Shown one piece after another: positions 1 through 64,000 of a stretch of 64,000 nucleotides of DNA. Both the position numbers and the translations under genes were made by a program. Origin of the DNA: Candidatus Bathyarchaeota archaeon. GTDB taxonomy: Archaea; Thermoproteota; Bathyarchaeia; Bathyarchaeales; Bathycorpusculaceae. Under the pieces are notes generated by a model. The model ran no database searches. It was not told the DNA's origin and saw only the letters and a program-made list of their open reading frames with translations. Where the stretch lies: assembly GCA_963733095.1 (NCBI GenBank), contig CAVTBV010000009.1, positions 160,001-224,000 of the forward strand, in the 5' to 3' direction. Within the stretch, counting starts at the first letter, position 1. Every line of letters begins with the position of its first letter.

Positions 1-806
1 GTTACGTTCTCTATATGTGGCAGAGCGTTTTTGAGGGTGCCGTGTTGCTTTATGAGTTTGAGGGCGGTTTTTGGGCCTATTCCTTTTACACCGTCGGGGT
101 TAAAGTCGGTTCCAATCAAGATTCCAACGTCGATGAGTTGCTCACGTGTTAAACCGCATTCATGGAGTGTTTTAGGTAACTCTACGACCTCAGGCACAAC
201 TTCAATCGTGACTTTTCCTCTTTTTCTTCTCCCAGAAATCGTTAGGTTCCTAAGTAGCTTACATGCCCCAAACAGAAGACTGTCATAATCTTGGCTTGCA
301 CAGTAGTCCGCATCGCCCTTTATGTTCATGTGGGCAGCTTGAGCTTCACCTTCACCTGGTGCCTGAACCCACGGCAAACCCATAAGCCCTAAAAGTTTCT
401 GACTGTCACCCAACATGTAATCTTTCATGCTGGTCGATGCCTGAGCGTACATGAACATTTTTTCTGTATCGCCTTTTGCAGCAGCCTTCTCGTAATGGGC
501 GGTTGCTTCAACTTTTACTTGTCTTCGCCTCTCGACTTCTGTTGTTTTCAGCGTTGGGGATTCGCCGTCAAAGACATAAATGGGTTTTATTCCCATTTCG
601 ATTAGGTTGCTGGTTCGGTAGAAGAGTCCGCTTAGGTGGCTGGTGATTTTGCCCGTGCTGTCCTTGAGGGGGGTGCCATCGGGTTGGCGGATTATGCTGA
701 GGAACTGGTAGATGGCGTTGTATGCGTCTATGGCTATGATTTTGCCGCCAAGGTCTTCTAGTTTAACGGGGGTTTTTGGTATGAGGTCTTTGAAGTTTAC
801 GCCCAA
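1..806 (-). CDS. fen: Flap endonuclease-1 (3' part runs off the window)
   Basis: Manual translation from TTG at 806: MGVNFKDLIPKTPVKLEDLGGKIIAIDAYNAIYQFLSIIRQPDGTPLKD...YVFDG...APGEGEAQAA...SQDYDSLLFGA; absent from the ORF track because there is no stop in the window. Confidence 0.95.
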   Translation of the reverse strand, partial: MGVNFKDLIPKTPVKLEDLGGKIIAIDAYNAIYQFLSIIRQPDGTPLKDSTGKITSHLSGLFYRTSNLIEMGIKPIYVFDGESPTLKTTEVERRRQVKVEATAHYEKAAAKGDTEKMFMYAQASTSMKDYMLGDSQKLLGLMGLPWVQAPGEGEAQAAHMNIKGDADYCASQDYDSLLFGACKLLRNLTISGRRKRGKVTIEVVPEVVELPKTLHECGLTREQLIDVGILIGTDFNPDGVKGIGPKTALKLIKQHGTLKNALPHIENV

Positions 807-904
807 AACGATTCCACAAAATATGTAGGCAAGAAACAATCTTAAGAGGTTTGCGAATGACTAAATTTCAGAAAAAGAAAACAGGCAATAATCTTGAGTC
901 GTTG

Positions 905-1645
905 CTAAATTCTCTTCCTTAACAAGACAAGTGTCGCTGCCAAAATTATAACGATTAAAATGATTATAGCGATTATGTAGATTGTTAGGCTGTTTTGTGT
1001 GGGGTTTGCCGGGGTTGGGTTGGTCGACGTGGTGCTGAAAATATTTGTCTGGGTGATGCTGTAGGCGTATTCTGAAGTGACTGGACCCGTTTCCCCCTGA
1101 ACGGTCGTAATGGAAGAAGATTCGAGCAGCATGCCTGAAGCTTTGTCGTAGATGTAGGTTAGGCTTGAGTTGTAATCTGGAGTGGATATTGTTGTGCTGA
1201 GGATGTTGACGCTTCGGGTGACTCCTATGTACTGGCGGTTTTCGGTGTTATTTACAGCGTAGGTGCCTGGAGGTGGGATGGGCTCGCCTACGTTGAGGTT
1301 AGCGGCGATTATGGGTCCTTGAGTGTTTGGCGCTCCATTCTCTGTTCCTGCAGAAACATCCCAAACTGAAACCGTATCGTTGCCTGGGATGGCGGTGCTA
1401 TTCTTGAACTGTCCAGTTGAAAGCAAAGTAACCTGGCTTCCAGCAACGTTGGTTACTTGTAGGGTGAGCGCGTCGTAGTCGCCGAAGGCTTCAAACCCCG
1501 GACCCGTTCCTACAAAATTTCCATACTTTACGTAATCCCCGGTCGTTACACCAGGTACGTATGTTGCTGCCAAAACTGGAACAACTAACGTAGCAACAAG
1601 AAAAACTGTGACTAAGAATATGAAAAATTGTTTAGAATTGGGCAT
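905..1645 (-). CDS. Secreted/membrane-anchored hypothetical protein
   Basis: Signal peptide, Thr/Pro linker, C-terminal TM helix with basic tail. Confidence 0.75.
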   Translation of the reverse strand: MPNSKQFFIFLVTVFLVATLVVPVLAATYVPGVTTGDYVKYGNFVGTGPGFEAFGDYDALTLQVTNVAGSQVTLLSTGQFKNSTAIPGNDTVSVWDVSAGTENGAPNTQGPIIAANLNVGEPIPPPGTYAVNNTENRQYIGVTRSVNILSTTISTPDYNSSLTYIYDKASGMLLESSSITTVQGETGPVTSEYAYSITQTNIFSTTSTNPTPANPTQNSLTIYIIAIIILIVIILAATLVLLRKRI

Positions 1646-1705
1646 TTTAGAATTGCTCCCTTTACTTCTGAACCTGCTTGGGTTTTAAAGAGTTTTTGAT
1701 TTCTG

Positions 1706-1867
1706 TTATGCTGTTCTTTTGGCTCCGCAGTTTGGGCAAAACGTCGCTGTTTGCTGGAAGAGGGCTCCACAATACTTGCATGGAACCATAACTACTTCTC
1801 GAACTGTCACCCTCTCTTTTCTTTCATCGTTAGAGTTTGACCCGCAACCACATCCACAACCAAACAT
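1706..1867 (-). CDS. Small Cys-rich zinc-ribbon protein (53 aa)
   Basis: Manual translation MFGCGCGCGSNSNDERKERVTVREVVMVPCKYCGALFQQTATFCPNCGAKRTA; two CxxC pairs; starts 13 nt after the ArsR stop. Confidence 0.8.
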   Translation of the reverse strand: MFGCGCGCGSNSNDERKERVTVREVVMVPCKYCGALFQQTATFCPNCGAKRTA

Positions 1868-1879
1868 CCAAACATCATC

Positions 1880-2230
1880 CTATTCTTGAAATGTTCTCGC
1901 TATTTCCTGTTTTTGGCTAAGCTGTTCTAAAAGGACTCCGCGTACCATGTCGCAGGCTTGACTGATCTTTGGGCTTGAAACACGGTAGTAGATGTTTGAG
2001 CCGTCTTTTCGGGTTTTAACGATTTGTCTTTGCCTCAAAATTGCCAGATGCTGGGAAACGTTGGATTGGCTTGCACCAAGTGTTTGGGTGAGTTCGTTGA
2101 CGGTTTTTTCTCCGCTCTTTAAGTTATGCAGAATAGCTAGCCTCAGAGGGTGAGCTAATGTTTTTGAAATCTCTGCCTGTAGTTCGTATATGGTCATGTC
2201 GAATTCTGGTTTAGACATAGGTTCACTCAC
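1880..2230 (-). CDS. ArsR/SmtB family transcriptional regulator
   Basis: KTLAHPLRLAIL...TVNEL...SQSNVSQHLAILR...G..IYY pattern. Confidence 0.92.
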   Translation of the reverse strand: MSEPMSKPEFDMTIYELQAEISKTLAHPLRLAILHNLKSGEKTVNELTQTLGASQSNVSQHLAILRQRQIVKTRKDGSNIYYRVSSPKISQACDMVRGVLLEQLSQKQEIARTFQE

Positions 2231-2315
2231 ATTCGAATATTCTAACGTTTTCTCACCTTTTATATGTTACAGTTAAATCAAGAAACTAAAGAAAAAAGGC
2301 TAATGTGAGTTCTTT

Positions 2316-3101
2316 TTAACTCACATCTAGTTCTTGTATGAAGGTTCCATGCCAGGTATGATACCAGACTTGCCCAGTGTAGCCATTGACACTTAGCATA
2401 CCATAGTTGGTGCCGTTAACCATAGCCATAACGTGGTAGTACCCATAGAACGGGAAAACTTCTCCAACAGTAGCTCCAGGGTAGTAGGTGTTTAGGAACT
2501 GCTGTGCATCCACTTTCGCTTGGTCTGCTGAAACTGGCATGTTTGCTGTTGGGGCACCATAGATTCCGCCTAGTATGCCGCTTCTCATCATGCCGTATTT
2601 GAGGTTCCACATCATGTTAGGCCCCATCTCTGGGTAGATACTGCCAGTGTACTTGTTAACCAACAGTTCAAATGCGCCTATGCCAGTGTTCTTCTCGTAG
2701 ACTTGAACATAGAAGTTTTGTGAGTATTCTTCAACTTCTTTGACTGCTAAGTCAGGGTTGTTTAAAGATGCGACGTAGTTCTGGCCGATTTGCGCTGCAG
2801 TGGTTATGTTAAGTTCACCTCCGGTGTAAGCGTAGGGTGCCGTTGTTGTATATCCGTATCCGCCAAAGCCTAAGCCCATGCATCCGCCACCGTATTGGTA
2901 GGGGTAGACTGGCTGGTAATACTGGGTTGTTTGTGTTGCCGTCGTTTGGGTGGGATAGCCATATCCGTAGCTCCCTCCGATCATTCCACCGTAGCCTCCG
3001 TATGGGCCTCCCATCATGGCTGCCGTGAAAGCAGATGTGGTTAGCAGGGCAACTGCAACTACTGTGACACTAACCAATGTTATTATTTTCCAAATTTTCA
3101 T
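2316..3101 (-). CDS. Exported protein with Met/Gly/Tyr-rich linker and PepSY-like repeats
   Basis: Signal peptide, MMGG motifs, two repeats ending in VNxYTG. Confidence 0.65.
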   Translation of the reverse strand: MKIWKIITLVSVTVVAVALLTTSAFTAAMMGGPYGGYGGMIGGSYGYGYPTQTTATQTTQYYQPVYPYQYGGGCMGLGFGGYGYTTTAPYAYTGGELNITTAAQIGQNYVASLNNPDLAVKEVEEYSQNFYVQVYEKNTGIGAFELLVNKYTGSIYPEMGPNMMWNLKYGMMRSGILGGIYGAPTANMPVSADQAKVDAQQFLNTYYPGATVGEVFPFYGYYHVMAMVNGTNYGMLSVNGYTGQVWYHTWHGTFIQELDVS

Positions 3102-3416
3102 TTTTTATACCTCACTTTTTCATTATTATATGCTAACGTCTTGGGGGTGGTAAGATAGTTCGCTGAAACAGATGTGAAACAGTTTTGAAACAATTGTTGA
3201 AGTCGGTGGTGTTCATGTTTTTTAGTTGTGGTTTGACATCTCACCACACAATGACAGGATTATGGTTGTTTCGCAGTCAATTATCCAAAAACCCATCATG
3301 CGTCCTATTGGGACTATTTCATTTACAACCACGCGGGGACTTGAGTAACGCAAGCATTTGGTTCTTAATATCCAATCTCTGCAGAAAACCTATAAAGGGA
3401 TAGTGTAATTCACCGA

Positions 3417-3435
3417 CCTGTTAGGATCCAAATAT
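3417..3435 (+). repeat. Dispersed intergenic repeat motif, copy 1
   Basis: cctgttaggatccaaatat; 17/19 identical to 6882-6900. Confidence 0.55.
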
Positions 3436-3582
3436 CATATCATTGCAGACACCTATGGGGATCGGCTGATTATCAGTTTTTTAAGCCAAACAAAAAAATT
3501 GTATTTACACACAAAGCCGAGTATCCAAGCATAGCAGTTATAAGGAACCCTAACAATTATGACGGCACAGAAGTGATAGTTC

Positions 3583-3762
3583 ATGTCAGAAAAGTTGTCC
3601 TTAGTCACATGTACAAGTTGCGGAAAACCAATCCCGCCAGGCAGCGAATCTACAAAGTTCCTATGCCCACAATGCGGAGATATCCAGATTAAACGAGATG
3701 GAAAATGCCGCAAATTCGGCCGCCTCTACAAATGCCCCAAATGCGGGTTCAGTGGACCATAA
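3583..3762 (+). CDS. Zn-ribbon protein (COG2888-like) upstream of EF-1beta
   Basis: Manual translation MSEKLSLVTCTSCGKPIPPGSESTKFLCPQCGDIQIKRDGKCRKFGRLYKCPKCGFSGP; conserved archaeal position. Confidence 0.9.
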   Translation: MSEKLSLVTCTSCGKPIPPGSESTKFLCPQCGDIQIKRDGKCRKFGRLYKCPKCGFSGP

Positions 3763-3775
3763 AAAGGCGAACTGA

Positions 3776-4054
3776 ATGGGCAGTGTACTAGTAACCTACA
3801 AGGTTTTTCCCGAAGATATAATGCCAAGTTTTGACGGTTTAAAAGCACAAATCAAAACTATTCTGCCCGAATTTGCCCAAATTGAAGGATACGGCGAAGA
3901 ACCTGTAGCTTTTGGACTCGTTGCGCTCCTTGTTCAAATCAAATACCCTGAAGATAAATCAGGTTTAGTTGATGAATTCGAGGAAAAACTTGCAAAAATC
4001 CCTGGTGTAAGCCAAGCTCAAACCTTCCAAGTGCGCCGAACAAGTCGCGATTAA
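3776..4054 (+). CDS. ef1b: Translation elongation factor EF-1beta
   Basis: EEPVAFGLVAL motif, 92 aa. Confidence 0.95.
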   Translation: MGSVLVTYKVFPEDIMPSFDGLKAQIKTILPEFAQIEGYGEEPVAFGLVALLVQIKYPEDKSGLVDEFEEKLAKIPGVSQAQTFQVRRTSRD

Positions 4055-4203
4055 ACAGGTAAACCCCGACAAGCAATCTTTCTTTTCTCTAATTTGCTCT
4101 TGAATGTCTTAGAGCTTACACTTTAAAGTTTATATAGGCATTACGGCTTTTTCAAACACAAACCCCTAAACAGAAAGTCAGGATTATTTGGGAGATATTC
4201 TTC

Positions 4204-6375
4204 ATGAGTGAAGTACAGCTACGCGTTGGAGACGCACGACAAAGAGATGTTGGCAGAGGAATCGCCAGAATTGACCAGCGAACCATGCAGAAGCTTGGCA
4301 TAAGCGCTGGAGACGTTATCGAAATTGTGAATAAACGCACTACATCTGCCATTGCTTGGCCAGCATACAGTGAAGACCAGAACCGCGACATAATTCGCAT
4401 CGACGGGTTCACCCGCAAAAACAGCGGAGTCGCCATAAACGAATACGTCGTCATCCGTCCCGCAAAGGTCAAAACCGCCCTCTCCATAACACTTGCGCCA
4501 GTTGACATGCGCCTAAACGTCGACGAAGACTTCACGAATTTCGTCAAAAACCGCCTTATGGAACGCACCCTTGTTGAAGGCGACACCACCTTAGTTATGA
4601 TGCTAGGACACGCAATTCCATTCACAGTTTCAAAAACACGTCCTCATGGCATCATTAAAGTTACAGCAGAAACCCGATTAACAATCCTCAACGAACCCGC
4701 CCCAGAAGGCAAAGGGCTACCACGGACAAACTATGAAGACATCGGAGGATTGCACACCGAAATCCAGCGCGTCCGCGAAATGGTCGAGTTGCCCCTTCGC
4801 CATCCTGAGTTGTTCCAGCGTTTAGGAATTGAACCGCCAAAAGGCGTACTTCTCCATGGTCCACCAGGCTGCGGCAAAACCCTGTTGGCGCGAGCAGTAG
4901 CAAACGAGTCTGAAGCAAACTTCTACTCAATCAACGGACCAGAAATCATGAGTAAATTCTACGGTGAATCCGAAGCACGTCTGCGAGAGATTTTCCAGCA
5001 AGCTCAACAGAACGCGCCCAGCATAATCTTTGTGGATGAACTCGATGCCATTGCGCCTAAACGTGAGGAAGTCACGGGAGAAGTTGAAAGACGCGTCGTT
5101 GCCCAACTCCTTGCATTGATGGATGGGTTGTCAGGCAGAGGAAACGTCATAGTCATAGGTGCAACCAACCGCCCAGGAGCTCTTGACCCAGCTCTGCGTC
5201 GACCAGGACGGTTCGACCGGGAAATAGAAATCGGTGTTCCAGACAAGAAAGGACGCTACGAAGTTCTCCAAATCCACACACGCGGCATGCCCCTCGCAGA
5301 AGACGTTGACCTTACAAAACTCTCAGGCATGACTCACGGCTACACAGGCGCCGATCTATCCGCACTCGGCAGAGAAACCGCAATGAAAGCCCTAAGACGG
5401 TATTTGCCACAGATTAATCTGGAAGAAGAACGCATCCCCCCCGCAGTGCTAGAGAAAATGGAGGTAAAAATGGATGATTTCTTGGGCGCTTACAAAGAAG
5501 TTACGCCTACAGCCATGCGCGAAGTCTACATTGAAGTCACAACTGTCCACTGGGAAGACGCCGGCGGACTTGACGACGTAAAACAGCATCTCATCGAAGC
5601 GGTAGAATGGCCTATAAAGACCCCGGAAATATTTACCAAACTTGGAATTAGACCGCCCAAAGGCATCTTGCTCTATGGTCCACCGGGCTGCGGCAAAACC
5701 TTGCTTGCACGTGCAGTAGCGACGGAAAGCGAAGCTAACTTCATATCAATCAAGGGACCCGAAGTGTTCAGCAAATGGGTAGGTGAATCAGAAAAAGCTA
5801 TCCGCGAAGTCTTCCGCAAAGCACGCATGGCAGCGCCCGCAGTAGTGTTCCTAGACGAAATCGATTCTCTCACGCCAAAACGCGGTATGGGTATGTCCGA
5901 CAGCGGAGTATCGGAACGCGTAATAAGCCAACTGCTAACTGAAATGGACGGCATCACGACTCTGCAAGACATCGTGGTTATTGCCGCAACTAACCGTCCA
6001 GACATGGTTGATTCTGCAGTTTTGCGTCCCGGACGCTTTGACCGCTTAATCTACGTGCCTGAGCCTGACGAGAAGAGCCGTTTGCAAATCCTCAAAATCT
6101 ACACCAAAGGCATGCCAATCTCCACGGACGTTGACTTAAACCAGATTACAATTGCAACCAAGTACTATTCTGGTGCTGACATAGAATCCCTCTGCCGCGA
6201 AGCAGCAATGCATGCACTGCGAAAGAACGTAAACTCCGTCGAAGTCACCATGAAAGATTTCCAAGACGCTTTAAAAGAAATGGGACCCTCAATAACACCC
6301 GACATGGAAAAATGGTACAAGAGCTTCATGCAGCAAATCCGACAAGTACAAAAGCCAGCAACCCCAGTTGCATAA
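4204..6375 (+). CDS. cdc48: Cdc48/VCP-family AAA+ ATPase
   Basis: N-domain ([11 protein letters not shown]) plus two AAA modules with GPPGCGKT and RPGRFDR. Confidence 0.97.
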
Positions 6376-6388
6376 GAAGGAACGCTTG

Positions 6389-6625
6389 ATGCCGCAAATA
6401 AAAACTTGGAAAACACGCCCAGCCTACTTCTACCTCTTAGAAGTTTTAACTAAGAAGGGAGACCTTACCGACGACGACCTCTACGACCAACTAAAAGATG
6501 AGTACGAAGATTTAGGGTTCAAAGACTTCAACGAACTGCTGCTGAAACTTGAGGTAAGCGGTAAAATCCGCACTTCATCGATGTCTAGGGGCAAGCGCCG
6601 AATCGAACTAGTAGTTCACCATTAA
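6389..6625 (+). CDS. Small winged-helix protein
   Basis: Helix-helix-helix-wing pattern; directly follows cdc48. Confidence 0.7.
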   Translation: MPQIKTWKTRPAYFYLLEVLTKKGDLTDDDLYDQLKDEYEDLGFKDFNELLLKLEVSGKIRTSSMSRGKRRIELVVHH

Positions 6626-6850
6626 ACCAGCTTTTTCTTCAAACTTTTATTTTCTATGATCCATTGGAAATGAAATTTAAGTCTGTTTTGCGCTTTTCTG
6701 TATTTATGCTGTCTTAAGCTAACTTGGATATAAACATTATTTTTTGTTTATAGTTCCCTTATTTTAAGCACGAAAATTTAACATGCTATTAGCTTGAAAA
6801 ATGGTCAACAAAGACCTACCCCTCTTAGGGCAAATGGTGGCACGTACTCC

Positions 6851-6900
6851 TCTATCGTTTCTGCATCGAACTGATAGGGACCCTATTAGGCTCCAAATAT
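6851..6900 (+). repeat. Dispersed intergenic repeat, copy 2
   Basis: tctatcgtttc...ccctattaggctccaaatat; both parts recur inverted at 33432-33505. Confidence 0.6.
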
Positions 6901-6977
6901 GTGCTGGTAAACCGCAAACTCAAAGCTTAGCCGACATGCCCTTTTGCTTAAATACGATTTAGCTCCATTGCATAATT

Positions 6978-8228
6978 ATGCCCTCGCTCAAGCTGCAACC
7001 TTCCTCCTACTCGCATGAAGTAATAGTTGTTGGTGGTGGACCCGTTGGTTGCTATGCTGCCGAAAACTTGGCAAAAAAAGGCGCAAAAGTCACAGTTTTT
7101 GAGGAACACCCTGAGATTGGGTTACCGTCGCATTGTGCTGGGCATATCAGCATACGAAGCTTAAGAACCATGGGGCTGTATCCTCTGCCAAAGGGAATAG
7201 TTGAGAATACCTTTTGCGCTGCCAACTTTTATTCGCCCGTTGGCTCAAAGTTTTCGCTTCATCTTTCCTGTCCAGTTACCACAGCTTTGAACAGGGCTCT
7301 GTTTGATCAGTACTTGGCCAAAAAGGCTCAGGACGCTGGGGCAAACTTTGTTCTGAACTCTCGTGTGCAATCGCTGTTGAAGGCAGATGGCTTTGTTAGA
7401 GGCGTTATAGCTGAGCGAACTGGTGGTTTTGAAGAGGATTTTAATTCTAAAATCGTAATAGACGCTGAAGGTATATCTTCAAGGCTTCTAAGGCAAGCCA
7501 GATTACAAACACTCAAACCCAGCGGTTTAGTTTATGCGGTTGAAGCTGAGGTGGATGGCGTTAGGGATGTTGAGTTTGACGCCGTTGAGGTTTATTTTGG
7601 CAAAGCTTATGCACCAGGCTTTTACGGCTGGCTTATCCCACGGCCTGATGGCTCGGCGAAGGTGGGTTTAGCAACAAACCATGGCAACCCACGCGAGTAC
7701 CTTAAGCGACTCATGATCAAGCATCCAGTAGCATCGAAGCAGCTTGCCAAAGCCAAAATAACACAAGTCGGCTACCATGCCATAACATTGGGTGGTCCAA
7801 TCAACAGGTCATACGCGGATGGTTTTCTTGCCGTAGGCGACTGCGCTTCACAAGTTAAGCCCACGACGGGTGGCGGAGTAATCTTTGGATTAAAATGTGC
7901 TAAGTTGGCTGCAGAAGTTGCAAGCCAAGCTCTAAAGAAAGATGATGTTTCATCCTATCTCCTGCAAAACTACCAAAAACGATGCAGTGACCAGTTGAGT
8001 TTTGATTTCCTCGTCATGCTCAGACTCAGGCGGTTTCTTAATTCTCTTTCAGACGAGAAATTAGATGAGATGCTTCGGGTCTGTGGAAAGTTAGGTGTGG
8101 ACAAAGCTTTGAAAGATGTTGATGAGATTGATTTTCAAGGCAAAATGCTTCTAACTGCAATGAGGAAACCGTCAATGGCTGCAGCTCTAGCTTACTTTGG
8201 TTTACTCTACCTGTCTGCAAACCCTTAA
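6978..8228 (+). CDS. Geranylgeranyl reductase family FAD oxidoreductase
   Basis: VVGGGPVG, IDAEG, YGWLIP, VGDCASQVKPTTGGG. Confidence 0.9.
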   Translation: MPSLKLQPSSYSHEVIVVGGGPVGCYAAENLAKKGAKVTVFEEHPEIGLPSHCAGHISIRSLRTMGLYPLPKGIVENTFCAANFYSPVGSKFSLHLSCPVTTALNRALFDQYLAKKAQDAGANFVLNSRVQSLLKADGFVRGVIAERTGGFEEDFNSKIVIDAEGISSRLLRQARLQTLKPSGLVYAVEAEVDGVRDVEFDAVEVYFGKAYAPGFYGWLIPRPDGSAKVGLATNHGNPREYLKRLMIKHPVASKQLAKAKITQVGYHAITLGGPINRSYADGFLAVGDCASQVKPTTGGGVIFGLKCAKLAAEVASQALKKDDVSSYLLQNYQKRCSDQLSFDFLVMLRLRRFLNSLSDEKLDEMLRVCGKLGVDKALKDVDEIDFQGKMLLTAMRKPSMAAALAYFGLLYLSANP

Positions 8229-8265
8229 AATCTCGAGTGCTAACCTAGAGGCGGGATAATGTTAA

Positions 8266-8628
8266 ATGGGCGAATTTGAATACAAGCAAGTCCTCGTTTT
8301 CCGAACTGACCTGCAGATGGGCAAAGGCAAAATTGCAGCACAAGCAGGACATGCAGCCATATCCGCGGCTCAAGACGCTTTTGTACACCATAAAAAATGG
8401 TGGGACGCCTGGCTGTATGAAGGACAAAAGAAGGTTGCGGTTAAAGTTCAGACTGAAAAAGAACTATGCGAGTTGGAGGAGGCTGCTGAGGATTTAGGTT
8501 TACCTCATGCCTTGATTGTTGACCGTGGTTTAACTCAGATTCCTGAGGGCTCTATTACTTGCTTGGGAATTGGTCCCGCGCCCTCAGCAATGGTTGATCG
8601 GTTAACTGGCAAACTTAAACTGTTATAG
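8266..8628 (+). CDS. pth2: Peptidyl-tRNA hydrolase 2
   Basis: RTDLQMGKGKIAAQAGHAA, DRGLTQ, GIGPAP. Confidence 0.97.
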   Translation: MGEFEYKQVLVFRTDLQMGKGKIAAQAGHAAISAAQDAFVHHKKWWDAWLYEGQKKVAVKVQTEKELCELEEAAEDLGLPHALIVDRGLTQIPEGSITCLGIGPAPSAMVDRLTGKLKLL

Positions 8629-8637
8629 GCGACTTTT

Positions 8638-10011
8638 TTGTTTGTTCCCGACCTTGACAAGCTGCTCGGCATGGATGTTTATGCTACGAAAACTCAAGGT
8701 GTCGGCGGCAGAATTAAAGCGTCAGTTGAGGATTTTTTTGTTGAAGAAGTATTGGTTGATGGCTCCAAAGCCAACGTGAATGGGGAGGTTCCCTCGAGGG
8801 TTCTGGGGTCTACGGCACAGGGGCAGCGTTTTTTGCTGTGTGTTTTGATTAAGCGCAACTGGGACACTTTCATCGCCTTGAAAAATATCGCAAAGTCTTT
8901 GGGAATTGATCAGGCAAGGGTTCAGTTTGCCGGAATCAAGGATGCTAAAGCTGTTACTGCACAACACATCACCATAGAGAACATTTTGATGGAAGATGCC
9001 GCGAAGGTTGCAATTAAAGAAATCGAGGTTCACCCAGTCGGATACATTCGGGAAATGCTCTCCGTATTCTACCTGTTGGGCAACAATTTTACAATAACAA
9101 TCAAATCCGTCACTGACTTAGAAGAAACTATTGAACAAAATATCACCCAAACAATGCAAGAACTCGATGCAGTCGGCGGCATCCCCAACTTTTTTGGTCA
9201 CCAACGCTTCGGAACGACTCGTCCAATAACACATTTAGTTGGAAAAGCGCTCGTCCGAGGCAAGTTTGAGGAGGCGGCAATGCTCTTTTTGGCTAAACCT
9301 AGCGTTCATGAACATCCCGGGTCAAGGCAAGCCCGCCAAGACCTGCAGTTAACCCGAAATTTTAAGCAAGCTCGAGAGAATTTTCCCAAACAACTCCGCT
9401 TTGAACGAATGATGCTCAACCATTTAGCTAATAACCCCGAGGACTTTGTTGGGGCCTTCCAAAAGTTACCGTTGAAGCTTCAAGCGCTCTTTGTCCAAGC
9501 GCATCAATCCTACTTGTTTAACCGTTTTCTAAGCGAGCGGGTTAAGCATGGTTTGCCTTTCAATGAGGCGGTGGAGGGAGACTATGTAGTTGGTGTTGAG
9601 CGTTCGGGGTTGCCTCTTACTAATGTGGCTAAGGTTGCGACAGCGGAGAACTTGTCTGAAGTTAATGCTCAGGCTAAGGCGGGTCGGTTGCGTGTTGCTC
9701 TTCCGATTTTTGGTGTAAAACAGAGGCTATCCCAAGGCGTTATGGGGCAGATAGAACGTGGAGTTCTTGAACAGGAAGGTGTCGAAATGGAGAATTTGCG
9801 ATTTAACGAGTTGTCAAGAGCTGGTGGGAAAGGCGGTTTGCGTGCGGCTGTTACTCCAATAAAGGACTTTCGGCTACAAGATGTTTCTGCGAATAAGGCT
9901 GGCGTAGGGTACTGGGCAAAGGTGAGTTTTATGTTGCTAAGGGGCTCCTATGCGACGGTTTTGTTAAGGGAACTAATGAAGCCTTCTGACCTTGTGGCTG
10001 CTGGTTTCTAA
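8638..10011 (+). CDS. truD: tRNA pseudouridine(13) synthase
   Basis: EDFFVEE, AGIKDAKAVTAQ, PNFFGHQRFG, RGSYATVLLRE. Confidence 0.96.
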   Translation: MFVPDLDKLLGMDVYATKTQGVGGRIKASVEDFFVEEVLVDGSKANVNGEVPSRVLGSTAQGQRFLLCVLIKRNWDTFIALKNIAKSLGIDQARVQFAGIKDAKAVTAQHITIENILMEDAAKVAIKEIEVHPVGYIREMLSVFYLLGNNFTITIKSVTDLEETIEQNITQTMQELDAVGGIPNFFGHQRFGTTRPITHLVGKALVRGKFEEAAMLFLAKPSVHEHPGSRQARQDLQLTRNFKQARENFPKQLRFERMMLNHLANNPEDFVGAFQKLPLKLQALFVQAHQSYLFNRFLSERVKHGLPFNEAVEGDYVVGVERSGLPLTNVAKVATAENLSEVNAQAKAGRLRVALPIFGVKQRLSQGVMGQIERGVLEQEGVEMENLRFNELSRAGGKGGLRAAVTPIKDFRLQDVSANKAGVGYWAKVSFMLLRGSYATVLLRELMKPSDLVAAGF

Positions 10012-10052
10012 AGTGTTGCGGTAAAGCTGATAAGTAAGCGATTAATTCAGTA

Positions 10053-10637
10053 TTGTTAGGAGCTTCTTTTATGGAAAACGAATCGCCTCGTCAATGCGTT
10101 ATTCCGCTTCATAAGCCCAGTGTTAAAGAGTTAATTTTCTTTTTTGCTTCAGGATTCTTGGTCAGTATTCCTTTTGCGGTTTTCTACGAGTCGCTTTTCC
10201 CAGCTGGATTTTCTGTTGCTTTGCTCATAGTGGTTTTGGCTCCCTTCATCGAGGAATTAGCCAAAGTCTTCCCCTTATTCTATCGACACGGTGAAACAGA
10301 ACGCTCACTTGTAACTTTGGGCCTACTACTGGGGTTAGGCTTTGGTATAGCAGAGTTTTTTGAGTACATTTTCATTACAGGTGCTCCAATTATTGCAAGT
10401 TTTTCCCACATTATCTTTCATGCTTCAAGCGCAACCATAGTTGCTTACGGAATAGCTACAAAGAAACCGTTACCATACTACTTGATTGCGGTTTCGCTCC
10501 ATATAGTGAACAACTTTTTTGCTCTTTCAGGCGACATCTTCTTGGGGCTTTTTGCTGAACTGCTAGTGCTAATTACCGTTTACTTGCTGGCTTGGCGCTT
10601 TTATCACCAGGCTTCAAAGGATAAGATGGTTGTTTAG
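10053..10637 (+). CDS. PrsW-family intramembrane metalloprotease
   Basis: APFIEELAK, GLGFGIAE, HxxFH, LHIVNN. Confidence 0.88.
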   Translation: MLGASFMENESPRQCVIPLHKPSVKELIFFFASGFLVSIPFAVFYESLFPAGFSVALLIVVLAPFIEELAKVFPLFYRHGETERSLVTLGLLLGLGFGIAEFFEYIFITGAPIIASFSHIIFHASSATIVAYGIATKKPLPYYLIAVSLHIVNNFFALSGDIFLGLFAELLVLITVYLLAWRFYHQASKDKMVV

Positions 10638-11161
10638 CTGACTCTGTCGGTTCTTGCCAAGTCTCGGAGCCTGTTAACTCCATCTATCTCCAAGATGAAG
10701 TCAGCCACACTTTTTGGCACAAGTTCAGTCCAGCTGTTATCTTTAATCATTTTCTCCCGTACCACAGTTGACATGTAGACTTTTCTCTCGAAAAGCGGGA
10801 TGGTTTTGACTTCATAGCCGGCTTCCATGAAGAGCCTCTTGGTTAGGGGTTCGTTGGAGAATAAGGCTTTGAATTTGGGTGTGTAGCCTTCGACTGCGCT
10901 AACCCATAGCATGTGCAGGTGAACGTCTGGAACGGGTACGATCCACAGTTTAGAATCCTCAACTCCCGCCTCCCGAAGTGCCTGACGAACCATAAAAAGT
11001 CGTTCGCCAGCAGTAAATGGGTTGTTTGTATTGTGGCTGTATTGGGCGCTGCCTATTACTATTACGAGTTCATCTACTTCGTTTAAGACGTATTTGATGG
11101 CGTCTAGGTGTCCTAAATGGAAAGGCTGAAATCTTCCAACGTAGAGACCTCGATTAACCAT
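10634..11161 (-). CDS. nadM: Nicotinamide-nucleotide adenylyltransferase
   Basis: GRFQPFHLGH, GSAQYSH, NPFTAGER; start placed at MVNRG. Confidence 0.95.
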   Translation of the reverse strand: MVNRGLYVGRFQPFHLGHLDAIKYVLNEVDELVIVIGSAQYSHNTNNPFTAGERLFMVRQALREAGVEDSKLWIVPVPDVHLHMLWVSAVEGYTPKFKALFSNEPLTKRLFMEAGYEVKTIPLFERKVYMSTVVREKMIKDNSWTELVPKSVADFILEIDGVNRLRDLARTDRVS

Positions 11162-11216
11162 GGTGCTCACTTGCTTTGAGTGGGCCCACCTGCATTTATC
11201 ATTTGCGTAAACCCGT

Positions 11217-11816
11217 TTAAACAAAATTTCTTAAAACATGTTCAACTGGAAAAACAGTCATTTGCTTCCCCTCAACTTGAATTTCTTTTGGAACAGGAAA
11301 CCCCCTTTTCTCCTTTCCCAAAAGCTCCATCTTTGCTTTTAAGCCAAAGCCGTAACCGCCTAACGAAAAATCTGCCCTGACAACTCTGTGACAGGGAACG
11401 ATGGGGGCAAAGGGGTTGGATGCCATGATGTTTCCGACAGCTCTGGGTCCACCGCCGACAGCCTTAGCGATTGCACCGTAGGAGGTTACATAGCCGAGGG
11501 GAATTGCCGAGGTTGCTTTGAGGACTCTTTTGGTGTAGGCTGGTAAATGAGCTGTTGCCAGAGACAGGTTGGGTTGGGCTTCTTCTCCGTCGTATATGGT
11601 TTTCAATGTTGTAAGTGTGTGTTTGGCTGAGGCTACTGGCTCATGGAAAACTTGAAAGGGCAAGTTGAATGGTACGTTACCTAAAACGTTTTTTAATGCT
11701 GTATGTTGGTTTGCTCCAAAAGAAGATGTTACGATTTGTCGTTTGTTAACGGCGACTGCAAACCATGTGTCTTCGATGTTTTGGGAGTAGATTTCTATCA
11801 TCTGGCAGGTCCGCAA
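11217..11816 (-). CDS. ogt: Methylated-DNA-protein-cysteine methyltransferase
   Basis: SYGAIA, RAVG, PCHRV active site. Confidence 0.93.
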   Translation of the reverse strand: MRTCQMIEIYSQNIEDTWFAVAVNKRQIVTSSFGANQHTALKNVLGNVPFNLPFQVFHEPVASAKHTLTTLKTIYDGEEAQPNLSLATAHLPAYTKRVLKATSAIPLGYVTSYGAIAKAVGGGPRAVGNIMASNPFAPIVPCHRVVRADFSLGGYGFGLKAKMELLGKEKRGFPVPKEIQVEGKQMTVFPVEHVLRNFV

Positions 11817-11836
11817 TGTTGAATGTTTTATTTATG

Positions 11837-12007
11837 TTAAAAGTTTCTGCGGTAAAAGCTATTTTGGCTGGAGCAATCCATGCATGTAGCAACCAACCTT
11901 ACCTTATCCACTGCAGGTTTAGCTGTCAAGAAACTTTTTGGGGTAACGGAGACGTAACCGACGGGTTTGCCGCATTTTTGGCACCTTAACGGTTCAGACT
12001 TACTCAT
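11837..12007 (-). CDS. Small zinc-finger protein
   Basis: CQKCG...CMDC; start placed at MSKSEP. Confidence 0.65.
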   Translation of the reverse strand: MSKSEPLRCQKCGKPVGYVSVTPKSFLTAKPAVDKVRLVATCMDCSSQNSFYRRNF

Positions 12008-12088
12008 GCAAGCCACTTCACTTACTCTATAATGGTTATAAGTAACCTTAATAATTTGTCTTGTGTATATCAAGAAAAGGCGAAAATT

Positions 12089-12787
12089 ATGGAAGGTTAT
12101 GGACCACAATTACCAACTTTACCCAATATTCCACAAATCCAACTGATGCCGCAAGAACAGCAGCAAGGTCAAGGCAACCAAGCCCAACAGGGCATTGCAT
12201 GGATGCCAGGCGCAACCACCGTGGGTGCAATCTTCAAAGACGGTGTAATCTTAGCTTCAGAAAAAAGAGTAACCTACGGCAATTTCATAATGAGTAAAGG
12301 CGGCAAAAAAGTCTTCAAAGTAACAGACCGCATCGGCGTTGCATGCGCTGGTCTTATTGGAGATATGCAAATTCTCGCCAAAGAAATGCAGGCACAAGCT
12401 AACCTCTTCAGCATGGATGTTGGAAGACCAATTAGCGTGCGTTCTGCAGCGAAGCTTTTGGCTAACGTACTATTTAACCGCAGATACTCACCATTGTTCA
12501 CGCAAACCATCGTCGGCGGCTTAGATGAAGAAGGTGGATCACTCTACGTGCTTGACGTCTTAGGCTCCTTAATCCCCGATAAATATGCAGTTGTTGGTTC
12601 AGGAACAGAAATCGCCATGGGAGTCCTCGAAGAAGGCTACAAAGAAACCATGAGCGCCGAAGAAGCAAAAGAACTCGTTACCCGCTCGATAAAATCCGCC
12701 GTTAGCAGAGATTCCATGAGCGGCGACGGCATAGACTTCCTTATCATAACTAAGGAAGGCATCGCCGAAGAATCCATAAAGTTTTAA
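12089..12787 (+). CDS. psmB: Proteasome beta subunit (probably non-catalytic)
   Basis: GATTVG, ASEKR, GSG, RDSMSGDG; Ala at the Thr1 position. Confidence 0.93.
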   Translation: MEGYGPQLPTLPNIPQIQLMPQEQQQGQGNQAQQGIAWMPGATTVGAIFKDGVILASEKRVTYGNFIMSKGGKKVFKVTDRIGVACAGLIGDMQILAKEMQAQANLFSMDVGRPISVRSAAKLLANVLFNRRYSPLFTQTIVGGLDEEGGSLYVLDVLGSLIPDKYAVVGSGTEIAMGVLEEGYKETMSAEEAKELVTRSIKSAVSRDSMSGDGIDFLIITKEGIAEESIKF

Positions 12788-12853
12788 CTCTTTATTTTTT
12801 TAATATTTTTTAGTTTATTTAGTGTTTGAGTAGCCTTGCATGGGTGGAATGGT

Positions 12854-13477
12854 ATGTCGTTTGAACTAACTGATGAAGAAGGAAAATTTCTAATCAACTT
12901 AGCCCGAAAAACAGTGGAACAATACTTGCAAACAGGCAAAGTCCCCAAACCGCCCAAAGAAACACCAGAAAAACTCTTCGCGCACTGCGGGGTATTTGTG
13001 ACCATAAACAGCGTCAGCAGTGGAGCGAAGGAGCTACGAGGATGCATTGGTTATCCCTATCCTACCAGCCCACTTGTGGAAGCAGTGATTGACAGCGCCA
13101 TCAACGCGGCAACAGAAGACCCACGCTTTGAACCCTTAACTGCCCAAGAGTTGGGCAAAGTTGTTTTCGAAGTCAGCGTGCTAACGCCGCCCGAACCAGT
13201 AGACGTAGCAAATCCCAAAGAGTACCTGAGCAAAATCAAGGTTGGCGAAGATGGCTTAATAGTTGAACGCGGACCCTACAAGGGGCTGCTTTTGCCGCAG
13301 GTTCCAGTGGAGTGGGGCTGGTGTGAAGAAGAATTCCTCTGCCAATGCTGCATGAAAGCAGGGTTGCCGCCAGATTCTTGGTTAACGAAAGATGCAAGAC
13401 TCTACAAGTTCAAAGCCATAATCTTTGATGAACAAACCCCAAACGGCGAAGTCAAACGCCTAAAACTAACCAAATAA
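12854..13477 (+). CDS. AMMECR1-domain protein
   Basis: GVFVT, LRGCIG, DPRF, EVSVLT, LLPQV. Confidence 0.95.
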   Translation: MSFELTDEEGKFLINLARKTVEQYLQTGKVPKPPKETPEKLFAHCGVFVTINSVSSGAKELRGCIGYPYPTSPLVEAVIDSAINAATEDPRFEPLTAQELGKVVFEVSVLTPPEPVDVANPKEYLSKIKVGEDGLIVERGPYKGLLLPQVPVEWGWCEEEFLCQCCMKAGLPPDSWLTKDARLYKFKAIIFDEQTPNGEVKRLKLTK

Positions 13478-13479
13478 AC

Positions 13480-14619
13480 TCAATCAAGCAGGGTTTCTAT
13501 GATTGAAACTGCCCTATCCAAACCGTTGAACTTGTTTGAGAACTCATTTAGTTCCGCCATATTTTTGTTGTAGGCTTCTTTTTCATTTTCCAATTTTTGA
13601 ACGGCTTTTTTGAGCTCCTTCTTGTTCTTTACGGTGATGGAGCAGTTTAGGTCTTGAAGTTTTGCTGCGTTGCCCAGCTGTTCAGGCTGGGTTGGGATGC
13701 AGATGCTTGGTTTAGCATACTTGATTGTTTCAAAGCATGTTGCGTGTCCGCCGCTGAAGATTACGAATTTGGCGTTTTTCATGGCTTTCTCTCTTTCTTG
13801 GGGAGTTAGCCATGTGTGGAGTTCGCAGTTGCCGATTTTAGTTGAAACCCTCTTTCCCGGGGTGCCCAGGCTTATGATGCATTTGGTTTTGAGTTTTTCG
13901 AGCACGGGAATAAGCGTTTTTGTTAGTTTTGCTCTTGTTCCGACGGGTCCGCTTATTGCGGCGTAGATGTGTTCTTGAGAACCCTCTACAGGTGAGGTGT
14001 CAACGAAGGCTCCTACATACTCGAAATTTTCTTTTAATCCGACATGGTCTAAATCGCCGATGCTGTATTCGGATACCGTGTAGGGTGGGGGGTTGTCAGG
14101 AATTATGATTTTTGAACACTGTTTCACGTACCGCTCAACTACGCGCTCACCCGGACTAAGAAAAGCTGAGAAGCCATAGCTGGGCCTTATCATGTTGGCG
14201 ATGTACACTGATGGAATTTTCCATCTTTGTGCCAGCCGAAGAGCGTTTATGTCGCCGTCCGCGATGAGCATGTCGGGTGCAATGTCATGGAGGTTTTTTC
14301 TTAAATCGTAGTAGCGGTTGATGGTTTCCATAGCGTTAGATTTCTTTAGTTCAAACCTGTTCTGCTCCATGTTAAAGAGAGGCAAAGGCACAAGAAGGTT
14401 CAGAAGCGAAGCCGAAGTGATTATGCCATGAGCGTTCTCGTACCAGGACACAGGGGTGCATTCGTAAACATGCTTGAACTCTCTTTGAAGCATTTCGTAG
14501 GCTTTGCCGCCTGAAAAAAAGAACATTTCGTGGCCGTTTTTCTCCAGCCGTTTTCCTAAAGGAATAATTCGCGAAACATGTCCTAATCCAAGTTCGGAAC
14601 AACTCAATAGCAATCGCAT
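13480..14619 (-). CDS. GT-B glycosyltransferase (GT28/MJ1255-like)
   Basis: GLGHVSR N-terminus, GGHAT..E, PEQLGNA. Confidence 0.85.
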   Translation of the reverse strand: MRLLLSCSELGLGHVSRIIPLGKRLEKNGHEMFFFSGGKAYEMLQREFKHVYECTPVSWYENAHGIITSASLLNLLVPLPLFNMEQNRFELKKSNAMETINRYYDLRKNLHDIAPDMLIADGDINALRLAQRWKIPSVYIANMIRPSYGFSAFLSPGERVVERYVKQCSKIIIPDNPPPYTVSEYSIGDLDHVGLKENFEYVGAFVDTSPVEGSQEHIYAAISGPVGTRAKLTKTLIPVLEKLKTKCIISLGTPGKRVSTKIGNCELHTWLTPQEREKAMKNAKFVIFSGGHATCFETIKYAKPSICIPTQPEQLGNAAKLQDLNCSITVKNKKELKKAVQKLENEKEAYNKNMAELNEFSNKFNGLDRAVSIIETLLD

Positions 14620-14712
14620 ATTGATACAGGTTAATACAAGATTATATTTGAACTATCCCTTAAAAGGGGAAAAAAGGCAAGCAATTTAAGGCGTAAGCAT
14701 TAAAGTACACGT

Positions 14713-15567
14713 ATGTTTGTTCCCCGAAGGCTTGTAGAGGAAAAGCTCAAGCAATTTCTCGCCGACGACATCGGGCAGGGCGACGTGTCGGCAGCCGCGG
14801 CTATTCCTTCGAATTTAACCGTTAAAGCAGAGATTATTGCGAAGGAAGATGGCGTAGCGGCTGGAATCGAAGAAGCCACATTTCTCGCTGAGTACTTGGG
14901 GTTGATAGTTAAGACCAAAGTTGCTGATGGAGAAAAAATCAAAAACAAACAAGTCCTAATGAAAATTTCGGGAGATGCCCAAACAATACTTTCAGCTGAA
15001 CGAACCGTGCTTAATCTTCTTTCGCGAATGAGCGGCATCGCAACCAAAACACACGCTTTGGCTGAGAGGCTTGAGAGGGCAAACGTAAAAGCGAAAATTG
15101 CGGCGACACGCAAATCTGCACCGGGATTGCTCTACTTTGACAAAAAAGCAGTTGTAATTGGTGGCGGTGACCCGCATAGGCTGCATTTAGACGACATGGT
15201 ACTGCTTAAAGATAATCATTTGGTTATTGTGGGAAGCGTCGAAGAAGCCATCAGAAATGCTAAAGCTAATTCATCCTTCTCCAAAAAAATCGAAGTTGAA
15301 GTCGCAGACCTCGCAGACGCCTTGAAAGCCGCAAACGCGGGTGCAGATATCATTATGCTGGATAATTTTTCTCCCAAACAAGCCAAGGCGACTGGTGAAG
15401 CCCTAAGAAAAGCTGGATTTGCCAAAGTGCTGCTGGAAGTTAGCGGCGGAATCACGGGCGAAAACCTATTAGAGTTTGCCCAGGCAGAGGTTGACGTCAT
15501 AAGTATGGGCGAGTTGACTCATAGCGTTAAGGCACTTGACATCAGTTTGGAAATAGTGAAGACGTAG
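14713..15567 (+). CDS. nadC: Nicotinate-nucleotide pyrophosphorylase
   Basis: TRKS, HRLHLDD, KDNH, IEVEV, MLDN, EVSGGI. Confidence 0.97.
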   Translation: MFVPRRLVEEKLKQFLADDIGQGDVSAAAAIPSNLTVKAEIIAKEDGVAAGIEEATFLAEYLGLIVKTKVADGEKIKNKQVLMKISGDAQTILSAERTVLNLLSRMSGIATKTHALAERLERANVKAKIAATRKSAPGLLYFDKKAVVIGGGDPHRLHLDDMVLLKDNHLVIVGSVEEAIRNAKANSSFSKKIEVEVADLADALKAANAGADIIMLDNFSPKQAKATGEALRKAGFAKVLLEVSGGITGENLLEFAQAEVDVISMGELTHSVKALDISLEIVKT

Positions 15568-15588
15568 AAAGAAAGGCTTTTTCCTGTT

Positions 15589-16182
15589 TTAGGCTGCAAG
15601 ATTTATTAGCCAAACTTCTACCACAGCGCCTATAGCAAGCAGACCCGCGCAGGTGCCAATGGATAATACCAACCATTTTAGTTCACGCCAAAGTATCCTT
15701 CGACCGCCATGCGGCACCTTGGATTTACCTGCCTGTATCAACCTTCTAATCAGCCAAATGCTCTCAGCCATAGCGATGGAGTAGGCTGCAAATTCCAGCC
15801 AGAACACTGGGGTCACTATCAAACTTGCAAGACCCAGCCATACAGGGTAGCCTTGTGTGGTTGCTATAGCGTTGAGGGCAATTCCTGTGTCGAATAGTAT
15901 GAACATTCCCACTGCAGCCCCCGCTAATGGCAAGAACATTAGCAAGCAGATGGAGAAGTTGTTTATGAAAATGTATTCTGTCAAGGTGTTGTTGGCTTTG
16001 TGCTGGTTTAATGTAGCATTTACCTGATTACTCAGCGTTGTGGCGTCTTGTGAACTTAGAGGTATGTAGGATCCAATTAATGTGACTATGAATGCAACAA
16101 GGAATATGGCTGTGATTGAATAGATTCTTTTTCGTCTTGGTGAAGCGTTCTTCCAAAAAGATAAATCAAGTTTCATAATCAA
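15589..16182 (-). CDS. SpoIIM-like membrane protein
   Basis: IFINN, LEF.A, GAVVE motifs, multi-TM. Confidence 0.8.
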   Translation of the reverse strand: MIMKLDLSFWKNASPRRKRIYSITAIFLVAFIVTLIGSYIPLSSQDATTLSNQVNATLNQHKANNTLTEYIFINNFSICLLMFLPLAGAAVGMFILFDTGIALNAIATTQGYPVWLGLASLIVTPVFWLEFAAYSIAMAESIWLIRRLIQAGKSKVPHGGRRILWRELKWLVLSIGTCAGLLAIGAVVEVWLINLAA

Positions 16183-16189
16183 ACCAGCT

Positions 16190-16882
16190 TTAATTCATTG
16201 GCTTAATCTTTAGGGCTCGGAATCCTCTTGCAATAGGGTTTAAGGTTTCTGATAATTTAACCTTTGTTAGAACTTTTTGCGTATCAACGCTGAATCCGCG
16301 AAGGTCATGCTCGTTTGCTATAAGAGAATGAAGATACACCCAGTTACCTAAGAATCTGGGCTGGCACATTAACGGCAACCCCAACAAAACACTTTCTTTC
16401 TCTTCCACCGCTCTTTGGGCGGCAAACAGAATTGCCTCTGCCCCAGCTGTTAATTCAGCAATCCGCACAGGCATGCTCTCTTTGCCAATAGCCAACATGT
16501 CTATGGCGTGAAGACGCTTTATTTCACAGGCAATCTTTCTGAGCCTTGGCAGAATCTTTAGAATGTTTTGTCTTCCCTTACCGGATGCTCTAAGATTCAA
16601 TAGTTCCACTGGCGATAGCTCTTCGACGGAAACTCCGCCCAGCGTCATATCCAAATGTACAACATCAGCCCTCATCATGTCCAGTAGACTTCTGCAAAGC
16701 TCAGCTTCGTGCACAATCACATCAAACCCCGTTTCGACTTCCCTGAAAATCGGTTCAGCTAAACGAAATGCAGGTTCCCTGTAAGGCGGCTCAACTAAAA
16801 CAGAAACGGAAGCCACATGGAGCAACGGCTTAAACTGATCGTCTAAAATGGCTGCTGCAGAATCCGCCGAAATAACCTTCAA
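16190..16882 (-). CDS. Conserved archaeal protein (DUF4152-like)
   Basis: ADS.AAIL, DVVHLD, AIGKES.PVRIAEL. Confidence 0.65.
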   Translation of the reverse strand: MKVISADSAAAILDDQFKPLLHVASVSVLVEPPYREPAFRLAEPIFREVETGFDVIVHEAELCRSLLDMMRADVVHLDMTLGGVSVEELSPVELLNLRASGKGRQNILKILPRLRKIACEIKRLHAIDMLAIGKESMPVRIAELTAGAEAILFAAQRAVEEKESVLLGLPLMCQPRFLGNWVYLHSLIANEHDLRGFSVDTQKVLTKVKLSETLNPIARGFRALKIKPMN

Positions 16883-16920
16883 GCCTTACACCTGACTATA
16901 AGAAGAGTTGAGCGGGAAAA

Positions 16921-17562
16921 TTAGTTTTCCCCTTCACATTCACACGCCGTTTTCAAGCCCAACGCTAAAAGGTACATTTCGCTGCTTTGTTGTCGGCTTG
17001 CCTGAGGCTTCACCAATTTTACCTCTTCAAAGAGGGTTTTCACGTGTAGAAGGAAGTCGTTTAGCAGATCGCCTTCGAAGACTTTGACAAAAAAGTTTCC
17101 GTTTACTCGCAGTACACATTGGGCGATTTCTAGGGCTTGGGTCGCTAAGTCGATTTGTCTTGCGTGGTCAACTTCCCATACGCCTGTGATGTTTGGGGCA
17201 GCGTCGCAGAGAACGACGTCCGCTTTGCGTGGAATAAACGAGATAATTTGGTCAACTACGCCTGGTTCTGTGAAGTCGGCGATGATTGTTCTGATATATT
17301 CTTGCGTGAAGGGGTCAATCGGCTTTAAGTCTAAGCCTAAAACAAAGCCGTGTTTGCCTGTCATTTTTCTTGCCGCTTGAATCCAGCCGCCTGGAGCCGC
17401 ACCTAAATCTACAACGACATCGCGCAGTTTGATGAAGCCGTATTTCTCGTTAGCTTGAACCAGTTTGTATGTGGATCGGCTACGATAATTTTCTTCTTTG
17501 GCTTTTTTATAGTAATATTCGTTTTTTCTCTCACGTATCCAAGCTTTCGGCAACGGAATCAT
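16921..17562 (-). CDS. rlmE: 23S rRNA Um2552 methyltransferase (FtsJ/RlmE)
   Basis: YRSRS.YKL, DLGAAPGGW, DAAPN, KVF, ASR..SSEMY. Confidence 0.95.
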   Translation of the reverse strand: MIPLPKAWIRERKNEYYYKKAKEENYRSRSTYKLVQANEKYGFIKLRDVVVDLGAAPGGWIQAARKMTGKHGFVLGLDLKPIDPFTQEYIRTIIADFTEPGVVDQIISFIPRKADVVLCDAAPNITGVWEVDHARQIDLATQALEIAQCVLRVNGNFFVKVFEGDLLNDFLLHVKTLFEEVKLVKPQASRQQSSEMYLLALGLKTACECEGEN

Positions 17563-17980
17563 CCTCTGGTATGCTTGGCTCTGGTGCTGAGGCGCTTTGA
17601 CCTTCAGTGTCAGTAACTGCTGGCGCTGGCGGTTTTCCTAAGTTCAGTATCCAATCGGTTAGTTTGGGGCAACTTTTGGGGGAAAGGGCGGTTGTGGGGT
17701 CGCAGCGTGCGTTGTCTGGGCATAATAAGCATGGGCAATCCACGATGGTTTCTATGGATGCAGGCAGCCTTTTGGGGTAGAGCCTATAGGTCCATCTGCC
17801 TTCTTGGAGTTCTTTTTCCCTGCGGATAAGCCCCTTCTCTTCTAGTTTAATCGACACGCGAGAACCTTCGCGGCTGCTTGCGCCGAGTTCACGCCATAAA
17901 TCTGATTGCAGTACACCCTGATAACCTGTACCGACGACGTAGTGAAGTGCTTTCTGTTCAAGGTCATTACGCTTAGGCAT
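17531..17980 (-). CDS. TFE-beta / RPC34-like winged-helix Fe-S protein
   Basis: GVLQSDLWRELG.SSREGSR wHTH plus C-terminal PCLLCP...C...SPKSC..LTDW. Confidence 0.8.
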   Translation of the reverse strand: MPKRNDLEQKALHYVVGTGYQGVLQSDLWRELGASSREGSRVSIKLEEKGLIRREKELQEGRWTYRLYPKRLPASIETIVDCPCLLCPDNARCDPTTALSPKSCPKLTDWILNLGKPPAPAVTDTEGQSASAPEPSIPEDDSVAESLDT

Positions 17981-18017
17981 TTATGATCAGTTCCAAATAA
18001 TACAGTAATATAAGCGT

Positions 18018-18046
18018 TGGATTCACATAAAAATATGTTTCCTTAG
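18018..18046 (+). repeat. Candidate attL
   Basis: tggattc-acataa-aaatatgtttccttag versus tggattc-aaatatgtatccctag at 28164-28186. Confidence 0.55.
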
Positions 18047-18119
18047 CTGTAGCTGAGAATATATCTACCATCTTTAGTTTTTTTGAAAAGCTTTTTAACG
18101 ATAGAGAGGTTGTTAGCAA

Positions 18120-19490
18120 TTGAGCGATTTGACTCAAGCTAATGAAAAATGGGTTCTATCCTTTGAAAGTGGTCGCAATTGGCTACCTCACTTGCCTAGT
18201 TCAAGTACTAAAGAGCCGTTCATTCGACACCTAAAGAAATACTCTCTATGGGCTAAAATGAATCCTGATGAATTGATAAATTTCAAGATTGAAGGTTTAA
18301 AAGCAGTAGCAACAGAAAAGGAATTCCAAGCCGAAAGAATGCTAGAGAAGTATCTTAGACAAACTGGAATGACGCAATCAGTTGCAGCATACGCCAAAAA
18401 CGCCATTATTAGCTTCTATAAGCACAATTGGAGAGAACTTAATTCAGAAGTCGCTAGAGATATTGAGCCACCAGAAGCAAAAAAGAGAACGCCTAAGCTA
18501 GAAGAAATTCAAGAGCTAGAAAGCAACTGTACAACCGCTAGAGATAGGGCTTTAATTTGGTTTTTCCCGTCTACTGGTTTTAGGATAGGAACGCTAACCA
18601 AGCTATTTAGAAATGACCTTAAACCTACTGGTGACGCTGAAGTACCTTATTATCTGGAAATAGAAGCTAAGAGACTAAAAGGCTCTGGAATTGGTAAGTA
18701 CAAAGGGCTTAAACAAATCACCTTTGTTAACAGCTTTGTTTGGGCTAAGATGCAAGATTACTTCGCTGAAGCTAAAAGAAGAGGTTTTAATCTAACTGAG
18801 GATTCACCGCTATTTATCGGATACAAAGGTCGATTTACTAAAGAAGAAAGAAAGCTATCCGTTAAACCCAAAAAAGTTAGAGCAATGACTGAAGGAGCAA
18901 TCAATAACACTTATGACAATGCATCACTAGCCGCTTGGAAAGACTTAGAGGTAAAACGCTTTTCTCCCCATGACAACAGAGATGTTTTACAGAGTGCTTT
19001 AGAGAATGTCGTTAACGATAACATGATAGCTCCTATGTTAGCCCATAAACCAAAAAACGCTGTTGACTTCCACTATTCAAGCCACTTATGGCAAGAGCTA
19101 TTACCAAAATACAAATTGGCATTACCAAAACTAATCCCACAAACCACAGCAGAACTTAAAATAGAAATAAACCAACAGAAAGCAACTAACCAAAAACAGC
19201 AATCCGAAATAGAAGCCATAAAAGAAGAAATGAATGCAAGATTTGAAAAACTAGCTTCTCTTTTGAAAAGTGATGCAAAAGTATTACCGCCTGAAAATCA
19301 AGATGAAATATTTAGATTAAAGACAAATGGATTACTATCGGAAAGTGAAATAGCACAAAAGCTTAAACTTAAACTTAAGGCAACGGAAGACCATTATATT
19401 GATGAAAACGGAAAAGAATTAGACCCTAAAACTTTAACGGAAGAGCAAAAGAAGAAATTTAAATCTGTAACGGAGTATTGGGAACTTTAA
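18120..19490 (+). CDS. Tyrosine recombinase/integrase
   Basis: RDRAL..STGFRIG (Arg), SPHDNR (HxxR), MLAH, FHYS (Tyr): full catalytic set; coiled-coil C-terminal extension. Confidence 0.92.
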   Translation: MSDLTQANEKWVLSFESGRNWLPHLPSSSTKEPFIRHLKKYSLWAKMNPDELINFKIEGLKAVATEKEFQAERMLEKYLRQTGMTQSVAAYAKNAIISFYKHNWRELNSEVARDIEPPEAKKRTPKLEEIQELESNCTTARDRALIWFFPSTGFRIGTLTKLFRNDLKPTGDAEVPYYLEIEAKRLKGSGIGKYKGLKQITFVNSFVWAKMQDYFAEAKRRGFNLTEDSPLFIGYKGRFTKEERKLSVKPKKVRAMTEGAINNTYDNASLAAWKDLEVKRFSPHDNRDVLQSALENVVNDNMIAPMLAHKPKNAVDFHYSSHLWQELLPKYKLALPKLIPQTTAELKIEINQQKATNQKQQSEIEAIKEEMNARFEKLASLLKSDAKVLPPENQDEIFRLKTNGLLSESEIAQKLKLKLKATEDHYIDENGKELDPKTLTEEQKKKFKSVTEYWEL

Positions 19491-19569
19491 TTTACGCTCT
19501 TTTCCCACATCTTTTTTATTCTCTTTTTACCCTAAGATTCTAAATTATAGCCAACTATCAAAGATTGAT

Positions 19570-19605
19570 ACTAAGATAGTATGTGATTCTAAACTAAGAT
19601 AGTAT
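19570..19605 (+). repeat. 13-bp perfect direct repeat (actaagatagtat x2)
   Basis: 19570-19582 and 19593-19605. Confidence 0.8.
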
Positions 19606-19619
19606 AGATAATATAATAT

Positions 19620-20313
19620 AGGTAGTAAAGTTAGTGTAATAAGTACACCCATAGCATAGTTAACGACTAAATTTTCTGTTGATTCTATTGGACCTAGCCT
19701 ACATTTTCGCTTTAGTTTGTCGGATAGTGGCTTTAGTCACTATCAATAATCTTGTCTTATCATGGACTCAATAAGGGATATTGTTAATTATCTAGAGTAA
19801 ATTGTGCGGATACATCGCTAGTGATTTTTATCCGACACAATATTTTAGGAATAAAGCAGAGAGTTAACTAACAGACTACAGCGAACAGTTTAATCTTGGA
19901 TAATGTCGGCTCTGGTTGTGTCGGTCTTCAAATAAGAAGATAAAGAGCCGAAAGTGTCGGTCATATGGGAAGACTGCTATCTCTGGGCTATAAGAGTTTG
20001 TCGTATAGATAACTGAGATAACTTATGCTTTAGCCCATATTCCCGACAGAACGGCACTATCTTATCGCCTATTCCTTATTATAATATCTATACCGACACA
20101 GAGAACACCAGAATATAGATAAGATTATAAATTAACTAAGATAACCTACACTTATAGACAGATAACCGACAAACTAACTCCGCTACCCGATTGAATCCGA
20201 CACCAAATCCGACAGCCAGCATCCATAGTTAAGCTACCCCTGAAAGAAAATCATTGTCCTCACGATGGCTATTCTGAAGCCTGAATATTAGGTTTATTTT
20301 TCATGGTTTCTTT
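19620..20313 (+). ncRNA. Putative large structured ncRNA (or folded ssDNA element)
   Basis: ORF-free; more than 15 nested helices found by eye; G-U wobbles mostly on the + strand; ends approximate. Confidence 0.65.
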
Positions 20314-20315
20314 GT

Positions 20316-20699
20316 TTAGTGAAGATTTTTTATTTCCTTATAACAAGTATCTAATTTTCTTAAGAGTTTAACAACTCCATAATACGCAATCAATGAAGTT
20401 ATTGCAGCTACGAAAAATAAAAAAGTATTTATGGTGAAAGCTGGAGGTTGGTTTATGAATAATTGTATTGCAAATACTGTAAAAGTGACTCCACCAGCAA
20501 AAAACCCAAAAATTCCAGCTAAGTAGATTTGAAGGTCTGAATTGAGTTGGGCTAACCTGATTTGTAAGGCTCTATCTTCAATTATAGCATTTCTATTTTG
20601 AATAGCAAAGGCTTTTTCAATCTTTTCTTTAATGGCTAAATATTTGTCTAGCGCTTTATTGAATTGGTCTAAGCCTTTATCAACATCACTATCAGGCAT
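20316..20699 (-). CDS. Hypothetical 2-TM protein
   Basis: 127 aa ORF, coiled-coil plus two hydrophobic helices. Confidence 0.7.
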   Translation of the reverse strand: MPDSDVDKGLDQFNKALDKYLAIKEKIEKAFAIQNRNAIIEDRALQIRLAQLNSDLQIYLAGIFGFFAGGVTFTVFAIQLFINQPPAFTINTFLFFVAAITSLIAYYGVVKLLRKLDTCYKEIKNLH

Positions 20700-20755
20700 T
20701 TTTATCTGGTTGTTCGTATGGCGTTAACTGCTTAAAAGTTTTATCTTTAGTTTTG

Positions 20756-20938
20756 TTATCGGTGTCTATCATAGTCGTTTTTAGATAACACATAACCAGC
20801 TAGAGAAATTAAGAGAAAACCGACAACGCTCATGATAATTTGACCGATTAAACTTAAAGCCAAAACGTTAACTAAACCAAAAAGCAAAACAACTACTCCT
20901 AAAGCAAGAACAAATTTGAAAGCGTCTACTAATCCCAT
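20756..20938 (-). CDS. Small 2-TM protein
   Basis: 60 aa; SD-like GAGGT upstream. Confidence 0.7.
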   Translation of the reverse strand: MGLVDAFKFVLALGVVVLLFGLVNVLALSLIGQIIMSVVGFLLISLAGYVLSKNDYDRHR

Positions 20939-20950
20939 ATTATTTACCTC

Positions 20951-21277
20951 TTAGAAGTCAAACGGTGAACGCTTTTTCTTTTTTCTGCTCGGTGGCTCAC
21001 CTAAGAAGGCATTTTCATTAACTTGAGGAACTTCCCACATCTTGTTAAGCCTCTTATTGTACGCTATTCGGTCACGTTCATCTTGCCGTCTTTCTCTTTC
21101 TTCATTCTGCACAAAAGCTTGACCTCTGGCATATCCTCTTCCAGCATGATAATGTTCTCTTTCAATTTGAGCGTAATATTGCCTATCTTGCTCTTGTATT
21201 CGTTTTCTTGCTTCATTCTCACGGTAGGCTCTTTGAATACCTCTTCCGAGCAATTTACCAAATATCCATAGACCCAT
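20951..21277 (-). CDS. Charged hypothetical protein
   Basis: 108 aa, R/E/Q-rich, tandem with the next gene. Confidence 0.7.
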   Translation of the reverse strand: MGLWIFGKLLGRGIQRAYRENEARKRIQEQDRQYYAQIEREHYHAGRGYARGQAFVQNEERERRQDERDRIAYNKRLNKMWEVPQVNENAFLGEPPSRKKKKRSPFDF

Positions 21278-21469
21278 TCCAAAATAGTAAAAAGTTTTAC
21301 CAAATCCTATAAGAATTCTCTTGCCGATATTCTTTGAATTTGCCGTTTTAGATTCCAGCTTGTAAGTGTTTGTTTGAAAGTCTATTTATAATCTGTGGTA
21401 AACTCTTTCACTCGCTTTTTTGCATCGCTTGTTTTGCCTTAGTTCTTGTTTGTGTTTTGCTTGTGAAAA

Positions 21470-22117
21470 CTAACTAGGTGTTAAACCTAGAAAATTTGCC
21501 AGAATGAAGGAAATAAAGATAGCAGTTATGAAAAGAGCGAAAGAAATATAGAAAATTCTAAGGTATATTTTTGTGCGCATTTTACCCGTAAATTGTTTCT
21601 GTCCTGAGAGTTTGCAAATATGTTTTTCAAGTGACCTTGTTATTATTGGTGAAATAAAAACTTGAGATACCATTAATCCCATAGCAAATGCGTTTTTAAC
21701 GCTCTGTAAAAGGATGGGATTTGTTGAATTAAGGATTACATTTAACGCTATGAATGGAGTTACCAAATAATATATCAAACAGCTAAAAAGCAAACCCCAC
21801 GAAAGAATACGATACTCCATTGAGTCAGTCAACATTCCCCTTAACCCTATAGAATACGAAGCTAAGAGTGAGAGAATAATTCCTATTATTGAGAGTGCAA
21901 AACTGCTTGAAAATCTGTTAAAGAAAAAGGCGTGTTGACTTACAAGGATTCCAAGAGAGAATGTTGCAATTGCCACTAGGATGTTGTATAAACTATCTAT
22001 CTTATTGAGAACATTATCTCTTTTTCGCTCTTTTTTCGAGTTCAGAGATTCTTCTAGAAGTATGTCGATTTTTTGCTCTAAGGATTTGCTTTCTTCTGTT
22101 ACCACATATTTTCGCAC
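21470..22117 (-). CDS. Multi-TM hypothetical protein
   Basis: 215 aa ORF with about 5 TM helices. Confidence 0.7.
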   Translation of the reverse strand: MRKYVVTEESKSLEQKIDILLEESLNSKKERKRDNVLNKIDSLYNILVAIATFSLGILVSQHAFFFNRFSSSFALSIIGIILSLLASYSIGLRGMLTDSMEYRILSWGLLFSCLIYYLVTPFIALNVILNSTNPILLQSVKNAFAMGLMVSQVFISPIITRSLEKHICKLSGQKQFTGKMRTKIYLRIFYISFALFITAIFISFILANFLGLTPS

Positions 22118-22194
22118 TCGATAGATTGTTTTAGGAAAGCTTTTAGTTTTTGCTCTTTTGCGCTTTTTGAATTTAATGACTTAGTTATTTAATA

Positions 22195-22926
22195 TTACTT
22201 GATGTTCTCTAACTCTAGTGTAAGCTGTTGAATTTCGTTATCAACCTCTTCATTCTCTTTAAGCTCTTTTGAATAGAGTTCTCGAGTTTTAATTTGAAAT
22301 TGTTCAAAGAAATTATCGACCAAAGATTGATATTGATTTAGTGCAAGCTTTAAATCAATCTCATTGTGATTTTCGATATATCTTACAAAACCTTCACGTT
22401 CAAGTATTGGGTAAAGTTCTTCTTTTCTTTCAAGCAAGCTTTCCTTTGTTAAGAGTATGCTCTGTCTAAATGGTTGACCAATTCCCATTCTAGAGAAGTG
22501 TGCTACCAAATCTAGTAATTCATAGTGTTGGGTTAAATGTCGCAAGCATCTGCTAAAATTATATGAATCATCGGACTGTAAAGAACCAATTTTTGTTTTA
22601 TAAAAATCACTTATTCTTTCGTACCTTTCACTTAACTTCTTCCCCTGAGCAATCAATGTATAGGTGCTAGCAAGGTAGTTATGAAGTAATCTGGAAAGTT
22701 CTGCAAAGAACAAAACTCTTTCTTTCATTATGTTTATCAAAAATGTTGTATTTGCTTCATAGCTATTAATTGCCGTAGACAACTCTTGATAGTTTTTGTT
22801 AACCGCATAATGAGTGTTTCTAAAGTTATTGAGCATCTGAGAAACTTTAGTGCCGTACAATGTTCCTTTCTTTTCGTCTAGTAACGCCAATTTTTCTAAA
22901 ATTTGCAGTCTTCTATTTTGGCTCAT
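22195..22926 (-). CDS. HEPN-like protein (possible RNase toxin/Abi)
   Basis: All-helical; RLLHNYLAS upstream and LRHLTQH (Rx4H) motif. Confidence 0.6.
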   Translation of the reverse strand: MSQNRRLQILEKLALLDEKKGTLYGTKVSQMLNNFRNTHYAVNKNYQELSTAINSYEANTTFLINIMKERVLFFAELSRLLHNYLASTYTLIAQGKKLSERYERISDFYKTKIGSLQSDDSYNFSRCLRHLTQHYELLDLVAHFSRMGIGQPFRQSILLTKESLLERKEELYPILEREGFVRYIENHNEIDLKLALNQYQSLVDNFFEQFQIKTRELYSKELKENEEVDNEIQQLTLELENIK

Positions 22927-23011
22927 TAGTATCTTTTGATAAGTGTACACTTTACTTTTAGTTCTTTGCCCTTTTGCCCTTATGTAAAAGTTAGGTACTC
23001 TCTGGAAAAAT

Positions 23012-23133
23012 AAGAAGCCCAAACTAAGCCCCGTTAGAAAAAAATATACTCACACAACCTAAAAAGACCTATAATGACTTATTTTTTAAATTGGTTTAAA
23101 ATTTATGCCCTAAAAAAAAATTGCGCTCTGATT
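23012..23133 (+). repeat. Degenerate long inverted repeat, left arm
   Basis: aagaagcccaaactaagcccc / agaccta / gctctgatt are collinear with the reverse complement of 26510-26608. Confidence 0.6.
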
Positions 23134-23216
23134 CTTCCTTCTTCTGTACGTTAATAGGGTGTCCACTAGTATATTATAATATAATATTATTTTATATTAT
23201 AACTACTAAACTATAA

Positions 23217-23882
23217 CTAACTACTACTAACTAACCCTCTATTCCCATATCTCTGATTATTGATTGGCTCACTATCGTTCGCTTCTGTGTCACATATGGG
23301 TATAGAGTGATAATTATCTAAGGAAGGATTGATATCCTGTGAGTGTATAATTTTTTCTTGGGCTATCTTTTTATTTTCTTCTATTTGCTTAAGTTGGTTA
23401 ATAATAAAGTCATTTTTAATTTTACATAAACGGTTGAATTCTTCATTTATGAGGTTTGAATCTAGAAAATAGCGTGTATTGTTATCTGGTAGTATGTTGT
23501 CATTGACCGTTATGTGTGAGTCTGGGTTTTGTCTAAGATATTTACCCGCTAGCAATGCATCGGTGAAGTCATAAAAAACCAATCGGTCAACTTTAGTTTT
23601 GGCTATGTTAAATTGTCGGTAATAATCCAGAATTGCTTCTTTTATTTTAAGTTTTAAATCGTGCCTATTTATAACGCCTTTTTTAGCTACCAAGTTTGGA
23701 TGTTGTTCTAACTGTCTAGCTCTAACCGTCTTTTGCCAATCGGTCAGGTTATTTTCAGTTTCTTCTTGTTCGTCAATATAGTTTTTCAGAACTAAAAGTA
23801 CATGACTGAATTTCCATTGCTCAGAACTTAGACCCGTTAACTCTTCTCTACTCTTCATACTTTTTCCCTTCACTTTTGACAT
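23217..23882 (-). CDS. Hypothetical protein
   Basis: 221 aa ORF divergent from the + strand operon; no recognisable motif. Confidence 0.7.
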   Translation of the reverse strand: MSKVKGKSMKSREELTGLSSEQWKFSHVLLVLKNYIDEQEETENNLTDWQKTVRARQLEQHPNLVAKKGVINRHDLKLKIKEAILDYYRQFNIAKTKVDRLVFYDFTDALLAGKYLRQNPDSHITVNDNILPDNNTRYFLDSNLINEEFNRLCKIKNDFIINQLKQIEENKKIAQEKIIHSQDINPSLDNYHSIPICDTEANDSEPINNQRYGNRGLVSSS

Positions 23883-23988
23883 TAGAAATAGCCTTAAGCT
23901 ATACTCTATCGTAAGTATTAAATGTTACGATACTATTTAAATATTTTTCCTTTAAAAAATAAATGTTGTTACATGTCCTAAAAAAGAC

Positions 23989-24250
23989 ATATGTTAATAG
24001 AAGGGAAGGTTCGTGTTAGTCGAACCTGAAGAGTTAATTAACATATATGTGCTTCCACCCTTATAAGCTTTATGGCGTAATAAGACACCATATATGGCGA
24101 AAGTTAACGTTAAAAGAGCAAACCCGTGTTAGTCGGGAATGCCAAAGTTGAAGGATTTTTTAGGTTAAAAAAAGAGTGTCTATGGTGGTGAAATGGATGA
24201 AATGTATAAGCTACCTATGCCGACACCCAAACATAGGATAATAGCTTATA
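23989..24250. other. Hairpin-rich non-coding locus (candidate origin or small RNA)
   Basis: Two stems with the identical loop TGTTAGT; a third stem has CCGACACCCAAA as its loop. Confidence 0.65.
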
Positions 24251-24437
24251 AGTGAAGTTCACGAATTTAAATATTTTTATTGCTAGCAACAATCAATTAT
24301 TTTGTAGTTAGGAATATGGTTATATTATACATATTAACCGCAAAATCACTAAAAAGAGTTATTGGAAATAAAAAGACATAAATAGCTATATGAAGCTATA
24401 CGACTCTATAGCAAATATTAATATGGGAGATATGTAA

Positions 24438-24716
24438 ATGGCAAAACATGTTCAAAAACAATATTCAATAAACACTAGTTTAGATATTAATGAAAACCTA
24501 AGAATCCTGCGTTATAAGACTAATATGAACAATGCAGCTATTCTAAGCCAAATCATAACGCCACTAGCAGAGAAATTAGGCAACCAAGAAAAACCATGCG
24601 GTTTTATAGTTTATACCGTTAATGACCAAATAATCATTCAAACATATGGTTTTGGCAGTATTGTTTGTTCTGGTAAAGCCACCGCAACATTAAGCGATAT
24701 TTTAGGAGTTGCTTAA
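24438..24716 (+). CDS. Hypothetical protein (RHH-like N-terminus)
   Basis: Strand-helix-helix-like pattern; SD GGGAG; first gene of an operon. Confidence 0.65.
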   Translation: MAKHVQKQYSINTSLDINENLRILRYKTNMNNAAILSQIITPLAEKLGNQEKPCGFIVYTVNDQIIIQTYGFGSIVCSGKATATLSDILGVA

Positions 24717-24718
24717 CC

Positions 24719-24925
24719 GTGACTAAACAAAATCCTCAAACATTGAAAGAATCTACTGACCTTATCATTCAAGGGATTCAAGCCAAACAACTAAGAGAAA
24801 AAACATTAAACGGTGAAATTATCCAAACCTATGATGTTAAAGGTGAACTTGATTCAATCCCAAGAAATTTTGCTAGAAAGCTAGACAAACCTTGCGATGA
24901 GCTATCTAAAGAGAAGGAAGTCTAG
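24719..24925 (+). CDS. Hypothetical protein
   Basis: 68 aa, SD AGGAG, tightly packed. Confidence 0.65.
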   Translation: MTKQNPQTLKESTDLIIQGIQAKQLREKTLNGEIIQTYDVKGELDSIPRNFARKLDKPCDELSKEKEV

Positions 24926-24927
24926 CC

Positions 24928-25506
24928 ATGACTGAAGACGAAAAAGAAAATACCTATTCCGTTCCATTGCCAAAAGACAGTAAAACAATTAAGATGACCA
25001 TTGACGCAACAGCTAGAGAACAGCGTTTACTAGAAGACCTAAACAAAGCTAACCAAACTATAGGCGCACTCATGGGGCAACATAAAAAAGAATTCATCGA
25101 AGGAGAACAACGACCAGCCCCGAACGGTGACCAAGAGGATACTTCAACTATTGACCGTGAAGATAGAGCTAGAAACGGAAACGATACAAGAATACAATCT
25201 GCTGGGAGCTACGTAGATGTAGATTGGGTTAAAGGTTCAACGGTTCCAGAGGTCATTGAGAAGATTGAGTACTTAAGTAAGGTTGCAGATAACAAAGAAG
25301 TTTTTAAGAAAATCCATAATTCTCTGGTAAAAAAGGTGCTTCATGGGAAGCCAATTTCTATACAGTTTGAAGGTAGCCTAAAACAATTAGCCACTACAAG
25401 AGAAAAACAAATTCCAGAATTTTGTGATGACTCAACACGAAAACAGCTTCAATCTTGGAACACTAAAGTTAGAGCCAATAGGGTAAATTGGTCGGAGATA
25501 GAATAA
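24928..25506 (+). CDS. Hypothetical protein
   Basis: 192 aa, operonic. Confidence 0.75.
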   Translation: MTEDEKENTYSVPLPKDSKTIKMTIDATAREQRLLEDLNKANQTIGALMGQHKKEFIEGEQRPAPNGDQEDTSTIDREDRARNGNDTRIQSAGSYVDVDWVKGSTVPEVIEKIEYLSKVADNKEVFKKIHNSLVKKVLHGKPISIQFEGSLKQLATTREKQIPEFCDDSTRKQLQSWNTKVRANRVNWSEIE

Positions 25507-26003
25507 TGTCACTAGAAAAGAAACATGTTCCAAAAAGTGGATTTTGGAAACAAGAACATGACGGAAAAATGTATTGGGTCGAAAGTGACAAATTTGGAAA
25601 CCTAATAAAACTTTATGACCCCTTAGAAATTGAAGGCATAAGTCGTAGTGCAAATTACACTATAGTTTTTTTACGTGAATACACAGATACAAATTCTTTC
25701 AACGGCAAAATAAAAAAATGGTTTGCACAAGACATAAAGATGCATATAGGAGAAAATGTTGATTCATCGATAGTGATAAGGTTCGATTCTTATTCACGTA
25801 AATTCTTTATATCTGATTTAAAACCCGTTGGTCAAACTTTTTTAGCTCCACTTGAAAGCACACCTGAGTTAATTGTTACAAAAAGCGAACCTTACCCCGT
25901 AGACCAAATACAAGCGAAAGAAATCTTAGCTAAATATTCCTATGGATTCGGCAAGGTCGAAGTTGACGCTCAGGGAAATATCGAATATTATCAGACCTGT
26001 TGA
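25506..26003 (+). CDS. Hypothetical protein
   Basis: TAATG overlap with the previous gene (start MSLEKK). Confidence 0.75.
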   Translation: MSLEKKHVPKSGFWKQEHDGKMYWVESDKFGNLIKLYDPLEIEGISRSANYTIVFLREYTDTNSFNGKIKKWFAQDIKMHIGENVDSSIVIRFDSYSRKFFISDLKPVGQTFLAPLESTPELIVTKSEPYPVDQIQAKEILAKYSYGFGKVEVDAQGNIEYYQTC

Positions 26004-26007
26004 TTCT

Positions 26008-26202
26008 ATGACCCGTTGCGACTATTGCCACCAAGTTATTTTTCACAAAAATAATGAACGATTTTGTAACAGAGACCATAGTCACGCATATGTTCGCAAA
26101 CTGAGCGAAGTTTCAAGACGCTACATGTATAATTCACCTGAGCAACTTGAAGCCATAAAATTATATAAAAAACTAGGGAAGGATTACAAAAATGGTTTAT
26201 GA
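26008..26202 (+). CDS. Small zinc-finger protein
   Basis: MTRCDYCH...FCNRDH. Confidence 0.65.
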   Translation: MTRCDYCHQVIFHKNNERFCNRDHSHAYVRKLSEVSRRYMYNSPEQLEAIKLYKKLGKDYKNGL

Positions 26203-26323
26203 AAATTATAATGAATGTTCATGTGGCTTCGATAAAGCTGAGACCCGTATAGTTAATGGTCAAGTCTGGATAGTTTGCAGTAATCCCTTATGTCAAAAAG
26301 TACGTTATCGTTCATGGTTCTAA
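26192..26323 (+). CDS. Small Cys-rich protein (43 aa)
   Basis: Manual translation MVYENYNECSCGFDKAETRIVNGQVWIVCSNPLCQKVRYRSWF. Confidence 0.55.
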   Translation: MVYENYNECSCGFDKAETRIVNGQVWIVCSNPLCQKVRYRSWF

Positions 26324-26509
26324 ACCACTCTCCCCCTAGTTGGAGATTATATACTAATCAAATAATCTCAAAAAAATATGGGCTATTCTAAGGCTGTTTT
26401 TCTTTCTCTCACATAATCGCCTTATTTCCTCACTATAGCTTTTAGGCTAGCTTTTCTTTTTTGGCTTATGCATATCGATTATTATGCTATATCGACCATA
26501 ATAAAATAA

Positions 26510-26608
26510 AATCAGAGCTAACCCTAAAAATAATTTTTCAAAATATTTTTTGTTTTAGGTCTCTCTATGTGTAAAAAGTTGAAAAAAGGGGCTTAAAATG
26601 GGCTTCTT
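26510..26608 (-). repeat. Degenerate long inverted repeat, right arm
   Basis: ggggcttaaaatgggcttctt (26588-26608) is an 18/21 reverse complement of 23012-23032. Confidence 0.6.
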
Positions 26609-26821
26609 TTCCATTTTTTTCAAAATTTTCCCTATTTTAGACCCTATTTAAACCAAAAGTTTGTTAAGTTTGCTTCTCAAATCGCTTAAAATACAACTTT
26701 TGGTCCATGCTCACCCAGAGTATTAAAATATTTTCAAAAAGGAGCGTGAAAAAAGACGAAAAATGATAAAACGAAAAAATCTAAGACGGAACCTCAAAAA
26801 GAAGCGTTAAATTACAATTCG

Positions 26822-28111
26822 TTGATAAAAAAAATTGCTGAGAATGGTGACCTTTGCGTTCTCGGCATGAAAGGCACATGTAAAACCACTCTGCTTATGC
26901 ACTTAGCTAGAAACATAATGGAAGACCTAGACAACCACTTGATTATATTTGAGACCTTCCCGAAATGGCAAAAGGAATTCGATATTATACCCTACATGAT
27001 AATAAGCGATAGTGACGTTCAAGAAAAAGAAAATTCGCCATATATGCAAGAAAATTATTCTTATATTCAATGGTCTAAAAACTATGAGATAGCTAACGAA
27101 AGCGAAGTTTTAGAATTTCTAAAGACTAATAGAAATTGCTTATTCCTTATCGAAGCTGAAGACATGGAACGAATAAGCGCCTTTATGGAATTCGTGATTT
27201 ATACATGCTACAGAAAACAATACTTGAGAGCTAAAGCTGAAAACTTAGAGACTGTTAACGCTAATTATTGGTTCTTATGCGAAGAGGCACATAACCTTTT
27301 AGACAGTACAGTACTATCTAAAAAAACCTTTAACAAACTCCGAAAAATGCAGAGCGAATTCAGAAACTTAAAGATGCATCTTATAGTTGTGACTTTACGG
27401 TTACAATCACTTAGCCCAAAAATTAGAAGTACCATGTCTCTTTTGTGTTCCCGTGTAAGTTTGGATGACTACATGCTTAAGCTGAGAGCGTTATTAAGAA
27501 ATAGCGAATACAGAGACCTTATCACAACATTACCCAAAGGCGAATTTGTTTTTCCAGAGACAGACCAAAAATTAACAACTAAGCCATTTAATCAAGCTGG
27601 AAAGCCATATGAATGGAAACCAGAACCAGAGCCAACTATAGAAGAGACCACAGAAGAGCCTAGCTCAGAACCAGAACAGCCTAAAACCATTATGGGATTT
27701 ATAAAGAATCTATTCCACAAAAGCAAACCTGAGATTATAACCCAAAAAGAATACGATAGACTAAACAACTTAGACGATAAAGAATCAGAACCAGAGATAA
27801 AGATAGTTAGGGAAAAAGTTATAGCTATCACAATTAAGAAACCCAGAGCCACAAAACCAAAAACTACAGAGCCGATTAAAGAACCTGAAAAATCAAATAT
27901 GGAAAAGCTAAGAGATGTTTATTCCTCAGATAGCCAAGCATCTAAAGATTATGAAGCTTGGAAGAAAAAAGCTTTAGCCGAAAAGAAGCAAACAGAAACT
28001 AAAGAAGCAGAAACCGAAAGCAAAGAGAGGGAAGACAACATAAATGAAGATTCAAAAGGCGATTTTTTAGCCCTAAATGATGATGATTTAATGTTTAGTG
28101 AAGAGGAATAA
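26822..28111 (+). CDS. FtsK/HerA-superfamily-like P-loop ATPase with low-complexity tail
   Basis: Walker A GMKGTCKT, Walker B WFLCEEAH, FRN..hhhhT.R...L...IR; E/K/P-rich C-terminus. Confidence 0.8.
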   Translation: MIKKIAENGDLCVLGMKGTCKTTLLMHLARNIMEDLDNHLIIFETFPKWQKEFDIIPYMIISDSDVQEKENSPYMQENYSYIQWSKNYEIANESEVLEFLKTNRNCLFLIEAEDMERISAFMEFVIYTCYRKQYLRAKAENLETVNANYWFLCEEAHNLLDSTVLSKKTFNKLRKMQSEFRNLKMHLIVVTLRLQSLSPKIRSTMSLLCSRVSLDDYMLKLRALLRNSEYRDLITTLPKGEFVFPETDQKLTTKPFNQAGKPYEWKPEPEPTIEETTEEPSSEPEQPKTIMGFIKNLFHKSKPEIITQKEYDRLNNLDDKESEPEIKIVREKVIAITIKKPRATKPKTTEPIKEPEKSNMEKLRDVYSSDSQASKDYEAWKKKALAEKKQTETKEAETESKEREDNINEDSKGDFLALNDDDLMFSEEE

Positions 28112-28163
28112 AAAAAATGAACAACCACAAAAGTCAAAAATCATATATCCTTAGTTGGGGCTG

Positions 28164-28186
28164 TGGATTCAAATATGTATCCCTAG
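28164..28186 (+). repeat. Candidate attR
   Basis: aaatatgtatccctag is 14/16 identical to 18031-18046; shared tggattc upstream. Confidence 0.55.
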
Positions 28187-28202
28187 TTAAATGTGGAATG
28201 AC

Positions 28203-29231
28203 ATGAGAAAAACCAAGAACGATGATTCAGGCAAATACTGTTTAGGCGTTGAATCTTCAGCTGACGACTTTGGAGTCGGCATCGCGAGCTTTAGCGGCGA
28301 AATTCTGGCTAACAAATCAGAAGGCTATATCCCAGCAGAAGGCGGAATCCACCCGAGAGAAGCCGCAAGGCACCATTCCGAGGTTGCGGACAAAGTTCTA
28401 AAAGAAGCCTTATCCAAAGCTGGCGTGAAACCGCGGGAATTGTCCGTTATTGCCTTCTCTCAAGGTCCAGGCTTAGGACCTAGCCTGCGAACAGGAGCCA
28501 CAGTTGCCCGAGCTTTAGCCTCATTCCTTGAGGTTCCTTTGGTAGGCGTCAATCATTCCATTGCCCACATCGAAATTGGAAAACTCAAAACAGGAGCCAA
28601 AGACCCCGTTACGCTTTATGCTTCAGGCGGCAACACTATGGTCACAGCTTTCGAGTCGGGACGCTACCGTGTCTTTGGCGAAACCTTAGATATTGCATTG
28701 GGTAACTGCCTTGACGTTTTCGCAAGGGAAGCAGGGCTTAAACATAAGAAGGGTCTGCCTCTTGGCGCAGCCGTGGAGCAGTTGGCGGCTAAGGGTGAGC
28801 GGCTTGTTTCCTTGCCGTATGTGGTTAAAGGCATGGATTTGTCGCTTAGCGGCTTATTGACTGCAGCTATAACCCACTTACAAAAGGGTGATTGTCGGCT
28901 CGAGGACCTGTGTTATAGTCTTCAAGAACACGCTTTCTCCATGGTAACAGAGGTGACTGAGCGGGCGTTGGCACACACCGAGAAGAAAGAAGTTTTGCTC
29001 ACGGGCGGAGTTGCAGCCAATAAACGACTCCAATTGATGCTTAACTCGATTGCTTTAGAACATGATTCAAGCTTTAGCGTGGTTCCCCTAGAGTTTGCAA
29101 CTGACAACGGCGCTATGATTGCTTGGACAGGCGTTTTGGCGTTTAAACATGGGTTGTTTACGGCTTTGGATGAGAGTTTTGTAAAACTACGTTGGCGAGT
29201 CGACAAGGTGGATGTGCCATGGATACAATAG
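28203..29231 (+). CDS. kae1: KEOPS t6A synthase Kae1
   Basis: GGIHPREAA, GPGLGPSL, NHSIAHIE, SGGNT, GETLD, DNGAMIA. Confidence 0.97.
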   Translation: MRKTKNDDSGKYCLGVESSADDFGVGIASFSGEILANKSEGYIPAEGGIHPREAARHHSEVADKVLKEALSKAGVKPRELSVIAFSQGPGLGPSLRTGATVARALASFLEVPLVGVNHSIAHIEIGKLKTGAKDPVTLYASGGNTMVTAFESGRYRVFGETLDIALGNCLDVFAREAGLKHKKGLPLGAAVEQLAAKGERLVSLPYVVKGMDLSLSGLLTAAITHLQKGDCRLEDLCYSLQEHAFSMVTEVTERALAHTEKKEVLLTGGVAANKRLQLMLNSIALEHDSSFSVVPLEFATDNGAMIAWTGVLAFKHGLFTALDESFVKLRWRVDKVDVPWIQ

Positions 29232-29887
29232 ATAAAGTCAACTCGGCAAGGCTGCTAAAGAAAGGTGCCGAAGCCAGCTTATTCCTCTCTGAATGGCATC
29301 AGCGAAAAGTAATCATTAAAGTCCGTATTCCAAAAAAGTACCGTCCGCCACAGTTGGATGAGCAAATCCGCAGCTACCGCACCGTCCATGAACCGCAACT
29401 GATGCATGAAGCCAAAATTGCCGGGGTAACGACACCTTTGATTTACATGGTTGACGTGCCTCAATCAACCATCATCATGGAGTTTATTGAGGGCCAACAG
29501 GTAAAACAGGTTCTAAACAAGGTTACAAAAATGGAACGCCACGATTTATGCGTGAGCATCGGTGAATCCATCGCGCGGCTACATATACGCGGATTAATCC
29601 ATGGTGACCTAACCACTTCCAACTTGATTCTAAACCCAAAAGACAAAATCTTCTTTGTGGATTTTGGATTGGGCGAAAAAAACCCAGAGCTTGAAGCCCA
29701 GGGGGTAGACTTGCATCTGCTCAAGCGCGCCCTGCAGAGCACACATTACCCGTTCTGGGAAGAATGCTTCCAGAACGTTCTATGTGGTTATTCATCCATC
29801 GTAGGTGCTGAGTCATTGGAAAAGGTTTATGAGAAAATCCGTGAGATTGAGAGACGTGGACGTTATGTCGAAGAGCGCAAACAGTAA
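29219..29887 (+). CDS. bud32: KEOPS kinase Bud32
   Basis: KGAEA, HGDLTTSN, DFGL, RGRY. Confidence 0.96.
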   Translation: MDTIDKVNSARLLKKGAEASLFLSEWHQRKVIIKVRIPKKYRPPQLDEQIRSYRTVHEPQLMHEAKIAGVTTPLIYMVDVPQSTIIMEFIEGQQVKQVLNKVTKMERHDLCVSIGESIARLHIRGLIHGDLTTSNLILNPKDKIFFVDFGLGEKNPELEAQGVDLHLLKRALQSTHYPFWEECFQNVLCGYSSIVGAESLEKVYEKIREIERRGRYVEERKQ

Positions 29888-30479
29888 CCTGTGTCTGCTT
29901 CCAAAACGCAAAATTGTCTTCTTTGCAACAGGCAACATTAACAAGTTCAACGAAGCACGCAGTATCCTTAGCCAATTTCGCGTTGCTGTAGGCATGTTAA
30001 AGCTCAAAGGCGACGAAATCCAGAGTGAAAGCCTAAAAGAAATCGCCCAGAAAAGCGCCCTAAACGCCTACAAACGTTGCCACCTTCCCATCTTTGTTGA
30101 GGATGCAGGCTTGTTTGTAGATGCTCTTGGAGGTTTTCCCGGTCCATACGCCGCCTACGTTTTCCACACTATCCACAACAGCGGCATCCTAAAACTTTTG
30201 GAAAACAAGGCTGATAGAAACGCCAAATTCCAGTCAGTTATAGCTTTCCTAGACGAACAAACCCCCTGTGGACCAATCTGCTTTGACGGCGAATCCAAGG
30301 GTGAAATCACCACAACCGAACACAAAGAAAAAGGCAAATCAGGCTTTGGCTTTGATCCCATCTTCCAGCCAGATGGAAGCGGCAAAACTTTTGCGGAGAT
30401 GACTATCGAGGAAAAGAACGTTTACTCGCATAGGGCAGCGTCCATACGCAAATTTGCCCAGTGGTACACACGCGAGTGA
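29865..30479 (+). CDS. rdgB: dITP/XTP pyrophosphatase
   Basis: ATGNINK, EDAGL, GFPGPY, GFGFDPIF, SHR. Confidence 0.96.
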   Translation: MSKSANSNLCLLPKRKIVFFATGNINKFNEARSILSQFRVAVGMLKLKGDEIQSESLKEIAQKSALNAYKRCHLPIFVEDAGLFVDALGGFPGPYAAYVFHTIHNSGILKLLENKADRNAKFQSVIAFLDEQTPCGPICFDGESKGEITTTEHKEKGKSGFGFDPIFQPDGSGKTFAEMTIEEKNVYSHRAASIRKFAQWYTRE

Positions 30480-30544
30480 GACTCCTAAAAACAAAGTGTT
30501 ATATCCTTATTGTTACATAAGCAGAATTGGATAGGCGGCGGGGT

Positions 30545-31057
30545 ATGATTCACAACGCTGTTAGACAAAGGTCGATAAGTGAAGGTTTAATCACGGCTTT
30601 AGCTGTTGGTGGATTCTTCATCATATTAGGTTCAGTGTTTGCCTTTGCACCTGGCATCGTGAAAAATTCAAACGCCTTCTTCTCAGACCTAACAACTGTA
30701 ACATTTCCGTTTGGCAATCCAGGTTCAACGGTGAGTCTGGTCGCTCCAGCCCACCCAGCCGACCACCAGGCTTTCTACGCTGCGGTGATGAATTTCCTTG
30801 TAGGCGTGGCGGTTCTGCAGATCGTAATCTTAGCTCTAAGGTTGGCGGTGCATTCGCGGATTAGACGAATAGGTCAAAGCGTAGGTGACTTGGTTTTTTG
30901 GCTAGGCGCCGCAGTGGTAGCGAACGTTTTCCTTTCGGCAGGGACATTTACTGGCTGGTTCCAGTTTTGGTCATCACTAATTGTGCTAGTTGGCTTATCG
31001 TTGATTGCAAGGTTCTTTGTGTATTTAGCAGGCAGGTTTAGACGGGAACATGAATAG
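30545..31057 (+). CDS. Membrane protein (paralog of 51361-51894)
   Basis: About 4 TM; shared TA..VGGFFII, PA.PA, FWLG. Confidence 0.75.
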   Translation: MIHNAVRQRSISEGLITALAVGGFFIILGSVFAFAPGIVKNSNAFFSDLTTVTFPFGNPGSTVSLVAPAHPADHQAFYAAVMNFLVGVAVLQIVILALRLAVHSRIRRIGQSVGDLVFWLGAAVVANVFLSAGTFTGWFQFWSSLIVLVGLSLIARFFVYLAGRFRREHE

Positions 31058-31146
31058 GTAACCAAAGAAACTCGGTTTTTTCTGCAGAAGGGATTACTTT
31101 TAAATATTCGTTGGGTGTGGATAAGGGTGCAGTTTAAGGTGTAAGC

Positions 31147-31587
31147 ATGCCAAAGCAAGAAAAAGGGAAATCCCATTCGATGCGTCCTGTCAGCAGGCGC
31201 CCTCCAAGCTGGTGCAAGTATCAGCCTGAAGAAGTTGAATCATTCATAATTAAATTGGCTAAAGAAGGACACTCACTCAGCAGTATAGGAACCATCCTGA
31301 GAGACCAATATGCCATTCCACTCGTAAAACCAATCACGGGCAAGAGCATAAGTGACACACTCAAAGCCTCAAGTCTCGCTCCAGCCATGCCAGAAGACCT
31401 CACAAACCTCATGAAAAAAGCGCAGGGTCTTGCAGTTCACATGGACAAGAACAAGAAAGACCTACATAACAAACGCAACATGCAAATCATCGAAGCCAGA
31501 ATCCACAAGCTCAGCCGCTACTACAAGCGTGAAGGCATTTTAGAGAAGAAATGGAAGTACGTTCCAAAAATCGCTTCCGTAACCTAA
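31147..31587 (+). CDS. rps15: 30S ribosomal protein uS15
   Basis: GKSHS.RP, IGTILRDQY, PEDL, RYYK. Confidence 0.97.
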   Translation: MPKQEKGKSHSMRPVSRRPPSWCKYQPEEVESFIIKLAKEGHSLSSIGTILRDQYAIPLVKPITGKSISDTLKASSLAPAMPEDLTNLMKKAQGLAVHMDKNKKDLHNKRNMQIIEARIHKLSRYYKREGILEKKWKYVPKIASVT

Positions 31588-31680
31588 ACATTACCTTTCT
31601 TTTTAATTTTGTATTTTACCGTTTCTTGATGCGCCAGCTTTAAATCCAATTACCGCCTTTAAGCCCGAGAAGTGAGAGGC

Positions 31681-33150
31681 ATGGCTGCACAGCAACAACA
31701 AAACATCGATGGCTTCTTAGCAGCGGCGAACGAAGCGGCAAAAGTAATTTTAGAAACGGTCAAAAAAGACGGTTTTATTTTGGTGTTTTCGCATTTAGAC
31801 GCCGACGGCGTTGCTGCAGCTGGAATCATGGGCAAAATGCTCAGTCGACTCGACGCCCGGTTCCGCATAAAGGTTATGCAGTGGATGGACGATAAAATCG
31901 TCGGCGAAGTCATCATAGACAAACCCCAACTGGTAATCATGACTGATTTTGGCAGCGGCTACCTTGACCTGCTCAACGAAAAAATCCCAAACTTCAAGGT
32001 CGTAATCCTCGACCACCACCAGACCAATTCCAAGGTTGTTAACCCAAATTTTGTTCAGGTAAACCCTCATGCCTTCGGCATCGATGGGGCAACAGACGTT
32101 AGTGGTTCAGGCGTGGCTTACTTTGCAGCTAAAGCGGTGAATGCTGCGAACGTTGATTTAGCGCCCGTAGCCTTGGTTGGCGCCCTTGGGGACATGCAGG
32201 ACAAACACGAGCAACGAAGCATGAGAAGCTTAAACGAGATAATAGTTAACGACGGCGTCGCCGCTGGCTTGCTTAAGGTCGAAAAAGACCTGATTTTCTT
32301 CGGCAGAGAAACAAGACCTATCTACAAGATGCTCGCTACAACTACAAATCCGTTTATTCCTGGTTTGAGTGGTCAAGAGACTGAAGCTTTGAATTTTGTT
32401 GCAAACCTGGGCATTCCCCTCAAGCAGGGTGACAAGTTGCGGGCTCTCTGCGACTTAACAGACGAAGAACGAAAACGCTTGTGCTCAGCTTTAGCAGACT
32501 ACCTGTTGTCTAAGGGGTTGCATATGGAAGTCGAGAATCTAATCGGTTATGTTTACGTTTTAACCAAGGAAGAACCCAACACAGCTCTTAGGGATGGCCG
32601 CGAATTTGCAGTGGTTCTGAATTCGGCAGGACGCATGGATCGACCGAGCCTTGGCATCGCAATCTGTATGGGCGATCGAAAAGCAGCCCTTGAGGAATCC
32701 AGTAAAATCCTCGAAGACTACCGCAAAAACATCAACAAATACCTCGGCTGGGTAGCAGAAAAACCCGAACGCATGCGAGAACTCCAAAACATCTACGTTA
32801 TCTACGGCGAGAACTTTATCAACGAAAAAATCATCGGGACCGTCTCCTCCATAATCGTCTCCAGCCTTGCCAACAACGAGAAACCGCTCTTAGCGTTCGC
32901 CAACATTGAGGCAGAAAAAGCTGCAAAGTTTTCTGGCAGAACAACCGAAGCTGCTTTGCGTAAAGGCGTTAATCTTGGCGATGTTATGCGGCTTGCTTCG
33001 GAAGCGAACGGTGGCAAGGGGGGAGGACATAACATCGCTGCAGGCGCCCAGGTGCCACTTGACAAAGTTATTGATTTTCTTAAAACCGCCGATGAGTTGG
33101 TGGGTCGACAGTTGAAGGGTGAGAAGCTTGCAGGCAACAGTCACGCTTGA
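31681..33150 (+). CDS. RecJ-like DHH phosphoesterase
   Basis: HLDADG, DFGSG, DHH, GGGH.IAAG; conserved location after uS15. Confidence 0.93.
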   Translation: MAAQQQQNIDGFLAAANEAAKVILETVKKDGFILVFSHLDADGVAAAGIMGKMLSRLDARFRIKVMQWMDDKIVGEVIIDKPQLVIMTDFGSGYLDLLNEKIPNFKVVILDHHQTNSKVVNPNFVQVNPHAFGIDGATDVSGSGVAYFAAKAVNAANVDLAPVALVGALGDMQDKHEQRSMRSLNEIIVNDGVAAGLLKVEKDLIFFGRETRPIYKMLATTTNPFIPGLSGQETEALNFVANLGIPLKQGDKLRALCDLTDEERKRLCSALADYLLSKGLHMEVENLIGYVYVLTKEEPNTALRDGREFAVVLNSAGRMDRPSLGIAICMGDRKAALEESSKILEDYRKNINKYLGWVAEKPERMRELQNIYVIYGENFINEKIIGTVSSIIVSSLANNEKPLLAFANIEAEKAAKFSGRTTEAALRKGVNLGDVMRLASEANGGKGGGHNIAAGAQVPLDKVIDFLKTADELVGRQLKGEKLAGNSHA

Positions 33151-33370
33151 GTACAAAGACGAAAAGACTGCAAAAGCCGTTGCAGAAGCTGTCTCGCCAG
33201 ACAATTTTAAAATGCCAGTTGGCTTGCGGGTTAAAACGGTTAGGGGAAACAACAAAGTAGTAACACAAATTGAATGCGATGGCAAACTTGCTACCTTCAC
33301 AGCTACCATCGATGACCTTCTCTGCAGCGCATCCACCGCAGAAAAAACGCTTTATTCCATAACAAAATAG
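33119..33370 (+). CDS. pcc1: KEOPS subunit Pcc1
   Basis: A.AV..AV.PDN...ATIDDLL; conserved position. Confidence 0.85.
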   Translation: MRSLQATVTLEYKDEKTAKAVAEAVSPDNFKMPVGLRVKTVRGNNKVVTQIECDGKLATFTATIDDLLCSASTAEKTLYSITK

Positions 33371-33431
33371 ACCAATCTATTTCGCCCTAAGTTTATTGTT
33401 GACTGTTTGGACTTTTTGGATCCTATCATAT

Positions 33432-33505
33432 CCTATTAGGGCTTCTATGTTGAAACGATAGATGGGTAGGTTGTCTGCGCAATAAGCTATTTGGACCCCT
33501 AATAG
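33432..33505 (-). repeat. Dispersed intergenic repeat, copy 3 (inverted)
   Basis: gaaacgataga (33452-33462) and tatttggacccctaatag (33488-33505) match the reverse complement of copy 2 parts. Confidence 0.6.
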
Positions 33506-33584
33506 AAACTCATTGCACAAACCTTTAGGTGATAGGTCACCGTTAAATGTTTTAAACAGTCAATAGCATGTTGAAACTAAATGG

Positions 33585-33998
33585 TTACGGTAGGGGCTTG
33601 TAGGTTAAGGCGATTGCGCCGCCGATTATTCCGAATCCTGCGCCGACAAAGTATCCACCCATACCAACAAAGCTAATGGTTGAAAACACTACGATAACCA
33701 CACCCCAAAGGACATGTTCCTGCGGATGAACCCTCAAAACCAAAGCACTCATTACAACGATTACTCCGCATACAAGACTAACAACTGAGACTGCGGTGAA
33801 GAAACCGTTGGAGCTTCCGTAGTTGCCCATGAAGCCATGGTAGCCGCCAATCATGCTGCGTATGTAGTCGCCAAAGCCACCCCATGCAGGTGCGTTGGTA
33901 CCAAACCAAACAGCATTAACCAAACTTAAAAAGAGGACAATTAAGCCTCCGATAAACGAAATTAAAAAAGGCACGAATACTCCCTGTCTAGTACTCAC
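33585..33998 (-). CDS. Membrane protein
   Basis: About 4 TM, Gly-rich; SD GGAGGTG. Confidence 0.75.
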   Translation of the reverse strand: MSTRQGVFVPFLISFIGGLIVLFLSLVNAVWFGTNAPAWGGFGDYIRSMIGGYHGFMGNYGSSNGFFTAVSVVSLVCGVIVVMSALVLRVHPQEHVLWGVVIVVFSTISFVGMGGYFVGAGFGIIGGAIALTYKPLP

Positions 33999-34010
33999 TA
34001 TTTCACCTCC

Positions 34011-35771
34011 TTAGATGAATCTCCTTGGGTCAGTGTCTATGTCCACTATTGTGGGCACGGTTGCTTTGAGGGCTTTGTCAACGGCTGCTTCCAACTCGTT
34101 TGGCTCGGAAACTTTGATGCCTAAACCGCCTGCGTTCTCAGCGAAAGCTGCGAAGCTGAAATCATGAAGTTCTGTCTGCCAACTCTCGTATCTTTCCACC
34201 TTCTGTTCCTGCATAATCATTCCCAAATGCTTGTTATTTATGACGAACACTTTAACGGGCAAATTGTACTTGAGTGCTGTAAGGAAATCGCCCAGAACCA
34301 TCGTTAAGCCGCCGTCGCCAGTTAAACAAACAATCTGACGTTCAGGATAAGCCAACGCCGCCGCCAAGGCTCCTGGCAAACCAAACCCCATAGTAGCTAA
34401 ACCTCCGCTCATAACCATCTTCTGCGTCTTTTTCATGGCAAAGTTTCTGCCAAACCACCAGCAGTTCTCGCCAACGTCTAGTGAAATTACGGCACTGTCC
34501 GCAATTTTTTGGTTTAATATCTTGATGATGTATTGTGGTCTTATGGGTTTTAGATTTCCATCGGCTTCTTTTTCAAGCTGCTCTAGCCATTCCTGTTTCA
34601 ACCCTGCAACTTCAGCGACGTAAGTGCTGTTCTCCTTTTGTTTGACTTTTTCAGTTAACTTTGGAATCAACACTGCACTGTTACCCAGCAATCCCACTTC
34701 AACGGGGTATCGGCGAGCAATCATGAGGGGGTTAATGTCAATTTGGACTATTCGTCTTTTGGGAATCTGAGATAGTTCTGAAAATGATGAGCCTATGGCT
34801 ATGAGCAGATCTGTTTTTTCCATTAGTTGACCCGCTGCGGTTGAACCAACCCCGCCATGACAACCAACATAGAGCGGTTCGTTATCGTCGACGACCCCTT
34901 TAGCTCGGAAAGTTGAGATAATCGGCGCCCCAATCTTTGATGCCAACTTTAACAGTTTGTTGCCTTGTCCTCTGGTGCCAAAACCCGCCAAAATTACAGG
35001 TCTGATGGCTGAATCGATAACTTTTGCGGCCTTCTCAATCATCCAATCCTCCTGTCCATACGCAAGATTAGGCATTCTGCCTTCAAAGGGCAAAATCTGT
35101 GTTTCATACGGCAGCTTTTGTACATCGTTTGGGATCCCGATGTGAGCGACTCCCTGGTCGAGGAGTGCATGTTTAATCGCCAAAGTCGCCAGAGTTGTGG
35201 TTTGGTCTTCGGTCATTAGAGTTTTGTTGTAGACACTTATGGGTTCGAAGAATGCTTGGTGGTCGATTTCCTGCAGTGCGCCTTGTCCTATTAGTTTGCG
35301 TGGAACCATACCTGTTAGGGCTAACACTGGTGCATGGTCGAGTTGAGCATCATATAGACCTGTGGCAAGGTTGGTTGTGCCCGGACCCGAGATGCTGAGG
35401 GTAGCCGCCACGTGCCCAGTTAGTTTGCCGTAGGCAGAAGCCATAAACGCTGCGCTTTCTTCGTGGCGGACTTGGATGTACTTTACTTTGCCGTTGCTCT
35501 TTCGTATGGCATCCACCACACCCAATGTTGACGTGCCAGGTATGCCAAAAACGAACTTGACGCCCCACTCGGCAATCTGGTTGATAAGCACTTCAGAAAC
35601 CGTATGTTCAACCTTCTTCTCTTCCCCACTTCCCTCCGCCAACACCACAAACGCCGATTTAGGTGCTCCACAAACGGGACAAACCCATTCTTTGGGCAAA
35701 TCAGCAAACTTTACTTTTTCTTTCGCATCATCATAAACAAAATTGCAGACCGTACACCTGTATTTCGCCAT
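34011..35771 (-). CDS. Rubredoxin-fused ThDP enzyme (pyruvate oxidase-like)
   Basis: N-terminal CTVC...WVCPVCGA; RHEE, SGPG..N, GDGG...NN ThDP motif. Confidence 0.9.
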
Positions 35772-35898
35772 AACAAACCCTTCAAAAACGATAATAAACT
35801 AAATGATTCCGCCCTTATCTGTTTATTGGAATGCCAAAAACCGAACAATTTTATAAACCGCTCCAACCAACTATTTAGCAGTAAAGAGATGCACATTT

Positions 35899-36831
35899 AT
35901 GGAGAACTGGGATATCATAATAGTCGGCGCTGGCTCAGCTGGTTTAGCCGCTGGAATCTATGCCGTTCGAAGCGGTTTGAAAACCCTGATTTTAGATGAA
36001 AAATTTGCTGGAGGCGCAATCTCTGATGCCTCAAAAGTCGTCAATTACCCGGGGTTTGCAGAGATAAGCGGTAGCGAACTTTCAGAAAAAATGACAACAC
36101 ATGCTAGAACGGTAGGCGCAACTATTCATGATATAGAAGCCGTAACTGGATTAGACCTCACAGGCGAAGTAAAGACGGTGAAAACCGCGAGTGCCTCCTA
36201 TCAAGCTAAAGCAATCATCTACTCTACAGGCTCACATTATAAGGAGCTGGGTGTGAAGGGTGAAGCCGAATTCAAAGGGAAAGGTGTAAGTTACTGTGGA
36301 GTTTGCGATGGCCCATTCTTTAAGGGTAAACGAGTTCTGGTTGTAGGAGGCGGAAACACCGCTTGCGTTACAACCCTTTATCTTTCAGACTTAGCGTCGC
36401 AGGTTTTTGTCATCCATAGGCGGGCGGCTTTTCGAGCGGAAGAAAGTTTGGTGGCTGATATTTCAAGCAAAAGTAATGTTAGCATAAATTGGAACACTGA
36501 AATCCAAGAGATAAAAGGCGACAAACAAGTCAAAACCGTAACATTAATGGACAACCTGACGCAAAAAACAAGCGAATTAGCCGTTGACGCAGTTTTTGTA
36601 CAGATAGGGGAGGCACCGAACAGTCAATTTGCCAAAGCTGCAGGCGTAGATATAGATGAGCATGGTTACATCAAAGTCAATGTGCGTCAAGAAACCAACC
36701 TGCCTGGCGTGTTCGCTGCAGGCGACGTTACAGACCACCCAATCAAGCAGGTAGGCACGGCAGTGGGTCAAGGCATCACTGCAGCCTTAGAGGCTTATAG
36801 TTACATTCGACGACCATATTACAAAAAATAG
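35899..36831 (+). CDS. trxB: Thioredoxin reductase
   Basis: GAGSAG, SYCGVCDG, GGGNTA, AAGDV. Confidence 0.93.
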   Translation: MENWDIIIVGAGSAGLAAGIYAVRSGLKTLILDEKFAGGAISDASKVVNYPGFAEISGSELSEKMTTHARTVGATIHDIEAVTGLDLTGEVKTVKTASASYQAKAIIYSTGSHYKELGVKGEAEFKGKGVSYCGVCDGPFFKGKRVLVVGGGNTACVTTLYLSDLASQVFVIHRRAAFRAEESLVADISSKSNVSINWNTEIQEIKGDKQVKTVTLMDNLTQKTSELAVDAVFVQIGEAPNSQFAKAAGVDIDEHGYIKVNVRQETNLPGVFAAGDVTDHPIKQVGTAVGQGITAALEAYSYIRRPYYKK

Positions 36832-36936
36832 AGAGTAAGGATTATATGATTCTAAAGTCCTTTTCATGGTTTCAATCAGCTTAAGCCATAAAGCAAAGCG
36901 GCAATAACAGAAATGCGCATGAAAAGAGGTTTGTGA

Positions 36937-38163
36937 ATGAGTGAAAAATGTCTTGCTGTAGTAGAAATCGACCAAGACCTTTGCAGCCGATGTTATGTCT
37001 GTAAATCAATCTGCCCCTATGAAGCCATAAAGGCAGATTCAACAGGCAAAGTGGAAATTAACAGCCAGGACTGCCAAGTTTGCGGTATTTGCTACAGTGC
37101 TTGTCCATCTGCTGCGATAAAAATGCAGTATTACACTTACGATAACCTATCCGAATACCTTAAAAAGGCACAGGCAAAAGCCAAAGAAGGCGCTGAAACA
37201 CTAGTTTTGATGTGCCGAGGAAACTCGCCATCCTCAGGTGAAGTTCAAGATATCCTTAACGCGCAAGGGTTGGAAGTTGGCAATTATATGGCTCTACGTT
37301 TGCCCTGTGCAGGAAGAGTTCCGACAGACTTTGTCTTTGAAGCGCTAAATTCCGGCGTAAAAAACATAGTTTCCATCCAATGTGAAGACCCATTCTGTAG
37401 ATACAAAGAAGGCACAAAGATTAACACTCGAAGGCTTGTTTTAGCCCGTAATGTTCTCAAACAGTTAGGCTTCGACGAGAATGCTGTTAGAGTTGTAAAG
37501 TTTTCCCGTAAAGCAGTATATGATGTGCTGGAATGTGTGGGTTGCGGTAAATGTGTTTTCATCTGCCCATATGGCGCGATTGAATTCGAATCTTTTGCAA
37601 CTCCAAAAGTTAACGAGGAGAAGTGCACTGGTTGTGGTGCGTGCCAGCTAGTTTGTCCGCACCATGCGATACAGGTGAAGGGCTTTGAATTTGAAGATGT
37701 TGTTGACCGCTACGGCAAATCGCTCGCACTGTTAAAAGATAAAAACAAAGGTCCAGCCGTCCTCGCTTTTGTCTGTCAATGGTCAGAATTCTCAGCATTA
37801 GATAACCCAAATAAAGCATTCGAAGGCAAAAACGTCTTAGCCCTTGAAGTTCCCTGCTTCAAATCTCTCGACCCAGTCCATATCATCAATGCATTAAACT
37901 GTGGTTTCGACGGCGTAATGGGCGTGGTCTGCTCATCTAATGACTGCAAGCTCCAAGAAGGTCGAGACACAGCCGAACGCAATCAGGCCGCTTTGAAGGT
38001 TGTGCTTAAAGAATTGGGTGTGCTCGACAGATTCGAACTCTACGAGGAATCCCCTAGGTGCGCTGGCGACTTTGAGGCTAAACTCGATGAATTCTACAAA
38101 AAGATTTGTGCTTTACCTAAACGTGAAGTAGCTGTGGAGGCGACTGCAAAACGTACAAAATAG
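36937..38163 (+). CDS. Polyferredoxin/MvhD-like fusion protein
   Basis: Four CxxCxxCxxxCP motifs in two pairs, each followed by an MvhD-like segment (LPCAGRV; CQWS..VPC..GFDGV). Confidence 0.85.
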   Translation: MSEKCLAVVEIDQDLCSRCYVCKSICPYEAIKADSTGKVEINSQDCQVCGICYSACPSAAIKMQYYTYDNLSEYLKKAQAKAKEGAETLVLMCRGNSPSSGEVQDILNAQGLEVGNYMALRLPCAGRVPTDFVFEALNSGVKNIVSIQCEDPFCRYKEGTKINTRRLVLARNVLKQLGFDENAVRVVKFSRKAVYDVLECVGCGKCVFICPYGAIEFESFATPKVNEEKCTGCGACQLVCPHHAIQVKGFEFEDVVDRYGKSLALLKDKNKGPAVLAFVCQWSEFSALDNPNKAFEGKNVLALEVPCFKSLDPVHIINALNCGFDGVMGVVCSSNDCKLQEGRDTAERNQAALKVVLKELGVLDRFELYEESPRCAGDFEAKLDEFYKKICALPKREVAVEATAKRTK

Positions 38164-38996
38164 TATCGAAAAAAGAACTAGTTCCCAAGATTAAACTCTT
38201 AGAGGTTGACGCTCCAGACGTTGCGGCTCAATCGCACGCTGGCCAATTCCTAATAGTAATTCACGGCAAAACAGGCGAACGCATACCATTAACCATCTGC
38301 GGATATGATACTGCGAAAGGCACAGTTTCTTTTGCCTTCCATGAAGTCGGCAAAACCACCAAAGACTTGGGTTCACTAAACCAAGGCGATTGCATCGACA
38401 ACATTACTGGTCCACTAGGTAACCCTTCTGAAGTGAAGAACTTCGGCAAGGTCCTGTGTGTGGGCGGAAGCGTAATGATTGCACCCTTACTGCTGCAAGT
38501 TAAAGCTATGAAAGAAGCAGGCAACAAAGTAACCACCGTTCTTGGTGCACGAACAAAAGAGTTCATAATGATGGAAGAGGAAGCTAAACGTTACAGCGAC
38601 AAAGTCATAGTAGGAACTGACGATGGCTCAAGCGGTTACAAAGGCTTAGATTTCCTAAAAGAGTTGCTGAAGACAGAAAAGTTTGACCGCTGCGTAGTTA
38701 TGGGTCCAGTAATTCTCATGAAGGATGTTAGCGAAATCACCAAACCCTACAACATCCCAACAATCGTCACCCTAACCCCTATAATGATCGATGGGATGGG
38801 CATGTGCGGGGTCTGCCGAGTAACGGTTGATGGCAAAATGATGTTCGGATGCGTAGATGGACCAGAATTTGACGGTCACAAAACAAACTTTGACGAGTTA
38901 ATTCTACGTCAACGAACCATGCTTCCAGAAGAAAGATTAAGTTCAGTACTATCGGAAATGAGTGGAGGTTGCAAGTGTGGCAGAAACAAAGCCTAA
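38151..38996 (+). CDS. nfnA: NfnA/SudB FAD/[2Fe-2S] subunit (apparent ACG start)
   Basis: Frame open from 38151: (T)YKIVSKKELVP...GQF...GERIPLTI...GPLG...DGMGMCGVCR...CVDGPEF. Confidence 0.88.
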   Translation, partial: TYKIVSKKELVPKIKLLEVDAPDVAAQSHAGQFLIVIHGKTGERIPLTICGYDTAKGTVSFAFHEVGKTTKDLGSLNQGDCIDNITGPLGNPSEVKNFGKVLCVGGSVMIAPLLLQVKAMKEAGNKVTTVLGARTKEFIMMEEEAKRYSDKVIVGTDDGSSGYKGLDFLKELLKTEKFDRCVVMGPVILMKDVSEITKPYNIPTIVTLTPIMIDGMGMCGVCRVTVDGKMMFGCVDGPEFDGHKTNFDELILRQRTMLPEERLSSVLSEMSGGCKCGRNKA

Positions 38997-40386
38997 ACCA
39001 AAGTTAAACAAAAAAGCCGTAGAGATGGCAAAGCAAGAGCCTAAAGTTCGCGCTAAAAATTTCGGTGAAGTTGCTTTAGGTTACACTGAAGCAGACGCCC
39101 AAGAAGAAGCAAGCCGATGCCTGCAATGCCCAAAACCCCAATGTGTAACAGGTTGCCCAGTGGAGGTTCCTATTCCAGCATTTATAAAATGCATCCGCGA
39201 AAAGAAGTACGCTGAAGGCATTGCAACTATAAAAACCAAGAACGCCTTGCCAGCTGTTTGCGGACGTGTTTGCCCGCAAGAAGAGCAATGCCAAAAGAAA
39301 TGTGTTATCGGCAAAATGGGCGAACCGGTAAGCATCGGACGTTTAGAACGGTTCTTAGCAGACTGGGAACGCGACAATGGTTTCCAACTTCCGCCAAAAG
39401 CTCCATCAACGGGCAAAAAAGTCGCTGTTGTCGGTGCTGGTCCAGCAGGATTAACTGTTGCAGCAGACCTGGTGAAGCTGGGTCACGAAATCACGATGTT
39501 TGAAGCGTTGCATGTCGGCGGCGGAGTGCTCATGTATGGTATTCCCGAGTTCCGTTTACCTAAAGCCATTGTGCAAAACGAAGTCAACTACGTCGAGAAA
39601 CTCGGCGTTGACTTGCGTCTGGGCAACTTGGTCGGTAGAATCCACACTATCCCAGAACTTATGAAGAACGGCTACGAGGCAGTATTCATCGGTAGTGGCG
39701 CAGGCTTGCCACAGTTCACGGGGTGCAAAGGAGAAAACCTCGGTGGAATCTACTCGGCAAACGAATTCCTCATCCGCGTTAACCTCATGAAAGCATACCT
39801 GTTCCCTGAGTACGATACTCCAATTCGCATCGGCAAAAAAGTAGTTGTCATCGGCGGCGGAAACGTAGCCATGGACTGCGCAAGAAGCAGTATGCGACTC
39901 GGCTCCGAAGTATGCTTACTCTACAGACGTTCAAGAAACGAGTTACCCGCAAGACACGAAGAAATCGAGAACGCAGAAGAAGAAGGCTTAGTCTGCAAAT
40001 TCCTCGCAGCGCCAATGGAGTTCTACGGGGACGATAAAGGCTGGGTTAACGCCATGAAAGTCATCGCGATGGAGCTAACTGAACCCGATGCAAAAGGCAG
40101 ACGAGGCGTCAAAGAAGTCCCAGGCTCAGAATTCACTATGGACGTTGACACAGTCATAATCGCCATCGGACAAACACCAAACCCAATCATCCAACGCACC
40201 ACAGACGGCTTAGTAAGCGACCCAAAACGCGGAACCATATGCGTTAACGAAGTCGGCAAAACCAGCTTAGACGGGGTTTACGCAGGCGGAGACGTCGCAA
40301 CCGGTGCAGCAACAGTCATTAGCGCTATGGGCGCAGGCAAACGAGCAGCAAAAGCAATGCACGAATACCTCACAAGCAAACAATAA
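38977..40386 (+). CDS. nfnB: NfnB/SudA (GltD-like) subunit
   Basis: EASRCLQC, GRVCPQE, GAGPAGL, YGIPEFRLP, GGGNVAMD. Confidence 0.92.
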   Translation: MAETKPKPKLNKKAVEMAKQEPKVRAKNFGEVALGYTEADAQEEASRCLQCPKPQCVTGCPVEVPIPAFIKCIREKKYAEGIATIKTKNALPAVCGRVCPQEEQCQKKCVIGKMGEPVSIGRLERFLADWERDNGFQLPPKAPSTGKKVAVVGAGPAGLTVAADLVKLGHEITMFEALHVGGGVLMYGIPEFRLPKAIVQNEVNYVEKLGVDLRLGNLVGRIHTIPELMKNGYEAVFIGSGAGLPQFTGCKGENLGGIYSANEFLIRVNLMKAYLFPEYDTPIRIGKKVVVIGGGNVAMDCARSSMRLGSEVCLLYRRSRNELPARHEEIENAEEEGLVCKFLAAPMEFYGDDKGWVNAMKVIAMELTEPDAKGRRGVKEVPGSEFTMDVDTVIIAIGQTPNPIIQRTTDGLVSDPKRGTICVNEVGKTSLDGVYAGGDVATGAATVISAMGAGKRAAKAMHEYLTSKQ

Positions 40387-40537
40387 TCCTCCATAGTCCC
40401 CTTCTTTGTGGACAATTTCATTTTTTCAATTTTTTCTCTATTGACATCACCAATTATCTTTAGTTCCTCAAAAGAACAATATTTTCTGCTTACATTCATG
40501 AGTGCGGTTGCCATACGGTAATATAGCTTCAAAGCCA

Positions 40538-41266
40538 ATGATTTGCCATATGCATAAGATTAAAGGCTCCAGCAACTACCTAAAAAACCAAGTCAGAAAA
40601 AACCTTGCCAAAGCAGCGCTTAGCGCAATAATATTTGCGGCTGTCTCCGCTCTCTTAATTTACCGAATACTATCAACGCTTCAAGTTGGCATTTTGGAGG
40701 AGACAGGTCTTGTTTTCTTGCTTGCACCAATAGTTGCCTTCTATTTTTACCTGCGTAAATACCACATCTACCAAGGTGGCTGGCAAGGGGAAAAACAAGT
40801 AGCCAAACTGTTAAGCAGCAAACTAAACGATGACTACTACCTTTTAAACGACCTGTACCTGAGCGGTGGAGGCGGAGACATCGACCACATCGTTTTGAGT
40901 CCTAACGGCGTTTTAGTTTTGGAGACCAAGAATTGGAGCGGCAGCGTATCTTGCAACGGTGACGAGTGGCAGCGAGTTGGAAAACGTAACTTTTCGGGTA
41001 GTCCAAGCCGTCAGGTTAAACGAAACGCTGCCAAAATTAAACAAATAATCGACAACAGCCCAACGTTAAAACAGGTTGGCATATGGGTCGAAGGCATTGT
41101 GGTTTTGACGAATAATCATGCCACCTTGCATTTAAATAACCCGACTGTTCCAATCCTTCCTCTTTCCAAGTTACCTAGTTACATAACCGCTTATAGAAGT
41201 GCAAGAAGCTTTTCTCGCGAACAACTAGAGGCCATAGGAAAAGAAATAGTTAAACAAAAAAACTAA
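40538..41266 (+). CDS. Membrane-anchored NERD-domain nuclease-like protein
   Basis: 2 TM, G..GE, DIDHIV, LETKNW, SP.RQ; start uncertain. Confidence 0.85.
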   Translation: MICHMHKIKGSSNYLKNQVRKNLAKAALSAIIFAAVSALLIYRILSTLQVGILEETGLVFLLAPIVAFYFYLRKYHIYQGGWQGEKQVAKLLSSKLNDDYYLLNDLYLSGGGGDIDHIVLSPNGVLVLETKNWSGSVSCNGDEWQRVGKRNFSGSPSRQVKRNAAKIKQIIDNSPTLKQVGIWVEGIVVLTNNHATLHLNNPTVPILPLSKLPSYITAYRSARSFSREQLEAIGKEIVKQKN

Positions 41267-41997
41267 CTGCACTTAGGAGGGGTGATTTTTAGCCACGCCT
41301 TCCTCTTCACGCAGACCAAAGAAGTGATGGTAGTTACCGTGAGGGCTCCAATCAAGAATGAATTGTAGAATGCTCGATCAGGGTTGAGGGCTGTCACTGC
41401 CAAAACGGAACCCAAAATGTAGAGCGACGCTATCCCAGTTATCAATTGAAGTATATGCAGAACCCTTTTCGCTTCGCAAGCCTTAGATTTTACCCAGTTC
41501 AAGCTAGACTCAATTCGTTCTGACACATCGGGCAAATCATCCAACAGCAACGTTAACCCTGCCAAAACAAAAAAGCGCCCAACATTAACCGCTATGTCAC
41601 TTGAATTCAAAAGAAAAAGGTAAACAAGAGAGATAGATGTGAAGAACACCACAAACAATGAAGCGAATAGAAGAACTAAAAAGCCGTAGACATAGTGATG
41701 AAAGAGGAATCTTCCCGTATGCAAAGCGCGGCCTACGCAGGCTGCTGGAAAAATGTTGATCACTGAAGCTGCGATTGCAAACCAAAGCAGGTTTCCATCG
41801 ATTAGGTAGGGGTAGAAGGGAAGCCAGTATGGGTAAGCTTTGTAGAAGCCAAATAAAAGTCCAGAAACGACCCCCAACGTGATGAGTGCGTTGAAAATCA
41901 ATGCCAGACTGAATATTTTCTTCAAGATTACTCTTACGGATCCAGCCATTTTACGCCAAGCCCTAAGATAAGCCCTCAACGCAGTTTCATACAACAC
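41263..41997 (-). CDS. Membrane protein
   Basis: Multi-TM, FHHY.YG and LLDD motifs; true start may be MAGSVR. Confidence 0.75.
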   Translation of the reverse strand: MLYETALRAYLRAWRKMAGSVRVILKKIFSLALIFNALITLGVVSGLLFGFYKAYPYWLPFYPYLIDGNLLWFAIAASVINIFPAACVGRALHTGRFLFHHYVYGFLVLLFASLFVVFFTSISLVYLFLLNSSDIAVNVGRFFVLAGLTLLLDDLPDVSERIESSLNWVKSKACEAKRVLHILQLITGIASLYILGSVLAVTALNPDRAFYNSFLIGALTVTTITSLVCVKRKAWLKITPPKCS

Positions 41998-42135
41998 TTG
42001 CAGCTCAATCTTTTATAAGTAACGCAAATAAAACCCAAAAACAATGAGTATCGATCTCAACTGTTGTACGAATGAGATTTAGAGGCCGCCGAAGAGAACC
42101 TTTTTATTTTTTCTCATTCTAAGCAACAATAATCG

Positions 42136-42504
42136 GTGAAGACTTTGGGCAGCATCGGATTAGGCGCACTTGTAGGGTTCTTAATTACAGTAATCCTGAG
42201 CGTAATTTATCCGAGTTTCGGGTTTGTTGTCGGCGCTTTCTTTGGAGGAATAATCGCTGGGTTCATTGCGCGAGGTATACTGGGTGGAGCAATGGCTGGT
42301 TTCCTTTCAGGATTCGCTAGCGCCGTCGTGTTAGCAATATTGTCATTTCTCCATGTTATTGTCGTTGAAACTGTTAGGCATGGGATTTTGGGTTTTCTGT
42401 TCGGCGGCTTGGCAGGGTTAGTTCTAGGCGTGTTAGTTCTGATTTTGGTTACGGTGGTGTCTGTAATAGCCGGAGTCATCGGCGGCATAATCACAAGATA
42501 TTGA
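42136..42504 (+). CDS. Gly-rich membrane protein (DUF5518-like)
   Basis: GxxxG repeats; tandem paralog of the next gene. Confidence 0.8.
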   Translation: MKTLGSIGLGALVGFLITVILSVIYPSFGFVVGAFFGGIIAGFIARGILGGAMAGFLSGFASAVVLAILSFLHVIVVETVRHGILGFLFGGLAGLVLGVLVLILVTVVSVIAGVIGGIITRY

Positions 42505-42596
42505 CCGATGGATTTTTTGTAATTGCGCCTTTACACCAACAAAACATTATCTGAAGAGTATCTCCTAACTAATTAAGTAACTGAGTATTCTGTGCA

Positions 42597-42974
42597 GTGG
42601 TGAATGGATTGGGTAGTATATGGATAGGTGCCTTTGTGGGTTTCTTGGTTGTTTTGGTCCTTGGTTTTCTGTTTCCAGGTCTCGGACACTTAGTGGGCGG
42701 CTTTGTAGGTGGCATTGTAGCCGGATTAATTGCTAGAGGTGCAGGCAGAGGATTACTTGCGGGCTTCTTGGCAGGAGTATTTGGTGGCATAATAATTGCA
42801 GTTCTTGCGATAATAGGATTGGCGATTGCGGGAGGAGTCACTGCGGGAATTGGAGGCGCATTATTCGGCGGCTTAGGCAGCTTAGCAATTGGCTTAGCTG
42901 CGATTGTACTAGCAGCTTTTGCAGCTATAATTTCGGCAATAGGCGGCTTAATCGGCGGAGCAATCGCGCATTAA
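42597..42974 (+). CDS. Gly-rich membrane protein (DUF5518-like)
   Basis: LGSI..GA.VGFL, IARG shared with the previous gene. Confidence 0.8.
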   Translation: MVNGLGSIWIGAFVGFLVVLVLGFLFPGLGHLVGGFVGGIVAGLIARGAGRGLLAGFLAGVFGGIIIAVLAIIGLAIAGGVTAGIGGALFGGLGSLAIGLAAIVLAAFAAIISAIGGLIGGAIAH

Positions 42975-42980
42975 ATGGAT

Positions 42981-44526
42981 TTACCTGTCGAGCATGAACG
43001 TTTTCTCATGTGACGCTTGCTCTGGGATTCTGTCCAGAATCATTTTTTCCTCCGGTTTCTTGCTTAGCACAATCGGTGACAGTTGTCCTGCAAGATCCAA
43101 TGCGGAAGACAATTTGGTTTTTCTCTCTGCATAAATTTCGAATAATACACCATTTTTATGCACGTTGTCGCCTAACTTTGCATGCAAAACAACGCCTGCA
43201 CCCTTCTCTTTGGGTGCTCCAGCTTCACGAGCAATCCGCACGATGTCGTCAGTGCTTAACCAAAGAACTTTACCAGCCTCCTTTGAACGCACCACTATCG
43301 ATTCCGGTCCCACAGGCAAATCTTCAGGCTTAACCGTTGGGTTGCCCCCTTGAGCCACAATGATTTCTCGCATCTTCTTCTCGGCTTTTCCTGAGTTAAT
43401 CATTTCATCGGCCAAGCCGCGCGGGTTTTCAACGCCTACCATTTCAAAGAGCATGCTGGCTAAGCCAACTGCTTTTTCCCGTAAGTCAGGAGGGCCGCCA
43501 CCCATCAGAGTCGTCAACGCTTCCCGCGCTTCTAAAGCTGGTCCGATGCCGCAGCCTAAAGGTTGCTCACCAAAAGTAAGGGCACACTGGATGTTTAATC
43601 CTAAACGTTTCCCCATATCGACAAAATCGGATGCTAAAGAATAGGCTTCTGTTCGGGTTTTGATTTTTGCACCCATGCCTGTTGGGATGTCTATGGCAAC
43701 GTGTGTGGCACCGACGGCTTTTTTCTTGCTCAGAATTGATGGCAAAAGCATTGGGTCAATTCCCAATGGGTATTCGACTTGGATGAAGAGGTCGTCGGCT
43801 GGCGCAAGTTCAAGTGAGCCGCCCCAGACGAGGCATCCGTTGGTTTTTGCCACTACTTCTTTGATTTCTTTTATTGAGAGGTTGACTGGGCAGAGTGTTT
43901 CCATGCGGTCTGCCGTTCCTGCAGGAGATGTGATTGCTCGCGAGGAGGTTTTGGGGATGGTGAATCCGGCAGCTGCAACGATGGGCACGACAAGCATGCT
44001 GGTTTTGTCGCCCGGGATGCCGCCGACACTGTGTTTGTCAAGGATGGGTCCCGATCCGAAATCGAGTGTTTTGCCTGTAGAAATCATTGCCCTAGACAAC
44101 GCTTCGGTTTCGCCTGTGCTAAGTCCATGGATGCTCAGGGCCGTAAGAAACGCGGCGATTTCAACGGTGCTCAAATGCCGCTCAACGACATCCTTTACGA
44201 TGGCGACGAGGTCTTTCTCGCGTAAGCGTTCTCCATGCAGTTTGGCGCGTATGTTGAAGAGAGATTCAGGCAGCGGAGCTAACTGCACATTAACAATTTC
44301 CGCTTCCTTGACCCCGAGTGCAGCAACGGTTTCCCGGTAGAGTCCGATACGGTTTGAGGGAAAATAATCAGCGATGTTAGCAATAGCTATCATTTCTTGG
44401 TTTTTGCAAGTAATTTTTATTCTGTCTGAACTGTGCACGCCCAGCATGTTGGCGGTTTGTTCGCTGAGCAAGGCAATTCTGCTGCCGCCTGTAGCAATCA
44501 TCAAGACTTCAACGCTAAGTTCCATC
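42981..44526 (-). CDS. deoA: AMP phosphorylase
   Basis: DKHSVGGIPGDK, KTSSRAITSPAGTAD, SKK; N-terminal extension typical of AMPpase. Confidence 0.95.
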
Positions 44527-44603
44527 TGAAACACTCAGTACCAAGTAGGCTGGGAAATAGTTAAAGATTTTAAGGCAAAGCCAATTGGTCTAGCATACGA
44601 GGA

Positions 44604-45833
44604 TTGCTCTTGAAGTACCTTGACTTTATAGATTTATCTTATGAACCTAAAGAAACTGATTTAGTCTGCACTTTTCATGTTGAGCCTGAAGGTATAAGCC
44701 TGAAAGAGGCGGCGGGCGGGGTAGCAGCGGAAAGCTCTGTTGGAACCTGGACTGAACTAACGACCGAGAAGCCCTACGTCAAACGGTTAGCCGCACGCGT
44801 CTTCAGCATAGAAGGCAGAACGGTCAAAATTGCCTATCCTGTCGAGCTCTTTGAACCAGCCAACATGCCCAACATCCTGAGCAGTGTAGCTGGGAACGTC
44901 TTTGGGCTAAAAGCACTAAAAAACCTGCGTTTGCTTGACATAGAATTTCCAAGACAACTCCTGAGCAACTTTAAAGGTCCCGCTTTTGGCATCTCGGGAA
45001 TCCGTAAACTCCTCAAAATCCCAAAACGCCCCCTCATCGGTACAATCATCAAACCCAAACTCGGATTAGAAACCAAAGACCACGCCAAAGTTGCTTACGA
45101 CGCATGGCTTGGCGGATGCGACGTAGTAAAAGACGACGAAAATCTGAGCAGCCAAAGCTTCAACCCCTTCGAAGAGCGCTTAACACAGACTCTGGAGAGC
45201 CGAGATAAAGCCCAAGAGGAGACGGGTGAACGCAAAGTCTACATGATAAACATCACAGCAGAAACCCAAACAATGCTCAAACGCGCTCAAGCCGTCGTTG
45301 ACCAAGGCGGTGAATACGTCATGGTGGATATCTTGACCTGTGGCTGGTCAGCTTTGCAGACGTTGCGTGACCAAGACTTCAGACTCGTTATCCACGCACA
45401 CCGTGCCGGACACGCAGCCTTCACTAAGAATCAGCTGCACGGCATCGCCATGAAATCAATAGCCAGGGTTGCAAGAATAATTGGAATTGACCAATTGCAT
45501 GTGGGAACGGTTGTTGGCAAAATGTCAGAAACCAGATTCGAAGTAACCGAAAACATCGCTGCCTGCAAATCCGAAATGGGTCTCCTCAAACCCGTTTTGC
45601 CCGTTGCAAGTGGAGGACTGCACCCTCGACTCGTTCCCGCACTCATGGAGACGTTCGGCAGCGACTTTGTTATCCAAGCAGGCGGTGGCATCCACGGCCA
45701 CCCAGAAGGCACTGTCTGTGGCGCCAAAGCCATGCGCCAAGCAGTTGACGCTACCCTTTATGGAAAAACCCTTGAAGAATACGCCAAAACTCATCAAGAA
45801 CTCGCCTCAGCCCTAAAACAATGGAAATCCTAG
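44604..45833 (+). CDS. rbcL: RuBisCO form III
   Basis: AAESSVGTW, GTIIKPKLGL, KDDE, HAHRAGH, GTVVGKM, SGGLH, GGGIHGHP. Confidence 0.96.
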   Translation: MLLKYLDFIDLSYEPKETDLVCTFHVEPEGISLKEAAGGVAAESSVGTWTELTTEKPYVKRLAARVFSIEGRTVKIAYPVELFEPANMPNILSSVAGNVFGLKALKNLRLLDIEFPRQLLSNFKGPAFGISGIRKLLKIPKRPLIGTIIKPKLGLETKDHAKVAYDAWLGGCDVVKDDENLSSQSFNPFEERLTQTLESRDKAQEETGERKVYMINITAETQTMLKRAQAVVDQGGEYVMVDILTCGWSALQTLRDQDFRLVIHAHRAGHAAFTKNQLHGIAMKSIARVARIIGIDQLHVGTVVGKMSETRFEVTENIAACKSEMGLLKPVLPVASGGLHPRLVPALMETFGSDFVIQAGGGIHGHPEGTVCGAKAMRQAVDATLYGKTLEEYAKTHQELASALKQWKS

Positions 45834-46086
45834 CAAGCTCTCAACACACAGTTTAAGTCAAAAACTACGGTTTTTTTGCTGTTTTTCTTAATGCCTCTGG
45901 TGTCTGACCCGCCGTTTTAGCCATTATTGGGTAAAATTGGCTGTTTTTTTAGTTGTCAGTACCCTCTTTCCAATCATGAATATAAAGGATTGATGTGATA
46001 AAACCTGCGATTAGGCAAATCATTGTTTTAACAGAACATACTTTGCCTAATAAAACAAAAAAGAAAAAATGCTAAGAGGAAAGGAA

Positions 46087-48630
46087 ATGAATTCAAAGAA
46101 AATATTTGCAATTCTAATAATTGCAGCATTCATTGCATCAGCAATGACAGTTATGTCAACCACACAAGTTGAAGCACAAACGACTCCCACATTGAAAACC
46201 TACCCCATCATCGACGCCATACCCAACCCAATAGGTGTTGGACAAGTAACACTGTTAAAAACTGGAATTCTGCAGCAAATTGCCGGTTCTCTCAACGGTT
46301 GGACTGGTATAACCATAACCGTAACCAAACCAGACGGCACAAAAGAAACACTTGGACCATTCAAAACAGACTCCACAGGATCAACCTTCACATCGTACAC
46401 ACCTGACCAAATCGGTACATACATGTTAACGACAAACTTCCCCGAACAAACCAATCCAGTCACTTTCTATAACAATGAAGGCGGTAACACAATTGAAGCA
46501 GGCACAATAATGCTTGCAAGCACCGCAACAATTAACATGACCGTACAACAAGATCCTTTGCCATTCTACCCAGGTCACGCTCTTCCAACAGAATACTGGA
46601 ACCGCCCAATCGACCCACAATTAAGAGAATGGTACTCCATCTCAGGCAACTGGGTACAGAGACCAGACAACTCACTAGCACTCTACAACGACGATGCACC
46701 AGAAACCGCACACGTACTATGGGCACACCCAATAACTACCGGAGGCTTAATGGGCGGTCTATGGGGCGACGGACAAGTTCCATCAAGCGCTGAAGCAGGC
46801 GACGCATATGAAGGCAAATTCCCCGGATCAGTGATACTCAACGGAATACTCTACTACCAAAGAACAGATACCCGAAGAGAAACTGCACCAGCAATCATCG
46901 CAGTTGATCTACACACTGGCGAAGAATGGATGTTCAAGAACAACACAGTCCTATCATTTGGTCAAATCTTCTACTTCAACAGCTACAACTATGACGGCAC
47001 ATTCTCATACATCTGGTCAGTATCTGGTAGCACCTACACTGCGTACGACCCATTCACTGGCAACCAACAAATACAAATAACCAATGTTCCATCAGGCACA
47101 CGCTTCTTTGGACCTAGCGGCGAAATTTTGATTCTACAAATCGATTATAACCGCGGCTGGATGGCACTATGGAACGAAACCGACTGTGGACTACAGAATG
47201 CAGTTATCGGCACACCTGACTACGGCAGCTGGGGTAACACAGCCCATGGGAACGCTTTAGGACCCGGATTGAATGGAACTAACCCACGATGCTACACATG
47301 GAACGTAACAATCCCGCGGGGCTTAGGTGCCACTAGCGGAATTGGCGGAGCAGCACTGAAAATCTACGTTGAAGACAGAATAGTTGGCATGATGTTCAAC
47401 CGAACAAACGTCAACATCTGGTCACTTGACATCTCACCAGGGCATGAAGGCGCAGTCATATTCAACAAGAACTGGACACCACCATCAGAATGGAATGAAG
47501 GCTCCAACACCTTAGCTTACACCGGCGCAACCAACTACGTTAAAGATGACACATATGGAAACGGCGTAATCGCAATATGGGACAAAGAAATAACAACACA
47601 CTACGGATTTAGCGTACAAACCGGAGATTTCCTATGGCAAACAGGCGGTGAAATCTACTTAGACTCTTACGGCTGGGGCAACGCAGAACACACATGGTAC
47701 TTTGCATACGGCAAACTCTACTCTGTCGGCGTCGGAGGCATACTATACGCTTACGATTTAGCCACAGGCAAAACCGACTGGACATACACTCTCTCAGACC
47801 CATACAAAGAACCAGTCACAGGCGAAAACTGGTGGGGCTGGATCGACCTAATCACTGACGGCAAAATCTACATCGGCACACTCGAACACTCTGCAGAACA
47901 GCCAGTACCAAGAGGCGGACCATACGCAGCAATAAACGCAACCGACGGCAGTGTCATCTGGCGTGTTAACGGCATGTTCCGTGAAACCCGCTGGGGTGGT
48001 AACGGAATCATCGGCGACAGCATCATAGCTACCATGGACACCTACGACCAACAAGTCTGGGCAATCGGCAAAGGACCAACAGCAGTTACAATGTCCGCTT
48101 CACCAAAAGTTTCAGTGCAAGGCAGCAGCGTCCTAATTGAAGGAAGCATAACTGATACATCACCAGGAACAAACGACTACACAATGAAGGCTCGATTCCC
48201 CGACGGCGTCCCTGCAGTCTCTGACGAAAGCCAGAGCGAATGGATGCTGTACGTCTACAAGCAATTCGAAAAACCAACCAACGCAACCGGAGTTGCACTA
48301 TCAGTAGATGTCATTGACGCAAACGGCAACCTAAGAAACATCGGCACAACCACAAGCGACTCCACCGGCGCATATAGCCTCAGCTGGATGCCAGACATTC
48401 CAGGAAAATACACGGTCCTTGTTAACTTTGCTGGTTCAAAAGCTTACTGGGGTTCATCTGCTGAAAGCGCATTCGTAGTTGACGCAGCACCCGAAGCAAC
48501 AGCGGCACCCGATGTCTCGCAATCAAATTCCGCAGCTGATCTGTACTTTGTACCAGCGGTCATTGGCTTATTGATAGCCATAGTGGCTGTTGGTTTAATG
48601 ACAGTACTATTGCTTAGGAAACGACCATAA
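46087..48630 (+). CDS. Large surface protein with PQQ-like beta-propeller
   Basis: Signal peptide, AxDxxTG..W repeats, C-terminal TM ending LLRKRP. Confidence 0.85.
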   Translation: MNSKKIFAILIIAAFIASAMTVMSTTQVEAQTTPTLKTYPIIDAIPNPIGVGQVTLLKTGILQQIAGSLNGWTGITITVTKPDGTKETLGPFKTDSTGSTFTSYTPDQIGTYMLTTNFPEQTNPVTFYNNEGGNTIEAGTIMLASTATINMTVQQDPLPFYPGHALPTEYWNRPIDPQLREWYSISGNWVQRPDNSLALYNDDAPETAHVLWAHPITTGGLMGGLWGDGQVPSSAEAGDAYEGKFPGSVILNGILYYQRTDTRRETAPAIIAVDLHTGEEWMFKNNTVLSFGQIFYFNSYNYDGTFSYIWSVSGSTYTAYDPFTGNQQIQITNVPSGTRFFGPSGEILILQIDYNRGWMALWNETDCGLQNAVIGTPDYGSWGNTAHGNALGPGLNGTNPRCYTWNVTIPRGLGATSGIGGAALKIYVEDRIVGMMFNRTNVNIWSLDISPGHEGAVIFNKNWTPPSEWNEGSNTLAYTGATNYVKDDTYGNGVIAIWDKEITTHYGFSVQTGDFLWQTGGEIYLDSYGWGNAEHTWYFAYGKLYSVGVGGILYAYDLATGKTDWTYTLSDPYKEPVTGENWWGWIDLITDGKIYIGTLEHSAEQPVPRGGPYAAINATDGSVIWRVNGMFRETRWGGNGIIGDSIIATMDTYDQQVWAIGKGPTAVTMSASPKVSVQGSSVLIEGSITDTSPGTNDYTMKARFPDGVPAVSDESQSEWMLYVYKQFEKPTNATGVALSVDVIDANGNLRNIGTTTSDSTGAYSLSWMPDIPGKYTVLVNFAGSKAYWGSSAESAFVVDAAPEATAAPDVSQSNSAADLYFVPAVIGLLIAIVAVGLMTVLLLRKRP

Positions 48631-48723
48631 AATCGATAAAGACAAAAAATAATCTCCCTTTTTATTTTTTTCAACTTTTCAATTAAATGAAAATAGCAAC
48701 GTTTTACAGGTTATTGCGAACAG

Positions 48724-49650
48724 TTAGAAAACCCATGGATATCTTAGACGCATTACTTCAACGATGGATTGAGGTGCGATTATGCCTTCTTCGCATATTA
48801 AGCCGTGGATGTAGCGGTTCGGGGTGACATCGAAAGCAGGGTTGCAAACGTTTAGCTTTGCAGGTGCTTCACTCCAAACTTCTGCTGGGTTTCGTTGTTC
48901 AATCTTTTCGCATTCACCTTGAAGGGTTGCTGGGTCGAATTTTAGCAGTTCCGAAACCACGTAGAAGGGCACTCGGGCTTCATGGGATAAGACCGCTATA
49001 CCGCTTGACCCAATCTTGTTAACCACATTGCCCTCTGAAGTAATTGCGTCAGCTCCCACGATTACAATATCAACCTCTCCCATGAAAGTCCGCGCGGCAG
49101 AGTCAACAATAAAAGTGGTTTCGATGCCTAGCTCGACAAGTTCTTTGGCAGTTATTCTTCCCTGAAACGCTGGGCGCGTCTCGGTGCATATTACCTTAAA
49201 GTTTTTGCCACCTGCCTTGGCTTTGGCTAGCAGGCGAGTTACGGTTGAGGAGTGGCAATGAGTTAAAACTATGGAGCCATTACGGATTCGTTTGGCTCCA
49301 ATTTCCGCTATATGCTCTTTTGACGTCTCTAAATCTTTGAGGAATTGGTTTGCGCTTGCAACTAAGTTTTGGTTTAGTGTCTTAACTTTCTCAGTTTCGG
49401 CGGCTTGGGCTTGGGTGATTAGCCAGCGGATGGCGTTGCTCATCAATGGCTCAGTTTCTCTTGAGGCGGCGAAGATAGTTTGGGCTTCTTTGAGTTCCTC
49501 AATGAATTGGGTTTTGGTTTTTGCTTTTGTATGTTCTGCTTGAGTTTGAATGGCTTTGATGGCAGCTATGGCGACGTTTCTGGCGCCTTGAACTTGGAGT
49601 TTTCGGATTTTTTCGGCTGTTGCGTGGATTGTTACGGCCATGATTCTCAA
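48724..49650 (-). CDS. Ribose-1,5-bisphosphate isomerase (eIF-2B-like)
   Basis: VQGA, SRETEP, THCHSSTV, ETRP, GADAI, NKIGS, NPAFDVTP; beside AMPpase and RuBisCO. Confidence 0.9.
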   Translation of the reverse strand: MRIMAVTIHATAEKIRKLQVQGARNVAIAAIKAIQTQAEHTKAKTKTQFIEELKEAQTIFAASRETEPLMSNAIRWLITQAQAAETEKVKTLNQNLVASANQFLKDLETSKEHIAEIGAKRIRNGSIVLTHCHSSTVTRLLAKAKAGGKNFKVICTETRPAFQGRITAKELVELGIETTFIVDSAARTFMGEVDIVIVGADAITSEGNVVNKIGSSGIAVLSHEARVPFYVVSELLKFDPATLQGECEKIEQRNPAEVWSEAPAKLNVCNPAFDVTPNRYIHGLICEEGIIAPQSIVEVMRLRYPWVF

Positions 49651-49723
49651 CCTAAGCGTACATGTTTTCCAGTTTTAGTTTATTTGTGGAGAAGCATATA
49701 AGCAAAACCATAACAAAGGGTTA

Positions 49724-50872
49724 ATGAGCATTATGTTGCCTGACGAAGATAGCATCAACAGTATTCTGAGACCGTACATTCAGCCTTGGTATGACTCAAT
49801 AGAGAACCCGCAGAAGGCGCAGGAGCATGTGCTGGCTGATTTGGTGGTGAAATACGGTGCCACAGATTATGGCACAAGCCACAACGCTTCTCAAGTCAAA
49901 GGCATATTGGATTTCCGGGCTAATTTTCCCATAATCGACTATTCAAAGATTATTCCATACCTCGTTCAGGTAAAAGAGAAAAACTACAAGACGTTTTTAT
50001 CTGAACAACCCCAAACTTGGGTTATGACCCGAGGCTCGACAGGAACATCTAAAGTCCTTCCAGCAACCCAAACACACCTAAAACAAATCTACAGTTGCGG
50101 CGCACGCGGACTCATAAACTACGCTGTACAAAAAAAGAATTATGAGGTTTTTTTGGGCGTTATTTTGAACTTGAATTTTCCCTCCAACGTCCACACTATG
50201 TGTGTCAAAGGGAAACAAGTAACTTACGGGTACAGTTCAGGTACCTATGCACGTCTTAACCCGATGTTTGACAGGGTAAGCCTTCTGCCTCGCCAAGAAG
50301 AAATCGACGCATTAGGCAGCGGCGTTAGTAGAAAAGATTGGGAAAAACGCTTTGACCTCGCCTACCAGATGGCGCTAAACCAAAACGTAACCGCCGCCAT
50401 GGGTGTAACCCCAGTAATCCTTTCTTTCGCCCGATACGTTAGACGTAAATATGGAAAAAAGCCTGTCGATATATGGAAAACCCAAGCATTATTCTGTACC
50501 AGCGTACCCAAAATCCAATTCAAGTACGGGCCAATTCTCAAACGGTACTTCGGCGATGTACCTATCGTTGAGATGTATACTGCCACAGAAGGCGTCTTTG
50601 GACAGCAATTAGACGATTACCCATACATAACCCCAAACTACGACACCTACCTCTTTGAAGTTGCCACAGGCAAAAGAGTTAAAATGTTGCATGAACTCAA
50701 ACGTGGCGAATGGGGCAGACTAATCGTTTCCACATGCATGTTCCCACGCTATGACATCGGAGACCTGATTGAAGCGGCAGGCAAAAACCATTACCGGGTA
50801 TTTGGAAGAAAGAAAACCCTAACACTTCTTGAACATAGGCTCTACCGGTCGTTTTTAGGCTGGATGCTTTAG
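49724..50872 (+). CDS. GH3-family adenylate-forming enzyme
   Basis: TRGSTGTSK P-loop, YTATEG, RYDIGD. Confidence 0.85.
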   Translation: MSIMLPDEDSINSILRPYIQPWYDSIENPQKAQEHVLADLVVKYGATDYGTSHNASQVKGILDFRANFPIIDYSKIIPYLVQVKEKNYKTFLSEQPQTWVMTRGSTGTSKVLPATQTHLKQIYSCGARGLINYAVQKKNYEVFLGVILNLNFPSNVHTMCVKGKQVTYGYSSGTYARLNPMFDRVSLLPRQEEIDALGSGVSRKDWEKRFDLAYQMALNQNVTAAMGVTPVILSFARYVRRKYGKKPVDIWKTQALFCTSVPKIQFKYGPILKRYFGDVPIVEMYTATEGVFGQQLDDYPYITPNYDTYLFEVATGKRVKMLHELKRGEWGRLIVSTCMFPRYDIGDLIEAAGKNHYRVFGRKKTLTLLEHRLYRSFLGWML

Positions 50873-51285
50873 ACTGGTTGTGGCGAGCGTCTTCGTGCAA
50901 CCATGGCAACGTAAATGGCGCCGACGATGATGATTATGCCGATTATTAGCAGCATTATCGCCCAGCTTTGTCCAGGATCCGTGAAATAGTTACTTAATTG
51001 TAGTACGGCGAACAAGCCCAGCGTGATGAGGATTAAACCACCTATCAAATAGCCGATAAAGCCCGATTCGCCCTTTTCTTGCTTTTCGGTTCTTTGAGGA
51101 TGCTCATTTTTTTCTTGCTTTTCTTGTTTCTCGTTTTTTTCTGATTTTTCGTTTCTCCCATAATAGGGTTGCGCAGGCGGTGGTGCAGGTTGACCAGCCG
51201 AAACAGCCTTCAATGATGCTCCGCAGCGAGGGCAGAAAGCCATCGTGTCTTCAACTTTATTGCCGCATTTTGGACAATACGACAT
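50869..51285 (-). CDS. Zinc-ribbon membrane protein
   Basis: YCPKCG..FCPRCG, EK repeats, 2 TM. Confidence 0.85.
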   Translation of the reverse strand: MSYCPKCGNKVEDTMAFCPRCGASLKAVSAGQPAPPPAQPYYGRNEKSEKNEKQEKQEKNEHPQRTEKQEKGESGFIGYLIGGLILITLGLFAVLQLSNYFTDPGQSWAIMLLIIGIIIIVGAIYVAMVARRRSPQPV

Positions 51286-51411
51286 GAATTCCCATCCAAT
51301 TATCCTTTATCAGGTCTTGATATTTAAAACATGCACTTCCTCCTCTAAAGAGAAAGATATATGTTCCAACTAATGCATTTTCGAATGGTGAAAAACTCTT
51401 TGAAGATTACC

Positions 51412-51894
51412 TTGAGCCTGCAGGGATTATCAGAAAAGAAACAAGAAAACCTGTTAACGGCTATTTATGTTGGGGGATTCTTCATAATTTTAGCTTTAAT
51501 TTATTCTATTAATCCTGGTCTTTGGGATAATTTGGTAAATTTTTTCTCATCTCTCACTCTTGCACCGGTTCCCGCCACAGGTATTTCCTTGCCTGCCCCT
51601 GCAAACCCAGCCAATTACACAAGCCTCTATTTGGCTGGATTTCAACTTGCCCTAGCCATAGGCATCTTAGAAATTGTAATTCTATTCCTCAGAGTTGGAT
51701 TGCATTCGTCTGTGACGCGTAAGGCTGAAACCATCGAAAACATCGTTTTCTGGCTCGGCTCAAGCTATCTGATAATCTCTTACCTGGTTAACATGACTAT
51801 TTCGAGCGAGTGGTTTGTTTTCTGGGCTGGAATAATTCTAGTCTTCGGGTTGGCTTTGGTTGCCCGGGCATTTGTGTTATTAGCTAAAAAGTAG
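51412..51894 (+). CDS. Membrane protein (paralog of 30545-31057)
   Basis: TAIYVGGFFII, PAPANPA, VFWLG; start uncertain. Confidence 0.75.
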   Translation: MSLQGLSEKKQENLLTAIYVGGFFIILALIYSINPGLWDNLVNFFSSLTLAPVPATGISLPAPANPANYTSLYLAGFQLALAIGILEIVILFLRVGLHSSVTRKAETIENIVFWLGSSYLIISYLVNMTISSEWFVFWAGIILVFGLALVARAFVLLAKK

Positions 51895-52626
51895 CTACTG
51901 TTTTTTTATTTTCAGTTTCCACCAAAGCGACATTATTTGTCTAAACATGTTCCAGGAATCTTTGAGCAAGTTAACTTTGGTGTCTCTGCCGCTTTTCCAT
52001 TCCACCGCAATCTCTTTTATCTTAAACCCTGCAAAGTGAGCTCTAACGAGGATTTCGGTGTCCCAAAACCAATGAGTCGCCTCAACATTATCGATTAAGC
52101 CCATCAAGGGTTCTCTCTTGAAAGCTTTGAAGCCACACTGGTGATCATGAAGTTCAGAGCCAAGCATATGCCTGACCAGAAAATTATATGTTTTTGAGCT
52201 TATTCCCCTGCTGAAGGTGCGTTTAGCCTTGCTTTCAGCCAGCATTCTAGATCCAGTCGAAAAATCGTAATTTTCAACCTCGATAGCTTCAACAAGAGGT
52301 TTTAGGTACTTGAGGTCTGTGGCTAAGTCTAAATCCATGTACGCTAAAACCTCGCCGTTGCTATGCTTAAATGCGTTGTTGAGCGCTGTTCCTCTTCCAA
52401 GTCGCTTTTCACGGTGAATATGCCTGACATGTGGGGTTTTTTGTGCGAGTTCTTCGGCGCGTTCAGCGGTGCCGTCGGTGCTGCCGTCTTCAGCGATTAT
52501 GACCTCGTAGGATTGGGTGAACTGGCTTAGGGTCTGGATAGTTTTCTCTACAGCTGGCTGGAGGTTGTCGACTTCGTTGTAGGCTGGAAGTACTACTGAA
52601 ATCTGGACTTGTTTTGTCGCTGCCAT
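51895..52626 (-). CDS. GT2 dolichol-phosphate glycosyltransferase
   Basis: PAYNE, EDGSTDGT, MDLD, D.QCGFK, WDTE. Confidence 0.92.
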   Translation of the reverse strand: MAATKQVQISVVLPAYNEVDNLQPAVEKTIQTLSQFTQSYEVIIAEDGSTDGTAERAEELAQKTPHVRHIHREKRLGRGTALNNAFKHSNGEVLAYMDLDLATDLKYLKPLVEAIEVENYDFSTGSRMLAESKAKRTFSRGISSKTYNFLVRHMLGSELHDHQCGFKAFKREPLMGLIDNVEATHWFWDTEILVRAHFAGFKIKEIAVEWKSGRDTKVNLLKDSWNMFRQIMSLWWKLKIKKQ

Positions 52627-54482
52627 TAAACGAACGCTCCCCAGCTTGGGAACCACCTGAGATAATTATTGATAAATGAGGTTGAAACTGAGGCGCCTGA
52701 AATTACTGGATAAAAGAGGAGAAACATCGCCACTGTAGCCGCGAATATTGCTATTGCAGCAACTTTACCCAGTCGGGTATTCCAGTACTTGTTGATAAAG
52801 TACGTTGTTGCTAGGCAAATCAGAGGTACGCTGAGGTAGTAGTGATAGATGTAGGTAGCTCTGCCGATGAATACATAGGGTAGCCAAGAGAAAGCGTATA
52901 CCACCACTATGTATATCGCTTGTACATCCCAACCTTTACCTCGAATATTGACCTGCTTGCTTACAGAGGATTTAGAAATTCGGCTCCAAAGGTTCGCTAC
53001 TAACTGTCTGCCGTGGATTGCTCTCTCGGCAAGCACAAGCATGAGCGCAAAACCAACCCACCAAACAACGGGGTTGCCCAAAACTGAAATTGTAGAAACC
53101 GTATTGTTGGGCAGGTAAGTAATGTCAAACCATCTTGGAACCGTGCCTGTGCCCACCATTAAGGGCCAAGACCACCAAGGAGAAGAAGATGGATCAACCA
53201 CTGAGCCTCCATGGAAGCTAAGCATGGCTGACTGCAAGTTAACAATCTTTGTGAACGAGTCACCCAGAAGCATGTCTGGAATATAGGTTGCGAAGTAAAT
53301 GAGCGCTACCAGACCGATGCTGGCTACCAGAAGCAGAAACGGATGGTCAAAGAAACCCACGTACTTGTCAGCTAAGCTGCCCTTTTGCTTCCAGAGGTCC
53401 CTTAAACGAACTGCCACAAGCAACGCAAGCAGTCCTAACGCGGGAAAAAGCGGGAACCCGAACTTTGTGGAAAACCCAAGTGCAAAGAAAACCACCGCCA
53501 ACATCAGCGGCCAAACCGCAGTTTTCTTCCACCCATCTTTAAGCATTTTCATAAAGTAGACTAAGAAGAACAACTGAGAAAGCAACGAGAAAAATATCAG
53601 GTAAGTATCGACTGTGCCGATTCGCGCCATGGTAAAGTGCATAAAATCGAAAGTCATCAAAAACGCTGCGGAGAACCCGCCAATCCAGGTGCCGAACAGT
53701 TTCTTACCTAAAAGGAACATAACCACAACTATTAAGGCACCAAATATGACTCCCATTATGCGCCAAGCAAACGGCGTTGCACCAAGGGCTGCTACTCCAA
53801 CCGCCTGGATAAGTTTTCCAAGGTCTGGGTGGGTTCTTTCATCAGGTATTTGGTGGTTAACAAATTGTATAGCGGATCTGGCAAAGTAAACTTCGTCAAA
53901 GTACATTTTGGACATGTATGTTGGTGGAATCTGAAGCGCACCTTGTTCATCAATCAGTTTAGAAAGCGTTGCGTCTGTGTTGTTTTCGCCTGTTATGCCT
54001 TTGATGGGGATTTGTTGGTTGTTTTGGTTTGATATGCCTATTTCGGAGATTTCTATGAAGGGTGAGGGTGTTTGGTCAGTTGGGTTGGGGACTGACCAGT
54101 AAAAGTCTGGTCTTGAATCGTAGGTTTCGGCTGTAACGTTGAACTCGAGATATTGGGTGTTTACGTTGACGGGTGTGTCTACTTGGACCATGTAGTCTGT
54201 GGCTCTGCTCTGAAGATTTTGGGCACGTACGAAACTCCAGTTTCCAGGTGAACCGGAGGACACATCGACTGAGGCGTTTCCGCTTGGAACCCAGAAATAA
54301 ACCGTCTGAACCTGCTGCGTAGAACCCAAATCAACGTAAAACCTCTGTTGTGAGGTACTCTGCCAGTTTGTAAGCGGTGCTTTGACTTCGCCAACGTTCC
54401 AAGTGGCGATGCCAAAAAAGATGATTGCTAACAGAATCATTGTTATGACGTCTTTTTTTGTGAGTCTTAATTCGAAGTTCAT
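52626..54482 (-). CDS. Protein O-mannosyltransferase-like (GT39/PMT)
   Basis: YFDEVYF, THPDLGK, WR, S.WWSWP, GNP..WW, YIYHY. Confidence 0.88.
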   Translation of the reverse strand: MNFELRLTKKDVITMILLAIIFFGIATWNVGEVKAPLTNWQSTSQQRFYVDLGSTQQVQTVYFWVPSGNASVDVSSGSPGNWSFVRAQNLQSRATDYMVQVDTPVNVNTQYLEFNVTAETYDSRPDFYWSVPNPTDQTPSPFIEISEIGISNQNNQQIPIKGITGENNTDATLSKLIDEQGALQIPPTYMSKMYFDEVYFARSAIQFVNHQIPDERTHPDLGKLIQAVGVAALGATPFAWRIMGVIFGALIVVVMFLLGKKLFGTWIGGFSAAFLMTFDFMHFTMARIGTVDTYLIFFSLLSQLFFLVYFMKMLKDGWKKTAVWPLMLAVVFFALGFSTKFGFPLFPALGLLALLVAVRLRDLWKQKGSLADKYVGFFDHPFLLLVASIGLVALIYFATYIPDMLLGDSFTKIVNLQSAMLSFHGGSVVDPSSSPWWSWPLMVGTGTVPRWFDITYLPNNTVSTISVLGNPVVWWVGFALMLVLAERAIHGRQLVANLWSRISKSSVSKQVNIRGKGWDVQAIYIVVVYAFSWLPYVFIGRATYIYHYYLSVPLICLATTYFINKYWNTRLGKVAAIAIFAATVAMFLLFYPVISGASVSTSFINNYLRWFPSWGAFV

Positions 54483-54488
54483 GTTGGC

Positions 54489-55724
54489 TCAACTCTCGCT
54501 TGAATTTGGCTTGATGGCTCCAGAGTCAGGTTCCGCTTTGAGCCATCCGTGTCCTTTTAGCTCATGCCACAACAGTATGGAAGCATAAGCAAGCATTAAT
54601 AAATTAATAGCGCTAACAGCCAAGATTACGGGGTCCCAAGGAAAATCAGAAGGATACCCAGTATTGAGCCAATTGAGAACCACAGCTTGATTGAGAAAAA
54701 GCGTTACAGTTAATGTGGCATAAATTAAGCGCGTTTTTTTAATAAGTGGAAACATTAAAGCTAACATGCTTATCGCTGGAAACATGTAGCGCTCATGAAT
54801 CCGTGTGGGCAACATAAAAAAGCAGAACAGCAGCATGAACGCTGCGAAAATCGCCAAATAATCGCCTGAAACGTGAAAACGCTTGTGCACAACATACAGC
54901 GTGAAGGCTGCTAATGCCCCAAACAAAACCCAACCTACAACATAGAGACTGCCGTCATGCACCCATGATAAACCAAGCAAACCCCACAAGTTAAAAGCAT
55001 TAACTGAACCATAGTTATAATAGGTGTAGCCAGAGGAGTAAATATTCGTTAGAAAAGAAATTGATACGCCTTCAAAGGGCAAAACAACAACAAAAACCGT
55101 TGCTGCGAATGCAAGCACAGAAAACAATAGTTTTCTCACCCCATTCTTCTTGTAAATCAACAGGACAATCAGTGGGAGCAGTGCGATACCCTGTGGTTTA
55201 GTTAAAAGCCCTATCGCAAACACAACTGCAGAGGGTACTGGTTTAGATTTCAATGCAAGCATAACTGACAGCACAAGGAAGAAGGTATAGACTGCGTCAA
55301 ATTGCCCCCAAACCGCTGCGTTATAGATTACTGCAGGGTTAAACGTGTAGAGCGCTGTGGATACAAGGGCTACTTTAAAGGATGCCTGTTTTCTAGCAAA
55401 AACGAAAATTAGCAGTGCCGTCGCTAAATCAAAAAGGTTTGGAACAACCTTAACCATCGCTGCCATGTTCAGGTTAAAAGCGTTGGCAAGTGAGCCGAAC
55501 GCCCAGAAGATGTAAACGTTAAAGGGAGGGTAATCGGCGAAGCCTGCTACGGAATAGAACGGTCTTATACCATGCTGAGAGGCAGTTGTAAACCAAGAGA
55601 TAAAATCTCCTGTGTCAGTTGGAAATCCTTGCATGGGAAACAGTAGAGCCCTGACTAAGGCGGAAATAGCAAGCACCACAGCTAAAATAACAGCTTCGCG
55701 CCTGGCAAACGAGAAGTTAACCAC
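54489..55724 (-). CDS. GT-C membrane glycosyltransferase
   Basis: DYPP, FNPA, WGQFD, KPQ, HERY; GTG start inferred. Confidence 0.85.
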   Translation of the reverse strand: MVNFSFARREAVILAVVLAISALVRALLFPMQGFPTDTGDFISWFTTASQHGIRPFYSVAGFADYPPFNVYIFWAFGSLANAFNLNMAAMVKVVPNLFDLATALLIFVFARKQASFKVALVSTALYTFNPAVIYNAAVWGQFDAVYTFFLVLSVMLALKSKPVPSAVVFAIGLLTKPQGIALLPLIVLLIYKKNGVRKLLFSVLAFAATVFVVVLPFEGVSISFLTNIYSSGYTYYNYGSVNAFNLWGLLGLSWVHDGSLYVVGWVLFGALAAFTLYVVHKRFHVSGDYLAIFAAFMLLFCFFMLPTRIHERYMFPAISMLALMFPLIKKTRLIYATLTVTLFLNQAVVLNWLNTGYPSDFPWDPVILAVSAINLLMLAYASILLWHELKGHGWLKAEPDSGAIKPNSSES

Positions 55725-56135
55725 GGTTCCCCTCTCGGAGAAATACTCACTGCCAAAGCATAAGAAGCTTTTTCCAAAATCCATCTTTAGATTATATTGA
55801 TGCCGATAGTTTGTAGAAGCCCTTATTTTTTTACCACGAGCATGAAGATTTTTGAAGTTGTTGTTGTTAAGCAATGCAGCAGCATTTCAGCCCTTCACTA
55901 CTCGGTGCCCGAAGCGCTCGCTACTAACATGAGCCAAGAACTCAATTCAAACATTCTTTAAATTAATCCCTTTCTCAATAAAAATGAGCCGCTTAAACAA
56001 ATATCATTAATTAAAATAGCTTTATTTGAGTGGGGATTCAATTTGATTTCCCACATAAAACACCCAAGGATTGGAGTTCCACTCCTGTCAAAATCATATA
56101 ACAGTAACTAATTAGATTTCGTCCCAAGTGTTTGC

Positions 56136-57797
56136 TTATTTCCAAGCCTTTTCTATATATTCACTTAACATTCTTTTAGTGTTATAATAAGAAGCCAGCG
56201 AAATAGAATTTTTTTGCATTTCTACCCATTTTTCGTGGTTACTGTAAAATGTGGGCATTACCTTTTGTTCTAATACGTTGTATAAGCCGAGAGCATTTTG
56301 AAAATCTGTTTCATGTTGGTAACCAAAAGCCCAGCCTATTTTGCCTTCTTTTGTTTTGAATTCTTCATCTATCCATCCGTCCCAAGAACTAACATTTATA
56401 ACTCCGTTTGGAAGGGCTTTCATTCCGCTAGTTCCTGAGGCTTCATTGGGCGGTCGTGGAGTATTCAATAGAACATCAACACCCGCGATCAACGTGGGGC
56501 TGATTTCCATCCCGTAGTTTTCAATAAAAATGGTTGGGATCGCTCCATTAATTATTCGGCTCTCTTCATGAATCTTTGTTATTGCCTCTTTGCCATAGCC
56601 ATCTCTCGGATGGGCTTTTCCAGCCATTAGAATTTGGATTTTTCCCGATCCAATAAGTTTAAGCCTTTCTCTCTCGGTGAAAATCAATGTTGGTCTTTTA
56701 TATTCAGCTATTCTTCTAAACCAACCTAGAGTCAGTTTGTTCCTATCCAAATCTATTCCATATTCATCTTCAATGAAGTCCAATAAAATTATCTTGTTTT
56801 CTAAGTGAGCTTTCCATACTTCGTCATTGGGTAATCTCAGGGCATCTTTTAATTTTTCTGGGTTCTCTTCCCAACCAGGAAAATGCCTATCAAATAACCC
56901 TTTAAAACTACCACTGGTCCATGTCCCAAGATGTACAGCATTGGTAATATAATCTATATTTTTATTAGGAAACATATCTCGGGCTGCTTCAGCATTTTTT
57001 TTAGAAACACCGTTCTGATAATCGCTTAAACTCATGGCAAGTTTTGTCATGTTTAAACAGTTTGCCTGTTCACCGTATTCTTTAATTTTGTCTAATGGAA
57101 AAGAATCTTTTAGAATGCGCTCAACCAATCTCATAGGAAATATTTCGTGTCCCGCGGGAACTAAAGTATGAGTTGTGAAGCTAAATTTTTTCTTTGTTTT
57201 ATCCTCATCCCAATTGTATTTATTTGCAAGTTCTAATGTTGCAAGCGCCGTATGACCTTCGTTCATGTGGTACTTTCGTATATTGTACCCTAGCTTTTCT
57301 AAAAATCTAACTCCACCGATTCCAAGGACTACTTCTTGTTTGAATCTATGGCTTTGGTGTTCGTCGTATGTAGTGGATTTGCCCTTCCAATAGCAATTCT
57401 CACTGATTTCTTTATCTTCTGTAGCATTCTCACTTAATCTAGTGTCAAGAAAATATATCAAGACTTTATTGTTATGTCCATTTTTAATGACATACTCTTC
57501 TGCACCAATTGTAACGTCTCTATCTTCAATTTTTACCTTGACCTTTTCATCCCTTTTTCTCAACACACCGAAGGGATTTGACCTTTTTAGCACTTCTTTT
57601 TGCTGGTAATTTTCAATTTTTTGTTCAAAATACCCTTTATGATGTCTTAATGACACACCCACTAACGGAAAATTTAGTTCAGCTGCACCTTTTATTGTAT
57701 CTCCCGCTAAAACACCAAGCCCTCCACAACAGGTGGGAAGGCGAGCGTTTACGCCGATTTCCATTGAAAGATAAGCGACACTATCCGTATATGACAT
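56136..57797 (-). CDS. glgP: Alpha-glucan phosphorylase (short form)
   Basis: SME, GGLGVLAGD, HMNEGH, FTTHT, YKR, AGKAHP, EASGTSGMK. Confidence 0.93.
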   Translation of the reverse strand: MSYTDSVAYLSMEIGVNARLPTCCGGLGVLAGDTIKGAAELNFPLVGVSLRHHKGYFEQKIENYQQKEVLKRSNPFGVLRKRDEKVKVKIEDRDVTIGAEEYVIKNGHNNKVLIYFLDTRLSENATEDKEISENCYWKGKSTTYDEHQSHRFKQEVVLGIGGVRFLEKLGYNIRKYHMNEGHTALATLELANKYNWDEDKTKKKFSFTTHTLVPAGHEIFPMRLVERILKDSFPLDKIKEYGEQANCLNMTKLAMSLSDYQNGVSKKNAEAARDMFPNKNIDYITNAVHLGTWTSGSFKGLFDRHFPGWEENPEKLKDALRLPNDEVWKAHLENKIILLDFIEDEYGIDLDRNKLTLGWFRRIAEYKRPTLIFTERERLKLIGSGKIQILMAGKAHPRDGYGKEAITKIHEESRIINGAIPTIFIENYGMEISPTLIAGVDVLLNTPRPPNEASGTSGMKALPNGVINVSSWDGWIDEEFKTKEGKIGWAFGYQHETDFQNALGLYNVLEQKVMPTFYSNHEKWVEMQKNSISLASYYNTKRMLSEYIEKAWK

Positions 57798-58075
57798 AGA
57801 TAGGGATGTAATTACTACAAAAATAATAAAGCTTTACACGCAAAAGCATAATCCTGTTATTTTTTGTGAACCTGAAGTTTATTCTTAGATTATAACCTCA
57901 ACAGTAAGTTTACAATACATTACTTTCTGTAACCATTACTCACCAGTTTCTTCTTTATGTGACTTGACGTAAGGTCGTTGGCGGGATTAGTAACAGAATG
58001 CTGTAACAAGTTAAGGAATTTAGTCACCACAAAAAGGGCGCAGATAAAACCCCTTCAATGAATTAGGAGCAGATT

Positions 58076-58091
58076 TGGAGCCTTCGGCGGG
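58076..58091 (-). other. tRNA 3'-end remnant (att-like)
   Basis: Reverse complement cccgccgaaggctcca = T-stem 3' side + acceptor strand + T + CCA. Confidence 0.55.
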
Positions 58092-58877
58092 TATTCTAGC
58101 TACAGAAACACAGTCTTATGCTGTGTTAAGAAGTACCATTACTTGCTTAAGGCAGATAGCAATCTTAGAGAATTAGAGCTACGCAGCAATGATGTTAAGA
58201 GTAGTATTGCTAAGTCTCTGTTGTTATTCTCAAAGTTTAACGGTTGCTACTCACAGTTTAAGGCAAGGCTATCTGAGTATGGGATAAATCTGTACAGACC
58301 TGACAGTCTGAATGCTTTTCTAAGAATACTTGGCGCCACCAACTCAAACATCTTAGAGTATTATAATGAAGTTACTCCATTGCTTAGAGATAATGAGCAG
58401 TTATTTGCAAAGTTTCTCTTGCAAAGTGGCTTGAGGGTTAGTGAGGGAATTGAGAGCTTTAACCTGATAATTCAGCTAGCACGTAACAATAAGCTATTAG
58501 ACTATTATGATGAGAACTTAAGCTGTTTAATGCACTTCAAATATCCAACGCTCTTCATCAGACACACTAAGAATGCATTTATCACCTTCATCAGCAAAGA
58601 TTTCTTGGAGCAAATAGCAGAGAGCCAGCCAGTTACTTACTTTAGCATTAGAAAGAGGTTAGAGAGAAACAAGAAGCCTTTGAGGCTCAATGAGTTTAGA
58701 GACTACTTTGGAACAACCTTAGTCAATAATGGAATCTTAGACCGAACAGAACTTAGTCTGCGGAAGAATACCAATTAGCATATTTTCAGCAGACACTATT
58801 GGAGCCCTAAGCTCAAAGAATTGGGAGAAAGAATCTTTGCTGCTACTTCTAAAATAGGCGTAACAGTAACTTGCTAA
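58092..58877 (+). pseudogene. Tyrosine integrase pseudogene
   Basis: SGLRVSE, RHTKNAF, FRDYF in frame; EQNLVCGRIP and RHYWSP lie in shifted frames; no proper start. Confidence 0.85.
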
Positions 58878-58985
58878 AACCATTCTAAGTCTTGACCATG
58901 CCAATCATTGTCCTCTGATTTTATAGGCTAAGTTACCTGTTCAAAATGCTTGATGTCTAAGACGAAAAAGTATCATAAACAGATA

Positions 58986-59015
58986 TTGAGACGTCAGACC
59001 TGATTTTAGATAGAA
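58986..59015 (+). repeat. ~30-bp direct repeat, copy 1
   Basis: ttgagacgtcagacctgattttagatagaa. Confidence 0.75.
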
Positions 59016-59039
59016 GCTTAAGTTAGAATCGAACTGCTT

Positions 59040-59378
59040 TTATTTCATAAATGAGTCTGCAGAATTAATTTGCCTTAATTCGTGCTCCAAACAATCAGTA
59101 AGAGTGGAATCTTGTTTTATAAGGATAATAATTTTCTCCTTAAACTGGAAGGTATGTGCTTCAACATTTTTGTTGTCAAAACCTGCTCCATTTTTTTCAA
59201 CTCTAGTGTTTATCATATTAGGAGTTGTCTGCAACAAATTCGCCATACGCAAAAAGTCTCTATCATCAAATGTGAAGGCATAAATTTCTGGCATTGGTTT
59301 ATCTGAAATCTTTTTCCAAACACTTTCAAGAATTCTATCAGAAACTGGATTGGTAGATGGAAGTTGAGGTAATTGCAA
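59040..59378 (-). CDS. Hypothetical protein (HExxH-like LEHEL)
   Basis: 112 aa ORF. Confidence 0.6.
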   Translation of the reverse strand: MQLPQLPSTNPVSDRILESVWKKISDKPMPEIYAFTFDDRDFLRMANLLQTTPNMINTRVEKNGAGFDNKNVEAHTFQFKEKIIILIKQDSTLTDCLEHELRQINSADSFMK

Positions 59379-59496
59379 ATTGATACCCTCGCATTTATTG
59401 CTAGAGTATGCTTATAAACCAATTGTTTAAGGTGTTACGGATCGTAACTAGTACATTAACTGGAGGTTGGAGAGATTAACAACTGCTTTCTTCCGA

Positions 59497-59787
59497 CTAG
59501 ATTTTTTCATCTATGGTAATCTGATGAATTTTGCCCAGTTTCTTCTCTATGGTTATGCCAATGTTTCTTCCAATATAAGGTGCAAAGATTTCCTCAACGG
59601 ATAAAACATCTTCTAATGGAAATGGCGGTATTGCACTTTCAGGTTTATGTGGCATGTCAAGAGCTATATATGACTTGCCATTTACGTTAAGCTCTGTAAC
59701 TTTACCGTTATAAACAATTTTTTCCCTGCTTAAACCGTTTCTATACTTTGGAGACAAAGAAAATCTAGTTCTATGCTTTGCAGACAT
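59497..59787 (-). CDS. Hypothetical protein
   Basis: 96 aa ORF with upstream TATA-like motif. Confidence 0.65.
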   Translation of the reverse strand: MSAKHRTRFSLSPKYRNGLSREKIVYNGKVTELNVNGKSYIALDMPHKPESAIPPFPLEDVLSVEEIFAPYIGRNIGITIEKKLGKIHQITIDEKI

Positions 59788-59980
59788 AATTAGCCTATTT
59801 CTATGCTGTGCAGATTTAAGACTTGTTAATTATTCAACAAAAATCCTTTCTGTTCAGTTCTTGCGCTTTTGCATCACTCTAAACTTAGACTTAGAATAGA
59901 TTCTTAGCACTATTCTATTCTACTGGAACAATCAGGTATTAACAAACTAGAGTATGATAAAAAAAGTGAAAGCGGCTATC

Positions 59981-60265
59981 TTATTTGGGAGGATGAAGAT
60001 ACATATGTAACTGAGCTTTTGAAACTTGAACTTCAACTCTATCCTTAGATGTGCTCTTAGAAGCTGGCGCAACAGCTGAAATTGCCAGAGTATTATAGAA
60101 CGATTTCTCTGCACCAAGCAACTCTTTAGTCGCTTCTTTAGTCATTTTTATTGCAAGATGAGTTATTTTCCACTCTTCTGGATCTAAAATGATATCCGTG
60201 ATAATGCCCAGTTTTAGATTTTCACAATAGACCTCTTTATAGAGCAATTCATAACGAAATTTCAT
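59981..60265 (-). CDS. PRC-barrel protein
   Basis: L..KEV....KLG.I.DI.LD...WKITHL.I. Confidence 0.75.
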   Translation of the reverse strand: MKFRYELLYKEVYCENLKLGIITDIILDPEEWKITHLAIKMTKEATKELLGAEKSFYNTLAISAVAPASKSTSKDRVEVQVSKAQLHMYLHPPK

Positions 60266-60364
60266 AAAATAAACCACGCTCTTAATAGATATATACTCTA
60301 TTTTCTTTATAAGATTTGCGAAATTGTGAAAAACTTGGCTAATTATGATTGATCTGAACAAACC

Positions 60365-60511
60365 ATGATGCTTGTGGACACTTTATTGGGTGGATTCAAA
60401 CACTGCCCAAAATGCCACATTTACCTCTGTGGTCTATGCTCATATCAACTGATGAGTATACAAAGTAAATTTCCAATAGAGTGCCTAATGTGCAGAGGAA
60501 TACTAAGTTAA
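60365..60511 (+). CDS. Small Cys-rich (RING-like) protein or fragment
   Basis: Manual translation ...HCPKCHIYLCGLCS...ECLMCRG. Confidence 0.5.
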   Translation: MMLVDTLLGGFKHCPKCHIYLCGLCSYQLMSIQSKFPIECLMCRGILS

Positions 60512-60611
60512 GCAATTTGCCATTTGCTTTAGTTCGTAACTTTTTGATTCTATACATTTAATGCCTTGATTAGCTCTTCCCTTGTTTCAGGCAATCTAGA
60601 TTTGATGATGC

Positions 60612-60640
60612 TTGAGACGTAAGACCTGCTTTAGATAGAA
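60612..60640 (+). repeat. ~30-bp direct repeat, copy 2
   Basis: ttgagacgtaagacctgctttagatagaa. Confidence 0.75.
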
Positions 60641-60701
60641 AATAAAAACTGGAGCAATGGCTAAGATTCCCACTTCTATGAGTATTTCTTTGTATGTCAT
60701 T

Positions 60702-60998
60702 TCAACTTGCATGAATGGTTGACTGAATAGTCTTGTAATAGGCTTCTTCACCTATTGTTTCCTTAATAATCTTCTTCTCTATTTTCTTCTCTTCCACTAA
60801 TTTATCTAAAGCTGTCCTTACTTGTGCAGCAAGCTCATAACTCTTTGCCTCTTTTGTGACTTCGTACCCCAAACCATTCATTATGCTCACAAGACTAAAA
60901 GCAACATTCACGCCATCTTTTTTGTTCAGAAAAGACATTATTCTATCTTCAAGTGGACGTACTTTTCCAGAATCCCATTCATCATTATCAATAGGCAT
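60702..60998 (-). CDS. Winged-helix-like protein
   Basis: MPI...W..G, RI..FL, AF....I, AL..LV....I...YY. Confidence 0.7.
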   Translation of the reverse strand: MPIDNDEWDSGKVRPLEDRIMSFLNKKDGVNVAFSLVSIMNGLGYEVTKEAKSYELAAQVRTALDKLVEEKKIEKKIIKETIGEEAYYKTIQSTIHAS

Positions 60999-61409
60999 TT
61001 TTCAACCCAATTCTATTTCTAGCCATTATGCAGATTTAAGATTTACCTTTATGAAAATTGCTTGGCTGAGATTATCCAGTTAAGAGTCAGCACTTAAAAG
61101 GTTAAGCCAAAAGTTATCTTGGATTCCTTTTTAGCACTAACGCACTAATTGAGCCTGTTACAATTAGGGCTATTATGATTATCAACGATGGAAACTCTGG
61201 AACTGTTGGAGTTGGAGAAGAGGTGCTAATTTGCTGGTTGTGTTTCTTTTAAAAACTTTTCTAGTAAAAGAGTTATTGTCGTAACTATTAGTGTCTATCA
61301 TATTAATTGATGTTAATAGTTGTTATTTACATAAGTGGTTGGTGTATTTACTGTGTTTATTAGACTTAGTATTAAATAGTGTGATTAACATATATTTAGT
61401 GTGAATTAT

Positions 61410-61709
61410 ATGGTAGATTTGAATAACTCTAAAAAGAAGTTAGCAGTGAAAGCTACGCCAGTAAAGGAAGTTCCAGAGGGCAAAAAGATAGCTAGAAGAC
61501 CAGAGTATGATGAAGCATTCAAAAAGGTTATGGACAGCCCAGAGAAGATTTTCAAGATTGAAGTGGAAGGCAGGACAGTAAAAACAATGTATGCACCATT
61601 TGCTTCTAGAGTAAAGAGATACAATAAACAATCTGACAGAAAATTCAATGCACAGCTTAAAGTAAGAAGTAAGGAAATCTATATTGTCAAATTAGATAAG
61701 TCAGACTAG
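61410..61709 (+). CDS. Basic hypothetical protein
   Basis: K-rich ORF, T-rich terminator-like tail. Confidence 0.7.
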   Translation: MVDLNNSKKKLAVKATPVKEVPEGKKIARRPEYDEAFKKVMDSPEKIFKIEVEGRTVKTMYAPFASRVKRYNKQSDRKFNAQLKVRSKEIYIVKLDKSD

Positions 61710-61765
61710 AATACTACAGAATATTTTCTTTTGTCCGCTCTTTTCTTTTCACTTCATTTTTCAGC

Positions 61766-61803
61766 AGAGTTTTCTTTACGCTCCAAAATTAGTTCTTAAT
61801 GGT
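61766..61803 (+). repeat. ~38-bp direct repeat, copy 1
   Basis: agagttttctttacgctccaaaattagttcttaatggt. Confidence 0.75.
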
Positions 61804-61831
61804 TGGAAGCTGTCATAGGTGTATTGCAGGT

Positions 61832-62122
61832 TTAGCGCATATTACTTTGGCTTAGGGCGCTATTGGTTTTTTGAAGTTTAATTTTGCCATGAAAAACATG
61901 GTATGAAAAAATAGCAATTATTAAACCTGCAATGCTCATAATAGAGCCAATTAGTAGTTTAGGATAAGTTATAATCACTCCATTGTTTAAGGTATGAATT
62001 TCAGTAGTTGAAAGGGCATTTAAGATTCCACTTACAACCAAAACAACACCAAACAACAGAAGCAAAGGTACAACTATTCCTCTAATAAAATCAATCAAAT
62101 TAAATGAAGAATAAGTTGACAT
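61832..62122 (-). CDS. Small 2-TM protein
   Basis: 96 aa; lies between the two ~38-bp repeats. Confidence 0.65.
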   Translation of the reverse strand: MSTYSSFNLIDFIRGIVVPLLLLFGVVLVVSGILNALSTTEIHTLNNGVIITYPKLLIGSIMSIAGLIIAIFSYHVFHGKIKLQKTNSALSQSNMR

Positions 62123-62167
62123 AACTCTCGATGATAATTTAGGTTAATACTCTTAAATATTTTTCTA

Positions 62168-62204
62168 AGAGTATTCATACGCTCCAAATTTGTTCTTTAA
62201 TGGT
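62168..62204 (+). repeat. ~38-bp direct repeat, copy 2
   Basis: agagtattcatacgctccaaatttgttctttaatggt. Confidence 0.75.
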
Positions 62205-62418
62205 CACTAAATAGCTCCTCTTGCACTCTGCCCCGCTCCTGTCTCGAGATAGGCACGGATTAGTCGGAACCTGCCCGAACACAATGTATCAAGGCAACGG
62301 TCATATGAATTCTGGATGCATAAGGCTTATGAAAAGTGTATCCTTAGGCTGATTGGGCGGGTTCAGAGGGAACTGCTGGCTCACGCACTTCCACAAACTC
62401 TCAACCTCCCCCTTCTTT

Positions 62419-62552
62419 AAGGCCTTCCGAAATCTAGGGGACATAGTAGAAAAGGCTTATCTGAATTTAGCTTATCATCAGAACATAAAAAAAAATAAAT
62501 AATATTATTTTGATTTCTCTTTCTCTATACGGGTCAATTTGTTAAAGGCCTT
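62419..62552 (+). repeat. AAGGCCT-bounded ~132-bp element, copy 1
   Basis: aaggcctt...catagtagaa...cttatcatcagaacat...aaaaataaa...aaggcctt. Confidence 0.85.
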
Positions 62553-62554
62553 GG

Positions 62555-62687
62555 TTAAGCTTTCCTTTTCGCTTTGCCTACTTCTTCCTGGACCTTGCCT
62601 TCTACTTCTTCAACTTTGCCTTTAATCTGTTCAGTTTTGTCGCCAGTAATTTTACCTAAGCCTTCGCGGACTTTGCCCTTGAAGCCT
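62555..62687 (-). pseudogene. CsbD-family fragment lacking a start
   Basis: KGKVREGLGKITGDKTEQIKGKVEEVEGKVQEEVGKAK; an in-frame stop is met upstream before any start codon. Confidence 0.75.
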
Positions 62688-62767
62688 ACCCTGATCGTCG
62701 CCTGCTTCGGACTGAGAAATTAGCCCTTAGTTAAAAAAAACTAAACTGTAACTTGAGCCTTTTTGCT

Positions 62768-62998
62768 CTACATGCACTGAAGAGGCGTGCTTGCGGAGAT
62801 TTTCGGTTTATGTCCTTGATTTAGGAGTTCTAGTGCCTCATCGTTTGTTATTCCGAAGGGAAGAATATCTTTGTGAAAATTTTCAACATGTGACCGTACA
62901 ATGGATATGGCTTCACATATGCTGCCTAAGATTTCAAAACTATAACCGCAGGGACATTGACCTTTTAGCTTCCTTCTCAAATCGCTCTCCTCAATCAA
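62768..62998 (-). CDS. Small metal-binding protein (CxC...HxxxxH)
   Basis: QCPCGY...HVENFH. Confidence 0.6.
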   Translation of the reverse strand: MIEESDLRRKLKGQCPCGYSFEILGSICEAISIVRSHVENFHKDILPFGITNDEALELLNQGHKPKISASTPLQCM

Positions 62999-63097
62999 CT
63001 CAAAGATGTATTTAAAATAAAAAATGAGATATTAACTTCTGTGACTGCACAAGCGCAATCACAACATTATCATTTAGAAAGTTAGTCCAAGCCAACC

Positions 63098-63229
63098 AAG
63101 GCCTTCCAAAATCTGGGCCCCATAGTAGAAGAGGCTTTTCAGGTTTTATCTTATCATCACAACATATAAAAAATAAATATAGAATATCGATCTGGCTCTA
63201 TCTATCCCCCTCAATTTGGTGAAGGCCTT
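63098..63229 (+). repeat. AAGGCCT-bounded ~132-bp element, copy 2
   Basis: Same ends and internal blocks as copy 1. Confidence 0.85.
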
Positions 63230-63480
63230 CATTTACATGAAAAATCAGGCGCGTCTGAGCATGCAGGGCTACCTTAGCGCCCCTCTAAAATAGAAACAGC
63301 CGGCGGGCAGCAGCACGCGTTCGAGATCCGCCTCAAGAAGAAGTTTGAATGGTTCCACAGCACCGAATTCAAGAGCCTCTGGCGGCAGCAGATTCAGTAC
63401 CAAGAAGTAGCATATCCGGTCAGTCACCTTCGCCCGGGCGAGGCATTGATTGAGCGCTTTGACACGTGGGACATCGACGA

Positions 63481-63611
63481 AAGGCCTGCAGCAAACCAGG
63501 GGGCATAAGGTAAGTGCATTCTATTTTTCTTTATTTTTTTTAATGTTCTGATGATTAGCTGTTTTGCCCCAAACCTCTCTTCTACTATACCCCCAGAAAA
63601 TTGCAGGCCTT
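63481..63611 (-). repeat. AAGGCCT-bounded ~132-bp element, copy 3 (inverted)
   Basis: atgttctgatgat and ttctactat are reverse complements of the core blocks; ends aaggcctgca/tgcaggcctt. Confidence 0.82.
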
Positions 63612-64000
63612 GTGAGTATCCCGCTACCGCACGATAGAAGAAATGCGCTTGCTGGAAAATGCCGAATTAATTGCACCAGAATTTGCACGAACGGTTGCTC
63701 CGATTTTCATAGGAAATAACCGAACTCGACCGATTCCGATGCCGCAGTTACGCCGTTCCTACGGGCTTTCGTTTTGATCGCCCGTATCTGAAATAGTAAC
63801 CAATGAGCATGAGGCCAATTGTAACAGCGATTACTATAATTGCCGTATCAGTAGTCGTGTTGTTTCCCCTCTATCCATGCGTTGTTTAACATCTAATAGC
63901 CCTACCTGCACGTTTAAAGTATGCAATGTCACGCTTATATGGCACGCTGTTCTTAGAGCGCAACAAATTGAAGGCCTTTAGCTATCGCAAGAAAACCTGT

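Follow-up and report, generated by a model that had tools for sequence, protein, structure and literature searches.

An integrase- and ATPase-bounded mobile element inserted between TFE-beta-like and kae1 genes represents a recurrent family in Bathyarchaeia

What kind of DNA separates a TFE-beta-like gene from kae1 in this Bathyarchaeia archaeon, and how did it come to be there? The island occupies positions 18047-28186 (10,140 nt) of the window, that is, of the whole 64,000-nt stretch of DNA analysed. It stands out by its GC content (0.342, versus 0.455 and 0.463 in the 10 kb on either side), which in a scan lies at 0.31-0.38 within 18000-28100 and at 0.44-0.48 outside. Its ends are formed by an imperfect 16-nt direct repeat (Table 1), in agreement with the borders, 18018 and 28186, that an initial annotation made from the letters alone had drawn. 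The same annotation had proposed looking for an empty TFE-beta/kae1 locus in relatives, and this was found: among 24 same-genus genomes the site is empty in 21, holds relatives in two and is unresolved in one, so that the region is not fixed. An uninterrupted attB, whose core reads AAATATGT[A/T]TCC..., is present in G001 and G012. All four occupied loci, the one in the window and L033, L036 and L037, are bounded by the same att core, accompanied at each by the inverted arms CTGTAGCTGTAG and CTACAGTTGCAG. Relatives of 5-6 kb with this core hold the site in three other genomes.

The integrase, rightly called intact in the initial annotation, is full length and keeps its catalytic residues: all 29 family members compared share K187, R287 and Y319, while 21 of them have R155 and 20 have H284. 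It matches XerA NF040815 (E 4e-7), the phrog_216 integrase (E 0.003) and, under the Pfam cut-off, PF00589 (E 2e-4), and is 66-76% identical to the same-site integrases of G004, G019 and G115. Given the empty sites, the common att core with its arms, the foreign GC content and these conserved residues, the island is a mobile element, intact and inserted at a specific site. The tyrosine integrase recombined attP with the chromosomal attB, leaving the 16-nt repeats at both ends and its own gene unsplit. It is highly improbable that the island is an inactive relic or an assembly artefact, that is, an immobile foreign fragment or a mis-binned contig join. Of the 45 loci exceeding 4 kb, none has the terminal repeats of a circular contig, and several relatives are decayed (integrase and ATPase are frameshifted in L034, and L036 and L037 keep an ATPase remnant only), both of which would suit such a view; however, all ORFs of the window copy are open, neither its integrase nor its ATPase is truncated or has lost catalytic residues, and a chimeric join would not have placed the att core at both junctions exactly where 21 relatives are uninterrupted.

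Table 1. Features of the element, in window coordinates
Feature	Position	Strand	Basis or remark
attL core AAATATGTTTCCTTAG	18031..18046	.	16-nt overlap of flank matches in empty sites of G001, G012; aligned with attR, attB
Element-side arm CTGTAGCTG	directly after attL core		same alignment
Tyrosine integrase, 456 aa, intact	18120..19490	+	Pfam, PHROGs, NCBIfam matches
Iteron-like array, 10 CCGACA motifs	19718..20214	.	motif count versus shuffles
m127, 127 aa, 2 predicted membrane helices	20316..20699	-	hydropathy; no homologue found
m60, hydrophobic, 60 aa	20756..20938	-	1 membrane helix by 19-residue scan
m108, basic, 108 aa	20951..21277	-	one homologue
m215, 215 aa, 4 predicted membrane helices	21470..22117	-	hydropathy; no homologue found
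m275/243, 243 aa from conserved ATG, Rx4H motif	22195..22926	-	ORF extends up to 23022
Terminator-like hairpin GGGGCTTAGTTTGGGCTTC, then T-run	23014..23032	-	inverted copy of 26584-26610 motif
m221, soluble, 221 aa	23217..23882	-	4 local homologues
Divergent intergenic control region, several hairpins	23883..24437	.	folding
p92, N-terminal RHH (CopG-like) domain, beta-rich tail	24438..24716	+	family profile versus PDB
p68, charged small protein	24719..24925	+	2 local homologues
p192, acidic N-terminus, coiled-coil-like middle, helical C-terminal part	24928..25506	+	family alignment
p171, beta-rich, 165 aa from database start	25506..26003	+	ORF start 25488
p86, basic, Cys/His-rich, zinc-finger-like	25942..26202	+	weak zf-FCS, E 0.088
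p43, zinc ribbon with four Cys	26192..26323	+	9 local homologues
Conserved hairpin and T-run AAAAGGGGCTTAAAATGGGCTTCTTTT	26584..26610	+	~210 nt upstream of ATPase gene
FtsK-HerA-superfamily P-loop ATPase, 429 aa	26822..28111	+	AF2 model, VIA-align, Foldseek
attR core AAATATGTATCCCTAG	28171..28186	.	5 nt upstream of kae1 ORF start

The element is a member of a recurrent 5-10 kb family in one order of Bathyarchaeia. Relatives of its ATPase form 106 protein clusters (90% identity) and occur at 70 metagenome loci and 10 GTDB genome loci, all ten titled Bathyarchaeota or Bathyarchaeia. Within the genus, 22 of 120 genomes carry such relatives, G000 among them; across the class, 12 of 401 sampled genomes do, and these fall into two families of one order. 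Almost all family members have the integrase at one end and, at the opposite end, the short FtsK-HerA-type ATPase; most also possess a module made up of p92, p192, p171 and p43, and the remainder is swappable cargo. Among 28 delimited sister elements the ATPase is found in 26, p192 in 21, p92 in 18 and p171 in 17, the counts for p92 and p192 being based on profiles partly built from those loci. The ORFs map onto no known virus or plasmid family in Pfam, PHROGs, NCBIfam or PADLOC, nor in the sequence collections searched: the ATPase profile retrieved no relative from IMG/VR contigs, and neither the ATPase nor p171 had a match among INPHARED phages and PLSDB plasmids. The family is apparently new and undescribed in the literature searched. 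Thus, of the initial proposal of a new family of small archaeal provirus, satellite or plasmid, the new integrative-element family stands, with a plasmid-like element tentatively favoured among the three.

The six plus-strand ORFs (24438-26323) had been described as an ORFan operon, a description that does not hold, since four of them, p92, p192, p171 and p43, recur in many sister elements from Bathyarchaeia genomes and metagenomes. The p92 family profile (23 local homologues) finds CopG (2cpg) as its best PDB match, a weak one (E 0.0083), with the SSV RHH proteins weaker still, and p92 is probably the operon regulator. The p192 gene, whose family consensus contains a G-T-A-P-L motif, always lies directly upstream of p171 and matched nothing in a PDB-profile search or in the Atlas. 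The p171 protein is the hallmark of the element family, with relatives in 326 representative clusters (E<=0.001). Homologues of p43 are located between p171 and the ATPase, and iterated search yielded none for p86. Structures were modelled for p171 and the ATPase only, and the Foldseek comparison that had been recommended placed the ATPase with HerA proteins and left p171 without a fold match: its model is confident (AF2, pLDDT 91.5), and the best hits were at E 0.019 in Foldseek PDB, Z 3.8 in VIA-align and E 0.028 in BFVD, none of them a jelly-roll, HK97 or other capsid fold.

The organised non-coding DNA noted in the initial annotation amounts to 2,657 of 10,140 nt (26.2%), with three large blocks of 825, 555 and 498 nt. 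The motif CCGACA occurs 10 times in 531 nt, versus no more than 3 in any of 2000 shuffles, arranged as four minus-strand copies and one plus-strand copy followed by five plus-strand copies; the surrounding 19700-20230, folded as DNA, has a z of -4.19. This array, which is absent from the sister elements, is a candidate origin or protein-binding array. Within the control region, two hairpins have the loop GTGTTAGTC in common, a motif present in none of the other loci compared, and 23975-24270 folds as RNA with z of -2.96 (plus strand) and -5.43 (minus strand). The hairpin upstream of the ATPase gene is matched at 77-87% in L133 and L050.

Taken together, these features tentatively favour, at somewhat below an even chance, a capsid-less, plasmid-like integrative element. 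This reading draws on the RHH gene that heads the operon, with CopG as the best PDB match of its profile, on the iteron array and the structured control region, on the lack of any capsid, terminase or portal family match among 14 element proteins and, two sub- or near-threshold matches aside, among 283 sister-element cargo ORFs, with p171 giving no jelly-roll or HK97 match and the ATPase profile no relative in IMG/VR, and on the 5 of 28 sister elements that encode no predicted membrane protein. The excised circle would be maintained from the CCGACA array, while p92 would bind the hairpin-rich 23883-24437 and repress the divergent promoters, much as CopG does on small plasmids. The proteins p192, p171 and p43 could act on element DNA in initiation or handling, and a hexamer of the ATPase could be the dsDNA motor driving its replication or movement; as searches of the element turned up no known type of replication initiator, primase or helicase, assigning p192, p171 and the ATPase a part in replication is pure inference. 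Cell-to-cell transfer, if any, would rely on the host or a helper, given that several members of the family code for no membrane protein. Speaking further against the plasmid-like reading, the sisters lack the iteron array, no contig among the 45 loci is circular, and the CopG match is weak; with models covering p171 and the ATPase, p192 or a minus-strand protein may yet be a capsid protein.

In the plasmid-like reading the six minus-strand ORFs (20316-23882), including the membrane proteins and the Rx4H protein, would be accessory and probably conflict or exclusion cargo. The membrane ORFs reported initially are borne out by hydropathy for m127, m60 and m215, and single homologues of m60 and m108 lie side by side in metagenome locus L053. 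In the supposed HEPN-like ORF, m275/243, the Rx4H motif is indeed invariant (R129 and H134 in 23 sequences; 22 clusters in the protein database), but nothing beyond the motif supports the assignment, as Pfam, PADLOC, NCBIfam and PDB profiles gave no match. Occurring in 2 of 28 sister elements, it is probable accessory cargo; m221 has no family match in Pfam, PHROGs, PADLOC or NCBIfam. The minus-strand genes of this copy can be likened to the defence cargo of sister elements, which includes PDC-S32/AbiJ_NTD4, SIR2 and PDC-S35 TIR genes.

Such cargo also bears on the view that the element is a satellite or hitch-hiker, which would integrate and excise by itself, be packaged or transferred by a co-resident virus or conjugative element, and use its ATPase and core module to redirect or exploit this helper. 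We consider this clearly unlikely. Bacterial phage satellites likewise carry defence cargo hot-spots, and elements of only 5-10 kb without recognisable replication, capsid or transfer genes would suit this lifestyle; as the initial annotation held, no Rep, primase, relaxase, capsid or T4SS gene was matched in Pfam, PHROGs, NCBIfam or PADLOC. Two sister elements also show weak similarity to proteins of HK97 type, Phage_capsid_4 in L086 (24.6 bits, below the cut-off of 27) and HK97-gp10_like in L134 (22.7 bits, cut-off 21.4). However, these head-tail matches are marginal, the L086 protein matches no PDB sequence, the window copy has neither gene, no helper was identified and, to our knowledge, known satellites encode their own replicase.

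The terminal ATPase clearly belongs to the FtsK-HerA fold, as initially suggested and as judged from its AF2 model (pLDDT 79), in which a core of residues 1-270 precedes an acidic disordered tail. In VIA-align it reaches Z 20.1 with Sulfolobus HerA (4d2i), 18.0 with the STIV2 packaging ATPase B204 (4kfr), 17.4 with VirB4, 16.2 with TrwB, 14.8 with FtsK and 11.0 with Zot, and K21 (Walker A), E155 (Walker B) and the arginines R181, R193 and R202 are invariant. Krupovic 2019 and Makarova 2014 present FtsK-HerA ATPases of B204 size as best known for packaging virus genomes, which favours a provirus of a new virus family. Here the ATPase would package the genome and p92, p192, p171 and p43 would serve in morphogenesis: p171 would be a capsid protein with a new fold, p192 would be scaffold-like or condense DNA, and small membrane proteins would line a virion membrane. 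Rather unlikely as a whole, this alternative can invoke the widespread, confidently modelled, beta-rich p171, the normal vicinity of capsid and packaging ATPase genes (Krupovic 2019) and the proposed small provirus ArcVen-P3, which combines an ATPase of this kind with a single jelly-roll protein (Makarova 2014). The ATPase core is also like STIV2 B204 in size and fold, with 194 of 204 residues aligned and a Foldseek TM-score (target) of 0.62-0.68. A further candidate feature is the hydrophobic m60, should it have the shape typical of spindle-virus capsid proteins, two hydrophobic helices with a short turn between them (Duan et al.). Against it, p171 gave no capsid match and was found in 17 of the 28 sister elements, small two-helix membrane proteins occur in some of the sister elements only, the 5-6 kb same-site relatives lack the module, virus collections (IMG/VR, INPHARED) yielded no relative and the suggested CRISPR check came out negative, with 0 of 29 host spacers matching the element.

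The best Foldseek rows for the ATPase are the HerA chains of the defence complexes DUF4297-HerA and SIR2-HerA. The ATPase might form the core of a HerA-type antiviral system whose effectors (SIR2, TIR, nuclease, HEPN) are interchangeable, the element being mainly an integrase-carried defence island, which seems improbable. SIR2 genes neighbour the ATPase, directly upstream in L088 and close by in L045, a PD-(D/E)xK-like family (motif read by eye) occurs in 9 elements, and PADLOC gives a weak 'mad8' match (E 7.7e-6). Nevertheless, effectors occur in a minority of elements and mostly away from the ATPase, which in the window is separated from the zinc-ribbon gene upstream by a 498-nt non-coding stretch and in most elements keeps a fixed att-proximal position, as a backbone gene would. 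Moreover, the window ATPase opens at Walker A and lacks an N-terminal barrel domain, its model aligning from residue 1 onward with HerA from residue 136 onward.

The island is firmly identified as a site-specific integrative element that belongs to a recurrent family restricted to Bathyarchaeia, and the copy in the window is apparently intact. Base composition outlines it, the GC content falling from 0.44-0.48 outside to 0.31-0.38 within approximately 18,000-28,100, with means of 0.342 across the element and of 0.455 and 0.463 in the adjoining 10 kb on each side. It is flanked by a FtsJ methyltransferase gene and a gene for a winged-helix protein, for which the TFE-beta label of the initial annotation is kept as putative, on one side, and by kae1 and a bud32-like ORF on the other. 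When 14.5 kb around the island were compared with 40 relatives, the flanks were contiguous, and the site hence empty, in 21 of the 24 same-genus genomes, with flank matches that overlap by 11-16 nt or enclose a diverged spacer of 44-62 nt. Two more same-genus genomes (G004 and G019) contain insertions of about 5 kb with a related integrase, and the last one (G009), a fragmented genome, was counted as neither empty nor occupied. The region is, as had been anticipated, mobile and not fixed among relatives.

Alignment of the junctions with the empty sites of two relatives (G001 and G012) delimits an att core at each end, with two mismatches in 16 nt between attL and attR, and an attB that reads ...TTGGATTCACATAAAAATATGTATCCCTAG/TTAAATG.... 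Direct att repeats at both ends, together with an uninterrupted attB in relatives, are the mark of a site-specific integrative element. Imperfect inverted arms, CTGTAGCTGTAG and CTACAGTTGCAG, border the core on the element side. A third occupied genome besides G004 and G019 (G115) was located through its ATPase, and all four occupied loci, the host copy included, share a common att core at both ends and measure 10,140, 6,201, 5,130, and 5,058 nt. The window contains no tRNA gene that could have served as target, and no long terminal repeats were found; the att repeat, which is short and imperfect, escaped the repeat finder. The attR core stops 5 nt short of the start of the kae1 ORF, and therefore integration swaps the DNA upstream of kae1 for element DNA. 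The end of the element also echoes about 28 nt of the original kae1-upstream sequence, with a 4-nt gap, an arrangement that may keep kae1 expressed.

Positions in the window of the element, its parts, its flanking genes, and a second island
Feature	Position	Strand	Remark
FtsJ methyltransferase gene	16921-17562		Housekeeping gene of the flank
Winged-helix protein gene	17531-17980		Putative TFE-beta; B-block_TFIIIC match, E 9e-5
attL core	18031-18046		16 nt; junction alignment with empty sites of G001 and G012
Element	18047-28186		10,140 nt
m127, m60, m108, m215, m275, m221	20316-23882	-	ORF block
Hairpin copy after m221	23014-23032		Inverted relative to the other copy
p92, p68, p192, p171, p86, p43	24438-26323	+	ORF block
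Hairpin copy after the plus-strand operon	26584-26610		Inverted relative to the other copy
ATPase gene	26822-28111	+	Last gene of the element
End of the ATPase tail	28050-28111		Residues 409-428
attR core	28171-28186		16 nt; junction alignment with empty sites of G001 and G012
attR core to start of kae1	28171-28195		Element end echoes about 28 nt of kae1-upstream DNA, 4-nt gap
kae1	28191-29231		TsaD match, E 1e-80
bud32-like ORF	after kae1		Name putative, from sequence and position
Second low-GC island	56000-62500		GC 0.34-0.36
ORF of the second island	58143-58778		211 aa; PF16795 match, E 2e-6

The integrase comprises 456 aa, and its gene is left unsplit by integration. General profiles recognize it weakly, as PF00589 scores 21.6 bits (E 2e-4), its cut-off being 27.1, phrog_216 reaches E 0.003, and the XerA model NF040815 reaches E 4e-7, far under its cut-off. 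The catalytic series R-K-H-R-(H/W)-Y occurs in order, the window protein having R155, K187, H284, R287, and Y319. Among the 29 aligned family integrases, three of these residues (K187, R287, and Y319) never vary, and R155 and H284 are conserved in 21 and 20, respectively. Judged by its residues, the enzyme is intact, as first described. The host genome harbors no second copy of this integrase.

The ATPase was modeled with AlphaFold from a 37-sequence alignment; pLDDT exceeds 85 for most of residues 1-270, and the acidic tail is predicted to be disordered. Foldseek retrieved HerA chains, with E values down to 8e-9, and the B204 ATPases of STIV and STIV2, with TM scores on the target of 0.62-0.68. 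In VIA-align comparisons of the model, Sulfolobus HerA (4d2i) scored highest (Z 20.1, rmsd 3.3, 230 residues aligned), followed by a defence HerA (Z 19.5), the DndH C-domain (Z 18.6), B204 (Z 18.0, 194 of 204 residues aligned), VirB4 (Z 17.4), TrwB (Z 16.2), and FtsK (Z 14.8), with RecA and Rad51 at Z 12 or below. Thus, assignment of the core fold to the FtsK-HerA superfamily, nearest to HerA, is well supported by the model, and the FtsK/HerA-like label proposed by the initial annotation can be retained, because these fold matches are joined by invariant Walker and Arg residues. Across the 37 sequences, Walker A K21, Walker B E155, R181, R193, and R202 do not vary, the three arginines being the candidates for the Arg finger. 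The protein opens with its own P-loop, and its residue 1 aligns at HerA residue 136, so the N-terminal barrel of HerA is absent. No membrane helix is predicted, and TrwB_AAD_bind gives weak matches in 11 of the 37 family members (best E 1.7e-4).

The very end of the acidic tail is preserved elsewhere: terminal short ORFs in two 5-kb elements that lost the ATPase core (L036:2837-3070 and L037:8151-8492) keep it with 55% identity, and two other related loci (L129 and L085) share the stretch with 81-83% nucleotide identity. The kept segment is either DNA of the attP arm or a tail peptide with a function.

Relatives of the ATPase number 106 at 90% clustering, every one unnamed or generically named, and were found at 70 metagenome loci and at 10 loci of GTDB genomes, all of the latter titled Bathyarchaeota or Bathyarchaeia. 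Within the genus, 22 of 120 genomes gave a match, the host counted; in a sample of 401 genomes from the class, 12 did, all within a single order and confined to two of its families. When the ORFs of every fetched locus were searched with iterated profiles, p92, p192, p171, and p43 were seen to recur beside ATPases only about 22% identical to that of the window. Among 28 sister elements, that is, relatives delimited from integrase to ATPase, the ATPase was matched by profile in 26, p171 in 17, and m275 in two, and p192 and p92 in 21 and 18, respectively, the last two profiles being built partly from the same 28 loci. In the usual layout, the integrase and the ATPase occupy opposite ends and enclose the p92-p192-p171-p43 block, which is found in either orientation.

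Two element-length contigs, L044 (10,279 nt) and L069 (9,798 nt), bear the integrase near one end and the ATPase near the other and have no host flank, and on a low-GC metagenome contig (L099:270-2568) the integrase gene comes 1 nt after the ATPase gene. Such arrangements could reflect assembly branching at att sites or permuted, excised, or polymorphic forms, and they prove neither; no circular or ITR-bearing contig with terminal repeats was found among the 45 loci longer than 4 kb.

For p171, a search of 1.84 billion proteins gave 326 representative clusters at E<=0.001, and its model is confident (pLDDT 91.5), with strands and one helix. No fold match was obtained, the best values being E 0.019 with Foldseek against PDB, Z 3.8 with VIA-align, and E 0.028 against BFVD; PDB sequences gave no match, the ESM Atlas returned unnamed clusters alone, and no Pfam family was common to more than one of 141 members. 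Numerous rows for PH domains (Z 2.5-3.0) were too weak for use. For p171, the capsid candidate that was modeled, neither VIA-align nor Foldseek gave a jelly-roll match. The p92 protein may be a regulator of the RHH (CopG/Arc/MetJ) type, its family profile finding CopG best among PDB sequences (E 0.0083, 39 of 45 residues covered) and, more weakly, the RHH proteins 2kel and 4aai of SSV, a fusellovirus (E 0.09-0.15); the CopG match fits the apparent strand-helix-turn-helix of its N-terminus, and the single protein matches nothing in Pfam. The p192 protein begins with an acidic stretch, continues with heptad-like sequence, and ends in a helical part, and its family consensus includes a G-T-A-P-L motif; neither a profile search of PDB sequences nor the ESM Atlas gave a match for it. 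The p43 protein is a four-cysteine ribbon.

On the minus strand, m127, m60, and m215 have predicted membrane helices, m108 is a basic protein of 108 aa, and m221 contains 221 aa. The m275 family comprises 22 database clusters, and a conserved start yields a protein of 243 aa. Its description as HEPN-like stands as regards the motif, given that R129 and H134 (counted from the conserved ATG) of an R-x4-H motif, within the Rx4-6H pattern, are invariant in 23 sequences and the motif was also present in a 3-sequence alignment; searches of Pfam, PADLOC, NCBIfam, and PDB profiles gave no match of any kind to support a HEPN fold. Moreover, m275 has no similarity to the AbiJ-like protein encoded by the related locus L123.

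Sister elements carry a varied cargo, for which 283 non-core ORFs were compared with Pfam and a selection of them with PADLOC. An AbiJ_NTD4/PDC-S32 protein (L123:11123-11983), SIR2 proteins (L045:7597-8691 and L088:8719-9762, the latter directly upstream of the ATPase), and a TIR/PDC-S35 protein (L046:12226-13122) were detected, along with HNH nucleases, glycosyltransferases, and zinc ribbons, and the stretch adjoining the ATPase looks like a cargo hot-spot. A further family of 126-303 aa, present in nine sister elements (including L121:8381-8896, L126:13116-13664, and L044:4334-4936) and absent from the window copy, displays by eye a D...E-x-K pattern that suggests a PD-(D/E)xK nuclease. Two virus-like matches are marginal, one to Phage_capsid_4 (L086:5917-6981, 24.6 bits, under the cut-off of 27), with no match for this protein in PDB sequences, and one to HK97-gp10_like (L134:8106-8576, 22.7 bits against a cut-off of 21.4); if real, they would place parts of a head-tail virus in some family members.

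Non-coding DNA, the organized nature of which was already remarked on in the initial annotation, makes up 26.2% of the element. The 825-nt block after the integrase contains 10 CCGACA motifs in 531 nt, largely minus-strand and then plus-strand, against at most three in 2000 shuffles, and its DNA folds with a z of -4.19. In the 555-nt divergent region that separates the operons, each strand folds better than its shuffles (z -2.96 and -5.43), and two hairpins there have an identical loop (GTGTTAGTC). Both the CCGACA array and these twin hairpins were found in no sister element and are private to the window element. A different hairpin, GGGGCTTA-N4-GGGCTTC with a T-run, is present as inverted copies after the plus-strand operon and after m221, and two related loci (L133 and L050) retain part of it upstream of their ATPase genes. 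It may act as a terminator or be bound by a protein. No known RNA family was matched in Rfam at E<=1 in 17000-29500.

None of the 14 element proteins reaches a curated cut-off in Pfam or NCBIfam, PHROGs and PADLOC give weak matches alone, and no capsid family from Pfam or PHROGs is found among them. The ATPase core and p171 have no match among INPHARED phages or PLSDB plasmids (the ATPase being compared with PLSDB by tblastn), and none of 86 pattern matches to the ATPase profile in IMG/VR was confirmed as a relative. Within these libraries and collections, the ORFs map to no known virus or plasmid family, a possibility that had been left for checking. A capsid-less, plasmid-like life style is favored here because of the RHH-led operon, the iterons, and the lack of a capsid signal, and also because no relatives were found in IMG/VR with the ATPase profile or in INPHARED with the ATPase core or p171 and some members have no membrane protein. 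A novel provirus is nevertheless well in play, given the likeness of the ATPase to virus packaging motors and the conserved beta-protein p171 beside it. In its most specific form, in which the element and its relatives would be proviruses of an unrecognized Bathyarchaeia virus lineage, with p171 (perhaps with p192) as a capsid of new fold and a minimal motor of the HerA/B204 type filling the virion, this seems rather unlikely; if true, it would reveal a packaging-ATPase lineage without a jelly-roll capsid. A satellite is a weaker reading than either. Of the four Bathyarchaeia virus families proposed by Duan et al. (PMC10541130), two tailed, one filamentous, and one spindle-shaped, none has the gene set of the window element in the available text, and the accessible part of a 2026 provirus survey mentions no such element. 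No prior description of the family was found in the literature as available, the supplementary tables of which may list related contigs.

The CRISPR record of the host consists of one array (contig C1:190709-192914 of its genome) with a 37-nt repeat and 29 spacers, which gave chance matches of 13-21 nt alone (E >=0.024) against the window and all fetched loci. A 32-nt match in a relative (G020) was discarded as a spacer, as it lies outside any repeat array. The window also contains a second low-GC island, in which an ORF matching the SSV-type "Archaeal phage integrase" family precedes small unknown ORFs; the island probably represents a further small integrated element, with an integrase that is possibly split.

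Bathyarchaeia are among the most abundant sediment archaea and, to our knowledge, their mobile elements are almost unknown. A compact, recurrent element whose att site is defined, for which empty sites in many relatives serve as a control, and which has a few hallmark genes, one of them well modeled and without a fold match, offers a concrete way to follow gene flow and the traffic of defence genes (SIR2, TIR, and AbiJ-like) in this uncultured class. It is also a candidate backbone for genetic tools and a test case for the role of a minimal FtsK-HerA motor on a 10-kb element.

Portal and large terminase proteins are larger than 275 aa, the length of the longest ORF besides the integrase and the ATPase, so the element has no room for either. 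A tailed virus (Caudoviricetes) was rejected, as no HK97-fold capsid, portal, or large terminase family was matched in Pfam or PHROGs. Pleolipovirus spike proteins are also much larger than 275 aa. The pleolipovirus core is given, in the available text of PMC5867852, as a spike protein, an internal membrane protein, and a conserved NTPase, and the element proteins match no PHROGs family of pleolipovirus proteins. Inoviruses, detected in archaea through pI by Roux et al. 2019 (PMC6813254), resemble the element, in the portion available, in that their genomes are small and integrate, their genes are short, small hydrophobic proteins occur, and an FtsK-HerA ATPase of the pI/Zot type is the sole marker. 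An inovirus-like element was rejected, as the ATPase lacks a membrane anchor, the N-domain of Zot aligns at Z 11.0 compared with the 20.1 of HerA, and no Zot Pfam match occurs in the 37 ATPase family members at E<=0.01. Makarova et al. 2014 (PMC4158269) count HerA-like ATPases with the most frequent genes of archaeal dark-matter islands; in the text available, the STIV/PRD1-type module and the small provirus ArcVen-P3 share with the window element an FtsK-HerA ATPase of about 200-270 residues that stands alone on a small element; STIV/PRD1-type viruses differ in having jelly-roll capsid genes beside the ATPase, and none was recognized in the window element.

Together with cellular HerA, the closest folds to the ATPase are those of HerA-effector defence systems (SIR2-HerA and DUF4297-HerA; PDB 8zir, 8j4u, and 9c1m), and a SIR2 gene lies near the ATPase in two sister elements. 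A HerA-centred defence island is still a weaker reading, since such systems are recognized by an N-terminal barrel and an effector operon, whereas the window ATPase has no barrel and no adjacent effector, its upstream side being occupied by 498 non-coding nt and, before them, the gene of a zinc ribbon; in this family the ATPase gene instead has a fixed place in the backbone of an element that an integrase bounds. As for conjugation, the modeled fold is related to TrwB and VirB4 and closer to HerA, and no relaxase or VirB4 family from Pfam or NCBIfam is matched among the element proteins. The pSAM2-like ICEs of actinomycetes, of about 10 kb, transfer dsDNA with a single FtsK-like translocase and no type IV secretion system. 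Larger, membrane-anchored Tra proteins and recognizable Rep genes set these ICEs apart, as does the domain of life to which they belong; the window ATPase has no predicted membrane helix.

Cryptic integrated elements (CIE), defined and catalogued in Thaumarchaeota by Krupovic et al. 2019 (PMC6563490), are likewise, in the text at hand, small integrase-bearing islands, mostly below 20 kb, that lack signature genes of viruses or of conjugation, and intergenic or protein-coding insertion targets are known there too. However, CIE constitute a holding category with the integrase as sole signature gene and a thaumarchaeal catalogue, whereas the window element, from a host in Bathyarchaeia, falls in a definable family with a short HerA-type ATPase, p171, p192, and p92 as hallmarks. 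The pT26-2 family of integrative plasmids from Thermococcales and Methanococcales (Badel et al. 2019, PMC6972569) has, as far as the accessible text describes it, a size of 17-38 kb, seven core genes (t26-5p to t26-15p) coding mostly for membrane proteins, and an integrase that is split on integration; by description, the window family differs in its 5-10 kb, its soluble core proteins, and its intact integrase. Both families combine a conserved core module, whose proteins have no matches outside the family, with a variable region, and in pT26-2 replication genes are variable or missing and the core ATPase t26-14p, for which a role in DNA transfer has been proposed, resembles HerA/VirB4 and STIV2 B204 (PMC6972569). 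The pT26-2 family is the nearest analogue in concept of the Bathyarchaeia element.

Follow-up and report, generated by a model that had tools for sequence, protein, structure and literature searches.

An imperfect palindrome bearing repeated TGTCGG sites beside the integrase gene of an integrated bathyarchaeial element, a candidate DNA-level cis element

In the DNA analysed here (a 64-kb stretch of a Bathyarchaeia genome, hereafter the window), the region downstream of a tyrosine integrase gene is one that we read, at a probability of about 0.55, as a cis-acting array of protein-binding sites operating at the level of DNA rather than as an RNA gene. It carries ten exact copies of TGTCGG and one TGTCGT (the latter at the dyad centre) within 497 bp (19718-20214); these sites, absent from the original prediction, are embedded in an imperfect palindrome of ~240-466 bp in the spacer between two convergent genes. 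That prediction had proposed a large structured RNA on the integrase strand, a claim that gained no support given the equal stability of the two strands, the absence of any helix needing G-U pairs, the lack of an Rfam match and the 11-fold reuse of a single hexamer. Its fallback (that is, a DNA-level origin or DNA-level iterons) fits the repeated sites and the dyad seen in the sequence. Given that an orientation-sorted word lies in a dyad-symmetric, non-coding and transcriptionally insulated spacer, the region looks like a set of protein-loading DNA sites. We infer from this that a protein would bind the array and tentatively suggest, at somewhat less than even odds, that the array serves as the origin from which the excised, circular element replicates, this being the likeliest of the roles considered.

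Features of the element and the region (window coordinates):
18019-18046: attL, left copy of the direct repeat GGATTCA..AATATGT.TCC.TAG; host-like sequence stops near 18038 (junction and empty-site alignment)
18120-19490, + strand: tyrosine integrase gene (int), 456 aa; Pfam PF00589 (E 2e-4) and NCBIfam XerA_Arch (E 4e-7), both below cutoff, and alignment
19500-19528, + strand: three oligo-T runs (T4, T6, T5) just past the int stop
19570-19605: ACTAAGATAGTAT present twice as an exact direct repeat (23-bp separation), within the AT-rich flank on the left (repeat search)
19712-20177: core dyad-symmetric domain, closed by the perfect 12-bp inverted repeat TTAGTTTGTCGG / CCGACAAACTAA
19776-19803: 28-nt block, 27/28 identical to L067:6516-6543 (a related element) in opposite orientation relative to int
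19891-20127: imperfect gapped palindrome (the 'rod'), its centre being the hairpin 19988-92/20004-08 with the TGTCGT copy in its loop
20243-20313, - strand: the '3' domain' of the original prediction, which is the 3' flank of the convergent 127-aa gene
20316-20699, - strand: convergent neighbour, predicted membrane protein of 127 aa, no family match
26822-28111, + strand: HerA/FtsK-superfamily P-loop ATPase gene, last gene of the element, co-oriented with int
28165-28186: attR, right copy of the direct repeat; host sequence restarts here, upstream of Kae1 (28191)
TGTCGG-type sites, + strand: 19718, 19904, 19919, 19955 and 19999 (TGTCGT)
TGTCGG-type sites, - strand: 19832, 20043, 20093, 20166, 20197 and 20209

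An orientation-sorted word in a gapped palindrome

The gap between int (+) and the convergent membrane-protein gene (-) spans 825 nt (19491-20315) and contains no open reading frame, the longest of its 31 stop-to-stop frames of at least 20 aa being 63 aa. Transcription in archaea terminates at oligo-T runs, and those just past int are likely the termination signal of that gene; a T-run at 20250 (- strand) follows the convergent gene, so that both genes are followed by oligo-T. A second set of AT-rich direct repeats flanks the palindrome (19533-19618 and 20114-20150), and an AT-rich block related to the ACTAAGATAGTAT repeats recurs at 20114-20134.

The five rightward sites stand on the left; of the six leftward sites, five stand on the right and 19832 alone in the left half, giving the order + - + + + + - - - - - (one-sided rank test, P 0.026). 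Local dinucleotide shuffles contain 0.15 ± 0.38 copies of TGTCGG (maximum 2, n = 2000), G+C-rich hexamers never exceeded four copies in 500 shuffles, and the cluster has a Poisson P of 1.7e-14 given the genome-wide frequency of the word (1107 occurrences in 2.84 Mb). No TGTCGG cluster of the genome is denser: the next have 6 and 5 copies, both in contig C1, and the five-copy cluster, the only next-ranked one read through, is coding sequence. The sites are irregularly spaced (12 to 114 bp) and have the partial flanks (A)GTTTGTCGG(A/T)TA and TGTGTCGG(A/T) in common. Two host-based explanations were rejected: a host regulon, given that the 62 TGTCGGAT sites of the genome are scattered and the five-copy cluster is coding, and mimicry of the host ORB origin boxes, given that the ORB-like repeats adjacent to cdc6, TCCAGTAGAA, are unrelated to TGTCGG.

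All helix coordinates of the original prediction proved correct. The closing helix (19712-23/20166-77), claimed to be a perfect 12 bp, is exact, as part of an inverted repeat that reaches 15 nt at 93%; of the 13 long-range and rod helices listed, 12 are perfect Watson-Crick pairings of 4-12 bp, the exception (19801-12/19829-41) having unequal arms and mismatches; and the minimum-free-energy (MFE) fold of 19891-20127 under DNA parameters gives the same nested helices that had been drawn as a rod. The assertion that several stems need G-U pairs working only on the + strand is contradicted by the listed helices themselves, which contain 0 G-U pairs. In the core MFE folds, G-U accounts for 14 of 145 pairs on the + strand and 11 of 144 on the - strand, at energies of -126.9 and -126.0 kcal/mol, respectively. 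When the two strands were folded against shuffles, as the prediction had proposed, the core and the rod surpassed them, whereas the whole 694-nt span was not significant and neither strand was preferred; the supposed 3' domain (20178-20313) folds no better than shuffles.

Folding against shuffles:
Whole 694 nt, RNA parameters: z -1.76 (+) and -1.84 (-); 1/20 shuffles as good on each strand
Core 19712-20177, RNA parameters: z -6.0 (+) and -4.7 (-); 0/100 shuffles on each strand
Rod 19891-20127, RNA parameters: z -3.2 (+) and -4.5 (-); 1/100 (+) and 0/100 (-) shuffles
Rod 19891-20127, DNA parameters: z -4.04 (+) and -4.22 (-); 0/200 shuffles on each strand
5' part 19620-19890, RNA parameters: z -2.6 (+) and -1.25 (-); 0/100 (+) and 12/100 (-) shuffles
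3' domain 20178-20313, RNA parameters: z +0.25 (+) and +0.71 (-); 56/100 and 74/100 shuffles

As stability is equal on both strands, we take the self-complementarity to be that of a DNA dyad. Aligned arm against arm in inverted orientation, the two halves score 53, compared with 27.4 ± 5.1 and a maximum of 44 in 500 shuffles; a strict low-gap palindrome score over the whole 825-nt gap is 29 against 25.5 ± 4.4, a value that 42 of 200 shuffles reach. The dyad is thus real but heavily gapped.

Three helices consist of two motif copies each (19712-23/20166-77, 19917-25/20092-100 and 19955-60/20043-48), and site-to-site pairs make up just 11 of the 145 pairs of the core MFE fold. A mirror partner is missing for at least four sites (19832, 19904, 20197 and 20209) and 19999 sits at the centre, so the array is not explained by a single inverted duplication or by the needs of RNA helices. 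Of the ~30 kcal/mol of excess stability, ~16 are lost when the sites are scrambled, and shuffling everything else costs ~24 kcal/mol. The TGTCGG motif is not there for pairing; its 11-fold recurrence is a signature of protein-binding DNA sites, unlike RNA helices, each of which needs a unique partner. We thus have an imperfect palindrome in which one word is, in addition, over-represented and sorted by orientation.

The integrated element and its relatives

The studied region (19712-20177) belongs to an integrated element of ~10.1 kb and low G+C content, and lies ~1.7 kb from its attachment core. G+C is 31-38% across window bases 18-28 kb compared with 44-49% on either side. The insertion site is empty at 26 of the 29 corresponding loci in congeneric genomes, where a 149-aa gene (17531-17980) and Kae1 (28191) are divergent and ~70 bp apart; of the remaining three, two have an integrase or integrase fragments and one is ended by a contig edge. 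Both junctions, aligned with seven empty sites of related genomes, show the imperfect direct repeat. Taken together, the empty sites, the direct repeats at the junctions and the low G+C content place the region in a real integrated mobile element, which is a small provirus or integrative plasmid. The flanking host genes are archaeal (CDC48, TruD, a geranylgeranyl-reductase-like protein, Kae1 and a Bud32-type kinase), the same genes flank the related element L067 at ~85% identity, and all nine genome-contig loci found through the ATPase of the element are assigned to Bathyarchaeota or Bathyarchaeia. No RNA run containing the locus was found among the sequencing runs, and one DNA read set mapped on the region yielded a single 151-nt contig that covers 20379-20526 only.

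The genes conserved across the element family are int and the HerA/FtsK-superfamily ATPase only. The catalytic residues of the integrase (R, HxxR, H and Y) do not vary when it is aligned to five relatives, and its C-terminal ~100 aa are without counterpart in those five. The ATPase has 105 homologues at E <= 0.001 among 1175 candidates from metagenomes, the closest being 74-79% identical. Its AlphaFold (AF2) model (pLDDT 76 overall, >85 over residues 1-270) has as top Foldseek matches HerA translocases (E 9e-9) and the STIV/STIV2 B204 genome-packaging ATPase (TM 0.64-0.70 on target), and the predicted fold thus matches those of HerA and the STIV B204 packaging ATPase. The ten island proteins, when compared with Pfam, PHROGs and NCBIfam (eight were rescanned at E up to 10), gave matches only for the integrase (weak) and a P-loop hint for the ATPase; no known replication initiator, Rep family or DNA-binding family was found among them in these databases, nor was any HUH, Rep_trans or Rep-Arvir gene recognised in the family scans. 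Besides the integrase and the ATPase, the soluble island proteins include ones of 92, 86 (zinc-finger-like), 221, 192 and 171 aa. A PDB profile search and Atlas look-ups of two island proteins added nothing to the integrase assignment and the fold of the ATPase. Searches of the viral contigs with the integrase, the 275-aa protein and the ATPase uncovered no relative of any of the three, and deposited records of phages and plasmids yielded no match to the ATPase. Relatives of the cargo gene g275 occur in 7 of 300 family genomes, all of which lack a TGTCGG array and other island genes. As far as a limited literature search goes, the element family may be undescribed.

Within its own genome the region occurs at one place, with no second copy, and it has no homologue in 119 congeneric genomes (just 20-33-nt chance pieces in six), in phage or plasmid collections, or in 9 genome-contig and 27 metagenome loci; there is no TGTCGG array in the remaining non-coding gaps within the island (23883-24437 and 26203-26821). 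The regions downstream of homologous integrases (8 genome and 27 metagenome loci), in which the original prediction would have sought covariation, have no sequence in common with the present region and no comparable word cluster. These integrases are 37-78% identical, several sit at the same attB with unrelated cargo, and the relatives with 66-78% identical integrases at that attB are without TGTCGG sites. Five long post-integrase gaps were folded, four of them no better than shuffles (z +0.61, -0.54, +0.36 and +0.35); the fifth, in L076, gives z -3.6 and is of unrelated, partly coding-like sequence. The gap of +0.35 is that of L067, the closest element (int and ATPase each 72% identical), which is 421 nt long and has no TGTCGG sites; L067 and L069 (ATPase 72-73% identical) both have no TGTCGG array. 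A dense array in a distant relative (L073, ATPase 36% identical) speaks for the DNA-level reading: 16 TAATCA/TGATTA words occur there within 500 bp of a 640-bp intergenic region, several of them forming TTAATCAnnTGATTAA palindromes.

Searches by pattern extended further. A 24-nt block pattern had 0 matches in viral contigs. A 15-nt site pattern had at least 118 matching stretches there; among the 80 screened, all but one (L142) were single chance matches and none had more than four TGTCGG in 500 bp. In 400 other genomes of the class, a triple-site pattern occurred at about the rate of a reversed control, in tandem or coding repeats, with no comparable array.

A possible origin, compared with known systems

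Under the DNA-level reading, the likeliest mechanism is cooperative loading of a site-specific DNA-binding protein on the two opposed site arrays, which would remodel or melt the centre of the dyad; that centre could then be extruded as a rod or cruciform. The protein may be encoded by the element, among its unannotated genes, or be a host factor. Gene order provides a geometry, and a geometry only: the ATPase gene, attR/attL and int are co-oriented, with the region after int. Excision would join the ATPase gene, attP and int into one co-oriented unit that ends at the array.

A mapped precedent for such an arrangement is SNJ2, a temperate archaeal pleolipovirus with a Rep-Arvir system, whose origin is a non-coding hairpin and inverted-repeat region at the end of an operon that circularisation assembles around the integrase gene (PMC13107129). 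The SNJ2 origin is there described as ~210 bp long, with one conserved hairpin and one inverted-repeat 'bind' site, directly after the Rep gene (PMC13107129). The two regions are alike in being non-coding, hairpin-forming parts of an integrated archaeal element, in combining an inverted repeat with a hairpin, and in ending a co-oriented block that includes the integrase gene and is continuous only after excision and circularisation. They differ in that the region described here is ~500 bp long, has 11 hexamer sites, follows an integrase gene and has no sequence similarity to the SNJ2 origin. A Rep-Arvir (DUF7845) gene is not found immediately upstream, the Pfam matches of the island being PF00589 and a weak P-loop hint.

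Classical iterons are direct repeats of 17-22 bp, helically phased and placed beside a rep gene (for example, in pSC101, P1, R6K and the lambda ori). Like such plasmid and phage origins, the region has many copies of a short word (10 exact and 1 variant in 497 bp) in a non-coding stretch with AT-rich flanks and dyad symmetry. Unlike them, its core is 6-9 bp, its spacing is irregular and its sites form two inverted arrays; and no recognisable initiator gene was found among the ten island proteins scanned.

Three observations speak against an origin, namely the lack of a recognised initiator gene, the irregular spacing and the absence of the array from the nearest relative, L067. The DNA-level reading as a whole has against it that the same array is found in no relative, so that its function has no support from conservation, that the ORB-like repeats of the host are unrelated to its motif, and that the strict palindrome score is at shuffle level. 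The region is best classed with the repeat-rich, dyad-symmetric origin or control regions known from mobile elements, as a new case in an element family that is otherwise uncharacterised.

Alternative readings

The alternative that survives best, which we nonetheless consider unlikely, is a decayed inverted duplication or a fossil miniature transposon (with 12-bp terminal inverted repeats and subterminal transposase-binding hexamers) that is now functionless. The arms do align as a gapped inverted repeat (53 against 27.4 ± 5.1), the terminal inverted repeats agree at 12/12 bp (19712-23/20166-77), the array region is missing from every related element examined, and complementarity goes beyond the motif, given that scrambling the sites removes ~16 of the ~30 kcal/mol. 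Transposon ends and MITEs (for example, Tn7, Mu and Ac/Ds) likewise have a perfect terminal inverted repeat, inward-pointing short words and a hairpin-like fold. However, MITEs are multi-copy, whereas this region has a single genome copy and none in the 119 congeneric genomes, and no transposase is found in the island. Moreover, sites 20197 and 20209 lie outside the putative termini, the sites without a mirror partner would require independent gains, the intervening sequence has diverged around site cores that are exact, and a possible target duplication amounts to just 2 bp (CT).

Slightly less probable is a loading, packaging or partition site, at which polar sites facing each other would steer the HerA/FtsK-type ATPase, or else a protein that binds centromeres, to the dyad centre, much as KOPS guide FtsK towards dif. 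The convergence of site polarity on the dyad centre agrees with such a role, as does the restriction of the conserved family genes to int and an ATPase whose modelled fold resembles HerA and STIV B204. However, L067 and L069 have a 72-73% identical ATPase and no TGTCGG array, reading of sequence by the element ATPase is without support, and the likeness to KOPS is one of analogy.

We regard as improbable a large structured non-coding RNA, or a single-stranded DNA folding into the rod (for example, the single-strand origin of a rolling-circle replicon), even though the core folds far better than shuffles, the 5' part (19620-19890) does somewhat better on the + strand (z -2.6 versus -1.25) and the region occupies a long gap free of open reading frames. 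Several hundred nucleotides, a mobile-element location and a multibranch predicted fold are also features of prophage-associated RNAs such as GOLLD and ROOL; unlike those and other Rfam families, the region matches none of 4227 models, shows no strand preference and has no homologues among the collections searched. The Rfam search that the original prediction had proposed gave 0 matches at the gathering score in the 64-kb window (Rfam 15); in a lax mode over 19400-20400 the single match was snoR30 at 19.1 bits (gathering score 43, E 6.8). Against an RNA or a folded single strand stand the equal energies of the two strands and the 0 G-U pairs of the listed helices; an MFE frequency of ~0 in the RNA-fold ensemble, with a centroid unlike the MFE structure and 67 pairs (of 145 and 144) common to the core MFE folds of both strands; the mispairing that one hexamer in many helices invites; the absence of a conserved structured element after homologous integrases, four of five long gaps being at shuffle level; and the lack of a recognised HUH or Rep_trans-type gene. 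Still more doubtful are the specific forms in which 19712-20177 would be a transcribed, new structured RNA of >450 nt of archaeal integrative elements, with the TGTCGG words as protein- or RNA-contact modules, or in which the rod would act as folded single-stranded DNA in an unrecognised replication mode.

A substrate of the tyrosine recombinase (that is, an invertible segment, shufflon-like inverted sites or accessory, arm-type integrase sites) is very unlikely: beside int, inverted repeats (19713-26/19829-42, 86% complementary) do bracket a 102-bp segment enclosing the 28-nt block, a 28-58-nt block of that segment (local alignment widens the L067 homology to 19758-19815) is reversed relative to int in L067, and four array sites read TGTCGGAT(A/T) compared with att half-sites GGATTCA and GGATACA, but the att core is 1.7 kb from the array with the int gene between, relatives with 66-78% identical integrases at the same attB have no TGTCGG sites, and L067 is a different element with no inverted repeats flanking its copy of the block. 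Arm-type attP sites in particular were rejected on the ~1.7-kb distance of the core (18019-18046, 28165-28186) and the absence of the sites alongside related integrases.

Beyond this element, the analysis carries a caution for structured-RNA discovery, in that repeated binding sites within a DNA palindrome can give rise to a nested 'rod' that convinces the eye; comparing the two strands and looking for a reused motif quickly separates an RNA from such a palindrome. If the DNA-level reading is true, the region would be a candidate for the origin, or for a site of protein loading, in a seemingly undescribed family of small integrative elements from Bathyarchaeia, which are abundant, uncultivated sediment archaea. 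This family is marked by a divergent tyrosine integrase and a HerA/FtsK-type ATPase, the latter with more than 100 relatives in metagenomes, and a defined cis element together with att sites would offer a starting point for vectors and for finding the protein that reads TGTCGG.

A recurrent integration hotspot

The spacer of approximately 70 bp between the host 149-aa gene and Kae1 (window 17981-18119 and 28112-28190), into which the element is inserted, is a recurrent integration hotspot: in related genomes and metagenome contigs, the same spacer is occupied by islands of approximately 4-6.5 kb or by fragments, as follows.

Loci at the hotspot
L067: the closest related element, with the ATPase in common with the window element
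L087: island with the 275-aa protein in common with the window element
L052: integrase fragments, nothing else
L022, L023, L076 and L078/L079: further loci at this site

The integrases of the hotspot islands are 65-78% identical, but their cargo is mostly unrelated to that of the window element, the ATPase and the 275-aa protein being the only common cargo (each in the one locus listed). The C-terminal ~100 residues of the window integrase (residues ~360-456; window 19196-19490) are rich in lysine and glutamate. Nothing in the relatives corresponds to this segment, their own tails being different and shorter; at the nucleotide level, the homology of the window ends at 19126 with the island of the related genome G004 and at 18983 with that of G019.

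Related elements and shared sequence words

The window and L067 have in common a 28-nt block (27/28 identical; E 3.8e-7 in a small search), which local alignment lengthens to 58 nt (window 19758-19815 versus L067:6489-6556). The window copy is flanked by an inverted pair of TGTCGGATA sites, and the L067 copy is oriented the other way with respect to int, which could be the trace of a past inversion.

L073, a distant relative of the window element (ATPase identity, 36%), contains a divergent intergenic region of 640 bp (L073:5807-6447) with 16 TAATCA/TGATTA words inside 500 bp, several of which make TTAATCAnnTGATTAA palindromes. The metagenome contig L088 (3-2633) encodes an ATPase relative (67% identity) and, approximately 1.2 kb further on and in the same direction, an integrase relative, with two reverse ORFs in between; the contig could represent a related element in circular form or in tandem. 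In an intergenic gap of an unrelated 67-kb viral contig (L142:12160-12210), the 12-mer CCGACAAACTAA, identical to the word of the window's closing inverted repeat, occurs four times in tandem; Pfam searches of the small ORFs beside this repeat gave no match.

Other regions of the window and host genome

A second stretch of low G+C content (33-40% versus ~45%) at window 56000-63000 may be a further island. Elsewhere in the host genome, an 810-nt gap upstream of an Orc1/Cdc6 gene (G000:C1:63315-64123) carries two ORB-like boxes of the sequence TCCAGTAGAA and is a candidate origin of chromosomal replication.

Small hydrophobic proteins and the nature of the element

The gap downstream of int contains, towards its left side, a predicted short hydrophobic ORF of 35 aa (MGVLITLTLLPILYYLYYL...) at window 19545-19652 (−). 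The 60-aa protein encoded at window 20756-20938 (−) consists of two hydrophobic helices and a short connecting turn, a pattern that a study on Bathyarchaeia viruses (PMC10848311) describes in the capsid proteins of archaeal viruses with spindle-shaped particles. The window element may be a small provirus.

Follow-up and report, generated by a model that had tools for sequence, protein, structure and literature searches.

An apparently undescribed ~133-bp site that bounds polar gene-module arrays in Bathyarchaeia

The last 1.6 kb of the stretch of DNA analysed here (64,000 nucleotides from a Candidatus Bathyarchaeota archaeon, hereafter the window) contain three copies of a ~133-bp element, which is a real and lineage-wide boundary site of polar gene-module arrays in Bathyarchaeia and is apparently undescribed. 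Three copies of 134, 132 and 131 bp, in the orientations +, + and -, had been proposed in an earlier note made from the letters of the window, and their positions, their strands, the three blocks named there and the ends assigned to them are all confirmed. With their cores, and with a lone octamer further on, they are as follows.

62419..62552, + strand: site copy 1 (left arm, core and right arm), 134 bp, found by nhmmer profile
62465..62492, + strand: 28-bp core of copy 1, read as 11-6-11 with spacer CATCAG, a candidate crossover region
63098..63229, + strand: site copy 2, 132 bp, found by nhmmer profile
63144..63171, + strand: 28-bp core of copy 2, spacer CATCAC
63481..63611, - strand: site copy 3, inverted, 131 bp, found by nhmmer profile
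63537..63564, - strand: 28-bp core of copy 3
63971..63978, - strand: lone terminal octamer without a core, a weak left-arm stub or scar

The pairwise identity of the three copies is 63-77%, and in leave-one-out nhmmer searches each held-out copy was recovered at E 1e-11 to 1.5e-19, with no further match below E 0.7 in the 64-kb window and no copy in its first 62.4 kb. The motif AGGCCT shows the same confinement, being absent from positions 1-62400 and present seven times after 62400. Since GGCC is avoided in this genome (observed/expected 0.17 in the window), the nine occurrences in the last 1.6 kb, where 0.8 would be expected, are not a matter of chance. The seventh AGGCCT, at 63972, had been suggested to begin a further copy; with the body of a copy placed to its right it scores no better than background (30% and 21% of null windows are as high), and in the opposite direction it amounts at best to a weak left-arm stub that faces back towards the array, a score reached by 2% of null windows.

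A single scan of GTDB species representatives returned 30 loci, of which 13 are from Bathyarchaeia (nine genomes, judged by accession prefix) and hold 30 near-full copies beyond the three of the window; the other 17 are bacterial and the rest of the element is absent from them, with nothing below E 0.2. An iterated profile gave 43 matches at E<0.01, 33 of them near full length, and all of these lie in the 13 loci (given L-numbers below) and the window. The scan pattern itself is matched by only 16 of the 41 copies examined, namely the 13 anchors and the window's three, so the scan misses most copies and the true range must be wider. The carriers come from soil and peat and are all MAGs. Neither at the gathering score nor in a permissive scan was there an Rfam match to the site, blastn against a plasmid collection found no match, and against a phage collection it found one of 26 bp at E 9e-3, which is no real match. 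That the family is new, as the earlier note had supposed, would seem to hold, as a full-text search of the literature outside subscription journals, at the level of titles and abstract openings, returned no description of the element.

Full copies are 119-137 bp long, 29 of the 31 being 127-134 bp, and any two copies are 44-89% identical (median 64%), so that there are no young, near-identical copies (maximum 0.89). Conserved blocks are found in the terminal octamers, in a TATAG/CTAT pair ~17 bp inside each end, in an octamer-like motif at columns 36-42 and in the central 28 bp; the left arm carries a terminal AAGGYCTT, TATAG and a second AAGGYCTT-like motif, and the right arm carries CTAT and a terminal AAGRCCTT. 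The best-conserved long block is not at the ends: it is the central 28 bp (columns 49-76), where the information content of 1.3-1.6 bits equals that of the ends, compared with 0.5-0.9 in the linkers. The spacer of this core is CATCAG or CATCAC (CATCAS) in 27 of 30 copies, and, read as an 11-6-11 dyad, the core is uneven, with the outer five positions 57-87% complementary and four of the six inner positions at most 27%.

The earlier note had further read the ends as covarying, with a concerted change in copy 3, and this could not be upheld. In the alignment of 31 copies the covariation score of the 20 terminal pairs is 0.130, as against 0.134 after shuffling, and 317 of 500 shuffles score as high. 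In its ends copy 3 differs by a single substitution, a G at position 8, the partner C of which is a common variant (terminal pair 8 is unpaired in 14 of the 31 copies), and its longer repeat is the result of one substitution meeting that variant. A hairpin was rejected along with the covariation, neither rising above shuffles: three copies folded as DNA on both strands give z of -0.09 to -1.45, and the consensus fold of -4.3 kcal/mol has a double change in one of seven pairs and no covariation. Two further readings of the element were tried and discarded. The palindrome is not a target site duplication (TSD), the hexamer being the same at both ends in 11 of the 31 copies and its variants being mirror images, and the 10.5-bp periodicity of histone positioning is not seen, the strongest G+C period being 8.5 bp on the left with none on the right. 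A bacterial-type promoter scan, which is of little relevance to an archaeal host, found six promoters where 3.6 were expected.

Whether copies are clustered or dispersed in relatives had been raised as a check on the element, and nhmmer shows them to be clustered, polar and module-bounded, with chimeric arms. Eleven of the 13 loci hold 2-6 sites each at E<0.01, the gaps between sites being 0.25-4.2 kb except for one of 16 bp. Neighbouring sites are co-oriented in 27 of 29 pairs (binomial p 1.6e-6, the pairs not being independent), the exceptions being L019 and window copies 2 and 3. The clusters lie mostly inside decayed integrative islands; L010 occupies the window's own tRNA-Thr island position, with syntenic flanking genes, and there the two halves of a split integrase and three sites all lie between the copies of a 50-bp att repeat.

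With the sites masked, homology between loci often starts or stops 1-13 bp from the end of a site, and the modules so delimited recur at different loci; they include Alba, DUF5752, DUF4177, flavodoxin and pieces of integrase. The DUF5752 module is found in three contexts (L011, L013 and L014), as is the Alba module (L011, L021 and L029), the DUF4177 module is in L025 and L029 with part of it in L010, and an AbrB-like flank is shared by L010, L014, L024 and L025. From the window, the stretch before copy 1 recurs in L014, L016 and L020, and the ORF that separates copy 1 from copy 2 recurs in L010, L016 and L028. Many modules are single host-type genes of 0.4-0.6 kb flanked by arms on both sides; there is also shared cargo that has no arm at one of its ends, the position of the junction between cargo and outer end varies, and arm stubs of 17-45 bp are common. 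In three cargo genes the terminal AA of the site forms part of the stop codon. The orientation of cargo is mixed, and by a hand count the nearest gene past the right end points to the site in about 23 of 34 cases. The first ten flanking bases are more alike than distal ones, with 17 of 615 pairs matching at 7/10 or better compared with 1-8.

Around the copies in the window the following features can be recognised.

58072..58870, + strand: tRNA-Thr att remnant, then the frameshifted C-terminal half of an SSV-type tyrosine integrase (PF16795)
62304..62418, no strand: module end adjoining the left arm of copy 1, probably non-coding; a homologous stretch adjoins the left arm in L014, L016 and L020 (74-78% identity)
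62555..62680, - strand: 3' fragment of a CsbD/YjbJ-like gene, 90% to L028, where the site is absent; NF007748 at E 1e-5, under the family cutoff
62674..63097, - strand: module with a small Cys/His ORF (62768-62998); homologous stretches in L010 (88%), L028 and L016
63281..63508, + strand: C-terminal fragment of a primase-helicase-type replication protein, filling spacer 2 at 54% GC, its last codons entering the right end of copy 3

The labels AbrB-like and, beyond the weak NF007748 match, CsbD-like are presumptive. The cluster sits in a low-GC stretch that starts at the tRNA-Thr att remnant and integrase half, the gene content of the window is archaeal, 18 of 22 bases of the att remnant are those of the L010 att, and the integrase half is 42% identical to the integrase that adjoins a site in L010 and L024. 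The CsbD/YjbJ-like fragment is joined to the next module at a 9-bp look-alike of the right end, and the Cys/His-ORF module has homologues next to a right arm (in L010) and next to a left arm (in L016). A 12-bp inverted repeat had been described as bounding the segment between copies 1 and 2; it is literally present, but eight of its 12 bp belong to the ends of the elements themselves, and the CCAACC before the left end occurs in four of 36 copies, two of which are outside this module. The right end of copy 3 overlaps the final codons of the primase-helicase fragment. An insertion of copy 3 that split a gene was considered and rejected, as the primase-helicase homology does not continue past copy 3.

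The arms of the sites have been shuffled against each other, as is seen in the fit of a model with one break inside the element and in the linkage of blocks within the right arm when the two halves are only weakly linked. Copies with a common downstream module share an excess of right-arm identity (0.205, null 0.007, p=0.0003, three groups), with an excess of 0.017 in the core. Those with a common upstream module have a left-arm excess of 0.066-0.088 (p=0.06, six hand-picked groups), which is confined to columns 1-23 (9 of 13 pairs at 0.16 or more) and absent in two groups, and they also show a right-arm excess of 0.057 (p=0.05). The linkage groups were picked by eye, omitting L019/L028 (a same-genome duplicate with half sites) and L010:1984/L025:9931 (where the junction is not shared). 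The one-break model has an LLR of 37, compared with -34 for linkage of the whole element, with the break best placed after column 80; columns 31-85 are within 4 LLR units, so the crossover point is not pinned. The site at L013:10000 is a clear chimera: at the left end it resembles sites of the integrase module (+0.29, +0.25), and in the right arm those of the DUF5752 module (+0.24, +0.15). When blocks were compared across 30 copies (three degenerate copies dropped, double-centred), non-adjacent blocks of the right arm were linked at r=0.26 with decayed copies removed, outer-left and outer-right blocks were not linked (r=0.07, p=0.10) and between the left and right halves there was a weak correlation (r=0.13, p=0.01). 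Over short distances, correlations that cross the edges of blocks may stem from local flips of A/T or G/C tracts rather than from descent. Orphan pieces end near columns 23, 43 and 72 and not at one point. A single crossover in the core may underlie the shuffling.

Polarity, conserved spacing, a conserved centre and shuffled arms are most simply accounted for by a directional recombination site, and we regard the chances as about even that the element is a polar site-specific recombination site with arms, with circles of one site each integrating at resident sites and so building arrays. In this scheme the site would be composed of the left arm, the central 28-bp core and the right arm, and the mobile unit would be the stretch between two sites, that is a right arm, cargo and a left arm. 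A circle or plasmid with one site would recombine with a resident site, so that the incoming DNA ends up between two directly repeated sites; repeated integration would then produce co-oriented arrays inside tRNA-anchored and other integrative islands, and excision or resolution between other pairs of sites would yield reshuffled modules and chimeric sites. The recombinase or an accessory protein would bind at the arms, and later deletions would trim the cargo until genes adjoin the arms. The enzyme would most likely be a tyrosine recombinase acting in trans, either a host Xer-like enzyme or an island integrase, and the site may be active at the present day.

Weak left-arm linkage, the poor dyad of the core, orphan arms broken at several columns and the inverted copy 3 all stand against a recombination site. 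Furthermore, two junctions in the window coincide with sequences resembling the end, a hint that the ends may react as well. A more far-reaching proposal, which we hold to be possible if rather doubtful, is that Bathyarchaeia have a gene-cassette platform of their own, independent of integrons and of Xer/dif, where a dedicated recombinase would act on the ~133-bp arm-core-arm site, capture genes of the host and of mobile elements (Alba, CsbD, flavodoxin, histidine kinases, pieces of integrase and primase), store them in polar arrays and reorder them, capture proceeding by arm-end joining at look-alikes and shuffling by exchange in the core. Cassette-type shuffling in archaea has been reported as bacterial-type integrons, in a study whose main text does not mention 'Bathy' (bioRxiv 2022.02.06.479319). 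A native archaeal system with a different site, if true, would offer a mechanism for the turnover of accessory genes in an abundant lineage of sediment and peat, and would make the first formation of pdif-like modules open to study in a second case. Being short and clearly delimited, the site can serve as a marker when metagenomes are mined for cargo and as a direct substrate in the search for a new site-specific recombinase.

The earlier note had left the choice between a MITE and a recombination-site family, possibly a capture or shuffling array. The array and recombination-site branch fits the relatives; the MITE branch is weakened by the lack of a TSD, a centre as conserved as the ends, an orientation of 27:2 and the lack of any transposase domain in the ORFs scanned. 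A MITE would have AAGGYCTT terminal repeats and be moved whole by a transposase encoded elsewhere, inserting with fixed polarity in islands, where deletions alongside it and homologous recombination between co-oriented copies (or an IS26-type translocatable-unit mechanism) would give rise to chimeric copies and mobile modules; it is the main rival, and we think it unlikely. IS26-type translocatable units do leave directly repeated copies between segments of cargo, as in the arrays here. The element has the size (<500 bp), AT-richness and imperfect terminal inverted repeats (TIRs) by which MITEs are described (PMC10969869), and the complementarity of its 20 terminal pairs is 68%, compared with 29-52% when they are slid. 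The outer-end junctions of the DUF4177, CsbD and DUF5752 modules vary in position, the terminal AA lies within the stop codon of the three cargo genes mentioned above, and the likeness of proximal flanks (17 of 615 pairs) could be a target preference. Against this, the absence of a flanking target duplication, already remarked in the earlier note, is general: in 30 of 31 copies the flanks share no direct repeat longer than 2 bp, in the remaining copy the longest is 4 bp, and the ends have the same hexamer in just 11 of 31. A TSD can decay as an insertion ages. Centre and length are conserved as much as the ends, copies of recent origin are missing (maximum identity 0.89), there is no significant fold (z -0.1 to -1.5), and the first 62.4 kb of the window are free of copies. 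Of the 189 ORFs of at least 90 aa in the 13 loci, 186 were scanned and gave no DDE, serine or HUH transposase or resolvase family (the other three duplicate L020 genes); in the window a Pfam scan covered 18 ORFs outside the cluster. The sole empty-side junction that was aligned (DUF5752, L014) has no target motif.

It would seem quite improbable that the element acts in cis to maintain small integrative plasmids or viruses, for instance as a replication origin, a transfer or rolling-circle nick site or a partition site, with the arrays being the residue of tandem integration and decay and of homologous recombination between sites. Its AT-rich centre flanked by inverted repeats would suit such a role, and it does adjoin genes of mobile elements, namely the 3' end of an integrase, the AbrB-like/SWIM module (L014, L024 and L025) and the 3' end of the window's primase-helicase. 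Indeed one primase-helicase relative, P0123, weakly ends in an arm (9.1 bits, null 99th percentile 8.5), but three others with a similar peptide have no arm (scores of 3.6 or less). Many modules are moreover small host-type genes between two arms, no Rep or HUH domain lies near the arrays, and the match to the nick site of the origins of the pC194/pUB110 family (PMC5031790 for pC194) has a median of 10/15, a value that 21.5% of shuffles reach, so that a likeness to this rolling-circle origin was rejected.

A portable promoter or operator, or a small RNA gene, travelling with accessory genes is highly improbable. The core does contain a TATA-like run and genes past the right end tend to point to the site (the 23 of 34 above), but the lack of an Rfam match, the feeble consensus fold with a double change in one pair and the mixed orientation of cargo all speak against it, and it leaves the module-bounded homology unexplained. 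Finally, chimeric joins made at the repeat during assembly, which the earlier note had named as a possible refutation and which the origin of every carrier as a MAG might suggest, can be practically dismissed, as the architecture recurs in nine other genomes, some on contigs of 0.1-1.5 Mb, the copies at 44-89% identity would not collapse, and the island of L010 sits at the same tRNA-Thr position between syntenic genes.

The arrays work in a manner similar to pdif modules, to the accretion of CIMEs and to integron arrays, yet they depart from each in a defining feature. In the pdif or xrs modules of Acinetobacter plasmids, which are acted on by XerC/D, many copies of one site likewise bound small recurring accessory modules, the core is likewise 28 bp, with an 11-6-11 layout that is a candidate one here, and no dedicated recombinase lies beside the arrays (PMC6449649, PMC11705084). 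Most xrs cassettes described there are however flanked by inverted sites, whereas the sites here are nearly all in direct repeat, and the xrs tested there have no accessory sequences alongside, in contrast to the conserved arms of ~48 bp and ~58 bp found here; the host here is archaeal and the arrays are chromosomal. Xer spacers are flanked by ATAA and TTAT (PMC11705084), and this ATAA-spacer-TTAT signature is absent from the core.

Closer in architecture are the accretions of ICEs, IMEs and CIMEs with chimeric attI, where islands anchored at a tRNA hold decayed elements separated by co-oriented composite sites of two arms (PMC5704250); for integrated elements of archaea, arrays have also been noted (PMC6563490). 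Co-oriented chimeric two-arm sites are found here as well (27/29 pairs, right-arm p=0.0003, the chimera L013:10000, and left-arm p=0.06). An attI of that kind would have a core identical to the chromosomal attB used by its cognate integrase, for example the 3' end of a tRNA. Here the site has no relation to the tRNA att of the island integrase (in L010 that att is a 50-bp tRNA-Thr repeat of its own), several unrelated loci carry it, the integrases in its company belong to at least two families, and the modules often consist of one small gene.

With integron attC and CALIN arrays, including the archaeal ones (bioRxiv 2022.02.06.479319), the arrays share polarity, compact single-gene modules and a site of ~130 bp. 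Stop codons can overlap the end of the site in both. The differences are the mixed orientation of cargo, the exchange inside the site, the lack of a conserved hairpin and the lack of IntI near the arrays, the last of which would not by itself exclude a CALIN. The R'' and R' boxes at the ends of attC have the consensus RYYYAAC and GTTRRRY, and these occur in none of 33 copies on either strand. The dif sites of archaeal XerA in Thermococcales and Sulfolobales resemble the core, if this is read as 11-6-11, in their geometry and also in their A/T-rich outer ends, and those of Thermococcales have conserved flanking inverted repeats (PMC2958812); dif is a single-copy site at the terminus with near-perfect arms, in contrast to a multi-copy site with a poor inner dyad. 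A likeness to dif itself was rejected, the match to that of P. furiosus having a median of 16/28, which 6% of shuffles reach, and so not being clearly above shuffles. Prokaryotic MITEs share the short AT-rich repeat and imperfect TIRs, and differ in the respects set out above, that is the TSD, the young identical copies, the conserved centre and a cognate transposase, none of the last having been seen here.

No recombinase is common to all the arrays. Among 36 proteins from the loci the best score to the XerA model NF040815 is 85, where the cutoff is 220, and the best to the IntI model TIGR02249 is 71.7, where the cutoff is 265. Two other candidates were set aside. The SWIM gene beside the AbrB-like gene was considered as the start of a transposase, and a weak search gave two longer relatives among 48 candidates, of 162-165 aa and with no catalytic domain; the N-terminus of the adjoining integrase was considered as an arm-binding domain, and its Atlas matches are unnamed and at most 0.84, with a structural TM of at most 0.51.

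Genes or remnants of tyrosine integrases, of at least two families, are found by Pfam or tblastn in seven of the 13 loci (L010, L011, L013, L014, L021, L024 and L025). An adjoining integrase need not act on the site, since it has a tRNA-Thr att of its own, the 50-bp repeat of L010. In L010, L013 and L024 a subclade of SSV-type integrases ends inside the left arm; such integrases carry att inside their own gene (PMC7253208), and ending in the arm therefore does not show that they act on it. The more distant SSV-type integrases, including that of the window, do not end in an arm. Of the 120 SSV-type integrase relatives listed, 13 end in G-L-Q/R, which is the translation of the left arm, 11 of these 13 belonging to the 21 nearest relatives, and a further two run through the arm in different reading frames, which shows that the site is an inherited part of that lineage of SSV-type integrase elements.

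Genes carried as cargo between copies of the site, the polar repeat of about 133 bp that bounds gene modules in the window and at other Bathyarchaeia loci (L numbers, from the genome scan), include Alba, a chromatin protein, which lies between arms in three genomes.

Features of the site's surroundings and of the window
L011:9585-9869; L021:10137-10421; L029:4858-5142: Alba as cargo between arms
L019:9194-10166; L028:9237-10165: 740-bp module, two copies
window 62304-62418; L014:13530-13695; L016:3284-3453; L020:8699-8876: conserved stretch, 115-175 bp, before the left arm
L014:9738-9930; L024:2469-2651; L025:7649-7846; L010:1293-1472 and 2779-2907: conserved flank, right arm to AbrB-like gene
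L025:1068-4224; remnants in L013, L014 and L021: tyrosine recombinase family with N-terminal zinc ribbon
window 56136-57797: glycogen/starch phosphorylase-family gene of low GC, between conserved glycosyltransferase genes and the tRNA-Thr att remnant
within window 18120-28111: tyrosine recombinase-like gene, 456 aa
within window 18120-28111: P-loop ATPase-like gene

In cargo genes for DUF5752 and flavodoxin (L011:8470, L013:10135 and L021:8815), the stop codon is completed by the terminal AA of the site, an arrangement reminiscent of cassette compaction. The 740-bp module carries a left arm at each end, in inverted orientations, and its two copies are 97% identical and share one contig with 18 kb between them. 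Tetranucleotides strongly avoided in window 1-62400 are GGCC (0.17), GATC (0.29), CCGG (0.39) and CTAG (0.60), and despite this avoidance GGCC is present at the site's ends.

Sequence is also conserved outside the arms. The stretch of 115-175 bp abuts the left arm at its end in every case and is probably non-coding; it has no match in Rfam. Possible identities for it are an RNA, the relic of a gene or an origin. The flank separating the right arm from the AbrB-like gene contains two palindromes, and the divergent partner of that gene varies, being an integrase N-half, a zinc-ribbon integrase piece or a SWIM gene, the last followed by small zinc-ribbon ORFs. In L025 the zinc-ribbon tyrosine recombinase lies beside a gene resembling family B polymerases; in L013 the remnant of this recombinase adjoins tRNA-His.

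Another low-GC island of the window (18120-28111, GC 0.32-0.36) holds no copy of the site, for which the window was searched. At the position of the phosphorylase-family gene, L010, which occupies the same tRNA-Thr island position, has different genes. Within the window's site-bearing island, direct repeats of 27 bp (81%; 61777-61803 and 62178-62204) and 21 bp (90%; 58986-59006 and 60612-60632) lie at gene ends and have no relation to the site. Finally, a small Cys-rich ORF of this island (60395-60500) is 75% identical to L013:9593-9698, a counterpart that precedes the integrase remnant.
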